Assembly: GCA_038087875.1 (NCBI GenBank)
Contig: CM075995.1
Span: 6,202,001 to 6,266,000, forward strand
Direction of reading: 5' to 3'
Length of the DNA stretch: 64,000 nt
Source of the DNA: Malacoraja senta
Lineage: Eukaryota
Within the stretch, counting starts at the first letter, position 1. Each line of letters starts with the position of its first letter. Below, piece by piece: positions 1 to 64,000 of the stretch. The position numbers and the translations under genes were made by a program. The notes beneath the pieces were generated by a model. It was not told the DNA's origin and searched no databases. It worked only from the letters and a program-made list of their open reading frames with translations.

Positions 1-460
1 CGCTGGCTCCTGCCCTCCTCCCCTGTGATACCCCCTTCTCCCCATGGCTCTTCCCCCATCTTTTCTCCGAGCTCTTTCCCCCGCCCACAATCCCCTCCCC
101 CCACACCTCCCTATCCCCACACCCTCCCCGCATAACCCCCGCCCACACAACCCCCTATCCCCACATCCCCCTCCCCGCACAACCCCCGCCCACACATCCC
201 CCCCAACATCCTTCCCCCGCTCCACAACCCCCTGCGCACACATCTCTCCCCGCAACACCCCCCGCCCACACATCCCCCTCCCCCCCATAACATCCTCCAC
301 CCACACATCTCCCCTCCCCCCACAACATCCTCCGCCCACACACCCCCTCCCTCCCACAGCCCCCCCCGCCCACACACCCCTCCTCCCTCCCACCCACACA
401 CATCCCTCCTCCCCTCCATCCCTCCCACCCCCACCCCCCACTTCCACCCCTCCCCTCCCA
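1..460. repeat. C-rich low-complexity tract
   Basis: Degenerate cccgcccacaca/ccctcccc units. The Pro- and Gly-rich ORFs here are artefacts. Confidence 0.85.
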
Positions 461-668
461 TACATGAAGAGGGGAAGTGCTGGGGGATGAGGGGAAATGA
501 GCCATGCCAGCGGTTAGGGGCTATGCATGAGTGGTGGAATATTGCATTGGGGGAATGGGTTGCGTTAGGGGAACGGCTGATTGGTGGAATATTGCGTTGG
601 GGAATCGGTTGCGTTGGGGCACCAGGCCTCCCATGTGACTTGGACCCAATGGGTCCTACTTAGTCTAG
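461..668 (+). mobile_element. 3' end of a Helitron-like non-autonomous element
   Basis: Short hairpin GGACCC-aat-GGGTCC (642-656), then CTAG (665-668) followed by T. Internal repeats of ggtggaatattgc.ttggggga. Confidence 0.45.
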
Positions 669-2034
669 TTGTTTACTATCCTCAGAACTGGCTAACATTG
701 TAATATCCTGTATCTATATCAACAGAAGCCACTTTAAAGACCGAATATCCAGATAAATATACTTCACATGTACACATTGACCACAAATCTAAAATCATTC
801 ATAACCAAGGAGGCACTCATAGTGATGGAAAAAAACCAGACCTAGAGATTTGATTGCATGGATTTGTTTATTTCAGCATTGTGCAAGTGAAGACAGAAGA
901 GCATTGAAAAATTTGTAATTTACTGCACAATTAACAAATAATTTCATTATAGTTATTGTGCAATTTTAAGTTGCTTGAATGTCTATTTTTGCCTTCAATC
1001 TCAAGGAACCAGATGCTCCATGTTACTCTTTTACTGCATTCTCTCAAGTTTTATTCATTATGATTTGCATATTTTTTGTGAATTAAAAATAAACAATATG
1101 TTGCAATGTCACAATTGACAAACAAAATAAAAGATTTGGCTCTGAAGGAATCGTGGCAAATTATTTTTAAATGCAGCGAGCAATTTCATACGAGAGATGC
1201 ATGATACTGTTATTTATTCTAGCAAACTGGAGCTCTAAAACTAGATTTTGCACTGTTTACTTTCTCTTTTTGCACTACCTGGTTGTATATGGTTTGATTG
1301 TACTCATCACTGCTATAATTTGCCTGGGTAGCACACAAAACAATGTTTTTCACTGTATCTCAGTACCCATGACAATAATAATAAACCAAACCAAAAAGAC
1401 AATTCATGAAAGGCAATTTAGTTGTTGGCACACATTCCAAGCTATACAAATATAAAATATATAGAATGTGGACAACATTAAAGCAGGTCATTTTATCCAC
1501 CAATCTTATGATGGAAGTTTCCCAGTTAGCCACCACAGATAATCGTACTTCTGCTTCCTCCATTGCTCCACGTGCTTTTCTTTTCTGAAACTATTCTTTG
1601 TGATTATCACAATTTTTGTATAAAATTGTGATTATCCGGCATGCTCAGGACAGTGTAGATTTTCCACTAACTGGATTAATTTAAAATGAGTATGGGAAAT
1701 GGGGCTTGGCTGAATGGGATGGGAATGTGGCACACGCCACCTGGTGAGCCACATACCGATCAATCAGAATCTCTAAATAGTCAGATAGTCGATTATTGGA
1801 GACTTACTGCAGTTCCTTTATAATTTATACATTTAATTCAGCAATTTGTGAGAGATTTCCTAAAACAAAGCATCAAATTGTCACCTCTAAAAAATGTTCT
1901 AACTTTCCTTTCAATGAATAGTGATCATCTCAAATACATAGCCTTTTAAACCAATAGACCTCCAAAAATATTGCACCTTATTCTCAGTTCAACTTTCAAA
2001 AGAACATTCAAACTTCTCTTCATAATTGAATATT

Positions 2035-2096
2035 TAGACAATAGACAATCTACATTAGGTGCAGGAGTAAGCCATTCGGCCCTTCGAGCCAGCACC
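2035..2096 (-). mobile_element. Tail-only CR1 3' fragment
   Basis: (agacaat)n tail plus ggtgcaggagta.gccattcggcccttcgagccagcacc, shared with the CR1 3' ends. Confidence 0.7.
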
Positions 2097-2204
2097 TACG
2101 TCCTACAGAATATATTTTTGTACTTCAGAGACATATGGCACAGAAACAGCCCTCTTGGTCCACCATCTATTCTGGCCATTGTACATCTCCTTTACATAAA
2201 AAAG

Positions 2205-5160
2205 CATAGAAACATAGGTGGAGTAGGCCATTCGGCCCTTCGAGCCAGCACCGCCAATCAATATGATCATGGATGATCATTTAAAATCGGTACCCCGTTC
2301 CTGCTTTCTCCTCATATTCCTTCATTCCTTTAGCCCGAAGAACAAGATCTCTCTCTTGAAAACATCCAATGAACTGGCCTGCACTGCCTTCAGTGGCAGA
2401 GAATTCCACAGATTCACAACTCTCTGGGTGAAAACGTTTTTCATTGTCTCAGTTCTAAATGGCCTATCCCTTGTTCTTAAACTGTGACGCCTGGTTCTGG
2501 ACTCCCCCAACATCGGGAACATTTTTCCTGCATCTAGCCTGTCCAATCCTTTAAGAATTTTATATGTTTCTATAAGATTCCCTCTCATCCTTCCAATTGT
2601 GAAAACAAGCCCAGTCGACCCATTCTTTCATCATATGTCAGTCCCGCCATCCCGGGAATTAACCTGGTGAACCTACACTGCACTCCCTCAATAACAAGAA
2701 TGTCCTTCCTCAAATTAGGAGACCAAAATTATACACAATACTCCAGATGCGGTCTCACCTGGGCCCTGTACAACTGCAGTAGGACCTCCTTGCTCCTAAA
2801 CTCAAATCCTCTCACAATGAAGGCCAATTAGCTTTCTTTACTGCCTGCTGTACCTGCATGCTTACTTTCAGTGACTGATGTACAAGCCCACCCAGGTCTC
2901 GTTGCACCTCCCCTTTTCCAAATCTGACACCATTGAGATAATAATCTGCCTTCCTGTTCTTGCCACCAAAGTGAATAACCACACATTTATCCACATTATA
3001 CTGCATCTGCCATGCATCTGCCCACTCACCCAACCTCATAGCATCCTCATCGCAATGCACACTTCCACCCAGCTTTGTGTCATCTGCAAACTTTGAGATG
3101 TCACATTTAATTCCCTCATCTAAATTGTTAATATATATTGGAAATAACTGGGGTCCCAGCACCGAGCCTTGCAGCACCTCACTAGTCACTGCCTGCCATT
3201 CTGAAAATGACCCTTTAATTCTTACTCTTTGCTTCCTGTCTGCCAACCAGTTCTCTATCCATGTCAAAACCCTACCCCCAATACCATGTGCTCTAATTTT
3301 GCACACTAATCTCTTGTGCGGGACCTTGTCAAGGGCTTTTTGAAAGTCCAAATACATCACATCGACTGGCTCTCCCTTATCCATTCTACTTGTTCCATCC
3401 TCAAAAAATTCCAGAAGATTAGTCAAGCATGATTTCCTCTTCATATACCCATGCTGACTTTGACCAATCCTGTCACTGCTTTCCAAATGTGCTGCTATAA
3501 CATCTTTAACAATCGACTCAAGCATCTTCTCCACTACCGATGTAAGGCTAACTTGTCTATAATTCCCCATTTTTTCTCTCCCTCCTTTCTTAAATATTGG
3601 CTACCCTCAAGTCCACATGAACTGATCCAGGGTCAAGAGAACATTGGAAAATGATCACCAATGCATCCACGATTTCTAGGGACACCTCCTTGAGTACTCT
3701 GGGATGCAGACCATCAGGTCCTGTGGATTTATCTGCCATCAGTCCCAACAGTTTACTTAACACAATTTCCTGACTATTGTGGATTCCCTTCAGTTCCTGC
3801 CTCCCACTAGATCCGTGGTCCCTTAGTATGTCTGGGAGATTGTGTGTGTATTCCCCAGTGAAGACAGAATCAAAGTACTCGTTTAACTGTTCTGCCATTT
3901 CTTTGTTTCCCATTATAAATTCACCCGTCTCTGATTGTAAGGGACCTACAGTGCCCTCCATAATGTTTGGGACAAAGACTCATTTATTTATTTGTCTCTG
4001 TACTCCACAATTTGAGATTTGTAATAGAAAAAAATCACATGTGGTTAAAGTGCACATTGTCAGATTTTAATAAAGGTCATTTTTATACATTTTGGTTTCA
4101 CCATCTAGAAGTTACAGCAGTGATTATACATAGTCCCCCCATTTCAGGGCATCATATTTGGGGCACATGGCTTCAGTTTTTTGTAATTGCTCAGGTGTGT
4201 TTAAATGCCGCCTTAATGCAGGTATAAGAGAGCTCTCAGCATCTAGTCTTTCCTCCAGTCTTTCCATCACCTTTGAAAACTTGTATTGCTGTTTATCAAC
4301 ATGAGGACCAAAGTTGTGCCAGTGAAAGTCAAAGATGCCATTATCAGACTGAGAAACAAGAATAAAACTGTTAAGGGACATCAGCCAAAACATTAGGCTT
4401 ACCAAAATCAACTGTTTGGAACATCATTAAGAAGAAAGAGAGCACTAGTGAGCTTACTAATCGCAAAGGGACTGGCAGGCCAACAAAGACCTCCACAGCT
4501 GATGACAGACGAATTCTCTATAATAAAGAAAACTCATTGGACGGCGGTTCATTCTACAGCAAGACAATGATCCCAAACATATTGCTACAGTAACAAAGGA
4601 GTTTTTCAAAGCTAAAAAAGTCAATTCTTGAGTGGTCAAGTAAATCACCCGATCTGAACTCAATTGAGCATGCCTTTTATATACTGAAGAGAAAACTGAA
4701 GGGGACTAGCCCCTAAACCAAGCATAAGCTAAAGATGGCTGCAACACTGGTCTGGCAGAGCATCACCAGAGAAGGCACCCAGCAACTGGTGATGTCCATG
4801 AATCGCAGACTTCAAGCAGTCATTGCATGCAAAGGATATGGTATGCAAAGGATATGACAATAAACGGTATTGTATTGTATTGTATTGTATTGTATGCAAC
4901 AAAATACTAAACATGACTACTTTCATTTACATGACATTGCTGCGTCCCAAACATTATGAAATGGAGGGATGGTGAAAACAAAATGTATAAAAATGGCCTT
5001 TATAAAAATCTGACAATGTGCACTTTAATCACATGTGATTTTTTCTATTACAAATCTCAAATTGTGGAGTACAGAGGCAAATAAATAAATGATGGGTCTT
5101 TGTCCCAACTATTATGGAGGGCACTGTACATTTGTCTTCACTAATCTTTTCCTTTTTACA
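2205..5160 (-). mobile_element. 5'-truncated CR1 LINE (ORF2 RT region), interrupted by a Tc1 element
   Basis: RT motifs YLDFQKA, QGSVLGP, FADD in ORF 2812-3570. CR1 sequence resumes at 5129 after the Tc1. Confidence 0.9.
3949..5126 (+). mobile_element. Tc1/mariner transposon, internally deleted
   Basis: TIRs CAGTGCCCTCCATAAT...ATTATGGAGGGCACTG with TA target duplication (3947-48, 5127-28). Transposase remnant from ATG 4301 with a central deletion near 4532. Confidence 0.93.
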
Positions 5161-6936
5161 TCCTTCCTATAAACAGAATGTTCAAATACAAATACAATAT
5201 TCTAAATATTTAGTGAGTTTAACATTAGCTCCTTGCTGTTTATCTTGTCTCTAGACACAAAATCAAAAACTTTTTTGATGTCCGAACATGACGGCCTGTG
5301 TATCCGAACATGACATCTACAGGCATCCCTATTCCCTATTTAAAATGACTCCTAGTAGTCGATGAAGCCGAACAGTCGAAAAAGCTTTCTTCTATCCACC
5401 CTATCTATCTACCTGCCTTGCGACTTTCAGGAATCTATTTACAAATACGCCTAGATTCTTCTGCTCGCTCCCCAGGGTGAAGCTCCTGCCTTGGTTTGGC
5501 TTCCCAAAATGCAACATCTCATCCCAAAATGTTCCCTCAGTATGTGAATCCATTCTGCTGCATGAGTAGTAACTACTTGTACCATACAAATTTATTTCAC
5601 ACCAGTCATTTCAACTTTTCATTTTTTTTTAATGCTTTTTTCCCCTACCAACAAACAATTGAATTTATTAGCTTTCCACGTAATCCCTTTCACTTCAGCT
5701 GCTATATGCCTCTTGATATTAAAGATGATGGTGTATTCTTACAAAAATGTCGCTCCACTAACATTTATTGGAGACCTTTCACTGCACTGATGGCAAGATA
5801 ATATTGTATTGTGCAGCTTTTTGGGAATGCTTCAATTCCAACTATAGATCAAGAATGAGAATGTTAGCTAGAGCCTAAATCAGAAGCATAATTCCTGTGT
5901 TTGCAATGAAAGCAAAAACAAATTCCTTACAGTTGAGTATATAATGTTGCTGTTAATAGTAAGTGGAAAGATATATCCTGGTGGCTTCATGTTTAAGAAA
6001 AGTCATGCTCAACTAAAACACTGCTCTTTATTATGTTCTTGTGGAGTCAAGAAAGGGAGTAACCTGTACAAAATTGTATTGCTTGAAAATAAAACACAAG
6101 GGAACATTACACATTGTTGATTTTGAAAGCAATGAAATTCATGTTTGACCCGTAAAATCTACTGTTAGTATATATAGTGATAAAATAAGAAAATCTATAG
6201 CTGAACATGGTTAAAGCTTTTTTAAAAATAATCTTCCTTCATGACTTTATTGGAAATGGTGGAGGGAAGAGGTGGATCCAGAACAATGGTTCCAAGTTCA
6301 ATGATCAATCTTGTAAATAAACTGATCTCAGTACCTTGAAATGAGAATAGAAGGCAGGGATCAGAAATGAGTTGATGAACAATCTACTATCCATCAATTA
6401 CTCATGGAAAATAAACCTAGACCAATGTCAGGCATGTTCAGGACAGATGCAATACCACACGGATCATAATTGGTACCTTTAATTATGTACCAAACAAGCA
6501 ATAGTGACTGTAAAACCATGTGCCAACAGATTGGCAAAAGGAGGAAACTGGCACAAAAATAACACATTAATTTACCGATAAAGATAATCTGTAAAAATGT
6601 TGTACAAAATGATTCCCAAATATACATATGCAATGCCTCAAGACAAAATTAATTTAACGTTCCGGTGCAGAACATTGACACCAGAATGCAAAGTGCAATC
6701 ACTGCAAAATGATAAACTTTTTGAATCTGTGTATCTGGTGCCCACTGAAATAACATGCAGATTTATCATGCACATCTATCAATGACTACTCAGAAGTACA
6801 CATTTATATAGTGAAGGATAATGTTGGAGCTCCTAGATGTTCCTCATCCGACAGAATCAATATCAGGCAGAACTAATAAAGCTAAATATGTAATCTTCAT
6901 TGCTCATATCTGAATTAACACTTCAAATAATGAAGT

Positions 6937-7043
6937 GAAACGTCGAAACGTCAAATAATGAAGTGAAACACAGAAACGTCACCTATTCCTTCGCTCCATA
7001 GATGTTGCCTCACCCGCTGAGTTTCTCCAGCTTTTTTGTCTAC
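6937..7043 (+). mobile_element. Penelope pLTR-derived fragment with 16-bp TSD
   Basis: gaaacgtcacctattccttcgctccatagatg... flanked by cttcaaataatgaagt at 6921-6936 and 7044-7059. Confidence 0.75.
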
Positions 7044-9995
7044 CTTCAAATAATGAAGTTCAATTTTCAATTATCACAATAACTTTTTCAATCCTGCATA
7101 TTAAATTTGATTATCTGCCATAATGAGGTTTCCCTCATTATTTAATAGCCTTTAAACCTGCATGTACAACTGGCAAGATCTTTCAAAAATATAAGAAAAC
7201 AAATAGAGACCTTCCTTTCATAATATTGTCCCTATTACAACCATCTTGTTCAGATGTTCTCTCTTTGCTCACTATTTACCATAGACTATCTGAGTCTAAC
7301 AGTACATTTTTGATTGGAGGAGATAGTCAAACCAAGAACATAGAATGTAACAATCACACAAAAATGGGCAACTACTTGATAACGTGAAGCTAACCTAACA
7401 CTCTCTCCTAGTTGCCCCACTTCCACACATATGAGTCATGCAATAATTGACATTGTCACCTGAACTATGCAGCAAGCCTGGAGTGCTTGAGGCATCAACA
7501 AATAAAATTCATTATACAATGATTGAATATAATCTTCTAATTTTGGCCCAATGGCAGCAAGTGTAAGCTGACAATATTCTTCCACCTATTTCAATGCTTA
7601 CACTTTCAAAGAGTCTTTTATGAATCTGAATACGAACTATTCTCCAAGGATGGAGAAAAGACCAACAGCAGCAACAAACACTCTGAAAGAGTCAGAGTGA
7701 GACCATCATAACATCTGGAAAAGTGTTACAATCCCAGATTCTTCTCTGTATATACTTGATGAAAATATTGGTATGGTTTCGCAATATGAAACTGGTTTTT
7801 ATTTCACCAACATCTTACACACCATAATATTTTTGCTCTAAAATGATTTTTTGATAGATGACTCAGATTCCCATTCTGAGAAGTGTCAAGAGTTTGTTCC
7901 ATCATTGTTAAAAATGGCCATTTGTGTATTTCCTTCATGTTTTTCTTAAAATATACGCTTAACAACTGATGAACTAGTTTAGTTCAGTTTCCTTTATCAT
8001 TTTGATGGTCACTTTACTCTCATCTGCAGAACCTTTAATAAATAGAGATTCTTGAAAGGTCTCTTCCATTGGAAGAAAATAAACCACATTTGATTGGTCT
8101 GATCCTTGAGAGCCAGGCCATCAACTAGGAGCTTTAAGGGATATTAAGGCATGTTTGTCTTTCCATCCGCTGCCTTAAATCATGAGGTTCAATGATGCTC
8201 CTGTTAAGATGTCCAGGACCCAAGTTTTCCATGGCAAATACGGAGTCATTAAGATGCTTGTGGTTTTCTCCAAATATTTTGATCCTGGGTATAAAAGGAA
8301 AACAGAAAAAGTATAAAGGAAATACCTGTAGCACAAAATAGACAGGCCATTGAGAATTCCTACAAAAAATATTGGTAATCTTTTACAAAGAAAGGTTGCC
8401 AAGGGATCATTTCTGTCTAACCCACCTGTCAAAGAGCATCTGAGTCATTCTGTAGCTGTGTCCATTTCAGTTTCACCTCTGCATGTCATTAAAGTGATTG
8501 TGTGATTTTCCTGAAATTAATGATATATCTCCAGGCATTATTATTTATGACAGTATTTTCTATTTCTTTTATATACATAATTAGGTACATACTCATGCTT
8601 GCCACTCTCTTCCTTTCCACCTTTTATTTCTTTGTGTTGGAGACCTGAATGGGATGTAAATTATTTCTTCCTTTGGTTAACATCATTATACATATCATGT
8701 TTACATTAATGTTACTATATTCAGAAAATGAAGTGTTTTACAGAAACATCTGCGTAAAAAAAAAAAATTGGATCTTAAGGCACTGAAAACCCAGTAGGAA
8801 AATCACCATATGGGTCCTACCATCAGCACAATATTAAACTGCAGCATTGCATCCAAATCCAAGTTTCTGCTTGTTTACAAGTACTGTATGCAGCAGCTTC
8901 TATTGTTAATAAGATTAAGCCAAAAATTGTTTCGGAGGTTGTGGAAAGTTGAGGAAATTTCTTTTTACCACAAATTTTCTATTTCTTGCAATATAATTGC
9001 AACAGAATCATTCCTTAGGGTAATTTATGAATAACTGAACTCCCTTTGTCACATACCTAATTATCTCTTTAGAAAAATATCTATTCATTGCCACTTGTAT
9101 TGCAGGTGTTTATTAGTTTATGTATAATGGCTGTGATTATCTGCCTATAGCACTATAGCAGTGATTACAAGTTCAGCTGTAAAGGAGATGGGAAGCATTG
9201 CAATTCTAAAAAGTACAAAATAGGTGAAAGTCCTTTTATATCAGCAGAAAGCTTACGTATGCACTGCAATCCTGTTAAAACGATTAGTATTACAAATGAA
9301 TAATTTTCGCCTTTTGACTATGCTAACAGACGGAAGGAAAACCAAGTCGGAGCATTTTGTAAGGCTCCCTAATTCGTGAGATCCAAGGGAGTCATGGTCA
9401 CCACAACCGGTTTAATAGATTACAAGGGCAGAATAAAGTTCTTTATATAAAAAGAATCTGAAGAAAGGTCCTGACCCAAAGTGTCACCTATCCATGTCCC
9501 CCTCAGATGCTGCCTGACTTGCTGAATTTATTTTACTCATACAACAATATAGCGCAGGAACAGGCATTTCGGCCCACAATATCTGTGCAGAACATAATGC
9601 CAAGATCATAATTTATCTACCTGCACATAATCCATATATCTCCATTGCCTGTGCCTAACCTGCCCACACCAACCAACATGTTCCATTTAAACTAGTCCCA
9701 CCTGCCTGCACTTGTCCCAAACCCCTCTAAACCTGTCCACTTGCTTCTTAAACATTGTGATACTACCTGCTTCAACTACCTCCTCCTGCATCTCGTTCCA
9801 TACACCCACCACCCTGTGTGTGAAAAAGTTACCCCTCAGGTTCCTATTAAATCTTTCACCTCTCACCTTAAACCTATGACCTCTGGTTCTTGATGCCCCT
9901 ACTCTGGGCAAGAGACTCTGTGCATCTACCCAATCTATTCCTTTCATGATTTTGTACATCTCTATAGAATCTCCCCTAATACTCCTGCTCACCAA

Positions 9996-12900
9996 TAGAC
10001 AATAGACAATAGGTGCAGGAGTAGGCCATTCGGCCCTTCGAGCCAGCACCGCCATTCAATGTGATCATGGCTGATCATCCCCAATCAGTACCCCGTTCCT
10101 GCCTTTTCCCCATATCCCCTGACTCCGCTATTTTTAAGAGCCCTATCCAGCTCTCTCTTGAAAACATCCAGAGAACCTGCCTCCACCGCCCTCTGAGGCA
10201 GAGAATTACACACACTCATAACTCTCTGTGAGAAAAAGTGTTTCCTCGTCTCCGTTCTAAATGGTTTATCCCTTATTCTTAAATTGTGGCCCCTGGTTCT
10301 GGACTCCCCCAACATTGGGAACATGTTTCCTGACTCCAGCGTATCCAAACCCTTAACAATCTTATATGTTTCAATAAGATCACCTCTCATCCTTCTAAAC
10401 TCCAGAGTGTACAAGCCCAGCTGCTTCATTCTCTCAGCATATGACAGTCCCGCCATTCCGAGAATTAAACTTGTAAACCTAAGCTGCACTCCCTCAATAG
10501 CAAGAATGTCCTTCCTCAAATTAGGGGACCAAAACTGCACACAATACTCCAGGTGTGGTCTCACTAGGGCTCTGTACAACTACAGAAGGACCTCTTTGCT
10601 CCTATACTCGACTCCTCTTGTTATAAAGGGCAACATGCCATTCGCTTTCTTCACTGTCTGCTGTACCTGCATGCTTACTTTCATAGACTGATGAACAAGG
10701 ACCCACTGATCCCGCTGTACTTCCCCTTTTCCCAACTTAACGCCAATTAGATAGTAATCTGCCTTCCTGTTTTTGCTACCAAAGTGGATAACCTCACATT
10801 TCTCCACATTAAACTTCATCTGCCATGCATCCGCCCACTCCCCCAACCTGTCCAAGTCACCCTGCATTCTCATAGCATCCTCCTCACAGTTCACACTGCC
10901 ACCCAGCTTTGTGTCATCTGCAAATTTGCTAATGTTACTTTGAATCCCTTCATCCAAATCATTTATGTATATTGTAAATAGCTGCGGTCCCAGCACCGAG
11001 CCTTGCGGTACCCCACTAGTCACTGCCTGCCATTCTGAAAGGGACCCGTTAATCGCCACTCTCCGTTTCCTGTCTGCCAACCAATTTTCTATCCATGTCA
11101 GCACTCTACCCCCAATACCATGTGCCCTAATTTTGCCCACTAATCTCCTGTGTGGGACCTTATCAAATGCTTTCTGAAAGTCCAGGTACACTACATCCAC
11201 TGGCTCTCCCTTGTCCATTTTCCTAGTTACATCTTCAAAAAATTCCAGAAGATTAGTCAAGCATGATTTCCCCTTCGTAAATCCGTGCTGACTCGGACCG
11301 ATCCTGTTACTGCTATCCAAATGTGCGGCTATTTCATCTTTTATAATTTCCCCACTTGTCAGGCTAACTGGTCTATAATTCCCTGTTTTCTTAAAAAGTG
11401 GGATAACATTAGCTACCCTCCAATCCACAGGAACTGATCCTGAGTCTATAGAACATTGGAAAATTATCACCAATTCATCCACGATTTCTAGAGCCACTTC
11501 CTTTAGTATCCTGGGATGTAGACCATCAGGCCCTGGGGATTTATCAGCCTTCAGTCCCATCAGTCTACCCAACACCATTTCCTGCCTAATGTGGATTTCC
11601 TTCAGTTCCTCCGTCACCCCAGATCCTCTGGCCACTACTATATCAGGAAGATTGTTTGTGTCCTCCTTTGTGAAGACGGATCCAAAGTACCTGTTCAACT
11701 CATCTGCCATTTCCTTGTTCCCCATAATAAATTCACCTTTTTCGGTCTTCAAGGATCCAACTTTGGTCTTAACTAATTTTTTTCTCTTCACATACCTAAA
11801 GAAGCTTTTACTATCCTGCTTTATATTCTTGGCTAGCTTACCTTCGTACCTCATCTTTTCTCCTCGTATTGTCTTTTTAGTTATCTCCTGTTGCGCTTTA
11901 AACATTACCCAATCCTCTTGCTTCCCGCTCATCTTTGCTATGTTGTACTTCTCTTTTATTTTTATACTGTCCCTGACGTCCCTTGTCAGCCACGGTCGCC
12001 CCTTACTCCCCTTGGAATCTTTCTTCCTCCTAGGAATGAACTGATCCTGCACCTTCTGTATTATTCCTAGAAATACCTGCCATTTTTGTTCCACTGTCAT
12101 CCCTGCTAGTGTATCTTTCCAGTCAACTTTGGCCAGCTCCTCCCTCAGGGCCCCATAGTCCCCTTTATTCAACTGTAACACTGACACCTCCAATCTACCC
12201 TTCTCCCTCTCCAATTGTAGATTAAACCTGACCATGTTATGGTCACTACTTCCTAATGGCTCATTAACCTCGAGGTCCTTTATCAAATCCGGTTCATTAC
12301 ATAACACTAAATCCAGAATTGCCTTCTCTCTGGTAGGCTCCAATACAAGCTGCTCTAAGAATCCATCACGAAGGCATTTCTTGGGGTCCAGTACCAACCT
12401 GATTTTCCCAGTCTACCTGCATGTTGAAATCTCCCATAATAACTACAGCATTAGTATTGCTACATGCCAATTTTAACTCCTGATTCAACTTGCACCCTAT
12501 GTCCAGGCTAGTTTGGGGGCCTGTAGATAAGTCCCATTAGGGTTATTTTTACCCTTACAATTCCTTAGTTCTATCCATACTGACTCCACATCTCCTGTTT
12601 CAATGTCACCCCTTGCAAGGGACTGAACTTCATTCCTCACCAACAGAGTAACACCACCCCTCGGACCACCTGTCTGTCTTTTCGATAGGAGGTATACCCT
12701 TGAATATTCAGTTCCCAGCCCTGGCCCTCTTGCAGCCATATCCCTGTAATTCCCACAACATCATACTTGCCAATTTCTAACTGAGCCTCAAGATCGTCCA
12801 CTTTATTTCTTATACTTCGTGCATTCATATACAACACTTTGACCTCCATATTCACGCCCCCCGTCGCACCGCTCGGTAAGGTAAGGCCCTGACCTTACTC

Positions 12901-13955
12901 TTTTATCCCTTCTCGAACTTTCCTTCCCATTAATTCGAGAATCTTTTGTAATTTTTCCTGTAGTTACTTCCCCTTCAACTCCATCTTTATACTCCCAATT
13001 TGTCAATCCCTCCCCCCCACTATTTAGTTTAAACCCACACGTGTAGCCCTAGCAAACCTGCCTGCCAGAATGTCTGTCCCCCTCCAGTTAAGGTGTAACC
13101 TGTCCCTTTTGTACAGGTCACCCCTACCCCAGAAGAGATCCCATGGTCTATAAATCTAAATTCTTGCTCCCTGCTCCAGCACCTCAGCCACACAACCAGA
13201 TTCCCTATCTCCCTGTTCCTGTCCTCACTAGCACGAGGTACTGGAAGCAATCCAGAGTAACCACCCTAGAAGTCCTGCCTTATAGTCTTCTTCCCAACTC
13301 TCTGAACTCATGTTGGAGAACCTCCTTCCTCTTCTTCCCGATGTCGTTTGAGCCTACGTGCACAACTACTGCCGGCTGTTCACCTTTTCTCTCTCTCTTT
13401 CTCTCGAGGATTTTCTGAATTCGGCTTGTGACATCCTGAACCCTGGCACCAGGGAGGCAACAGACCATCCTCGCGTCTTGTCTGCCGCCACAGAATCTCC
13501 TGTCTGCTCCTCGGATAATGGAGTCACCCACCACTATGGCTCTGCCTGATGTCGGTCTTGCCTGTCGAGTCCCATCTCGAGGTTTGGAGCCACTGACGTG
13601 TCCGCCGCTCGGACTGGAAACATCGTCTCCCCCGACAGTTCCCAAGAGGGCGTACCTGTTTTCAATAGGCACAGCCACCTAGGTCTCCTGCACTCCACGA
13701 TTTCCACCCTTTCTCTCAGTCATACACCTTCCTTCTTCCCGTATCCTCGGCGTGAGAACCTCACTGTAGGTTCTGTCCAGGAAACTCTCGTTTTCCCGGA
13801 TGGCCCTGAGGTCATCCAGATGCTTCTCCAGTGCCCCAACAGGAGCTGAAGCTGGACGCACTTGCCACAGTTGTAGCAGCCAGAGGCTCCATCCGTGTCC
13901 CTGGGCTCCCACATTCTGCAAGCCTCACACTGTCTCATCTGTCCTATCCTGGGTT
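9996..13955 (-). mobile_element. Near full-length CR1 LINE (ORF1 Cys-rich + SGNH esterase-like; ORF2 APE endonuclease + RT), with frameshifts
   Basis: ORF1: CEAC..CGKC, IVVGDSIIRG, VVVHVGSND. ORF2: YMNARS, LDLVL, SSDH, YLDFQKAFD, PQGSVLGP, FADD (605-aa ORF 10580-12397). (caataga)n tail. Confidence 0.95.
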
Positions 13956-13988
13956 ACCAAGGAATCGAGTCCTAGCCTGCTTAACCTC

Positions 13989-14134
13989 GTAAGCTCAGTC
14001 TGAAGAAGGGTCTCGCCCGAAACGTCACCCATTCCTTCTATCCAGAGATGCTGCCTGTCCCACTGAGTTACTCCAGCATTTTGTATCTATCTTGTATTTT
14101 GTAAACCAGCATCTGCAGTTCCCTCCTACACACA
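13989..14134 (+). mobile_element. Penelope pLTR-derived fragment with hammerhead-like core
   Basis: CTGAAGAAGGGTCTCGCCCGAAACGTC at 14000-14026; aacctc duplicated on both sides. Confidence 0.7.
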
Positions 14135-14320
14135 ACCTCTCCCTATAGCTCAGGGCCTCGAGTCCTGGCAACATCCTCGTAAATAAATCTTCTCTGCACC
14201 TTTACCAACTTGACATCTTTTGTATAACATGGTGCCTAGTGCTGAACACAATACTCTAAATATGGCCTCACCGGTGTCTTATATAACTACAACATGACTA
14301 ACCAACCTCTATTCTCAATA

Positions 14321-15319
14321 TGTAGGAGGGAATTGCAGATGCTGATTTAAACCAAAGACAAGACAAAAAGTGCTGGAGTAAATCAGCGGGACAGGTAGCA
14401 TCTCTGGAGAGAAGGAATGGGTGACGTTTCGGGTCAAGACCCTTCTTCAGACTGAGAGTCCGGGGAAAGGGAAACAAGAGATATAGACGGTAATGTAGAG
14501 AGATATAGAACAAATGAATGAAATATGCAAAAAATTTACAATGATAAAGAAAACAGGCAATTGTTAGCTGTTTGCTAGGTGAGAGTGAGAAGCTGGTGCG
14601 ACTTGGGTGGGGGAGAAATGGAGAGCGAGGGAATGCAGGTTCACTTGAAGGTAGAGAAATCAATATTCATACCGCTGGGTGTATGCTGCCGAAACGAAAT
14701 ATGAGATGCTGTTCCTCCAATTTGCATTTAGCTTCACTCTGACAATGGAGGAGGCCTAGGAATGAAAGGTCAGTGTGGGAATGGGAAGGAGATTTAAAGT
14801 GTTTTGCAACCAGGAGATCAGGTAGATCCAGGCGGGGCTAGCGAATGTGTTCAGTGAAACGATCGCCAAGTCTACGTTTGGTATAAGAGCCCACATATTG
14901 AACAACGGATACAGTAGATGAGGTTGGAGGAGGTGCAAGTGAACTTCTGCCTAACCTGAAAGGACTGTCGGGGTCACTGGACAGTGTCGAGGGAGGAGGT
15001 ATACCGACAGATGTTGCATCTCCTGCTGTTGCAGGGGGAGATACCTGGGGAGGGGGTAGTTTGGGTGGGAAGGGATGAGTTAACTAGGGAGTTGTGAAGG
15101 GAACGCTCTCTGTAGAAAGTGGAAAGGGGTGGAGATGGGAAGATATGACTAGTGGTGGGATCCCGATGGAGGTGGCGAAATTGTCAGGGAATTATGTGTT
15201 GAATGCCACGGCTGATGGGGTGAGAGGTATGGACTGAGGGACTCTGTCCCTGTTGCGACGGGGGGAGGGGGAGCAAGAGCGGAGCTGCGGGGTACAAAGG
15301 AGACACTGTGAGGGCCTCT
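14321..15319 (-). mobile_element. 5'-truncated Penelope-like element (C-terminal/GIY-YIG region plus pLTR)
   Basis: Collinear with the Penelope copy at 33047-35090. 13-bp TSD tctattctcaata (14308-14320, 15320-15332). Confidence 0.8.
14423..14450 (-). ncRNA. Minimal hammerhead-ribozyme-like core in a Penelope pLTR
   Basis: Minus strand CUGAAGA-A-GGGUC(UU)GACCC-GAAA-C-GUC gives CUGANGA, stem II, GAAA and a GUC cleavage triplet. Helix I is weak. Confidence 0.55.
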
Positions 15320-16139
15320 TCTATTCTCAATACTCTGACTAAAGAAGGTCAAAGTGCCAAAAGCCTTTTTGACCATCCTATCTACCTGTGACGCCACTTT
15401 CAAGGAAGTGGCTTTGAAGACTATCTTTGGGGTTTTGGCCACTTTGAAGGAACTATGTACATGCACTCCTAGATCCCACTGTTCTGCAACACTCCATAGA
15501 GCCCTACCATTCACAGTGTAGGTCCTATCCATGTTAGTCTTCCCAAAATGCTCACCTCAATTATCTCTGTATTAAATTCTACTTTTGACCTCGATTTATG
15601 ACCTATAGTATGTTTTTTTCGGTGGTCATTTAAAAAACTATTCAGTATGTTTTCTGGTGGTCATTTTCAAAACCTCTTTGCTCCTTGAAAATAAACCATA
15701 TCCATTATATGTAATGAAAAAGGCTGATCCATTGTCTAGGAGGCTTATACAGACTAAATCAGAATCTGAAAAGATTAGGATACAAATCCTTGAAGATTAT
15801 TTTGCTGAAATCAATGCCTGCAAGATACTTTGCAATACAATTTACATTGCTCTGTTCTGAGGCTACATAACACTAGAGAGGCTACAAATGCAGAGGTTAA
15901 ATAATATTGTAGGAGATCGTGGTGTACTGGATAAGCCGAATCCTCTTCTTAAGCTTCTGTATTATTCCCACCATCTGAGTGCAGCCATTTTCCATAGTTG
16001 TTTCTCTTTTTGACTGGACACAAAATGTGGGAATTTAAGATTTTTATCAAGGCTCAAATAGTCTTCATGCTATAATTACACATTTGTTAGGAGTATAAAT
16101 CATTATAAACAAATCACAATATTCAATGCGTGTCTTGAC

Positions 16140-16370
16140 ATCAGGTACAGTGCAGAGAGTGGTAAACGTTGCCCAGTCCATCATAGGCTCGTCAATTCCT
16201 TTTATCCAGTCCACCTTCATGAAGTGCAAGGCTGGGAGTATCATCCTTGATGCTTTCACTCCAGCCACTCCCCTTTCTCCCTTCAGAGAGAAGATACAGG
16301 AGCTTGAAAGCTCAGACATCTAGACTTAAAAACAGCTTCTTCACCCCTGCTATCAGGCCTCTGCACCAAT
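16140..16370 (+). mobile_element. Rex1/Babar-type LINE 3' fragment
   Basis: QRVVNVAQSIIG and RRYRSLKAQTSRLKNSFF motifs. Confidence 0.7.
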
Positions 16371-16502
16371 CAGAGACACCAGGAACTGCAGATACTGGAA
16401 TCTTGAGCAAAACACAAAGTACTGGAGTAACCCAGCAGGTCAGGCAGCATCTGTGGAAAGAATGGATAAGTGGTTTCGGGTTGGGACGCTTCTTCAAACC
16501 TA

Positions 16503-17562
16503 AGGTTGACAGGTTGAGTCAGTGGGCAGATTCTTGGCAGATGCAGTATAATATAGATAAATGTGAGGTTATCCACTTTGGCGTCAAAAACAAGGGGGCA
16601 GATTATTATCTCAATGGGGTTAGGTTAGGTAAGGGGGAGGTACAGCGAGACCTGGGTGTCCTTGTACACCGGTCACTGAAAGTTGGCGAGCAGGTACAGC
16701 AGGCAGTGAAGAAAGCTAATGGAATGTTGGCCTTCATAACAAGAGGATTTCAGTATAGGAGTAAAGAGGTTCTTCTGCAGTTGTATAGGGCTCTGGTGAG
16801 ACCACATCTGGAGTATTGTGTTAAAGAAGGAACTGCAGATGCTGGAAAATCGAAGGTACACAAAAATGCTGGAGAAACTCAGCGGGTGCAGCAGCATCTA
16901 TGGAGCGAAGGAAATAGGTAACGTTTCGGGCCGAAACGTTACCTATTTCCTTCGCTCCATAGATGCTGCTGCACCCGCTGAGTTTCTCCAGCATTTTTGT
17001 GTACCTCTGGAGTATTGTGTACAGTTTTGGTCTCCTAATTTGAGGAAGGACATCCTTGTGATTGAGGCAGTGCAGCGTAGGTTCACAAGATTGATCCCTG
17101 GGATGGCGGGACTGTCATATGAGGAAAGATTGAAAAGACTAGGCTTGTATTCACTGGAGTTTAGAAGGATGAGAGGGATTCTTATAGAAACATATAAAAT
17201 TATAAAAGGACTGGACAAGCTAGATGGAGGAAAAATGTTCCCAATGTTGGGCGAGTCCAGAACCAGGGGCCACAGTCTTAGAATAAAGGGGAGGTCATTT
17301 AAGACTGAGGTGAGAAAAAACTTTTCACCCAGAGAGTTGTGAATTTATGAAATTCCCTGCCACAGAGAGCAGTGGAGGCCAAATCACTGGATGGATTTAA
17401 GAGAGAGTTAGATAGAGCTCTATGGGCTAGTGGAGTGAAGGGATATGGGGAGAAGGCAGGCACGAATTATTGATAGGGGACGATCAGCCATGATCACAAT
17501 GAATGCCGGTGCTGGCTCGAAGGGCCGAATGGCCTCCTCTTGCATCTATTTTCTATGTTTCT
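16503..17562 (+). mobile_element. CR1 3' fragment interrupted by a palindromic pLTR insertion
   Basis: KCEVIHFG, LVRPHLEY|CVQFWSP motifs; tctatgtt tail. Confidence 0.9.
16822..17005. mobile_element. Palindromic Penelope pLTR-derived insertion
   Basis: Perfect 76-bp inverted arms (16854-16929 / 16931-17006). 15-bp TSD tctggagtattgtgt (16807-16821, 17006-17020). Confidence 0.85.
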
Positions 17563-17746
17563 AAAAAGATTCCCGACCCTTCATCATCTATCCATTCACT
17601 TCCCAGATGCTGCCTGGCCTGGCACCATGTTTTGTGCTGAATCAATCACTTCTTTCACACCCCATTCCCTGAGTTGCTGCCACATACTATTAATACCTCT
17701 ACCTCATTTGGTTATTCTGTTATTGTATTGTAGTAGGTTATTGTAT

Positions 17747-20700
17747 AACCATATAACCATTACAGCACGGAAACAGGCCATCTCGGCCCTTCAAGTCCAT
17801 GCCGAACACTTTTAAAAAAAATATTTTTTTTATTTTTATTTTTATTTTTTTACTTCCCCCTAGTCCCATCTACCTGCACTCAGACCATAACCCTCCATTC
17901 CTTTCCCGTCCATATCCCCATCCAATCTATTTTTAAAGGATAAAATCGAACCTGCCTCCACCACTTCCACTGGAAGCTCATTCCACACAGCTACCACTCT
18001 CTGAATACAGAAGTTCCCCCTAATGTTACCCCTAAACTTCTGTCCCTTAATTCTCAAGTCATGTCCCCTTGTTTGAATCTTCCCTCTATTAAGTCCCCTC
18101 TTAACCTTCTGCGCTCCAAAGAATAAAGACCTAACTTGTTCAACCTTTCTCTGTAACTTCGTTGCTGAAACCCAGGCAACATTCTAGTAAATCTCCTCTG
18201 TACTCTCTCTATTTTGTTGACATTCTTCCTATAATTAGGTGACCAAAATTGTACTCCATGCTCCAGAATTGGCTTCACCAATGCCTTGTACAATTTTAAC
18301 ATTCCATCCCAACTTCTATATTCAATCCTCTGCTTTATAAAGGCCAGTACACCAAAAGCTTTCTTTACCACCCTATCTACATGAGATTCCACCTTCAGGG
18401 AACTATGCACTGTTATTCCTAGATCCCTCTGTTCAACTGCATTCCTCAATTCGCTACCATTTACCATGTACGTCCTATTTTGATTTGTCCTGCCGAGATG
18501 TAGCACCTCACATTTATCACCATTAAACTCCATCTGCCATCTTTCAGCCCACTCTTCCAAATGGCCTAAATCTCTCTGTAGACTTTGAAAATCTACTTCA
18601 TAATCCACACCACCACCTATCTTAGTATCATCTGCATACTTACTAATCCAATTTTCCACACCATCATCCAGATCATTGATGTACATGACAAACAACAGTG
18701 GACCCAACACAGACCCCTGAGGCACCCCACTAGTCACCGGCCTCCAACCTGACAAAGAGCCATCCACCATTACTCTCTGGCATCTCCCATTCAGCCACCG
18801 TTGAACCATCTTGCTACTCCACCATTAATACCCAACAATTGAATCTTCTTAACCAACCTTCCATGAGGAACCTTGTCAAAGGCCTTACTGAAGTCCATAT
18901 AGACAACATCCACTGCTTTACCCTCATCAATTTCCCTAGTAACCTCTTCGAAAAATTCAAGAAGATTAGTCAAACATGACCTACCAGGCACAAATCCATG
19001 TTGACTGTTCCAAATCAGACCTTGCTTATCCAGATGCTTATATATATTATCTCTAAGTATCCTTTCCATTAATTTGCCCACCACTGACGTCAAACTAACA
19101 GGTCTATAATTGCTAGGTTTACTCTTAGAACCATCTTTAAACAACGGAACAACATGCGCAGTACGCCAATCCTCCGGCACTATTCCCGTTTCTAATGACA
19201 TTTGAAATATTTCTGTCATAGCCCCTGCTATTTCTACACTAACTTCCCTCAATGTCCTAGGGAATATCCTGTCAGGACCTGGAGACTTATTCGTTTTCAT
19301 ATTTTTCAAAAGTGTCCTCCCCTCCTCTTCTTTGAATCTCATAGTTTCCATTGCTACTCTGCTTGTTTCCCTTACCTCATATAATTCCATATCCTTCTCC
19401 TTGGTGAATGCAGAAGAAAAGAAATTGTTCAATATCTCCCCCATCTCTTTTGGCTCTGCAGATAGCTGTCCACTCTGACTCTCTAATGGACCAATTTTAT
19501 TCCTTGTTATCCTTTTGCTATTAATATAGCTATAGAAACCCTTTGGATTTACTTTCACCTTACTTGCCAAAGCAACCTCATATCTTCTTTTAGCTTTTCT
19601 AATTTATTTCTTAATATTCTTTTTACATTCGTTATAGTCCTCAAGCACCTCATTTACTCCATGCTGCCTATAAATATTGTAGATCTCTCTCTTTTTCCGA
19701 ACCGTGTCCAATTTCCCTTGAAAACCATGGCTCTTTCCAATTTTTACTATTTCCTTTCAACTGAACAGGGACATAAAGATTCTGTACTCTTAAAATTTCA
19801 CCTTTAAATGTCCTCCATTTCTCTTCTACATCCTTCCCATAAAACAACATGTCCCAATTCACTCCTTTTAAATCCTTTCGCATCTCCTCAAAGTTAGCCT
19901 TTCTCCAATCAAAAATCTCAACCCTAGGTCCAGTTCTGACCCTCTCCATAATTATATTGAAACTAATGGTATTGTGATCACTGGACCCGAAGTGCTCCCC
20001 AACGCATACCTCCGCCACCAGCCCTGTCTCATTTCCTAACAGGAGGTCCAACACTGCCCCTTCTCTAGTAGGTACCTCTATGTATTGCTGCAAAAAACTA
20101 TCCTGCACACATTTTACAAACTCCAAACCATCCAGCCCTTTTACAGAATGTGTTTCCCAGTCTATGTGTGGAAAATTGAAATCTCCCACAATCACTACCT
20201 TGTGCTTACTACTAATATCTGCTATCTCCTTACATATTTGCTCTTCCAATTCTTGCTTCCCATTTGGCGGTCTATAATACACCCCTATAAGTGTTGCTAC
20301 ACCTTTCCCATTTCTCAGTTCCACCCAAATAGCCTCCCTAGACGAGCCCTCTAATCTATCCTGCCAAAGCACTGCTGTAATATCTTCCTTGACAAGCAAT
20401 GCAACACCTCCACCTCTTGCCCCTCCAATTCTATCACCCCTGAAGCAACGAAATCCTGGAATATTTAGTTTCCAATCACAGCCCTCCTGCAACCATGTTT
20501 CACTGATCGCCACAACATCATACTTCCAGGTGTCAATCCAGGCTCTAAGCTCATCCACCTTTCTTACAATGCTCCTAGCATTAAAATATACACATTTAAG
20601 AAACCCACCACCACTTATTCTCTGTTTATTATCTTTTTCTTCTTTCTCCCCTACATTTTGGGTCCGAGTGCTTCCCTTTCTCTGCCTCCTGCCTCCCACA

Positions 20701-21609
20701 TTTTCTACTAGCTTTCTCTATTTGTGTCCCTCCCCCCAACCGTTCTAGTTTAAAGTCTCCCCAGTAGCCTTTGCAAATCTCCCCGCCAGGATATTGGTCC
20801 CCCTCGGGTTCAAGTGCAACCCGTCCTTTCTGTACAGGTCACACCTTCCCCAAAAGAGGTCCCAATGATCCAGAAATTTGAATCCCTGCCCGCTGCACCA
20901 GTTCCTCAGCCACGCATTTATCCTCCACCTCATTCCATTCGTACTCTCACTGTCGCGTGGCACAGGTAGTAATCCTGAGATTGTTACCTTTGCGGTCCTT
21001 AACTCTTCTCCCAACTCTATAAATTCTCCTTTCAGGACCTCTTCTCTTTTTCTGCCTATGTCATTGGTACCTATATGTACCACAACCTCAGGCTCCTTTC
21101 CCTCCGATTTCAGGATATCTTGGACGCGTTCAGACACATCCCTGACCCTGGCACCAGGGAGGCAAACTACCATCCGGGTCTCCTGACTGCGTCCACAGAA
21201 TCGCCTATCCGACCCCCTAACCATAGAATCCCCTATTACTATTGCCCTCCTCTTCTTTTCCCTACCCTTCTGAGCAATAGGGCCGGTCTCTGTGCCGGAG
21301 GCCCGGCCGCTGTCGCTACCCACAGGAAGGCTGCCCCCCCAACAGTACTCAAACAGGAGTACTTATTTTCAAGGTGTACATCCACCGGGGTACTCACTAG
21401 TCTCTGCCTCTCTGCCCCTTGCCCTTCCTAACCGTGACCCACTTGTCTGCCTCCCGTGGCCTTGGAGTGGCCACCTCCCTATAACTCCTTTCTATGACCT
21501 CCTCACTCTCCCTGATCAGACAGAGGTCATCGAGGTGCTGCTCCAGGTTCCTTAACACGGTCCCTTAGGAACCCCATCTCGACGCACCTGGCACAGATGT
21601 GGACGTATT
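17747..21609 (-). mobile_element. Near full-length CR1 LINE of a second family (ORF1 esterase-like; ORF2 endonuclease + RT)
   Basis: VIGDSMVRG, HIGTND, DGLHLN in ORF1. YFNARS, SETW, GDFN, SSDH, YMDFSKAFD, YADD in ORF2. (aaccatat)n tail. Possible 9-bp TSD ttattgtat (17738-17746, 21610-21618). Confidence 0.95.
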
Positions 21610-22269
21610 TTATTGTATTTTAATACTCTTGCTTAACTTGGATTTTGCATTTGTCATTGTATTACCATATGCATAGTTTATTCTGTGAATTTCATGTGAA
21701 CCAGGAATTTCATTGAGCCCTTGTGTACATAACAATAAAATAATCTAACTAGTCAGCATCAACCAAATAGCTCCATTAAAGTCATTTGACCCAGTTTTTG
21801 ACAAGAAGCAAAGTTCTCATGGAAACACAAGAAACTGCAAATACTGGAATCTTGAGCAAAAAAACAAAGTAATGGAAGAACTCAGTAAGTCAGGCAGCAT
21901 CTGTAGAGGGAATGGACACACGCATTTCAGGTTGGGAGCCTTTTTCAGACTAATCATCCCTAAACGGCATCTGTACATTCCCTCTACAGATGCTGCCTAA
22001 AACGCTGAGTGTTTTGTAACTTTATCAGCGCAGTAGGTGGCTGCTATTTGTATACATTGGGTATGCAGCAAAGAATTTCATTGTCTAGTCACATGTGACA
22101 ATAATGTATTTCATTCCATTCCACTTCATTTTAAGCAAAGTTCTTAGTTGTACTCTGTCCCTCAATTACTCCCTCTTTTGACAATAATATTTGATCTGAA
22201 TTAATGAATGAAGAATTTAAAATTTTGATTTAATTCATCTTCTATTTAATATTGTGACCTTTGTTGATT

Positions 22270-23130
22270 TTCAATGGTTTTCCTATTACACTTAGCCTCC
22301 TTCACACCAGTGTAAACAGCCCAACCTATCTAATCATCTCCATAACTAAATCCTCCAATCCAGGCAACATCCTAGTAAATCTCCTTGGCACACTTTCCTG
22401 TGCAACCAAATCTGCACTATATTGTGGCCATCAGAATTGTACAAAGAACTCCAAGTACAGTCAAAACGGTGTTTGGTAAAATCGTAACATAATCTCCAAA
22501 CCTTTACATTCTTGACTCAATTCTGCACTGTTTATTTCTCTTTCTCACCACATGATGTACTCAATTATGATACAATTTGCCTAGGATATCACACTAAACA
22601 CAGTTTTCCACTGCATCTCAGTGCACATGGCAATAATAAACCAATACAAGGTAAGCATGCTGTATTATCTTTTTCATCACCCTAACTACCTGTGTTGCTA
22701 CTTTCAAGAAGCTATGAACTTGAATTCCAAGAACTTTCTATTCATCAACATTCCTACATGTTCTACCATTTACTGTATACATCCTACCCCTATTTAACTC
22801 CCCAAAATACATCATCTCATGCTTGTTGGATTTAACTTTCATTTTCCAATGCTCTGCCCAGCTTTCCATTTGATCTATATCCTGCAGTACACTTTGACAA
22901 TCTACATTGCTAACTACTGTGCCACCCAGTTTCACATCACGAGCAAACTTACTCATCACCCCTCCTACATTTGAATCAAAATTATTAACATTTATCACAA
23001 ACAACAAATATTACAACACCAATCTCTGAGGCACACCATTGGTCACAGACCTTCAATTATAAAAACATCCTTCCACCACCGCTTTCTGCCCCCTATCATA
23101 GCCAATTTTGGATCCAGAAAAACAAATTGC
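22270..23130 (-). mobile_element. Degenerate CR1 RT fragment
   Basis: ORF 22738-23007 with SKFARDVKLGG and WAEHWKM. Confidence 0.65.
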
Positions 23131-23224
23131 TGGAAGAACTCATCAGGATCTGTGTGCTCATGAAGAATTTTAACCCAAAACAGAGGACCCCCAGCACAAA
23201 TCTGTTTGTTTGTGATATATATAA

Positions 23225-24310
23225 ACAATGTGGTCATAAATGTAGATGGATTGGTTGGTAAGTTTGCAGGTTACACCAAAATTGGAGTTGTGAACATTGA
23301 GGAAGGCTGTCAAAGGATATAGCAGGATATAGATCAGCTACGCAAATAGGCGGAAAAGGCAGAGGGAGTTAAATCCAAGCAAGTCTGAGGTGTTGCACTT
23401 TGAGGTGTCGAACATAAAGGGGGTGTATACTAGGGTTGCCAACTGTCCCGTATTAGCCGGGACATCGCATATTTTGGGCTAAATTGGTTTGTCCCGCCCG
23501 TGTCCCGTATTTGACTGCTACTACTCGGGTCGAGGGGACTATCGGGTCGGAGCGCCGCGTCCGGCACCGCCTCACCCGTCCCGACGTAGTGCAGCAGCAG
23601 CCCCTCGTCCTTGGCCCCGTCGGTTGGCAGCCCAGCCAGCTGTCCGAGCTTCAGACCTTCGTTTACTGCCGACACCACCACCCGTCCTACTCATGGCCGA
23701 TCATCGGTTCATGAGTTGGATGGGGTGCCGGACTTTGCGCGCAACATCGCGCGGGCCAAAACCCCTCAGCTGGGCTTTGTGTGCAGTCCAGCACCCGGGC
23801 CAACTCATCATTCACCCAGTCACGGCCGAGTCGGTCAACAAATTGCCGTCGGGAATTTACCCCGTATTTTGACCCTTTGTCCCTTATTTGGGAGTGAGAA
23901 AGTTGGCAACCCTAGTGTATACAGTCAATGGCAAGACCCTTAATGGCATTGATGTACAGAGGGATCACGAGGTCCAAGTCCACTGCTCCCTGAAAGTGGC
24001 AAGACAAGCAGAGAGAGTGGTAAAGAAGGCATTTCCTATACTTGATTCATCAGTCAGTGCATTGAGTATAAGAGTCATGATGTCATGTTGCGGCTTTCTA
24101 AGACTTTAATAAGGCCAAAGATGGAGTAGCGGGGCAGTTCTGGTTACCCCATTACAAGAAGTATGTGGAGGCTTTGGAGAGGGTGCAGAGGAGGTTTACC
24201 CGAATGCTGCCCAGATTAGAGGATACTACCTAGAAGGAGAATTTGGATAAACTTAGATTGTTTTCTTTGGAATGTTTGGAAATATATAAAATTATGAGAG
24301 GCGTTGATAC
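23225..24310 (+). mobile_element. Degenerate CR1 fragment interrupted by a hAT element
   Basis: YTVNGKTL..QRD..VQVHCSLKVA motif resumes directly after the hAT TSD. Confidence 0.7.
23431..23914. mobile_element. Non-autonomous hAT-type TIR element (484 bp) with GC-rich, coding-like cargo
   Basis: TIRs TAGGGTTGCCAAC / GTTGGCAACCCTA. 8-bp TSD GTGTATAC (23423-23430, 23915-23922). Confidence 0.9.
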
Positions 24311-25229
24311 ATATGGCTCTAATCCCTCTAAATCTTTCCTATCCATGTACCTATCCAAATGCCTTTTAGATATTGCTATTGTACTAGTCTCAATGATTTC
24401 CTCTAGCAAGGCCCCTTTCCAAAACTATGCAAAAGCATTTTATATGTACGCGGAATCTTTTTTTTAAACTTACTTTATAACCACAAAGCAAAATTAAAAA
24501 TTTAAACTGCTTGTACTTTTAAACTCAAACACGCTGGTCTTCATAATGGTTTCTCCATTTCCTTTTTACATACTTTTTGAACTCCCAGCCAACTTATTTT
24601 TTGTATTTATTTAGTACTTATAAAACTGTTGTTCCAAATACTACAGATTTAATTAAAATGACAACTGCAGTTTAGGAGATGAAATAGTAAGATTAAACGA
24701 GAACTTACCAGTTTGAAGTTTGATCTGTATTTTATGAGGAGTTACGATGAGGGATTACGTGAAGAACCCGCTCAGTGCGCAGGCGCGGCATACTTCCAAG
24801 CAGCGGTGTGGAATCACAGATAGACACAGGTATTTGAAGTAAACATAGTAAAGAAAAGGAGACATCAATTTATTAGTTTGATCCATATAATGAGGGTGGG
24901 AGCGGAGGGCACGTAATCCCTCATCGTAACTCCTCATAAAATACAGATCAAACTTCAAACTGGTAAGTTCTCGTTTAATCTTACTATTTTACTTCGGAGT
25001 CACGTGAGTGACTTCGTGAAGATTTCAAAGCTCTGTGATTTCAAACCGTGTAACAGTTTTATTTCACTCACTGCCGAAAGTTCTTGAGGGAGGAAGTGTT
25101 ATCGTAATCAACCTATGAATCTGTTTCTCAAGAAACACAAAAGGTAGTTATTAACAATAACAAAATTAAATAGCTCCCCCAGGCTTAACTTAAATATTTG
25201 CAGCTTGTAATATTTTCTCTGCAAATAAA

Positions 25230-26160
25230 TCAGGTTTCATCAACGGCTTATTATAAAAGTTCTGAATGTCGTTTCCCTCGACCATCCTGCTGTATTCAGA
25301 ATATGGTCAACCGGTACGTCCATTCTGTCAGCCGTTGATGTAGATGCTGCCCTAGTGGAATGAGATTTAAATGTATTAGTATCTATTCCGGCAGCCTTCA
25401 GTACCTGTTTGAGCCATCTTGAAATGGTTTGGCTCGTTACCCGGCCATGAGGTTACTTGTGGCTGACCCATAAGGCTTTTTCACTCCCTCTGATATTGTG
25501 GGTTGTGTCTATGTAATGTTGTAGATGGGTCACGACACACAACCGTGGCTTTTGTGGGTAGGCCCGGAATACCACCAGTGGATTAGCTGTTCCTGGCCTG
25601 CTTTGCTTCACCAGACCCTGTATGATGAATGTGATATGATCTGGGGTGGTCACCATGTTGTCCAGCCTTAACTTGTGTAGTGACTGGACCCTCTGAGCGG
25701 ATACGAGTGCCATCAACATGAGCGTCTTTAGTGTAGATTGCTCGAGGCTGAGGGATCTGGCTGGTGGCCATTCCCTGAGGTATGTCAGGACCACACTGAT
25801 ATCCCAAATATGGGTATACCTGGGTTTAGGGGCTTGATATCATAAATGTCCTTCATCAGTTTTACCACCAGTGGATGGGATCCCATTGCCTGTTGTCCTG
25901 CTGGTTTGAGATAAGCAGAAAGAGCACTTTGCGCTGTGTTGATGGCACTGTAACTGATCCCTTCATCATGGTGTAGATGGGCCAGGAATTCCAGTACGTT
26001 GGTGGCTGTGGCTGTTGCATACGTTGTCCCTGTTTCCTGGCAGTACTTCTCCCATTTTCTTATGCTGATTCAGTACTGCCTCTTGGTGGATGTTCAAAGG
26101 GATGCCGACATGGTGGTGATGGTTCGTTCGGACAATCCCTGTTCCAGGTAAGATCTATTC
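25230..26160 (-). pseudogene. DIRS tyrosine recombinase (frameshifted)
   Basis: LKTLMLMALVSAQRVQSL, HSTRAASTS and ILNTAGWS motifs. A frameshift appears just before the catalytic FY. Boundaries approximate. Confidence 0.8.
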
Positions 26161-27980
26161 AAAGCCTGCAACCCAGGAGTTTAATTTTCTCATGGCATGG
26201 GTGGCTTATGCCTGATACTGGGTGAGTTAATAATCCTGGATCACTGGGAAAGACCATTGGTGACTCAACCACCATGTCATGTAGAACCGGGAACCATGGC
26301 TGTGTAGGCCAGTCGGGCACCATCAAAATTCCAGAAGCAGAGTCCATCTGTATTTTGCGAAGTACCCGACTGATGAGGCAGAAGGGAGGGAAAGCATAGA
26401 AGAAGACATTTCCCCAATCCAGCGTGATGGCATGTATCGCTGCTGCCTCTGGGTCTGGTTCCCAAGCGACATATATAGGTAACTGGTAATTTCGTCTTGA
26501 TGCAAATACATCGATATCTGGCGTTCCATACTGCTTAATAACTTTAGCAAATACTTTAGGGTTGAACATCCATTCGATGTTATCATTGAATTTGCGTGAC
26601 CTGGTGTCTGCCACTGTGTTTAGCTTACCTGGTAGATAAGTAGCTGATAGCCAAATATGTCTTTCGACACACCATAGCCAAATCACATTGACCAATTTGT
26701 CGCATGATAATGATTTTATGCCGCCCATATGGTTAATATAAGCCACCACCGTAGTATTATCAATCTGTAACCGAACATGCAAGTGCTGCATATTAGCTAC
26801 ATATGCTTTTAACCCATAAAAGGCGCCCAACATCTCTAGATAGTTAATGCCCAGTGTCAGTAGTAATGATGACTCTAGGTTAGTCCATCTACCACCTGTG
26901 CTGGATATGGAGTAAGTTGCTCCCCAGCCTTGAGCACTGGCATCTGTTTGAAGAACTAAAGTAAGGTTAGTGATGATGATAGAGCTGAAACTATGCCAAA
27001 CATTTTCTGCCCACCACTGTAGCTGATATTGCTTCAGTGGGTAATTACATGACACGAACATCGTGACCTGTATGTCGTTTTAGTGCCTGTACCTTTGCTG
27101 TTTGTAAATTTTGATAGTGCAAAGGTCCGCATTGTGTAGCTGGAAATGCTGCTACCATTTTCCCAATCACTCTTGGGACTTGTCGAATAGTTGGTCCTTT
27201 GTTGACCATTAAATAGTTGCATGATTGTGCTAATGCAACCATTTTTATTTTTATTTTTTTATTTTTATTTTCCTTTTGGCAAGGTAACAGTCATATGGAC
27301 TGAGTTAATTGTGAAGCCCAGGTAGTCCATAATAGTGGATGGCTTCAACTTAGATTTATCTGGATGTAGGATGAACCCCAGAGTTTCGAGGAGCTATTTT
27401 GTAGCTGATACTGCTGCCACAGCCAATTCCATCGTTTCCGCTACTATCTGAATATCATCCAGATATGCCATGACAATATGTTTCTTAGTCTTGCCATGGC
27501 TATTTTCAATATTTTGATGAATAATCTTGGGGCTGAGGTTAGCCCATTGGGCAATGCGTTGTACTGCCTCAGCTGCCCCAACCAGATAAATTGTAGGTAT
27601 CTGCAATGATCCTTGTGTATGGGTATTAGATAGTAAGCATCTTTCAGATCAATGCTTGCCATGAAGTATCCTTTGGAAATCAGTTGTTTGGCAGTAACAA
27701 CTGTCTCCATTTTGAAATGTATATACTCAACAAACTTATTTAGTGATGTTAAGGCAATGATGATGCGACATCCACCATCTTTTTTGGTTTTATTTGATAC
27801 AAATTCCAAAGGTTCATGTTTGGTCTTTTGGATGACCTCTCCACTAATGCTGTTGAGTATATACTTATCACACGTGACAGTAACCCATGCTTCTTTAAAC
27901 CAGTGTAAGCTCCCCTCTGTTAGTAAAGCACCCTTATTCTCTATATGCTGGCAGGAACCAGACCCACCTACCTCCATGTT
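26159..27980 (-). pseudogene. DIRS pol: RT, RNase H and DNA-adenine-methyltransferase-like domain (frameshifted)
   Basis: ASIDLKDAY, LPNGLTSAPR, AYLDD (RT); TDASAQGWG, INYLEM, IDNTTVVAYINHMGG (RNase H); DIDVFAS..N, YAFPPF (MT). Confidence 0.88.
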
Positions 27981-27999
27981 CAGTGGTGTTTCTTTTGTT

Positions 28000-29150
28000 T
28001 CCTGATGTTTTTGTAGGTTTTGCTTGTCTGACGTGCTGGCGATGTTGGGGGGTGGCGCATTTTCCATGGGGTCCGCTGTGGGCCCTGATCTAAAAAAGAT
28101 CTTTTGGGGATAAAATGCGGTCCCCGAGCTTTCACCAGTCCCATATTGAGGACGTCGACTGGTGGATGCCATGGGGTGCTGCCGCTTGGGTATTGTAGCT
28201 CTTGGTTTGCTCGTCCCAGGGCCTGCCCTCATGAGGCCGAAAGATGTCGCTGCTTCCTCCATGTCCCTCAGTTTTTTGTTGAGGTCTTTCCCAAATAACA
28301 GAGCATCCGTCTCTGCAGCTGGGGCTCTGCACAACCCAGCAACTTTGGGATTGAGGGCAGGTCTTATGTTTCCCCGCCGGAGATTGTGTATTGCACATCA
28401 GTGCCAGCACATCCTGCTGGCAAGTATCCATCTCCGTACTTTGCACAGAACGAGCAAAGGCTGTAATGGCCGACGTCCGGAGCCTTAGGATCCGCTGTAG
28501 CTTGATTTCATGGTTACACATGTTTGACCCCACGTGACCCCAGATCTGGCTGTTCACAGTCTTCACTCTGAGGGCCTCACAGTTCTCTGGTGCTGTATAA
28601 AATTCAAGCACCTCAAGAAGTACCTTCTCCTGCAAGGGCTTATTTGACAGATGATTGATGCTGGCCGCCATGTTTGGTTCCAGCGGTCTTCCAGCACGTG
28701 GGGTTGCTACATAGCGGTCCACCACACCCAGCAGCTCTTCCTGCTCCTGCACCCCTTGCATACTGCCGAATTCTTCCGCCAGCCCCTTTCCAGACCAGCC
28801 CAACCCTGGTCACCAATGCTAGCCTCCAGTAATGAGGGAGCAGAGGGCAGTGCCCAAGACACTGTGGAGGAGGTGCCTGACCTACCTCCTGCGAGAACGC
28901 TCCTTCTGCGTAGCTCGCTGGAGCATCTGCTCCAAGAGCTGTTGTAAGCTCTGGCGGCTGTCTCTCCTCCGTGTAGGTGGAAACATGTCCCCATCCGACA
29001 AATTAGACATTACCGGCCGATTGCTCTCATGGCTTTGCTCCCTGTCCGCTGTGCAGGCATTAGCGGGACTGGGCTCGGCTCGGTCTCGGGGATAGCGGAG
29101 CGCTCTATGAGCGGTCCTGCCGCCTGTTGCTGCCCCCCTGAGATTAAACG
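28000..29150 (-). pseudogene. DIRS ORF1 (gag-like), disrupted
   Basis: Upstream position. Fragments APENC..LRVKTVNSQIW and LLFGKDLNKKL lie in different frames. Boundaries approximate. Confidence 0.6.
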
Positions 29151-29978
29151 CTCCTCTGGTGGAGTTGAGCTGGGGCAGTTCTGTTGGAGAGTCTTCTGGT
29201 GAGTGTACTTATTTGCTAAGAACACCCACACTCTCTTTCTCTGTTAGACTTAGTTGAATATACTCACCCAACGGTCCGTTTCAAAATGCAGCCGGAGCGC
29301 CTTCCTCCAGCTGCCGCCGCTGTTGCACTGCTGGCGTAATGCCGCGCCTGCGCACTGAGCGGGTTCTTCACGAAGTCACTCACGTGACTCCGAAGTAAAA
29401 TAGATCGTCAAAATGCTAATATCTCTGGCACATCTATAGGCCTCAACATATTTCTCAAAAATACCTGCTGTCAATGGAAGTGAACAATTATGCTAGAGAT
29501 ATGACAGCATTAGAGCACATATTTTAATTTTCTGATTATCAGGAAACTGCTGAAATTAGTGTAAGTTTGCCAGTAAATCACAAGAACATTCTACTACAGT
29601 AGGTCTTCAAGGTATTATAATCAGGTCACCAAAGCACTGCAACAAATTGGCATTCATCAAAACTATTCATAACTCCCCTGAGAAGAAAAAGCATAATGTA
29701 TTTTGCTGCCAATCAATTTTATAGCTCATAGGACTAAGTGGAAGGAATAGAACTATTTTATGTTAAGTTGGCTATATGTACAAACATGGCTATACAGTGG
29801 TTTATGTTGTCAGACGCTTTGAGTAAGGTACTTCTTGCATCCATATTCTATAGTTATTTTCCCCCCACAATAGTAAGATTGAAATATATAGCATTTGTAC
29901 GAAACAGCCAACACAATCCTTCATTCAGTATTAAATACATTTGATTTCACAAGTTAAATGGGGAGTTTCATTACCTAC

Positions 29979-30125
29979 CCTAGTAAGATCCATGCCAAGT
30001 TTCAGTTGAGAAAGGAGGTGTAATATGACACTCCGTTGATCATCCAGGACTCCCAAATCATCTTCAACATTCTCTTCACTATCTGTTATCTCGTCTTCAA
30101 GATTCATTGGTTCAGGACATTGATG
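29979..30125 (-). CDS. OSBPL10: Internal coding exon (147 nt, phase 0/0) of an oxysterol-binding protein-related gene, most likely OSBPL10 (OSBPL11 not excluded)
   Basis: Minus strand reads ttttctttttatcag|CAT CAA...ACT AGG|gtaggt. Translation: HQCPEPMNLEDEITDSEENVEDDLGVLDDQRSVILHLLSQLKLGMDLTR. QRSxILHLxSQLKLGMDLT is the start of the ORD lipid-binding domain in OSBPL10/11. 'LGV..DQRS' and very long flanking introns favour OSBPL10 over OSBPL11 ('LGAVEEQRS'), recalled from memory. Confidence 0.88.
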
Positions 30126-30541
30126 CTGATAAAAAGAAAATTAATTACTTATATAATTGGATAGGAAGGAAATCAAAGATTAGACAGTTTGTACTAAGCA
30201 CTACTTTTTTTACACTTGTCCCCCTTTTGTAATGAATTTCCCTTTCAACAGGATAGGACAGGTTTGGAGGGATATGGACCAAGCACAGGCAAGTGGGACT
30301 AGTGTAGCTGGGATATTGTTGGCCGGTGTGGGCAAGTTGGGCCGAAGGGCCTGTTTCCACACTGTATCACTCTAAGACATCAAAAACAATATTATTGGAA
30401 GAGGAATTAATTAAGAGAGACACTACAGCACAGTTTCGTTATTTTGATGAGATCAGCCATTGCCGTATAAGGGAAAAGCAATGAACTCACTCTGTATGAC
30501 TGCAATCTCCATGATCTCACATCCATGAATGAATGACTTAA

Positions 30542-30834
30542 GCCTCTGTCCCACTTTCCCAAGTTACCACGAATTCTCCCGAGTTTTCCCCTTGATTCAA
30601 ACTCGGAGAATGATGGTAATAGCCAGCCGTGGGTATTTTTTTTACTCGTGGACATTTTTTAACATGCTGAAAAAACGTCCCGACTTACCTGATGCCCCGC
30701 GTACCTACGGCTGGCATTACGAGCCGCTACAAAATATCTACGGACTCCTACGGCCTCATACGGACATTCTCCGACTTTGAATCAAGGGGAAAACTCGGGA
30801 GAATTCGTGAGTAACTCGGGACAGTGGGACAGGG
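30542..30834. mobile_element. MITE with long imperfect inverted repeats (possibly PIF/Harbinger)
   Basis: CTGTCCCACT (30546) / AGTGGGACAG (30823-30832), plus an inner IR cgaattctcccgagttttccccttgattcaaa and its reverse complement. Confidence 0.7.
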
Positions 30835-31069
30835 ACAGCACATAACCTGGACCACATACCTGGACAGCACATAAAATAATGTTTTTCCACTGCACGTGAT
30901 AATAATAAACCAAGACCTATATGAAATGCAGATATTGTTACTACAAACTTACTGATATAGTAGTCAGACAAAACTGGCAGCAGTTTCATTAAGCTGGCTC
31001 AGGTTTCCCAGTCATAATTTATTCAACATTTTTAAACATCACTAAAAATCATTACCTTTTTTAGCTTAG

Positions 31070-31325
31070 TTTAGTTTAGTTTATTATCACGTGTACCCAG
31101 GTAAAGCTTTTTGTTGCGTGCTGTCCAGTCAGCGGAAAGACAATGTATCGCGCCACCCACAGTGTACAGATACAGGATAAAGGGAATAACGATTAGTGCA
31201 AGACAGTCTGGTAAAGTTCGATTAAAGATAGTTCGAGGATCTCCCATAAGGTAGATGGTAGCTCAAGACCGCTCTCTATTTAGTGATAGAATGCTTCAGT
31301 TGCCTGATATCAGCTGGGAAGAAAC
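31070..31325 (-). mobile_element. Rex1-type LINE 3' tail
   Basis: (tttag)n tail; sequence shared with 32455-32700. Confidence 0.55.
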
Positions 31326-31695
31326 TGGTTGCCCTCTATTTGCCCCTATAACCTTAAGCAGGTTGTCCAGGCATGAAAAGAACTTCATGGAATAGCTGAA
31401 TAGGCATTCTTCATCTGAGATCCTTTGCAAATCCAAGCCTAAAGAGCTTCAGCTTGCTACTTTTTTATACAAATCCTCTCTCGAAATTTTTAAAGGTTTA
31501 AAAATAGATGAATTTGCATATTAGCACACAGGCATGTTTAGGAAAACAAAATCGTCTAATATTTTGAATCCTCTGTGGATCTAAAATAGTTATTTTATAA
31601 CTAGTAGAGGCACTTTAGACTAAAGATGCTGAATTCTAGAAAAATACAACTGAAGGAGAATGCAGGAAAGACAGCCTCTGTGCAGGGAAATATAC

Positions 31696-32367
31696 TGTAT
31701 ACTCAATATTGAAAAAGGTTAACTTATACTTAAACACACAGGTTCACTTCTTAATAAGCAGACAACTCACAATACAGTTGGTAGACCAGTTCAAAACGTT
31801 ACTAATTATCGGCCGATGGAAGTGGCAAGGAAAACCCCAGCAAAGGGAGCAACACAGACCCTTGGCTATCCTCTCTCCACTTCCCTGAACACAGAACTAC
31901 ATGGTATTATATACTGTTCTTTTGTCACCTAAGCACATTCCAAAGACATTATGGTCAGAGGTACAGAGAATACACATTACTCGTCAATCATCGGTTGCAT
32001 CAAAAGCATCTTGTCATGTGGTACAAGGACTTACATATTAAAGGCATCGGACATTGGTACAAGGACTTACATATCAAAGGCATCGGTCATTTAGTACAAG
32101 GTACTTGCATATAAAAGTCACTGCATAAGCACAAAGGCATCGGACATTGTCTCAATACCCCTTACTGGGATTAATCTGGGCTTCCTCTCTCGTCAAATGG
32201 TAGACGCATTTCAAAGTCATTGGACATTATCTCAATACACAGCAACCTGAGGCAAGCCTAGACTTGCCTTTCTGTATCAATCTACTGGAGGAAAGCCTGC
32301 TTTGAGACGAAATATAAGTTGTAAGCTGGCCCAGGAATCCATTTAATATTTTCTTATATTTTTAACA
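31696..32367 (-). mobile_element. Probable solo LTR containing 36-bp tandem repeats
   Basis: TG...CA-compatible ends; tandem units 32019-32054 and 32055-32090 plus a degenerate third; minus-strand TATATAA near 31910. No clean TSD. Confidence 0.4.
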
Positions 32368-32454
32368 TCATTCAGCCTTATCAATATTTCAATTTGAGAC
32401 CCTTCATCTTGACTGGAGAGATGTAGCCCTCTATCCTTTTCCCTCCACAGATTT

Positions 32455-32850
32455 AGTTTAGTTTGTTTTTTTGTTGCGTGCTATCCAGTCAGCGGAAAGA
32501 CTACACATGATTACAATCTAGCCACCCACAACGTACAGATACAGGATAAAGGGAATAAGGTTTAATACAAGATAAAGTCCAGTAAAGTCCAATTAAAGAT
32601 ATTCCGAGGGTCTCCAATGAGGTAGATGGTAGGTCAGGACTGTTCTCCAGTTGGTGATAGGATGGTTCAGTTGCCTGACTACAGCTGGGAAGAAACAATC
32701 CCTGAATCTGGAGGTATACATTTTCATACTTCTGTAATTCTTGCCTGATGGGAGACGAGAGAAGAGGGTGGGTCTGGGGTGAGACTCATCCTTGATTATG
32801 CTGGTGGTCTTGCTGAGGCAGAGTGAAGTGTTGATAGAATCGATGGAAGG
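32455..32850 (-). mobile_element. Rex1-type LINE 3' fragment
   Basis: IIKDESHP..LFSRLPSGKNYRSMKMYTSRFRDCFFP. Confidence 0.75.
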
Positions 32851-33046
32851 GAGATAGACACAAAAAGTAATTAAATGCAACACCTCCCACTTGCTCGGAT
32901 TAAACTTCATCTGCAGTTTCTCCGCCCATTGCTATAGCTGATCTAAATCCCACTGCATACTTGGCAGCCTTCCTCACAGTCCACAACCCCAGTTCTCTTG
33001 GTGGCATCTACATAGTTATTAACCAACCCATTTATATTATTGTCCA

Positions 33047-35090
33047 TAGACACAAAAAGCTAGAGTAACTCAGCAGGTCAGGAAGCATCCCTTGGGAAAA
33101 GGAATAGACGACCTTTCGGGTCGAGATCATTCTTCAGACAGAGTCAGGGGAAAGGGAAACAAGAGATATAGGCGGTGATATAGAGAGATATAGAACAAAT
33201 GAATGAAAGTAACAATGATAAAGGAAACAGGCCATCGGTAGCTGTGGGCTATGTGAAAACGAGTTACAGACAATGAGGCACAACAAGATGATTTTGAAGC
33301 TAGTATGACCGGTGGGGGACGGATGGAAAGAGAGGGGATAAAAGGGTTACTTGAAGATACAGAAATCAATATTCATACTGCTGGGTTGTAAGCTGCCCAA
33401 GCGAAATATGAGGTGCTGTTCCTCCAATTTCCTTGTTCATTAGTCACTGAAAGTAAGCATGCAGGTACAGCAGGCAGTGAAGAAAGCGAATGGCATGTTG
33501 GCCTTCATAACAAGAGGCGTTGAGTATAGGAGCAAAGAGGTTCTTCTGCAGTTGTACAGGGCCCTGGTAAGACACACCTGGAGTATTGTGTGCAGTTTTG
33601 GTCTCCAAATTTGAGGAAGCACATTCTTGCTATTGAGGGAGTGCAGCATACATTCACGAGGTTAATTCCCGGGATGGCGGGACTGTCATATGTTGATAGA
33701 ATGGAGTGGCTGGGCTTGAATACTCTGGAATTTAGAAGGATGAGAGGATATCTTATTGAAACATATAAGATTATTAAGGGTTTCGACACGCTAGAGGCAT
33801 AGAGGCAGGAAACATGTTCCCAATGTGGGGGAGTCCAGAACCAGGAGCCACAGTTTAAAAATAAGGGGTAAACTATTTAAAACGGAGATGAGGAAAAACT
33901 TCTTCACACAGAGGGTTGTGAATCTGTGGAATTCTCTGCCTCAGAAGGCAGTGGAGGCCAATTCTCTGGATGCTTTCAAGAGAGAGTTAGATAGAGCTCT
34001 TAAAGATAACGGAGTCAGGGGATATGGGGAGAAGGCAGGAACGGGGTACTGATTGTGGATGATCAGTCATGATCACAGTGAATGGCGGTGCTGGCTCGAA
34101 GGGCCGAATGGCCAACTCCTGCACCTATTATCTATTGCCTCACTGACAATGGAGGAGGCCCAGGACAGAAAGGACAGTTTGGAATGGGAAAGGGAATTAA
34201 AGTGTTTGGCAACTGTGAAATCAGGTAGGTCCAGGTGGACTGAGCAAAGGTCTTCAGTGAAACGATCGCTAAGTCAACGTTTGATCTCGCCGATGTACAA
34301 GAGTCCACACCTTGAACAACGGATACAGTGGATGAGGTTGGAAGAGGTGCAAGTGAACCTCTGCCTAACCTGAAAGAACTATAGGGGTCCCTAGACAGAG
34401 TTGAGGGAAGAGGTATAGGGACAGGTGTTGCACCTACTGCGGTTGCAAGGGAAGGTACCTGGGGAGGGGGTGGTTTGGGTGGGAAGGGATGAGTTAACCA
34501 GGGAATTGCAGAGAGAACAGTCTCTGCGGAAGGCAGAAAAGGGTGGAGATGGGAAGAAGTGACTAGTAGTGGGATCTCGTTGGAGGTGTCAAAAATGTCG
34601 GAGGATTGTTTTGTATGCAATGGTTGATGGGGTGAAAGGCAAGATCTAGGGCGACTCTGTCTCTGTTGCGACTAGGGGGACGGGGAACAAGAGCGTTGCT
34701 GTGGGGTACCGAGGAGACACGAGTGAGGTCCTCATCTATGATGGAAGAGGGAAACCCCTGTACCCTAAAGAATGAGGACATCTCGGATGTCCTGGAATGG
34801 AACACCTCATCTTGGGCGCAGATGTGGTATAGTCTGAGGTATTGGGAGTAGGAGATAGAGCCTTTGCAGGAAGCAGGGTGGGAAGATGTATAGTCCAGAT
34901 AGTAGTGGGAGTCAGTAGGTTTATAATAGATGTTAGTTGAGTCTTTCACCTATGATGGATACAGTGAGATTAAGAAAGGGGAGGGAGGTGTCGGAGATGG
35001 TCCAAGTGAATTTGAGTGCAGAATGGAAATTGGCGGTGAAGTAAATGAACTCCATCAGTTCTGCGAGGGTGCAGGTAGCAAGGGAGATTG
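33047..35090 (-). mobile_element. Penelope-like element (RT C-terminus, GIY-YIG region, pLTR), interrupted by CR1
   Basis: FHSALKFT..LPFL and YYKPTDSHYYLDYTSSHP motifs. pLTR with degenerate hammerhead core at ~33110-33138. Confidence 0.85.
33436..34136 (+). mobile_element. CR1 3' fragment nested in Penelope
   Basis: QFWSPNLRK, NLWNSLP motifs; tctattg tail. Confidence 0.88.
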
Positions 35091-35424
35091 GTTTGCGTGA
35101 TGGTCTGGGGTGCTTCCACAATTCTCTGCATTGTCTTGCAATTTCATCAATGCTGCTTGACTTGCTAGTTTTTCCAACTGTTTTCCTTCTATTGCTATTT
35201 TATAACTAGTAACTGGGTAATTATGATAAAACTGCTCTCTCAAATCCATCAATGCTCTAAAGTATTGCCACATTTTTGAGAGAAGGGGACAATTCCTGGG
35301 GCAATCGTGTCAAAAACAAATTTCAGAAGGAATTCAGAAGGTTTAGGATACCATTCAGATTATTTCTCTTTGTTTATTATCTAACTAAACCACATAGTCT
35401 TTCATTGTCTACACCATGCTTTTT

Positions 35425-36746
35425 GACAAATAGTCAACATGGATTTGTGCCTGGAAGGTCATGTTTGACTGATCTTCTTGAATTTTTCGAAGAGGTTACT
35501 AGGGAAATTGATGAGGGTAAAGCAGTGGATGTTGTCTATATGGACTTCAGTAAGGCCTTTGACAAGGTTCCTCATTGAAGGTTGGTTAAGAAGATTCAAT
35601 TGTTGGGTATTAATGGTGGTGTAGCAAGATGGTATTCAACAGTGGCTGAATGGGAGACCAGAGAGTAATGGTGGATGGCTGTTTGTCAGGTTGGAGGCCT
35701 GTGACTAGTGGGGTGCCTCAGGGGTCTGTGTTGGGTCCACTGTTGTTTGTCATGTACATCAATGATCTGGATCATGGTGTGGAAAATTGGATTAGTAAGT
35801 ATGCAGATGATACTAAGATAGGTGGTATTGTGGATAATGAAGTAGATTTTCAAAGTCTACAGAGAGATTTAGGCCATTTGGAAGAGTGGGCTGAAAGATG
35901 GCAGATGGAGTTTAATGCTGATAAATGTGAGGTGCTACATCTTGGCAGGACAAATCAAAATAGGACGTACATGGTAAATGGTAGCGAATTGAGGAATGCA
36001 GTTGAACAGAGGGATCTAGGAATAACTGTGCATAGTTCCCTGAAGGTGGAATCTCATGTAGATAGGGTGGTAAAGAAAGCTTTTGGTGTGCTGGCCTTTA
36101 TAAATCAGAGCATTGAATATAGAAGTTGGGATGTAATGTTAAAATTGTACAAGACATTGGTGAGGCCAATTCTGGAGTATGGAGTACAATTTTGGTCGCC
36201 TAATTATAGGAAGGATGTCAACAAAATAGAGAGAGTACAGAGGAGATTTACTAGAATGTTGCCTGGGTTTCAGCAACTAAGTTACAGAGAAAGGTTGAAC
36301 AAGTTAGGTCTTTATTCTTTGGAGCGCAGAAGGTTAAGAGGGGACTTGATAGAGGTCTTTAAAATTATGAGCGGGTTAGACAGAGTTGACGTGGATAAGC
36401 TTTTCCCATTGAGAGTAGGGAAGATTCAAACAAGGGGACATGACTTGAGAATTAAGGGACAGAAGTTTAGGGGTAACATTAGGGGGAACTTCTTTACTCA
36501 GAGAGTGGTAGCTGTGTGGAATGAGCTTCCAGTGGAAGTGGTGGAGGCAGGTTCGATTTTATCCTTTAAAAATAGATTGGATGGGGATATGGACGGGAAA
36601 GGAATGGAGGGTTATGGTCTGAGTGCAGGTAGATGGGACTATGGGGAAGAAAGAAGAAGGGGGAAAAAAAAAGAAGAAAAAAAGTGTTCGGCACGGACTT
36701 GAAGGGCCGAGATGGCCTGTTTCCGTGTAATGGTTATATGGTTATA
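35425..36746 (+). mobile_element. CR1 (same family as 17747-21609), 5'-truncated
   Basis: 350-aa ORF 35650-36702 with PQGSVLGP and YADD; ggttatat tail. Confidence 0.93.
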
Positions 36747-36789
36747 CCTTAGACTTTTCCAGCATCTGCAGTTCTTTCTTAAAAATATC

Positions 36790-38520
36790 ACCTCTTTGGT
36801 CATTAATATATGATCTAAGACCTCATACTCCTATGCCTCAATTCCTCAGCTTTCATGATCTTCCCAATAAAAACAAATGAGAAGTATTCAATTAATATCT
36901 CCTCCATCTCTTCTGGCCCTACACAAAAACAGCCATACTGATCTTTAAGGAGATCAATTCTTTCCCTCGCTATTCCTTTAGTTTTTACACACCAAAATAA
37001 TCTATTGGGCTTTTCCTTTCCCTTGCCTACCAGCTTTATTGCATGTTCTCTTTTTCCCTTCTTTATTGCCATAAGTATACTCCTAATATCTTTAATTGGA
37101 GGGATTCTCTTGAACCCAATTGCTGATGTATGCCTCCTTTTTCCTGACCAGACCTTAACATCTCTCATCAATCATGGTTCCCTAAACTTTCCAGTTTCAC
37201 TCTTCACTCTAACAGGTACATGCTGCACCTGTACTCTTGCAAAGAATCCCACTTGCCATCATCTCCTTACCTGCAAATAGATTCTCCCTGTCTGCACGTT
37301 AGGGCTAAAGGAATTAAGGGATTATGGGGAAACAGCAGGAACAGGGCACTGATTTTAGATGATCAGCCATGATCATATTGAATGGCTGAATGGCTTACTC
37401 CTGCACCTGTCTTTCTATCTTTCTATGCAAGTTCCTGGCTATTGCCTGAAAAGCCAGTCTTGTTCCAATTTAGGACCTTAACATTTGGGCCAGTACCATT
37501 CTTCTCCAATAACTACCTTAAAACTAATAGAATTCTGGTCACTGGTCCCCAAATGTTCCCCACTGACACTTCAGTCACGCCCCACTTCGTTCCCTCAGAG
37601 ATGGGCCAGTAATGTTTCCTTTCTAGTAGCGCCCTCTATAGATTAAGGAAGCTTTCCTGGAAACATTTAACAAATTCCAGCCCAACAAAACCCTTTACAC
37701 TGTGGGAGACCAAGTCAATATAAAGCAAGTTAAATGTCTCTCATTAATACCACTATATTACTTTGTTATCTGTAATCTCCCCAAACATCCACTCCTCTGA
37801 TTGATGTTGTCTATTGGGGGACCCATAAATACAGTCTCAAAGTGATCAATCCTCTTCTATTTCTATGTTCTACCCATATAGCCTCATTGGACAATTCCCC
37901 AAGAATATCCTCTCCGAGCACTGTAGTTACATCTTTCCTGAATCAAAAAGGCAACTTCCCCCTTGTCTCTTATCTGAGTCTCTATCAAGCCTGAACATCT
38001 TTCCCCTGAAATAGAGCTTGCCAACTCTGCCCTTCTCTCAGCTATGGTTCAATTATGGCTACAATATCCCAGTCCCCTGAGTCAATCCACGCCCCAAGTT
38101 CGTCCAGTCTCTAGCATTAAAATAAATAATTTAAATCACTGGTATTTCCGCTCTCTTTACTGTGTGTGCACCTGCTTGCTCTGTCTGCTAATCTTGCTTT
38201 CTCTGCCCACAGTATTTGACACCAACCTCTCCTCTGCCTTCTTTCTGCCCTGGTGCCTTCTCTCTACTCTGGGGCCTTTGCATCTGCCTTCATTCTGCTC
38301 ACTGGGGCCCCTCCCCATGCCAATATTATTTAAACCCTCCTGAGTACCACAAGCAAATCTCCTTGCCAAGACATTGGTCTCCCACCAGTTCAGGTGCAAC
38401 CCATGTCCTTTGTACGTCACCTCTGCCCCACAAGAGATCCCCCCAATGATCCAAAAACCTGAACTTGTGTCCTCTGCACCAACTCCTCACCCGTGTATTC
38501 ACCTGGCCTAGACCTCCAGC
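36790..38520 (-). mobile_element. Old, degenerate CR1 (ORF1 end and ORF2 start), with a short CR1 tail inserted at ~37300-37427
   Basis: FRFLDHW..LLWGRGD and GLHLN ORF1 remnants. Confidence 0.6.
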
Positions 38521-39634
38521 ATAGTGCCTATTCTTATAGGAGGAAATAAATTGTGTTAGGTACCTGAAATGCACAGTCTGTGAGAGTAGTTGAAGCTGAA
38601 TCTTTGAAAGGAGTTGGTAATGGCATATTAGGTATTGGTAATGGTTTATTATTATCACATGCTCCAAGATACAGTGAAAAGCTTTTATTGCCAGTCAAAT
38701 CTACCATACACGAGTAGAAACAGGCCATTTACAAGCAAAACAGGTCATGCAAAATACCAGATTGCCGAATATTCTGTTACCGCATCATAGCATTACAGCT
38801 ACCGAACTTAAAGTCCATGATCTGCAATGAGGTCAGCTGGAAGATCCGGATTACACCACAGTTTATAGGAGGATTATTTATCAGTTTCATAAAGTAGGGA
38901 AGAAGCTGTTCCTGAATTAAGTGCCTACATGAAGACTTGAATTGCTTAGGCATAGAGAGCTATAGTGGAAGTGCTTAGGGATGGAGATAATACACAAAAA
39001 GACATAAAGTGTTGGAATGACTCAGCATCTATCGTGAACATGGATAGGCAACTTTTTGGGTAGAGACCCTTCTCAGACTGATTGCGGTGGACAGGGAGAA
39101 AGGTGGAAGAGAGGAGGGGCAGGACAAAACCTGCAGAGTGACAGGGGGATACAGGTGAGAGGGGCTTTTTGATAGGCAAATAGCTGGACAAAGGCTAAAG
39201 ATGAAAAGACAAAAGATGTGAGATAAGGATAAAAGATTTGCAAATTATGAAGCCAGAGGAAGGAATATTGGTGGAAGGAGAAGGGGAAGCGGAGGAATGA
39301 GTGCAAATTCAGATTGGGTACCTGAAAAATAAAGGGGGAGTGTTATTTGTAGGTTAGTTATCTAAAATTGGACAATTCAATGTTCATACCGTTAGGTTGT
39401 AAGCTACCCAATAGGAGGTCCTGTTCCTCCAGTCCGGGTGTGGCTTTACTCAGGCAATGGAGGAGGCCCATGACGGAAAGGTCAGTATGGGAATGGGAAG
39501 AGTTAAAACGATTAATATGGAAGGTGCCCACTGGTGGGCATGAATGAGTTTTGGCTGAATGAGCCATTTCCATGCTGTCTAATTCTGTGATTAATGTACA
39601 TTGCTTCCAAACAACAGTTTTGTCAACTTTAATA

Positions 39635-39766
39635 TGCAAGAAGGAACTGCAGATGCTGGTTTAAATCAAAGATAGACACAAAAAGCTGGAGTAACTCAGC
39701 AGGATAGGCAGCATCTCTGGAGTGAAGGAATGGGTGACGTTTCGGGTCGAGACCCTTCTTCAAAAG
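39635..39766 (-). mobile_element. Penelope pLTR fragment with 16-bp TSD
   Basis: tttgtcaactttaata at 39619-39634 and 39767-39782. The insert ends within the hammerhead-like core. Confidence 0.8.
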
Positions 39767-40191
39767 TTTGTCAACTTTAATAACCTGGTAGAAGAGATCA
39801 ATATTAACAGGTAGATTTAGCATACCAGGACTACAGGAGTCACCCTTCACTTGGAAATGAAGCTGTACTGGGAGACTGCTCTGTTCAATCATTATCCAGC
39901 AATGGGAGAATAGGTCTATTTAAACCAAATGTACAGTGTAGAGGATGAAATATTTTTTGCATCAGACTGCCCTAGGATGAATGAAGATAAATCATGCAGG
40001 CAATTGCTGGCAGATCTCCCTGGAATCTTTGGCATTCAGCTAAGATCAAGTTCAAGACTTTTGGGCCGGTGTTGATATATACCATCTGAAAGCTCATTGA
40101 TATGCAGATTAGAAGGGCAAAGGCCAGTTGACAGAAACAACATTTTTTTTGTCTTCCATTAGACTATCAGGTGTGTTCTAAATTGATTATA

Positions 40192-41828
40192 CTGTGCTCT
40201 CCATAATATTTGGGACAAAGACCCATCATTTATTTATTTGCCTCTGTACTCCACGATTTGAGATTTGTAATAGAAAAAAAATCACATCTGGTTTAAGTGC
40301 ACATTGTTAGATTTTAATAAAGGCCATTTTTATACATTTCGGTTTCACCATGTAGAAATTACAGCAGTGTTCATACATAGTCCCGCCATTTCAGGGCACC
40401 ATAATGTTTGGGACACAGCAATGTCATGTAAATGAATGTAGTCATGTTTAGCATTTTGTTGCATATCCTTTGCATGCAATGACTGCTTGAAGTCTGTGAT
40501 TCATGGACTGGGTGTCTTCTCTGGTGATGGTCTGCCAGGCCTTTATGACAGCCATCTTTAGGTTATGCTTGTTTTGGGGGCTTGTCCCCTTCAGTTTTCT
40601 CTTCAGCATATAAAAGGCATGCTCAATTGGGTTCAGATTGGGTGATTGACTTGGCCACTCAAGAATTGGCCATTTTTTAAGCTTTGAAAAACTCCTTTGT
40701 TGCTTTAGCAGTATGTTTGGGATCATTGTCTTGCTGTAGAATGAACCGCCGGCCAATGAGTTTTGAGGCATTTATTTGAACTTGGGCAGATAGGATGTGT
40801 CTATACACTTCGGAATTCATTATGCTACTGCCATCAGCAGGTGTATCATCAATGAAGATAAGTGAGCCAGTACCTTCAGCAGCCATACATGCCCAGGCCA
40901 TAACACCCCCACCACCGTGTTTCACAGATGAGATGGTATGCTTTGGATCTTGGGCAGTTCTTTCTCTCCTCCATACTTTGCTCTTGCCATCACTCTGATA
41001 TAAGTTAATCTTCGTCTCATCTGTCCACAAGACCTTTTTCTAGAACTGCGGTTGCTCATTTAAGTACATCTTGGCAAACTGTAACCTGGCCATCCTATTT
41101 TTGCAGCTAACCAGTGGTTTACATCTTGCAGTGTAGCCTCTGTATTTCTGTTCATGAATTCTTCTGCGGACAGTGGTCATCGACAAATCCACATCTGACT
41201 CCTGAAGAGTGTTTCTGATCTGTCGGACAGGTGTTTGAGGAATTTTCTTCATTATCGAGAGAATTCTTCTACCATCAGCTGTGGAGGTCTTCCTTGGCCT
41301 GCCAGTCCCTTTGCGATTAGTAGGCTCACCAGTGCTCTCTTTCTTCTTAATGATGTTCCAAACATTTGATTTTGGGTTGACTGATGTCTCTAACAGTTTT
41401 ATTCTTGTTTCTCAGTCTCATGATGGCTTCTTTGACTTTCATTGGCACAACTTTGGTCCTTATGTTGATAAACAACAATAAAAGTTTCCAAAGGTGATGG
41501 AAAGACTGGAGGAAAGACTAGGTTTTGAGAGCTCTCTTATACCTGCATTAAGGAGGCATTTAAACACACTTGGCAATTACAAACACCTGTGAAGCCACGT
41601 TTCCCAAACATTATGTTGCCCTGAAATGGGGGGACTATGTATAAACACAACTGTAATTTCTACATGGTGAAACCAAAATGTATAAAAATTCCCTTTAATA
41701 AAATCTGACAATGTGCACTTTAACCATATCAGACATGTGATTGTTTCTATTACAAATCTCAAATTGTTGAGTACAGAGGCAAATAAATGAATGATAGGTC
41801 TTTGTCCCAAACATTATGGAGGGCACTG
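40192..41828 (-). mobile_element. Full-length (1.64 kb) Tc1 transposon with inactivated transposase
   Basis: TIRs of the same family as 3949-5126; TA TSD. WTDETK, QQDNDPKH and SPNLNPIEH motifs are split across ORFs by stops and frameshifts. Confidence 0.95.
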
Positions 41829-42041
41829 TAAAGTCCGAAGTCTAGTTGTCACTCATGATGAGGACCATAACATTGGCTCTCTGCATCTAATCAGGGAGTG
41901 TGGGGATTCTAACTGGCATTTCTGGGGAATAGCTCAGTTCCAGCCCAATCCAGATCAATCTTGTAAGCTTTGTGGTAATATGGCACTCACAAAAAGGACT
42001 ATCTGCAAAAGGTCATGGAGTAGCTATACATTCAGTCAGCC

Positions 42042-42127
42042 CCTTATGATTTATAAGGAATTCAGGTTTATTTGTGGAGCCAGCAGTCCTTGTGATTTAT
42101 AAGGAATCCAGGTTTATTTGTGGAGCC
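42042..42127. repeat. Two-copy ~46-bp tandem duplication
   Basis: cctt.tgatttataaggaat.caggtttatttgtggagcc occurs twice. Confidence 0.8.
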
Positions 42128-42489
42128 CAGAATGCCATGACTGCAGTCCATTAATCCCTTCAAGTAAATCGGAATTCCCCTGGGTCAAAGCACTCAATAA
42201 AGAATTGATTTCACTCTCCTAGGAAGCAGAGCATTTTTATGACATCCATTATGCACCAGTATTCTGGTCAAGTAAAATATAGCACACATCAGCTATTCCC
42301 ACTTGAGATAATCCAGGAGACAAGTAGTTCAGGGTGCTAACTCTTCACCTCTTTAAGCAGAACAGTCTAAGTGCAGGTGCGAGATTCAAGCTCAGTCTGT
42401 AAAAAAAAAGTCTTTCTTCCGACATCTCTGCCTTCAGAAAAATCTTGATGCCAGATTTATCACTTTTCAGAGAGCAAGAATGAGGACAG

Positions 42490-43070
42490 CAGTTCTGCAG
42501 TTGTACAGGACCCTAGTGAGACCACACCTGGAGTATTGTCTGCCGTTTTGGTCTCCAAATTTGAGGAAGGACATTCTTGCTATTGAGGGAGTGCAGCGTA
42601 GGTTCACAAGGTTAATTCCTGGGATGGCGGGACTGTCATATGCTGAGAGAATGTATACTCTGGAATTTAGAAGGATGAGAGGCTATCTTATTGAAACATA
42701 TAAGATTATTAAGGGTTTGGACATGCTAGGGGCAGGAAACATGTTCCCGATTTTGGGGGAGTCTAGAACCAGGGGCCAAAGTTTAAGAATAAGAGGTAAG
42801 CCATTTAGAACGGAGATGCGGAAACACTTTTTCACACAGAGAGTCGTGAGTCTGTGGAATTCTCTGCCTCAGAGGACGGTGGAGGCCGGTTCTCTGGATA
42901 CTTTCAAGAGATAGCTAGATAGGGCTCTTGAAGATAGCGGAGTCAGGGGATATGGGGAGAAGGCAGGAGCAGGGTACTGATAGTGGATGATCAGCCATGA
43001 TCACATTGAATGCGCCGGTGCTGGCTTGAAGGGCGGAATGGCCTACTCCTGCACCTACTGTTTATTGTCT
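42490..43070 (+). mobile_element. CR1 3' fragment
   Basis: LVRPHLEY and WNSLP in ORF 42480-42914. Confidence 0.88.
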
Positions 43071-44939
43071 TTAAGTGATGCTCCCATCTTTTTAAATCTA
43101 CTTCTCTTCTACGGTGCTCTGCATTTTTGGCCTTACCATTGAGCTTTCTTCTCTTGCTCAGAGCATGCCACAGGCCCACTGCAACCAACTCTGGAAAAAC
43201 TGTCATCAATATAAAGCATTTGGAATACAAGACTGCGGAGATTCTGGAAATCCAAAACAAAAACAGAAAAATGCAGGAACCAGTAAGCAGATTAAACAAG
43301 TATTCTCGGGAAAGGAAACAGAATCAACATTTCATGTCAATAACCCTTGACCAGAATTGGAAACGTAAGAAAACTGGTGTGTTTAAGCTGCGAAGAGAAT
43401 GCGTGAAATGAAAGAATGTTTGTGATGGGATACAAACCAAATATGTCAGTTAGAAAAAAAAAGGAAAAAATAAATTGAATAGGTACAACCACATCTACGC
43501 AGAGTAAAATAGGTGGTTATCTGAAATTGTTTAATTCAATAGTGAGTCCCAAAGGCTGCAGCATTGCTCTACTAAATATGAGATGTTGTTCCATAGCTAA
43601 AGTCAAGCATCTTTGGAAAAGTGTAGTAGTGAAAATGCAGAGGAGGTAAAAGTGGGAGTGGGATAGGGGATTGAAAACTCAGTTGTTCTTGTGGATTGTA
43701 TGGAGGTGTTGTTCAAAACGGTTAATTAATCTGCAATTTAATTTCTGCAATGTGATTAAAAGCAACTTGCTTTTATCGTAATTTTTTGCATACATTTCAT
43801 GATAATCTCCTCTAAATTTAGGAAATCTCTCAAGGGTTAATGAAGATAGTGATTTATTTAAACAGGTGTAGCATTGCATACCACATGCCATAGTTCTTTT
43901 TTTCCCCAACAGAAAGAACACCTAGTCTCTTCTGCATGTTCTTTCCCACTCACTCAGAGCCCTTGCCTCTGCAACTCCACATCTCTCACACTACTGCTCC
44001 ATCAAACTCTCCATCTGCTTGGGCTTTCTCAACTACTAAACACCACAACCTTCATCCCAAACCCACATAAAAAGGGCACATTTTGGGCAGGAGAACTAGA
44101 AGTCTGAGGTCACATGACTAGTTGCACTAATGTCTTGTTTTTTTTTTAAACATCTATCGTCAAGATCCTCACCATCTGGACCATGCCCTCTTCTCAATGG
44201 TGCCTTTGGGCAGGAGACACAGAAGGCTGAAGTTCCATAATGCTATGGATGACATATGGATAACCATGGATAACCAGTCTCTTGTTTCCACCTCCTTAGC
44301 ATTGTATTGATTTCATTACAATGTGCACACAGAATCAACAGAAATTAGTTTGTGTGCAAAAAAGAGGAAATATCAGCTCTGCGTGGTCTTCCCCAAACAA
44401 AGCATGCTTATGTAGAAGGGAGACAAGGAAGAAAAAGATAAATCATTGTAAATGAATGTAATAAATAATGCATAGCAAGATACGGAGCAAAAATAAAACT
44501 TGAAAATCATTTCTTTGTTAACAGCACTCATCACTGACATATATAATACAAAACATGGAATAAAGAATACTTTATTGTAACTATACTTCGCCCATGGACC
44601 TATGGAATTAGGAGTTGAGAAGTTTCTGAGAGTGAGAACTCTCAGTCTCTTGAGAATGGGAAACCATGCGTGGCAATAATAGAAAAGAGAGAAGTAATAA
44701 GGAGTAAGAGGGATTGAGTGCCAGACAGAAGACCACTGGCAATGGGTGGAAAAAGGGTAGCACATGGAGATTGGATAGGAGGATTTGGAGGAATGGAGGC
44801 AGTGTCTGAGGAACAGATGAGACTCACGAGAGGATCAAGATAGATACTCCAGCCTGTGGTATTGAGAACACTGGTCGCATGGATGGTTATAAGAATCTGA
44901 TAACAAATGGGATGGTAAAGAAATCACCAAAGATGGATA

Positions 44940-45147
44940 TGTTTAAGAAGGAACTGCAGATGCTGGAAAATCAAAGGTAGACAAAAATGCTAGAGAAACT
45001 CAGCGGGTGAGGCAGCATCTATGGAGCGAAGGAAATAGGCGACGTTTCGGGTTGAGTCTGAAGAAGGGTCGTGACCCGAAACGTCGCCTATTTCCTTCGC
45101 TCCATAGATGCTGCCTCACCCGATGAGTTTCTCCAGCATTTTTGTCT
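44940..45147. mobile_element. Inverted (fold-back) Penelope pLTR insertion containing a hammerhead-like core
   Basis: 14-bp TSD accaaagatggata (44926-44939, 45148-45161). CTGAAGAAGGGTCGTGACCCGAAACGTC at 45058-45085. Confidence 0.82.
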
Positions 45148-45402
45148 ACCAAAGATGGATACCTCAGTCTCAATGATAGTTACTTAATGGTAGGTCTTTT
45201 ATAATGCATCTGGTCCATCATAGGCTCAGCCATCTCCACCGTTGAAACAATCAACATTATTCACACAGCACCGAAACAGGCCCTTTGGCATGTCGACAAG
45301 ATGCTCCATCTAAACAAGTCCCATTTGCCCGCGTTTAGCCCATATCCCTCTAAACCTTTCCTATCCATGCACCTGTCTAAGTGTCTTTTAAATGCTGTTA
45401 TG

Positions 45403-46443
45403 TAGCAATGTTACAAAATTTTGAGATTTTAAAAATCAAGTCTGTAATTTATCCCATCAGATAAAGCATAAAAAGACGTTTAATTTGACACCTAATTCAC
45501 TTTCATATCTTCAGTATTAAAATAGTTATGGCCATTTTCATACTCGGAAATTAGCATCTTGTTCCCTATTGCTTTTCCATTGACTTAACACAAAAGCTGT
45601 GATCGAGGACAGTCAAAAGCCCATAACTTTCTTAAAAATTTAGAGAACTGAAAGAAATTTTCAGTTATTATAGATTGAAGCAATCTGAAACAAATATGAA
45701 ACAATCTTACTTAGATGACATGAAATTAAAGCATATAATTAGTTAGTTGCCTAATTGTAGCTAATTACAAAATTCAATTACTAGATCTAAACATCTATCA
45801 ATTTCTTAAGAATAGATTAACATTTATAAATAGCCTGTGTCCAAATAACATTCACACAAGAATTCACAATATAACATAATTTTTAAATCTCATTGTCATG
45901 GATTTATAGGCCAAATGGAAGGAATTTAATGTTTAATACCTGTAAATTAATGGGCATTTAAATCATCTTGCGAGTAGGTTTTTCTGGAACGCGATCAATT
46001 AGAACGTTGCATTTGCGGTGAATTTAACCCCGTATCGGCATGAAAAATACTGCCGGTTCGTTCGGGGAAAAAAATCACTGTTTCGCAATTTAAAATGTGA
46101 ATTAAAGGCCTCTTTAGAAACACTTTTATACATAAAATAAACGGCTTTCGTTTACCTGTCCCGTGCGTGAAAATAGTCCCCGTTGTCGGCGTTGACGGCT
46201 TTAGAAGCTGATTTTAAAATAACTCCAGCGCTGAAATTGTTGGGCGAATAAAAATAAAAAATACACAAAACGCCCGTCGGAACGATTCTTCAGCAAAAGC
46301 TTGCGCTCCAACGAAATATAATTCAGGACAAGGTAGGAGAAACCCGCGTTTTAACCACGCCCCCCCTCAAAGGCGCCAAAATCGCACACACGGCCAGTGG
46401 CAGAATTGCAGCGCCGCTGAAGGTAAGTATTGTAACATACCTA
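45403..46443. mobile_element. Non-autonomous TIR DNA transposon (hAT-like) with 7-bp TSD
   Basis: Ends TAGCAATGTTACAA / TTGTAACATACCTA. TGTTATG duplicated at 45396-45402 and 46444-46450. It interrupts a CR1 3' tail. Confidence 0.8.
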
Positions 46444-47929
46444 TGTTATGGTATCTGCCTCAACTACCTCCTCTGGCAGAATGTTCCATATACCCACTAC
46501 CCTTCAAGTAAAAAGTTGCCCTATTTAGGGTTATTATTAAAGGGTTCCTATTAAATTATTCCCTCTCACCTTAAACCTATGGTTCCTGATTCCCCATCTC
46601 TGGTAAAAGACTGTGCATTCACCCTTATTCCCCTCATGATTTTAGCCACCTCTATAAGATCACCCTTCAGCTCCTGCAATTAAAGGAATAAAGTCGTAGC
46701 CAGCACTTTGGCTAGAATACACAAGTCTCCAGTCAAGAAATTCTCTGGGCCCATATTATTTGCGACATCAATTGCTCCAAACCATTTATTTATATCAGTG
46801 GAAGGAATAAAATTGAAGACTGGTCCTGTGCTGATGGAAAACTCGCACAGAAGCAGAGATGGATCATTTGCTTGGCACTTGTGACAGAACATAGTTGCAA
46901 CTGCTTTAGCTCTGCGTTTACTATTCACGTGCTGTTCCTCTGCCATTTTTGTGATGGAGCTCTTAGAACCTTTGGTTCCTATTAACAGTTTAATTCCCTC
47001 AATGTGGTTCCCACTATTGCATGCTATTTATCATGCATATAGCCTTCTGTAGCAGCTCTGTCAACTCATGTTTGTGTTCCTTGATGTTGCTCCTGGCATC
47101 ACTTCTATACTTATTGAATCATGGTTGATCCCTTATTTTTTATATATCTGCTGAACAATACAAACAGACTAGCAAGCCCATTTTGCACAACACATTTAAC
47201 TTTATGAAACATTTAATATAAATAATTTAGTATTAATTTCCTGCACTTAAAATCTTTCGTAGACTTAATTGTGACCGTGAACTGCATTTGTCAATTTTTT
47301 GAGCTCATGGTACAACATTGTGGTAGTGATTGAATTAATACAAATTATAGTTAATGTTATTAACAGTTTCAGTTCCTATCTTTCAATATTGAAAAGTAAA
47401 CAGTAAACTATACATAAGCTCAGAGTTTTACCCAGTTCTTGTCTGCCATTCTTTTTCCAACACCTTATCACAAAGAAAATAACTTGAGTCAATGGCATGC
47501 ACCCATTTAAGCCAAGTGAAATGGATTGTGTATACTTGGTTTTCATGATGGATTCACCACACAGCAAGAAAGTGATTACTAAAGCATAAAAATAAATAAT
47601 GTTTTCATGAGAGAAAGCAGTCTGAGAAAGGTTTGATGCCAATGATTTGAAGGAACAGAGAATAAGTTAGATCAGGATATAATTTTAACTTTAAATAGTA
47701 AGGAATAGACAAATTAAGTTAGTTTACAGCAGTTAGTTTATTTGCATTGTGAAAAATCAGGAGAGGAATTTTTTACTTAGTCACAATATATGTAATTACC
47801 AAGCTCTTCAAATGACAAGCTTTTCATTTATTCTGTCCAATAAGGCTGCGAGAGGACTCCTCTGTATGTGGAAGTAACTTTACAGAGAAATATTAGAGAA
47901 ACAGGTTTTTCAGCCCACCAAGAGGTAGA

Positions 47930-48545
47930 GCATCAAGGTGGATAAATCTACAAGGCCTGATGGGATTTATCCCAGATTATTGAGAGAGGCAAGAGATGTT
48001 GCAATAAACGTGAACTTGAAGAGATAAGATTGTGCAAACCTTGACAAAGTTCTTTGCACCTTTCTAGCCACAGGCAAGGTCCCGGAGGACTGGAGAGTAG
48101 TTAATATTGTTCCTTTATTTAAGAAGGGAAGAATCCAGGACATTCTAGGTCAGTGTGCCTCAAATCAATGGCAGGAAAGCTATTGGACAGAATTCTTCAG
48201 GATAGGATTTACTCCCATTTGGAAGAGAATGAGTTAATTTGGGCCAGTCAGCATGGCTTTATACACGACAGGTCATGATTAACTAAGTTGATCGAGTTTT
48301 TTTTTGAGGTGGCGACGAAGGTGATTGATGAAGGTGGATGTTGTCCAGATGGATTTTAGTAAAGCATTTAATAAAGTCCCTCATAGTTGGCAAATCCAGA
48401 AGATGCACATGATTAACAGTGATTTGGTCGTACGGATTCAGAACTGGCTTACCAATAGAAGTCAGAGGGTTGTGGTGGACGGACAATATTCTGGCTGGAG
48501 ATCTGTGATCAATGGAGTTCCAGAGATCTGTGCATGGACCTCTGC
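47930..48545 (+). mobile_element. Degenerate CR1 RT fragment
   Basis: VDVVQMDFSKAF..WLTNRSQRVVVDG motifs. Confidence 0.7.
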
Positions 48546-50239
48546 TTAGTTTATAGCTTTAGAACATACGGTGCGGAAACTGGCCGTTCGGCCCAAAGTC
48601 CGTACCGACCACCACACTAACACTATCCTACACACGCTAGGGACAATTTACAATTATACCAAGCCAATTATACCCGTCTTTGGAGTGTGGGAGGAAGCCG
48701 GAGATGTAAATGTATAGGATGCTGGTTTAAACCAAAGATAGACATAAAACGCTGGAGTAAGTCAGCGGGTCAGTCAGCATCTCTGGAGAAAAGCACTAGG
48801 TGACGTTTCGGGTCAAGACCCTTGTTCAGACCTATTAAAGAAGGGTCTCGAACCAAAACACCAACTATTCCAGCTACTCCAACTTTTATTGTTTATTTAT
48901 TGTTTCTTTTGTTATTATTTATATTTTGTGTTTAAGCTTTCTATTGAAATACTTAATAATGGATAGAACTTAAAATCATGAAATAAAAATTTAGTTTGCT
49001 CACCTATTTTAGCGATGTCTCATTCTGTAGTCCTTCCCATTTTTTTTTCACTGGTCGCAATTGTTTTTAAAATTCAAACGCGATTATAATGACCCTGGTG
49101 TGGTGGGTTAGGTGCCGACATTTTGTAAGGGAGCTTAGAAATCAGGAAGTGTCCCATAGGTCTTATAAATAATTTATTTTCTCTCTTTTTCCCCCAAATC
49201 TTGAACATATTAAATTTTAGTAAAATTTTGGTCGATTTTGATCACAAATTAGCTCAAAAGGATCATAGGTAGGTCCATTTTTAATGCTGTGGTATTTCAT
49301 TATGATTTAATAACTTTCAAATTTGTCTACCCATGACACAGGTTGGTACCCTTATTTACGGAAACACCCATATATGAGCGACTTTAGTGGTGTTTTAGAG
49401 ATGTTGAATTCTCATTAAAGTTTAAAAATAATAATTTTAGAAGTTTTTTTTATCACCGCTGAATTCTTTTGAATATCAGCAACATCCATTATAACAGGGC
49501 TGCCAACTTTGGGTGAGAGTTGGGAGTGAGAAATTGCGAGAGACCAAGCCCGAGGGAGCATAGCGACTGGGGTGGGGGGGGTTGAAGGTGTCCCCCCTCC
49601 CATTGGTACGGATCTTTCGCATTTTTCAGCTTGAAATTGTGCAATATGGTGCATACTTTAGCGAGCCTTTTAACTTACACTTGAATGCAATATATATGCT
49701 TTAAATTGGATTGGAGCATTTTTGAAAGGGGGGGGGGGCTGAGCGATCACTGATCACTGGCCTTGGGGGTACCCGGTGAGGGAGTGGAGCAACCGAGTGG
49801 GGAGAGGGTGTGGAGGAAGGGTGTGTCCCCTCCCAGGGTAGGAACGTTTTGAAATTTGATGTACTAAAATCATGTTTTAGTGCATTGTAGAAGTATGATT
49901 TCAATGTTTTTTGTATGAAGTATTTTTAAGAGGTAACTTTTTAAGAGGTAACTTTATCCACACAAAGGGTGATGAGTGTATGGAACAAGCTGCCAGAGGA
50001 GGTAGTTGAGGCAGGGACCATCCCAACATTAAAAAAAAAGTTAGACTGATACATGGATAGGACAGATTTGGAGGTATGGACCAAAAGCAGCTAGCGTAGC
50101 TGGGACATGTTGGCGGGTGTGGGAAAGTGGCGCAGAAGGGCCTGTTTTCACATTGTATCACTCTATGACTACATTATACCTCCACCATGCATGAATGCTT
50201 CAAAATCAAGTGATCGAGTTTTATTGCCATATACTCAAG

Positions 50240-50577
50240 CATAGAAACATAGAAAATAGGTGCAGGAATAGGCCATCGGCCCTTCAAGCCAGCACTGCCA
50301 TTCAATATGATCATGGCTATTCATCTAAAATCAGTACCTCTTTCCTGTTTTTTCCCCATATCCCTTGATGTTGTTAGCCCCAAGAACTAAATGTAACTCT
50401 CTCTTGAAAACATCCAGTGAATTGGCCTCCACTGCCTTCTGTGGCAGAGAATTCCACAGATTCACAACTCTCTGTGTGAAGAAAGTATAATCTCAGTCCT
50501 AACTGGCCCCCCCCTTTATTCTTAAACTGTGACCCCTGGTTCTGAACTCCCCAACATCGGGAACATTTTTCCTGCAG
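50240..50577 (-). mobile_element. CR1 3' tail fragment
   Basis: (catagaaa)n tail and CR1 3' UTR. Confidence 0.85.
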
Positions 50578-50681
50578 TTGCAGTAAGTGAAAATCTAGCA
50601 GGCAAGCAGGATGCTTTCTCCAACCACCCCCATTTGAAGTCCACTATCTTCCACCGTTTCTACCCAGTGCTTGGTACTTAC

Positions 50682-50819
50682 TTCCAGCAGCCACTAGTTG
50701 TCCTCCTGGATGCACCGAGCCACAGCCTGATCTATGCCGGTCACCTGGGCGAATTTGGCACAGAGACTCTCACGGCAGTGGCGCAACGCTTCCGACGCCT
50801 TCCACTGAGGCTGCTCCAT
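50682..50819 (-). pseudogene. TDP2: TDP2-like (tyrosyl-DNA phosphodiesterase 2) first coding exon fragment, UBA-like N-terminus, with in-frame stop
   Basis: gccATGG Kozak at 50819. Translation MEQPQWKASEALRHCRESLCAKFAQVTGIDQAVARCIQEDN*WLLE is followed by a GTAAGT donor (50681-50676). It resembles human TDP2 RRLLCVEFASVASCDAAVAQCFLAENDWEME. No further TDP2 exons seen. Confidence 0.75.
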
Positions 50820-51058
50820 GGCCGGAGCTGCAGTGAGCGACTCGCCAGCCCGGCAAACACTCGCCAGCCCCGCTCCCCGTCCGTATCTGTCTCCGCCGCT
50901 GCTTCTGCTTCCAACACCCATGGCCCATGCAGTTGATATGAGTTTTGAAATTTTCGTTGATCACAGAATTTCTCATAACAGAGCGACAGAAATTTGTGAT
51001 CAGCGTGAGAATTTGACGAAATGCGTGATTCTCAGGCTCAATGCATTCTCAGGCCCTG

Positions 51059-51372
51059 CCTCTCTATCCCCCTCTCTCCCCCCCCTCTCTCTCTCCCTCT
51101 CTCTCCCCTCTCTCCACCTCTCTTTCTCTCCCCTCTCCCTCTCCCTCCCACCTCACTCTCATCCCTCTCTCTCCCCCTCTCTTCCGCTCTCTCTCTCCCC
51201 CTCTATCTCTCCCCTCCCCCCTCTCTCTCCTTCTCTGTCTATCCTCTCACCCCCTCTCTCTCCCGTTTCCCCCTCACTCACTCCCCTTCCCTCTCTCTTC
51301 TCTCTCCCCCCTCTCTCTCTCTCTCCTCTGTTCCCCTCTCTCTCCCCTCTCTCTCCCCCCTCTCTATCCCCC
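51059..51372. repeat. CT-rich polypyrimidine low-complexity tract
   Basis: (ct)n and ccctct repeats running into the gap. Confidence 0.9.
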
Positions 51373-51572
51373 NNNNNNNNNNNNNNNNNNNNNNNNNNNN
51401 NNNNNNNNNNNNNNNNNNNNNNNNNNNNNNNNNNNNNNNNNNNNNNNNNNNNNNNNNNNNNNNNNNNNNNNNNNNNNNNNNNNNNNNNNNNNNNNNNNNN
51501 NNNNNNNNNNNNNNNNNNNNNNNNNNNNNNNNNNNNNNNNNNNNNNNNNNNNNNNNNNNNNNNNNNNNNNNN
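51373..51572. other. Assembly gap (200 N)
   Basis: Run of N. Confidence 0.99.
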
Positions 51573-51614
51573 AAACTAGGGAAATTTGGCATGTCTCCAG
51601 TGACCCTTAATGGC

Positions 51615-52605
51615 ATAGAAACATAGAAAATAGGTGCAGGAAAGGGCCATTTGGCCCTTCGAGCCAGCCGCCATTCATTGTGATCATGGCTGATCATCCA
51701 TAATCAGTAACCCATGCCTGCCTTCTCCCTATATCCCGTGATTCCGCTAGCCGCAAGAGCTTTATCTAACTCTCTTTTAAATTCATCCAGTCAATTGGCC
51801 TCTACTGCTTTCTGTGGCAGAGAATTCCACAAATCACAACTCTCTGGGTGAAAAAGTTTTTTCTCATCTCAGTTTTAAATGGCCTCCCTTTTATTCTTAG
51901 ACTGGGGCCCCTGGTTCTGGACTCCCCAACATTGGGACCATTTTTCCTGCACCTAGCTTGTCTAGACCTTTTATAATTTTATATGTTTCTATAAGATGCC
52001 CTCTCATCCTTCTAAATTCCAGTGAATACAAGTCCAGTCTTTCCAATCTTTTCTCACATGACAGTCCCGCCATCCCGGGGATGAACCTTGTGCACCTATG
52101 CTCTACTCCCTCAATAGCAAGGATGTCCTTCCTCAAATTAGGAGACCAAAACTGCACACAATACTCCAGATGTGGCCTCGCCAGGGCCCTGCACAACTGC
52201 AGAAGGACCTCTTTACTCCGATACTCAAATCCTCTCGTTATGAACATGCCATTAGCTTTCTTCACTATCTGCGGTACCTGCATGTTTACTTTCAGTGGCT
52301 GGTGTACAAGGACACCCAGGTCTCTTTGCACTTCTCTTTTTCCAAATCTGACACCATTGAGATAATAATCTGCCTCCTTGTTCTTGCCGCCAAAGTGAAT
52401 AACCTCACATTTATCTACATTATACTGCATTTGCCATGCATCTGCCCACTCACTCAACCGTCCAAGTAAGCCTGCAATCTGCAATCATCGTCTTCACAGT
52501 TCACACTGCCACCCAGCTTTGTGTCATCTGCAAATTTGCTAGTGTTACTTTTAATTCCATCATCTAAATTATTAATATATATTGTAAATAGTTGCGGTCC
52601 CAGCA
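51615..52605 (-). mobile_element. CR1 3' portion, joined at ~52605 to an oppositely oriented upstream CR1 segment
   Basis: ORF 51897-52484. A plus-strand upstream ORF2 segment runs 52606-52854 and resumes at 56778-57140. Confidence 0.85.
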
Positions 52606-53043
52606 TCTAAAGGGAGTAAGAGGCAACCATGGCTGATAAGGGAAGTTAGGGATGGAATAAAACTAAAAGAAAAAGTGTATAACATAGCAAACAGTAGCGG
52701 AAGCCAGAGGATTTGGAAACTTTCAAAGGGCAACAGAAGGTAACAAAACGGGCAATATGGGGTAAAAAGTTGAAGTACGAGGGTAAGCTGTCCAAGTATA
52801 TAAAGGATATTAAAAGCTTCTTTAGGTATGGTAAGAGAAAAAGATTAGTAAAGATTAAGGCTTTGGACACGCTAGAGGCAGGAAACATGTTCCCGATGTA
52901 GGGGGAGTCCAGAACCAGGGGCCACAGTTTAAGAATAAGCCATTTAGAACGGAGACAAGGAAAAACTTTTTCACACAGAGAGTTGTGAGTATGTGGAATT
53001 CTCTGCCTCAGAGGGCGGTGGAGGCTGGTTCTCTGGATGCTTT

Positions 53044-56000
53044 TTTATTTTTTATTTTTTATTTTTTATTTTTATTTATTTTTTATTTTTATTAGAAGTA
53101 AGTACAATTGTATACAATCATATTTTCATAATACATTTTATGTACAGCTTCTTATTTTTTTAATTTTGTAATAAAGAAGAAAAAGAAAAAGAAGTTAGAT
53201 AATGAAGAATAGAAAAATGTGAGATATATAGTGTGTGAAAAAGAAAAATAGAGAGTGAAAAAAGAAAGTTAAGAAATAGAAAATAGAAGAAAAAGAGTAA
53301 AAGAAGAAAAGAGAAGAAAAGAAAAGAGAAGTAAGGAGATCGTATTTATAATCTTGACCATTCCTCACCCAGTCACGGATTAGCTTTTACACTTGTGTTG
53401 CACCATATGTTTCCAAAAAGACGACAAATGGAGACCAACTCGTTATGAATTGGTCAAATTTATCTATTAGGAGGAATCGCCTTTCCTCAAAATGTGCGGT
53501 ATCCAACATACTTGCAATCCACATTTTGAGCGTTGGTATTGGTGTATTTTTCCAAAATTTCAATATTAATTTTTTTGCTATTATTAAACCATAATTAAAA
53601 AATAACTTTTGAGATGGGTTCAATTTGTTCCCATCTTCCATTACCCCAAATATAATCAATTCATTATTGGGTTCCATTTTTGTCTTAAATAATTTTGTGA
53701 ATATTTTGAAAATATCACTCCAAAATTCATGAAGTTTTATACAAGAAACAAAAGAGTGTGTTATAGTTGCGTCTTGGGTTAAACATTTATCACAAATGGG
53801 GGATATATTTGGATAAAATTTATTTAATCTTGTTTTTGAGTAATATAATCTATGTAAAATTTTAAATTGAATTAGATTATGTCTTGCGTTAATCGAACAT
53901 TTGTGAATGTATGTCAAATACTTTTCCCATGTAGCCTTCGTAATTTTTATCAATAATTCCCATTCCCACTCTTCTCTAATTACCTCGGTCGCAGGTAAAT
54001 CTATATTTAAGATACTATTATATAAATATGATATTAATTTTTGTGTATCAGCTTTAATATTCATTACTTCTTCTAGTAAATCAGGAGTTATTTTTTAATC
54101 TCCCTGTATGTATGTCTTCAAGAAATTGCAAATCTGAAAATATTTAAAATAATGAGTGTTTTTCAATTTAAATTTTAATTGTAATTGTTGAAATGATAGT
54201 AAATCTCCCATTTCATACATATCCCCGATCCTTTTAATTCCTAAACTTTCCCATTGATTATATATTTTATCCATCATAGATGGTTTAAATAAAGGATTAT
54301 TCGCTATCGGTGTTAACAATGATAGGTTTCTTAGTTTTAAGGATAATTTTATTTGTTTCCATATTCTTATTGTATCTTGTATAATTGGGTTTTTCTTATA
54401 TATTGTATTGTTCATTTTTTTCGGGGAGAAGAGGATTGTTCCTATATTACAAGGATAACAATCCTCTTTCTCCATTTCTATCCATTCTGTCTGTTGGGTT
54501 GAACTATCCAACCAATAAATTATATTCTTAATATGTATTGCCCAATAGTAATACAAAAAATTTGGGAGTGAAAGTCCCCCGACATCTTTTGGTTTACATA
54601 AGTGTTCTTTTTTAATTCTATGTGATTTATAATCCCAAACAAAATTAGTAATGTTAGCATTCAGTTTAGAAAAAAAATATTTTGGTACATATACTGGTAT
54701 AGATTGAAATAGGTATAATAACTGTGGTAGAAAGCTCATTTTAATAGCATTTATTCTGCCTATTAATGATAAAGGAAGTGTTTTCCAAAATTTAATCATT
54801 ATATTAAGTTTATTTATTAAGGGTATAAAATTGGCGTTGAATAAAGCTTTATGTTTTCTAGTAATCTGTATACCCAGATATTTAAATTTTTCTGTTGCTA
54901 TTTTAAAGGGGAATTTCAATAAGTGTTTAGATTCTTGAGGTTTTAACGTCATAATTTCACTTTTGTTCCAATTTATTCTATATCCAGAAAAGGACCCAAA
55001 TTATTAAATTGAATAAATTTGGTATGCTCGTTTGTGAATTTGTTATATATAACAGAATATCGTCTGCATACAATGAAATTTTATTATTTGAGTCCCTAGT
55101 ATTATAACCCTGAATATTCGGATGGCTTCTTATACTTTCAGCCAGAGGTTCTATCATAAGGGCAAATAGCAGGGGTGATAAAGCACATCCCTGCCTATTA
55201 CCCCTTGATAATTGAAATTTTTGAGATAACATGCTGTTAGTTAATATTCTTGCCATCGGTTTATCATATAATAATTTCACCCATGCAATAAAGTTCTCCC
55301 CCATATTAAATTTTTATAATACTTTGTATAAATACTGCCATTCTACCTGATCAAATGCTTTCTCTGCGTCCAAAGAAATAATTGATAAGTCTTCTTCCTC
55401 CACTTTATGTGAGTACATTATATTAAACAGGCGTCTCAAATTATTAAATGAATATCTTTTGGGTATAAACCCCGTTTGATCAGGGATTATCAATTTACTA
55501 ATATATTTGCTTAGTCTTCTGGCTAAAGTCTTTGCTAGGATTTTCTGATCTGTATTTAAAAGTGGTATAGCTCTATATAAGCCCAGTTCCTCTAGATCTT
55601 TATCTTTCTTTGGAATAAGCGTAATAGTTGATTCTGCTAATGTTTCAGGTAATTTATTTTCTTTAAAAACGTAAGTATATAAATTAAATAGATAGGGGGT
55701 CTTTATCTCATGAAATTTTTTATAAAATTCATTACTAAAACCATCTGGTCCCGGTGTCTTACCATTTTTCAACGATTTTATTGTTTCACCTATTTCTTCG
55801 ATTGTAATTTGCGCTCCTAGTTCTTCTTGTTTCAAAAGGTCAAGTTTTGGTAGATTACAGTTATCTAAAATTTTTTAAATTTTACTATCTTCTGTTTTGG
55901 TTTTTGATGTGTATAAATTTTGATAAAATTGAACAAATCTTTTATTAATATCTTTAGGTAGTGTTAGTAATTCACCATTATCGGATTTAATTTTATTTAT

Positions 56001-56591
56001 AGTATTTTCCTTTTCCTGTTTTTTCAGTTGACGAGCCAACAGCTTATGTGGTTTGTCACCAAACTCAAAATGTTCCTGTTTTGTAATTTGGAATAATCTT
56101 ATTACTCTTGCAGAGAGAATTCGGTTAAGTTTAAATTTCAGTAGTATTATCTTATTATGTTTATCTATAGTGGGATCTTTAGCATTGTCTAACTCTAACT
56201 GTCTTATTTCTTGTTCTAACCACATTTGTTCTGTTTTATTCTTCTTATTTTGAAAAATTTCATATGAAATTATAATTCCTCTAATAAATGCTTTAAGTTT
56301 CCCATAGTAAAGAAGGTGAGGTACCTGGTGTATCATTTATCTCAAAAAATAATTTCATTTGTTGTTTCAAGTATTGATAACCCTGTAAATCATTTAATAT
56401 ATGTGTATTAAACCTCCAAAAATTTTTACTGAAAAAGTCAACGGAGAGTGATCAGAAATACTACTAATATGGTATGTTGGGTTAATTGTATATGGCATTA
56501 ATTTCCTATCCACTAAAAAATAATCAATTCTTGAATATGTTTTATATACCGAAGAGTAAAACAAATATTCCCTTCCTGCTGGATTAGCAGA
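53044..56591 (-). mobile_element. 5'-truncated L1-clade LINE (ORF2 with frameshifts) with poly(A)-like tail
   Basis: SRIDYF/SDHSP (endonuclease end), LDAEKAFD, RQGCALSPLLF, YADD, CDKC..H..C knuckle. T-rich tail at ~53041-53092. Flanked by a 39-42-bp direct repeat. Confidence 0.93.
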
Positions 56592-57962
56592 TCTGCCTCA
56601 GAGGGCGGTGGAGGCTGGTTCTCTGGATGCTTTCAAGAGAGAGCTAGACAGAGCTCCAAAAGATAGCAGAGTCAAGGGATATGGGGAGAAGGCAGGATGA
56701 TCAGCCATGATCACATTGAATGGCGGTGCTGGCTCGAGGGGCCGAATGGCCTACTCCTGCACCTATTGTCTGTTGTCTAAAGACAAATGTAGGTCCCTTG
56801 AAGGCAGAAACAAGTGATATTATTATGGGGAACAAGGAAATGGCAGAAGAGTTGAACAGGTACTTTGGTTCTGTCCATCAAGGAAGACACAAACAATCTC
56901 CCAGATGTACTAGAGGACAGATGATCTAGGGAGATAGAGGAACTGAAATAAATTTGCATTAAGCGAGAAATAGTATTGGGTAGACTGATGGGACAGAAGG
57001 CTGATAAATCCCCAGGGCCTGATGGTCTGCAGCCCAGGGTACTCAAGGAGGTGACTCTAGAAATCGTGGACGTATTCGTGATCATTTTCCAATGTTCTAT
57101 AGATTCAAGATCAGTTCCTGTGGATTGGAGGGTAGCCAATATCCTTGCTATTGAGGCAGTGCAGCGTAGGTTCACGAGGTTAATCCCTGGGATGGAGGGA
57201 CTGTCATATGAGGAAAGATTGGAAAGACTGGGCTTGTATTCACTGGAATTTAGAAGGATGAGAGGGTATCTTATAGAGACAAGGTCTAAAAGCTAGATGC
57301 AGGAAAAATGTTCCCAATGTTGGGGGAGTCCAGAACCAGGGGCCACAGACTAAGAATAAAGGGGAGGCCATTTAAAACTGAGATGAGAAAAAAACTTTTT
57401 CACCCAGAGAGTTGAGAAGGCAGGCACGGGTTATTGATTGTGGATGATCAGCCATGATCACAATGAATGGCGGTGCTGGCCCAAAGGGCCAAATGGCCTC
57501 TCCTGCACCTATTTTCTATGTTTCCACTCGCCACTGCCTGCCATTCTGACAGGGACCCAGGCATGTTGGCCTTCATTGCGAGAGGATTTGAGTTTAAGAG
57601 CAAGGAGATCCTACTGCAGTTGTACAGGGCCCTGGTGAGACCACACATGGAGTATTTGGTGCAGTTTTGGTCTCCTAATTTGAGGAAGGACATTAGTGAT
57701 GTTGAGGGAGTGCAGCATAGGTTCACCAGGTTAATTACCGCGATGGCACGACTGACATATGATGAAAGAATTGGTCGACTGGGCTTGTATTCACTGGAAT
57801 TTAGAAGGATGAGTGGAGATCTTATAAAAACATAAAATTCTTAAAGGATTGGACGTTAGATTTTACCACTGATTTTAGATGATCAGCCATGATCATATTG
57901 AATGGCGGTGCCGGCATGAAGGGCCGAATGGCCTACTCCCGCATCTATTTTTCTATGTTTCT
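56592..57962 (+). mobile_element. Cluster of CR1 fragments
   Basis: KSPGPDG, LVRPHMEY motifs and three separate 3' tails. Confidence 0.8.
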
Positions 57963-57964
57963 TA

Positions 57965-58520
57965 CAAACTTCTTTAAATGCACCATAGAAAGCATACTCC
58001 TGGGTCTCCTCACAGCTTGGATTAGGGACAGCTTTGCCTAAGACCACAAGAAATTGCAGAGAGTTATAGGTGTAGCCCAGTCTATCACACAGATTAGACT
58101 TCCCACCATTGACTCCATCTACACTTAATTCGGAAAAGCAGCCAACATCAAAAGAACTGTACCACCCTGGTCATTCCTTCCTCTCCAGCTCTTGTTTGGC
58201 AGAAGGTACAGAAGCTTGAATGCACATAGCACTAGACTCAGGAACAGCATCTTCCCTTCTGTTATCAAGCTTCTGAACGGTCCTTCCATAAGCTAGAGTA
58301 CAGTCTGATTCACCTCAACCCCATTGTGGTTATTGGACTTTGTCTACAGAACTGATGTGCTACATTGCTGGGAACTATATTCTGCACCCTTTACTCTATC
58401 AATTGTACTTGAGTTTGACTTGATTGTATTTATGTATGGCATATCTGATCTGTTAGATAGCATGCAAAACTAAGCTTTTCACTGCTTCTTGGTACATGTG
58501 ACAATAAACCTAAACCTAAA
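57965..58520 (+). mobile_element. Rex1-type LINE 3' fragment
   Basis: CTIESIL and LQRV..VAQSI remnants; acaataaacctaaa tail. Confidence 0.65.
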
Positions 58521-59381
58521 TAACTCTTTCCAAGAATTGGTCCCTAACCTAACATATCGAATGGTTTCTTCATGTGCCGTAAGATTCTGAGAAAAATTAT
58601 CTTTTGAAATTGAAATGACAGGACCTTGCTACAGGAGCTAAAATTAATAGGGAAATTATGCAAGTTAGAAACCAATAAAATTGACACTTGATCTGAAAAT
58701 ACAGCTCAGAAACAGCAAACTATTAATAATTTGATCCAGTTTTCAAGATTGAAAATAGGTTTGTTAACATTAGTACTTTACCTCATTTATGCTTTTATCC
58801 CTCCAGAATACAAACTCCTTTCCCCCATTCAGTGACCTTAATTATATCACAGATATGCAATGTTGAAAATTCTATATAAAGATATCCTTATTAACAACTC
58901 TCCTAAATTAATCCTTCACTCCTCTAAACTCTTAAGCTTGTTGCCATGTGGTATCTTCACTTTCATTGCACACATAAGCACATTGCACTGGAAGGTCCAC
59001 CAGACATTGCTAAAATCCTTTTTAGCTTCTAAAACTAAAACACAAATGCACAAAGTAACTGGTACTATAACATTTAAGAGACATTTCAACAGTTACAGGG
59101 ATAGGATAGTTTTAGAAGGTTATGGGCCAAGTGCTGGCAGTTGGGACTAGTGTAGATGGGGAATATTGGTCGGCGTGGGCAAGATGAGCAGAAGGGACTG
59201 TTTTTATGCTGTATGGACTCTAACAGGAGAGTTAAAATAACATTGGGTGCAATTAGAGACAACAATTTACAATTAATAATAGATGGAAAGGAAAAGCTGG
59301 CATCAATTAAAGTTAAAGAAATCATCCAATCCAGATTCAGACTGTTAAGGGAAGCAAATGGATAGAGATTCATGGGATTCC

Positions 59382-62300
59382 CTGTCCCACGGAAATGATT
59401 TCCACATACATCGACTCCATCCTATCCAGGGCTCGAAATTAGCGGTTGCCCGGGTGCCACTGACCACTCAAAGCGCCGCCGGGCAACCTAAACACCGAGT
59501 CATTTTGCCCGGCTTGGCAACCAGATGCTGGTTTGTACCGAAGTTAGACACAAAAAACTGGAGTAACTCCGCGGGTCAGGCAGCATCTCTGGAGAAAAGG
59601 AACTCAGCGTTTCGTGTCGGCTTTGCGGGGCAAAGATACTAGGTGCGGGGTGAAGAAGGGTCGGAGCGAATGATGGGCCCTGAACAGCGGCAGCAGCGGC
59701 CGCGACAGCGGCTCCATCTCCTCCTCCTCCCGCCTCCCGTCTCCCGCCCGCCCTGATAAGGGCCTCTGCTTGTAAATCCGCTAACCGCGCTATCAAAACA
59801 AACCCTCCCGCACGCCGAGGCAGGGGGAAGGGAGGGAGGGGCCCTCGGCGTGCAGGAGGGTTTGTTTTGCGCCGTTCTCGGATTTACAAGCAGAGGCCCT
59901 TATCAGGGCGGGCGGGGTGCGGGAGGAGGAGGAGATGGAGCCGCTATCGCGGCCGCTGCTGCCGCTGTTCTGGGCCCGTCATTCACTCCGACTCGTCTGA
60001 AGCAGCTGCACCAAAGATCTTATAGCTATAGGATCTCTGAGCTGCACCGCTCGGCCCCGCACGTTGCTGTTGGCTGGCGGAGGAGGGAGGCGGTGGCGAG
60101 GAGTTCCCAACGGCCAAGGCAGCGGGGCGATGTTGTCCGAGGAGCGCTGACCTTCCTTCCTGCCCACCTCGCCCCCCCTCTCTCTCTCTCTTGTACGCCC
60201 CCTCCACCCCCTTATCCTGGGACCCCTCCACTCCATCCCGCACTGATCCCCATTCCCGCCTCTATTCAGTCCTCACTGACATCCCGTGCTCCCCTCCACA
60301 TCTACCCCCCCCCCATCTATTCATCCTGTGCTGATCACCCTATCCACCTCACATTGATTCTCCTGCCACCCCCCCCCCCATCCATCCTACACTGGTTCCT
60401 CAATTCACCCTGTACTTACCCCTTTCCCATCCATCCTGCACTTCTCCTCCATCCATCCTGCACAGACCCTCCGATCCACACTGTACTGACCCTCCCATTC
60501 ATCCTGCGCTGATCTCCCCCCCCCCCATCCATCCTGTACTGATCCTCCCATTCAAGAAGAATGGGGGGTACAGTCTGAAGAAGGGTCTCGACCGGAAACG
60601 TTGCCTATTTCCTTCGCTCCATAGATGCTGCCTCACCCGCTGAGTTTCTCCAGCACTTTTGTCTACCCCCATCCATCCCGTACTGAACCCCCCCATTCAA
60701 CACCACTGACATCCCCGGTGCTCTCCCCTCACAATGTTACCTACTCCAACCAACACGTACTAATTCACCTGCCTCAATCCATCCATTCTGCACCGACTAC
60801 CTTCTAACCCTCCCCCCCCCCACCCCCACCATCTATCCACCCTGCACTGATTCACACACACACCCTCCCTGACCCTATTGTGCTGGAAATGTCTTCAGAG
60901 CGAACATTGACTATGTTTGATAATGGAATGCAATCAAATGTGTTTTAATTCCCAATGTTATTATTTGTTTTAATCCATAAAGATGGATTAATTAAATTGT
61001 GAACACGTGAAACATTAAAACCGCAGTGTTCGATTGTCACTGCTGCCATTGACACGTTATTACAGAATTCATTTTAACGGCAAATCAATGCTCTTAATAT
61101 GGAGTATCAGTACTGTAGTTATTTAATGACAACATTCACAACTATACGTACGCATATATGTTACCATGGTCCAGGATTTATTGACACAGGTTGATCATAC
61201 GCTGAATAATCCAACCACATTTTTGTTTGGAAGTGGAAAGAACTAATAGAAATTGCATTAATTGCAATGTGTAAAAAGAGTTGAGATACTGTCTTATAAT
61301 TTGGCTGCATGTCATTGTGGGATATATCATGTCTTGATTGGTGAATATGTTTAGTTTGTGACTTTATTTGAAGCAGAAATAATATGTGAATGCTTCATTG
61401 AGTATAATTCCGACTGGTAACTACGCACTTCGTCCGAGCACATTATCGCACGCATCATGCAAGCCATCTTAAATTACCACCTAAACTGTCATTTGGCAAC
61501 CTAAAAAGCTGCCAAGGTTGCCCGGCTGGCAACAGGGAAAAAAAGTTAAGCGAGAGCCCTGCTATCCCCCCTGGTCCAATCTCTCCCGATCCATGTCCAA
61601 GATACCTCACATGCCTTTTGTCTCTTTAATGACATGCTTTCCGAGCCCCCACTCCCTAATCTGTACTATGGACTTTCAGTCACTGTACACCTCCACCGCC
61701 TTGCAGCCCTCAGTTTCTTCCTCGACCGCAGAACCATCCAATTTCCCTCCACTAACACTCTACTCCGCCTACTTGATCCACACCCTCAACAACTTCTCCT
61801 TTGACTCCTCCCACTTCCTCCGTCCAAGGCGCAGCTATGGGCACCCGCATGGGCCCCAGCTAAACCTGCCTCTTTCTAGGGTACGTTGAACAATCCGTGT
61901 TCCAGACGTACACTGGCCCTATCCCCAAACTCTATCTCCATTACATTAATGCCTGCATTGGTGCTATCTCCTGCACCCATGCAGAACTCATGGACTTCAT
62001 CAACTTCATCACCAATTTTCATCCTGCACTCAAATTTACTTCGACCATCTCCGATACCTCCCTCCCCTTTCTTGATCCCACAGTCTCCATTACAAGAAAC
62101 AGACTATTGACTGACATCTGTTACAAACCCACTGACCCACAACTATCTCGACTAAACTTCTTCCCACCCTGCTTCCTGCAAAGACTCTATCCCCTACTCC
62201 CAATTCCTCCGTTCTACCCCGCATCTGCGTCCAAGATGAGATGTTCCATACCAGAACATCCAAGATGCCCTCATTCTTTAGGAAACGGGGGTTCCCCTCT

Positions 62301-62445
62301 CCCATCATAGATGAGGCCCTCACTCGTGTCTCCTCGGTACCTCGCAGCTCCGCCCTAGCTCCCCCTCTCCCCAGTCGTAACAAAGACAGAGTTCCCCTGG
62401 TCCTTACCTTCCACCCCATCAGCCATCGCATGCAACACATAATAG
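59382..62445 (+). mobile_element. Penelope-like RT fragment split by the TIR element
   Basis: CPTEMISTYIDSILSPLVQSLP, TMDFQSLYT, FHPALKFT, YKPTD and PLVLTFHP motifs. Confidence 0.82.
59427..61561. mobile_element. Non-autonomous TIR transposon (CAGGGCTC ends) with exact 5-bp TSD and GC-rich cargo
   Basis: CTATC at 59422-59426 and 61562-61566. Removing the element and one TSD copy restores the Penelope RT frame (DSILSPLVQ). Subterminal ggttgcccgg/ggcaacc motifs. Confidence 0.88.
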
Positions 62446-64000
62446 AAACATAGAAACATAGAAAATAGGTGCAGGAGTAGGCCATTCGGCCCTTCGATCC
62501 TGCACCGCCATTCAATATGATCATGCCTGATCATCCAACTCAGTATCCCGTACCTGCCTTCGCTCCATACCCCCTGATCCCTTTAGCCACAAGGGCCATA
62601 TCTAACTCCCTCTTAAATATAGCCAATGAACTGGCCTCAACTACCTTCTGTGGCAGAGAGTTCCAGAGATTCACCACTCTCTGTGTGAAAAAAGTTTTTC
62701 TCATCTCGGTCCTAAAGGATTTCCCCTCTATCCTTAAGCTGGACTGGACTTCCCCAACATCGGGAACAATCTACCTGCATCTAACCTGTCCAACCCCTTG
62801 AGAATTTTGTAAGTTTCTATACAATCCCCCCTCAATCTCCTAAATTCCAGCGAGTATAAGCCAAGTCTATCCAGTCTTCCTTCATATGAAAGTCCTGACA
62901 TCCCAGGAATCAGTCTGGTGAACCTTCTCTGCACCCCCTCTATGGCTATAATGTCCTTCCTCAGATTTGGAGACCAAAACTGTACGCAATACTCCAGGTG
63001 TGGTCTCACCAAGACCTTGTACAACTGCAGTAGAACCTCCCTGCTCCTACACTCAAATCCTCTTGCTATGAAGGCCAACATACCATTCGCTTTCTTCACT
63101 GCCTGCTGCACCTGCATGCCCACTCTCAATGACTGGTGCACCATGACACGCAGGTCTCGCTGCATCTCCCCATTTCCTAATCGGCCACCATTTAGATAAT
63201 AGTCTGCCTTCCCGTTTTTTCCACCAAAGTGGACAACCTCACATTTATCCACATTATACTGCATCTGCCAAACATCTGCCCACTCACCCAGCCCATCCAA
63301 GTCACCCTGCAGTCTCCTACCATCCTCCTCACAGCTAACACTGCCCCCCAGCTTAGTGTCATCCGCAAACTTGGAGATGTTGCTTTCAATTCCCTCGTCC
63401 AGTTCAGAACCATTGTTTCTGAATTAACCATGTCACTCTCCATCCTAATGAAGAACTCAACCATATTATGGTCACTCTTGCCCAAGGGGCCACGTACAAC
63501 AAGACTGTTAACTAACCCTTCCTCATTACTCAATACCCAGTCTAGAATAGCCTGCTCTCTCGTTGGTTCCTCTACATGTTGGTTTAGAAAACTATCCCGC
63601 ATACATTCCAAGAAATCCTCTTCCTCAGCACCCCTGCCAATTTGATTCACCCAATCTATATGTAGATTGAAGTCACCCATTATAACTGTTTTACCTTTGT
63701 TGCACGCATTTCTAATTTCCTGTTTGATGCCATCCCCAACTTCACTACTACTGTTAGGTGGCCTGTACACAACACCCACTAGCGTTTTCTGCCCCTTAGT
63801 GTTTCGCAGCTCTACCCATATCGATTCCACATCCTCCAAGCTAATGTCCTTCCTTTCCATTGCGTTAATCTCCTCTCTAACCAGCAACGCTACCCCACCT
63901 CCTTTTCCTTTCTGTCTATCCCTCCTGAATATTGAATATCCCTGGATGTTCAGCTCCCAACCTTGGTCTCCCTGGAGCCATGTCTCCGTGATCCCAACTA
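62445..64000 (-). mobile_element. CR1 with a large internal deletion (endonuclease fused to late RT near 63400); runs off the window
   Basis: GVVYRPP, GDFN and SDH endonuclease motifs are directly followed by the late RT segment and the 3' tail. Confidence 0.9.

Follow-up and report, generated by a model that had tools for sequence, protein, structure and literature searches.

Two transposon families that carry copies of host gene DNA, here called B and C, lie within the 64,000-bp stretch of genomic DNA that we analysed (the window; C19:6,202,001-6,266,000 of a 1.94-Gb assembly), and both are real multicopy Pack-TIRs. They are very probably non-autonomous transposons holding DNA from the 5' ends of TDP2 (B) and PPP4R4 (C), likely copied in during repair and likely spread in trans by hAT transposases. 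A third family, A, is a probable third Pack-TIR. The host animal is likely a skate, since the TDP2 protein of Leucoraja erinacea shares 78-97% identity with the TDP2 exons of this genome. The three elements and their parts are placed in the window as follows.

23431..23914, plus strand: element A, a non-autonomous hAT derivative of 484 bp with 13-bp TIRs and an exact 8-bp target site duplication (TSD) at 23423-23430 and 23915-23922
23527..23843, no strand: GC-rich insert of A with a fold-back rearrangement, not found in transposase-bearing or empty relatives
23844..23914, plus strand: right part of A, made up of the right end and the final codons of the BED-finger start of the transposase; a deletion at a 4-base repeat joins it to the insert
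49495..49947, plus strand: left end of element B with TIR; left target site directly before it, partner site not in the assembly
49948..50681, minus strand: B cargo, part of TDP2 intron 1 with LINE fragments (presumably CR1) in the parent's order; splice donor at 50676-50681
50682..50819, minus strand: B cargo, coding part of TDP2 exon 1 (UBA-like domain); 14 codons longer in the parent, stop codon here
50820..50930, minus strand: B cargo, 5' UTR sequence and upstream DNA of TDP2
50931..51058, plus strand: internal right end of B, with subterminal repeats and a degenerate TIR; TSD absent
51059..51572, plus strand: CT-rich spacer of B and assembly gap (N 51373-51572), the expected place of a second TDP2 piece and the outer end
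59427..61561, plus strand: element C, a non-autonomous TIR element of 2,135 bp; 5-bp TSD at 59422-59426 and 61562-61566
59643..61146, plus strand: C cargo, comprising the PPP4R4 CpG island, a C-rich repeat stretch and the first part of the intron that follows the first coding exon
59654..59998, no strand: inverted duplication in C, not in the parent or older copies; contains an ATG at 59935
60012..60039, no strand: palindromic mini-insert of 28 bp in C with an 8-bp target duplication, not in the parent or older copies

The interiors of A, B and C have a GC content of 0.63-0.65 and a CpG observed/expected ratio of 0.73-0.92, compared with 0.42 and 0.38 in the window as a whole, in agreement with the original prediction that each element encloses a CpG-rich island. 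That prediction had also taken the shared (C/T)AGGG(C/T)T ends as the mark of a single system of hAT MITEs. The ends are indeed related, but they belong to three separate repeat families whose TSDs differ in length (8 bp in A, 6-7 bp in B, 5 bp in C). The proposed boundaries of A and C are confirmed by TIRs and exact TSDs, whereas position 51058 is not the true end of B. MITEs are short elements of about 500 bp or less that occur in many copies; the label suits A but neither B (1.2-4.5 kb) nor C (2.1-3.4 kb or longer). A first look at the genome returned 2,635 candidates for A, 1,999 for B and 2,000 for C, and all of the 40 scored per family matched; the figures for A and C are numbers of first-look candidates and not copy counts.

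The parent of the B cargo is the TDP2 gene. A search with the skate TDP2 protein recovered a single locus (C19:4.67-4.71 Mb) with seven exons covering residues 1-360, and the window's B cargo aligns to it with 857 of 942 columns identical (91%), running from the 5' UTR through exon 1 and its splice donor into intron 1. The peptide encoded by the cargo matches the UBA domain of human TDP2 (E 0.002) and the skate TDP2 (E 4e-11). The prediction of a TDP2-like first exon was therefore correct. About 0.7 kb of the cargo derives from intron 1, in which the LINE fragments (labelled CR1 on the basis of the repeats seen) form the same set and are arranged as in the parent; missing relative to the parent are a 290-bp piece of its intron and 14 codons. 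No B-type TIR is present in the 9.9-kb stretch that contains the parental exon 1, nor in the two adjoining stretches. Transfer ran from host to element, given that the domain encoded by the exon also occurs in human TDP2. Intron DNA and the donor have survived in the cargo, so the capture took place at the DNA level and B is not a retrocopy.

In complete B copies the internal end leads into the CT-rich spacer, which is followed by a further, truncated piece of TDP2 and then by the outer end; in relatives such composites measure 2.1-4.5 kb. A simpler form of 1.6 kb, in which the exon is undeleted, also exists in the genome. The window's own copy is without its outer end: none was found in 50901-59000, and the spacer enters the N gap. 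Both outer ends could be located at 24 of 28 loci examined, and 17 of these have an exact TSD (6 bp in seven, 7 bp in nine, 8 bp in one); the TSD has one mismatch at four loci and is absent or unclear at three. Most B copies have different flanks and a TSD of their own. A 22-mer from the 3' end of the cargo exon has 570 exact matches in the genome, parent included (control, 0), a lower bound on the number of B copies. B-type right ends were screened for in 299 other loci (1.15 Mb), and only three ends were found, all of one element. A fourth element with B-type ends and a CpG-rich interior lies inside a TDP2 intron. The junction between cargo and element end is bridged by contigs from the sequencing runs of three other organisms, so the B family is shared with other species. 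The proposal of active amplification is not borne out, since even the copies of the young B group differ by 2.8%, others differ by more, and B is found in the runs of those three organisms.

The parent of the C cargo is the 5' end of PPP4R4. The cargo in the window aligns to C2:14,205,597-14,207,140 with 1,056 of 1,172 columns identical (90%), and the parental span includes an exon whose identity to the first PPP4R4 coding exon is 97% in 13 of 23 matches; all 23, from skates and sharks, bear the name PPP4R4. A DEAD-box helicase gene, which we take to be DDX24, lies upstream of PPP4R4 in opposite orientation. The 280 bp that include the first coding exon are missing from the element at 60864/60865 and are gone also from a longer form of C; intron and upstream DNA of PPP4R4 are kept, which indicates capture at the DNA level. 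C had been read as carrying a promoter plus an ATG. The cargo contains the PPP4R4 CpG island and flanking DNA, but the ATG at 59935 lies in an inverted arm that is not in the parent, and it is not the start of PPP4R4.

Both ends of C were found at 20 of 25 loci examined, with an exact 5-bp TSD at 18, one of 6 bp and one of 7 bp. A few copies share flanks and so are not independent; most differ in flanks and have their own TSD. A search with an older form of C gave 30 loci, 12 of them with a longer upstream part. This long form is collinear with the parent site (C2:14.205-14.210 Mb) from its base 93 onwards, over 5 kb, and no left TIR of C was found in 39.6 kb at that site. A marker unique to the long form yielded 87 candidates; 40 were scored, a single one of which, the parent site itself, lay on a large contig, and six contexts were examined, so that further TIR-less copies are possible. 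Five contexts of the long form are 6-kb C elements on unplaced contigs that have one flank in common. The history of C likely began with the capture of about 5 kb, likely followed by loss of the coding exon and then by deletion down to about 2.2 kb, with the hairpin and the mini-insert likely added last. Both families thus comprise many independent insertions and were remodelled stepwise, from long to short C and from simple to composite B. The original prediction had expected multiple TIR- and TSD-flanked copies together with a TIR-less parental locus continuing into further exons, and had named single-copy cargoes without TIR-flanked paralogues as evidence to the contrary. B and C are multicopy and flanked by TIRs and TSDs, and each has such a parent; for A, no host parent was found.

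The ends of element A are 94% identical over 65 bp to those of a transposase-bearing, hAT-like element (locus L364), so the hAT assignment holds for A; B and C are assigned to hAT by the similarity of their ends and the length of their TSDs. A may belong to the Blackjack lineage. Among 33 distinct copies of A with both ends, 22 are flanked by an 8-bp TSD that has no more than one mismatch, and in seven it is exact. Longer variants of A finish in the start of the transposase, downstream of the GC-rich insert; a search with this start gave 86 matches, and four of the 30 loci inspected run on into the transposase. Other relatives are empty (about 0.5 kb), carry a 0.9-kb nested element (presumably Tigger-like) at base 104, or have the GC-rich insert in place of the left part of that nested element. 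A 2.8-kb form with A ends gave weak, below-cut-off Pfam matches to BED (E 0.006) and hAT-dimerisation (E 0.009) domains and matched five of 30 hAT loci in tblastn, also with weak scores (best E 6e-6). The insert was absent from all eight transposase-bearing, empty or nested relatives tested; it was thus gained by the element and is foreign to the transposase element, and the copy in the window is a later deletion derivative.

The source of this insert was sought in both DNA and protein. Searches of the animal's own genome, one of which covered 41 of its 42 matches, gave only element variants among the matches listed. The prediction that the A cargo is codon-biased coding sequence is unsupported, as none of the frames matched a host protein: Pfam searches with seven frames or proteins gave nothing at cut-off, a homolog search returned only another copy of the element, phmmer found no match among 1.84 billion proteins, a protein atlas search gave no usable match, and the best of four PDB searches had E 0.5. 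Suspected resemblances to CDC25, JmjC and PDZ are unsupported.

Among 30 of the 150 scored hAT loci, none proved to be a transposase-bearing element with the ends of B or C. One of these 30 does match a C end, but its transposase is nested in a C copy and belongs to another element. The TSD of hAT elements is 8 bp long, with lengths of 5, 6 or 7 bp in certain named subgroups (PMC12730594), and the 8, 6-7 and 5 bp of A, B and C fit this range. The same text defines hAT5 and hAT6 by TSDs of 5 and 6 bp and places them in one lineage with Blackjack. C, with its 5-bp TSDs, and part of B, with 6-bp TSDs, resemble these groups, and their ends resemble those of the hAT-like A; B is unlike them in mixing TSDs of 6 and 7 bp.

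As regards the features of Pack-TIRs, the internal sequence is enclosed by the two ends of a single TIR element and by a TSD in B (17/24) and C (18/20), each counting exact TSDs, and in A (22/33, allowing one mismatch); B and C have host parents about 90% identical (91% and 90%) that are without element ends, and their capture was at the DNA level. Both fall outside the operational filters of the animal survey by Tan et al., which demand a unique top hit, a length ratio of 80-120% and a parental stretch with no repeats closer than 100 bp, and which suit young single events (PMC8277862). Here paralogues outscore the parent, the B cargo amounts to about 74% of the parental span, and one breakpoint each of B and of long C falls in a repeat. 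The unique-top-hit and repeat-free-flank filters would drop families such as B and C.

The GC-rich islands might belong to the transposons themselves, as promoters or 5' regions, and not be host DNA. In a C-type element of 7.6 kb the island does lie upstream of a hAT transposase (locus L146), and in the long form of A the transposase start follows the insert. The transposase in the 7.6-kb element, however, is part of another element that has ends and an 8-bp TSD of its own and is nested in an older form of C with neither the hairpin nor the 28-bp mini-insert; we therefore rejected derivation of C by deletion from the L146 hAT. With host parents found for B and C, and transposase-bearing relatives of A that are without the insert, we regard an own-promoter origin as very improbable; it would apply only to A, whose insert could come from another repeat. 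An origin of the copies by segmental duplication or retrocopying, without transposition, is scarcely credible. The one flank in common among the five long C contexts on unplaced contigs does indicate duplication of that sub-group, and some short C copies also share flanks; the distinct flanks and individual TSDs of most B and C copies largely refute segmental duplication as a general account, and the retained intron DNA and donor speak against retrocopies.

That the cargo is kept for a function, with promoters or the TDP2 exon and donor driving transcripts or aiding spread, seems to us unlikely. In its favour, 29 of 30 B copies have a consensus donor and 24 of 30 an open frame, and CpG-rich interiors recur in all three families and in the fourth, B-ended element in the TDP2 intron. 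The B copies form two groups, however, 9.5% and 8.7% divergent from the parent and 2.8% and 5.8% among themselves, and at such low divergence open frames are expected. The distinct cargo changes in 29 ungapped copies of the 30 comprise 38 that alter an amino acid, three that create a stop and eight that are silent (expected ratio, 3.2 to 1), and give no sign that the peptide is under purifying selection. The rate of change is 3.5-fold higher at CpG sites than elsewhere (0.045 versus 0.013), as in methylated DNA. With 41 changing or stop mutations against eight silent ones, and with the faster CpG change, the TDP2 cargo drifts neutrally and decays as methylated DNA does. The cargo is also oriented against the element's left end and is without downstream exons. 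Most likely, then, it rides as a neutral passenger.

We propose that a broken element would have been repaired on an open CpG-island template, whereby gene DNA was copied into it by one of the two routes modelled in PMC8277862, namely gap filling or template switching. For this repair-based step we have some, though no strong, preference. Movement would then have depended on hAT transposases supplied in trans; TSD length and end similarity point to hAT5-type (C) and hAT6-type (B) enzymes of the Blackjack lineage as the putative movers. Capture may be biased towards CpG-island 5' ends, and A may record the same kind of event, in which a hAT derivative gained foreign GC-rich DNA.

The survey by Tan et al. 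(2021) reports four multicopy cases among 281 animal Pack-TIRs and none in the elephant shark; examples there include Pack-hAT-N8_XT of a frog, with the CAPSL 5' UTR and three derived copies, and Ssk-FB4 of a fly (PMC8277862). B and C share with the animal Pack-TIRs described there host DNA within a TIR element, a traceable parent and distinct TSDs, and, with the multicopy ones, distance from the parent and a tendency to high GC. They differ in having at least about 570 copies in one family, two identified parents and stepwise remodelling after capture. Plant Pack-MULEs (PMC5861414) prefer GC-rich gene DNA, including some promoter sequence, and number about 3,000 in rice, with many cargos. The likeness of B and C to these and to plant Pack-TYPE elements lies in the GC-rich gene DNA, the promoter sequence in some and the many insertions, whereas superfamily and kingdom differ, and here a small number of captures each gave rise to many copies. 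Our search, which left out Repbase, Dfam, subscription journals and bioRxiv supplements, found no published description of such families in skates or with these cargos; a consensus entry may exist.

In the published view, gene capture by animal TIR elements is mostly single-copy and transposition-independent. B and C show the opposite regime in a vertebrate, with two parent-traced families within 12 kb of one window, one of them with at least about 570 copies, and their dated series of intermediates offers a testing ground for capture models. There are practical consequences: masking of repeats in this genome would conceal the genuine exon 1 of TDP2 and the promoter of PPP4R4, and short reads originating in the two regions will map to many places. 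The spread of B and C likely scatters promoter-like DNA across the genome. More tentatively, and with more doubt than confidence, we suggest that skates may possess a counterpart of the Pack-MULEs, hidden from surveys by repeat libraries, in which hAT elements of the Blackjack lineage would repeatedly take up first exons and promoters of the CpG-island type and multiply them to hundreds or thousands of copies. These would serve as mobile promoters and splice donors, and some may give rise to new chimeric transcripts.

Within an intron of the complete TDP2 gene lies a further element that is a candidate for a fourth Pack-TIR:

G000:C19:4,687,337-4,691,275 (L113/L114), 3.9 kb, B-ended element in intron of TDP2

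Its ends are of the type seen in element B, the Pack-TIR carrying the 5' end of TDP2; the TSD is 6 bp long, and the element contains two internal right ends. Its interiors are GC-rich and differ from the cargo of B; one is present as a tandem duplicate, and such duplication of an interior is common to this element and B. A second copy of TDP2, comprising at least the last two exons, is found 60-70 kb downstream of the complete gene (G000:C19:4,603,402-4,611,049; L092, L093); compared with the skate protein, one of these exons shows 80% identity and the other 93%.

Other features identified in the window are as follows.

25456-29300, minus, retrotransposon with a reverse-transcriptase match (E 2e-5)
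18083-18780 and 35658-36355, inverted repeat pair of 698 bp, 97% alike
29934-30140, minus, putative host-gene exon
46683-47027, minus, putative host-gene exon

The retrotransposon, presumably DIRS-like, also has a faint methyltransferase match. The arms of the inverted pair are 16.9 kb apart and are flanked by additional pairs. The two putative exons are likely to belong to the host gene; the first, which we take to resemble a member of the oxysterol-binding-protein family, gave a weak match to PDB (E 0.75) and none in a Pfam search.

Several of the elements contain others. A-type elements (relatives of the hAT derivative A sharing its ends) carry at base 104 a 0.9-kb, presumably Tigger-like element with a TA target (L339, L348, L357), whose long interior is possibly a further capture. 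A copy of element C, the Pack-TIR carrying the PPP4R4 CpG island, holds a separate hAT with an 8-bp TSD (L146:3225-8113), which matches DUF4371 and a dimerisation domain and is broken up in turn by a LINE.

A palindromic motif, which we take to resemble the consensus of an RFX X-box, is present in the parental PPP4R4 island (C2:14,207,15x) and in the older, ~6-kb long form of C (L210:1480-1493), but not in the short form in the window. Small unplaced contigs account for 39 of the 40 long-C matches scored (40 of 87 candidates). A single long-C insertion has been multiplied together with its flanks on C314, C2575, C3252, C4408, C5563, and many other such contigs, which points to a large, segmentally amplified region.

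Follow-up and report, generated by a model that had tools for sequence, protein, structure and literature searches.

Background and comparison with known gene-capturing transposons

In plants, TIR transposons commonly capture genes. Three papers describe the systems closest to the one considered here. A survey of 100 animal genomes counted 370 Pack-TIRs, 208 of which belong to hAT (208/370), and gave only four multicopy cases (1.4%), with Pack-hAT-N8_XT of Xenopus tropicalis found at three loci (Tan et al., 2021; PMC8277862). Nearly all were single-copy, and the survey concluded that most animal Pack-TIRs arise without transposition (PMC8277862). HelibatN3 of Myotis lucifugus carries the NUBPL promoter, first exon, and a partial intron at about a thousand copies (PMC4224331), and in Pseudocercospora fijiensis a hAT element has amplified a histone H3 sequence to hundreds of copies, all of them inactivated by RIP (PMC6710886).

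The window analysed here, a stretch of 64,000 nt from Malacoraja senta, holds the 5' part of a DNA-repair gene, TDP2, in what appears to be a transposon of the skate genome. As in the animal Pack-TIRs of the survey, the element would be non-autonomous with terminal inverted repeats, its cargo is a short, unprocessed host-gene piece of exonic and 5' origin, and it lies in an intron of another gene. It differs from them in copy number, for which sequencing depth points to hundreds or thousands. HelibatN3 is closest in anatomy and scale; it is, however, a rolling-circle Helitron that includes the promoter (PMC4224331), whereas the skate element has as its right end the inverted repeat of a family with 8-bp duplications. 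The fungal P. fijiensis case is closest in carrier, being a hAT that amplifies the sequence of a housekeeping gene, but it is a complete hAT element (PMC6710886), while the skate element is short, shows no transposase, and has a depth-weighted majority frame that is open at the sites listed.

We consider it likely that a single high-copy, non-autonomous Pack-hAT (a hAT-type Pack-TIR) carries TDP2 exon 1 with its splice donor. The family, rather than the copy in the window, is of interest as a new, unusually high-copy form of the known Pack-TIR capture. No report of a TDP2-carrying skate hAT family was found among the papers searched, and it may already be catalogued in Repbase or Dfam under a generic name. 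The main text of PMC8277862 contains neither "skate", "shark", nor "TDP2", and its supplements list 0 Pack-TIRs for the elephant shark and no "TDP2"; main-text passages of two skate genome papers contain neither "TDP2" nor "hAT".

Identity of the captured fragment

On the minus strand, the letters ccggccATGG at 50819 open a run of 46 codons that ends at 50682 and contains one TAG at codon 42 (50696-50694). A GTAAGT donor follows at 50681-50676, and the roughly 100 nt from there to 50578 are not CR1. The first-pass annotation had described this arrangement (gccATGG, 46 codons with one TAG, GTAAGT, and ~100 nt of intron-like sequence), and every part of it was found in place. Its proposal that the peptide resembles the UBA-like N-terminus of TDP2 also held up in searches, and the match exceeds chance. 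The 46-codon peptide, with X at the stop, had its best PDB sequence match in the TDP2 UBA domain 6q00 (E 5e-4), among seven matches under E 10 of which the next stood at E 0.95, and annotated skate TDP2 proteins aligned by tblastn to window positions 50870-50658 with E 2.5e-17 and 1.3e-15. The Pfam UBA_4 model scored the copy at 50682-50819 at 15.4 bits, under the cut-off of 21.8, and the less decayed copy in the database protein P0001 passed this cut-off with 26.5 bits. A search with P0001 led to TDP2 of Rhinoraja longicauda and Leucoraja erinacea, to which a cluster look-up added Amblyraja radiata; among longer proteins, 3 of 1118 candidates matched P0001, two of them TDP2 itself. The predicted structure of P0001 was of low confidence (mean pLDDT 61), Foldseek placed 6q00 first without significance (E 1.9 over 32 columns), and the ESM Atlas returned generic UBA-like clusters at 0.85 or less, which are a lead only.

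Skate TDP2 proteins match the fragment to the last residue of the exon and part from it exactly at the GT, and tblastn found no match to later TDP2 exons (exon 2 onward) anywhere in the 64-kb window; we therefore read the fragment as an unprocessed TDP2 exon 1. Positions 50682-50819 (minus strand) correspond to skate TDP2 exon 1 between its second Met and the exact exon boundary. The UBA domain encoded there breaks off where the third helix begins, and the cargo has in skate TDP2 an identifiable host gene. The 50578-50681 segment (minus strand) comprises the donor and about 100 nt that are probably the start of TDP2 intron 1; the read-through past the donor was identical at 28 of 28 residues in P0001 and P0122. 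In the skate TDP2 proteins XP_078283247.1, XP_032869397.1, and XP_055510903.1, the exon-1 peptide is 71-78% identical to the fragment and ends at the same exon boundary. Unlike these proteins, the fragment lacks exon 2 onward and the phosphodiesterase domain, has the third UBA helix cut and the linker altered, and is decayed.

GTAAGT stands where the protein goes into exon 2, the donor and the likely intron are kept, and no spliced exon 2 is present, in agreement with the earlier claim of capture at the DNA level and not by retroposition. A processed pseudogene was accordingly rejected, with the donor kept and no tblastn match to exon 2 or later in the window. We also considered whether the TDP2 exon is itself derived from a transposon and rejected this for the UBA part, because that part matches the solved TDP2 UBA domain. 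Rfam gave no matches over 49300-51400.

Dispersed copies in skate genomes

Twenty-three sequencing runs were listed; 14 of them, from 7 organism codes and 9 studies, contain half or more of 45 sampled words. Depth was mapped over 49330-51085 in four of the 23 runs, namely X1 and X2, which are whole-genome runs of other organisms, X15, which is probably DNA, and X17, which is RNA only by guess; X19 and X20 (shares 0.09 and 0.07) were left out. Summed contig depth over the exon bins (50687-50922) was 103k-301k in X1 and 86k-297k in X2, and the single-copy reference was 53 (X1) and 59 (X2) in the flank bin 49389-49447, or 35-43 for single long contigs. The resulting ratio of exon to single-copy depth, 1,454-8,411 in X1 and X2, is a rough measure. 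Since summed depth does not equal copy number, as the tool itself warns, and short overlapping contigs inflate it, we read the ratio as hundreds to thousands of copies. The number of contigs that carry another letter at each of 8 listed sites in 50696-50892, a count free of depth, was 71-118 in X1 and 78-115 in X2; this agrees with a multicopy sequence, given that a single gene would yield a handful. The TDP2 piece is thus likely present in skate genomes in hundreds to thousands of copies, and the label "orphan" that the first-pass annotation had given the fragment fails, the sequence being multicopy in other runs.

Copies with the same chimeric structure were seen for the left end of the element, the exon, and the donor: X17 record 24 joins the left end to the exon, and X1 record 8, X2 records 30 and 31, X15 record 16, and X17 record 23 join the exon to the donor. 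These contigs bear on an artefact that the first-pass annotation had named as its own refutation, a misassembly beside the 200-N gap. The gap and a microsatellite do lie directly upstream of the fragment. The internal junctions nevertheless recur in independent runs, which makes a misassembly unlikely; moreover, no gap separates the fragment from the host-gene exon at 30125, and the copy bears decay changes that an intact TDP2 gene cannot have. We give this explanation next to no weight.

Four further database proteins contain the TDP2 piece, namely P0001, P0122, and P0137, all three of which read on into the intron, and P0132, the last being an A. radiata gene model on another chromosome than TDP2. 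This dispersal weighs on the idea that the piece arose by one local segmental duplication out of the TDP2 locus and came to rest passively beside transposon debris. TDP2 and OSBPL10, the host gene discussed below, lie on equally long contigs and are likely on the same chromosome in three of three annotated skates, as such a duplication would favour. It is largely refuted by the thousand-fold depth and the dozens of variants per site, and the left-end junction shared with other copies and the copy on another chromosome in A. radiata also speak against it, leaving it extremely improbable.

Where the three intact TDP2 genes have GE, each of the five copies has SEA or SEV (5/5 against 3/3). On a tree of seven rows, from which P0132 was left out as too short, the four remaining copies made up one side of a weakly supported branch (77/72). 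One capture would be the simplest, if tentative, reading of this pattern. A 50%-cluster search with P0122 returned one protein and no sign there of many annotated fusion proteins. A metagenome scan with a 20-nt donor motif gave 0 loci, and one with P0001 confirmed 0 of 596 candidate stretches. Three viral-contig matches to an 18-nt motif were set aside as chance, since they agree with the window over only 18-22 nt.

Ends and internal structure of the probable carrier

The right (3') part of the element occupies 49495-49949 (minus strand) and ends in a terminal inverted repeat at 49495-49508, which reads CAGGGCTGCCAACT on the plus strand. The boundary is sharp: depth was 57k-469k at 49507-49919, against the 53 and 59 of the flank bin. 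X2 record 25 (925 nt, depth 35.3; 6 differences in 165) follows the flank as far as 49495, where the match stops. Its other 736 letters do not match; it is likely the orthologous flank and may be an empty site. In X17 record 17, which starts at the same position, the flank is another one. The terminus agrees at 14 of 15 letters with that of an intact GC-rich non-autonomous element at 23431-23914, and the two also have a 14-letter subterminal word in common. The latter element ends in TAGGGTTGCCAAC on either side and is flanked by GTGTATAC, its 8-bp target duplication. hAT elements usually produce 8-bp target duplications (PMC12730594). From these letters, the carrier would belong to the hAT superfamily. 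We take its ends to resemble those of Blackjack-type hAT elements. A Helitron with gene capture was tried as an alternative class and rejected, the boundary at 49495 being an inverted-repeat terminus; the 3' hairpin and CTRR were judged by eye.

The left (5') end covers 50926-51058 (minus strand). It starts with CAGGG like the right terminus, is not continued as an inverted repeat and is likely damaged, and contains subterminal words of the CTCAC/TGAGA type. Its depth was 94k-249k at 50923-51040 and fell to 3k-6k at 51041-51085, and P0122 translates through it into the TDP2 exon. The terminal 100 nt at this end hold five of the motif words, and four or more occurred in 6 of 636 window bins (a post-hoc count). 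Its flank consists of a GA-rich microsatellite (51059-51372) and the 200-N assembly gap (51373-51572), together 51059-51572. With the left flank so composed, no matching 8-bp target duplication was found around the TDP2-carrying copy, and a clean inverted repeat is not present at its left end.

Two high-copy repeats lie between the exon and the right part. The one at 50240-50577 (minus strand) is a 5'-truncated LINE 3' fragment, presumably of CR1 type, whose identity with the window's other copies is 77-83% and whose depth is about 10^6-10^7; it is likely a later insertion into this copy. The one at 49950-50169 (minus strand), which we assume to be SINE-like, has self-matches in the window and a depth of about 10^6 or more.

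That the fragment sits within a transposon-like unit, as first annotated, is supported by the sharp right boundary at the inverted repeat and by the link between the left end and the exon. In an alternative reading, the TDP2 piece is multicopy on another carrier: the end at 49495 would be that of a nearby, independent MITE, and some other element or a differently ended subfamily would move the exon. None of the contigs listed spans the whole unit or joins the intron part to the right end, the longest aligned piece being 216 nt. The CR1 and SINE pieces intervene, the left end is imperfect, and the target duplication is absent at this copy. Since X1 record 2 departs from the right part at 49719, this part may be composite. 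Against a separate carrier, both ends begin with CAGGG and have the same subterminal words, and depth is of the same order (10^5) in the left end, exon, and right part. In addition, an X1 contig makes a joint from 50882 to 51052, and its insert ends with AACT by the terminus (minus side), like the right inverted repeat. We regard another carrier as unlikely and prefer the Pack-hAT, in which the left end, the exon, and the right end would move together.

In the Pack-hAT scenario, a short hAT-type element would have acquired the 5' end of TDP2 in a single DNA-level event. Capture may have gone through template switching or gap filling, both proposed as Pack-TIR capture routes in the survey (PMC8277862), or through two nearby ends that bracketed TDP2 exon 1. 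Transposase supplied in trans could have amplified the element to hundreds or thousands of copies, one of which would have entered the OSBPL10 intron after divergence from organism B. That copy would have decayed through loss of the first Met, a frameshift, a short linker, and the TAG, and a later CR1 3' fragment would have interrupted it. These steps (capture, amplification, insertion, decay, and CR1 interruption) are likely, none having been observed directly.

N-terminal extension and decay of this copy

The GC-rich sequence upstream of the ATG at 50819 had been annotated as a 5' leader. This label fails for most of its length, because 50911-50820 aligns with the N-terminal coding extension of skate TDP2, as found in P0130 and P0133 (TDP2 of Rhinoraja longicauda and Amblyraja radiata) and also in P0001, P0122, and P0137. 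The extension is present in skate TDP2 proteins of 396 and 392 residues, and the ATG at 50819 corresponds to the second TDP2 Met, the annotated start in L. erinacea. In the window the extension (50820-50911, minus strand) lacks the start Met and has a 1-nt frameshift near 50871. A further in-frame ATG at 50921 gives 75 codons before the same TAG. The linker of the copy at 50682-50819 is 6-8 codons shorter than in relatives.

The TAG truncates the frame, as had been expected, with the stop coming after 41 codons from the ATG at 50819 or 75 from that at 50921. At this codon (50696), CAG was read in 307,365 of 309,073 depth units in X1 and 197,849 of 198,362 in X2, which is over 99%. The TAG is decay private to the copy at 50682-50819. 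At six of the six exon sites listed, the majority letter gave the residue of at least 2/3 of the intact TDP2 proteins, as seen in 40 of the 348 rows of a variant table whose depth-weighting favours collapsed consensus contigs. The majority frame of the family looks open at these sites, and the copy at 50578-51058 is probably an ordinary dead, decayed passenger without function.

Position within OSBPL10

The exon at 30125-29979 (29979..30125, minus strand; phase 0, 49 codons) is an internal exon of OSBPL10, with best matches to OSBPL10 of skates and rays; the window holds no other exon of this gene. The sequence from there to the TDP2 fragment, whose donor is 20.5 kb away, is free of gaps. The fragment would therefore lie inside a long OSBPL10 intron. 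The first-pass annotation had placed the fragment in an intron of another gene, in the same orientation and upstream of the phase-0 exon at 30125, and this placement stands: the TDP2 donor and the acceptor of the exon are on the same strand and both in phase 0, so the phases are compatible.

Such an arrangement invites the proposal that the copy acts as an alternative first exon of OSBPL10, spliced from 50682 to 30125, with a short upstream ORF followed by an isoform that lacks the PH domain and retains only the lipid-transfer domain. Strand, phase, and a donor that is consensus from +1 to +6 would allow it, and the copy is still fairly rich in CpG (observed/expected 0.87 and 0.66). OSBPL10 entries that start just before the homologue of the exon at 30125 can be found (9 of 10 hand-picked short fish entries, some of them partial models), the A. 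radiata gene model P0132 appears to use the same donor, and the cargo of bat Helitrons does supply splice sites (PMC4224331). On the other side, none of the 15 joints listed, of 503, uses the donor, and nearly all of these fall in CR1 or SINE sequence, as do nearly all of the 24 loose ends listed of 3555 (contigs only, all four runs, over 49330-51085). Two contigs from runs guessed to be RNA cross the donor unspliced; both belong to other copies, and one of the runs, X15, is probably DNA. The copy has no first Met and bears the frameshift and the TAG, only about 130 nt of terminal sequence lie upstream, and the TDP2 promoter is not among the captured parts seen. The C-terminus of P0132 matches a repeat in the window, and the model looks like an ab initio chimera. 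We consider this role very unlikely for the copy in the window and retain the reading of a decayed passenger.

For the family as a whole, a bolder suggestion can be made. A skate hAT family may have scattered thousands of first-exon cassettes, each with a Kozak ATG, an open UBA frame, and a consensus donor, and some of these may have been recruited as first exons that tag unrelated proteins with a ubiquitin-binding part, or may give rise to small RNAs with an effect on the 5' end of TDP2. This is speculative, and we rate it as improbable.

Separately, four skate OSBPL10 transcript-like entries from Logan contigs (P0126-P0129) depart right after the homologue of the exon at 30125-29979 into a short alternative C-terminus, which gives PH-only forms without the lipid-transfer domain.

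Significance

A vertebrate hAT that carries a coding first exon and its donor at hundreds or thousands of copies would, if true, be the TIR counterpart of the bat Helitron captures. The family would amount to a large natural experiment of many dated insertions of one exon cassette, and cases of exonization, of selection acting on the open frame, and of influence on the parent gene could be counted across them. In practical terms, it can create false chimeric gene models such as the A. radiata "granzyme K-like" protein, and it can lead to TDP2 exon 1 being repeat-masked or mis-quantified in skates.

Other repeats and annotations

The "granzyme K-like" model (P0132, XP_032892111.1) begins with the TDP2 cassette, partly in another frame and apparently with the same donor, and its C-terminal end matches window positions 13631-13762; because this end corresponds to a window repeat, the model is likely a repeat-driven ab initio chimera. 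Elsewhere in the window, a further element, at 59427-61561, has ends of the CAGGGCTC type and lacks a clear 8-bp duplication; inside it lies a nested palindromic GC-rich repeat at 59654-59998. At about 53100-56350 the minus strand holds a degenerate LINE-like region that is AT-rich and bears a poly(A)-like tail; by resemblance, it is presumably L1-type. Two near-perfect palindromes, at 16854-17006 and 44976-45150 (153 and 177 nt), are head-to-head copies of one short repeat.
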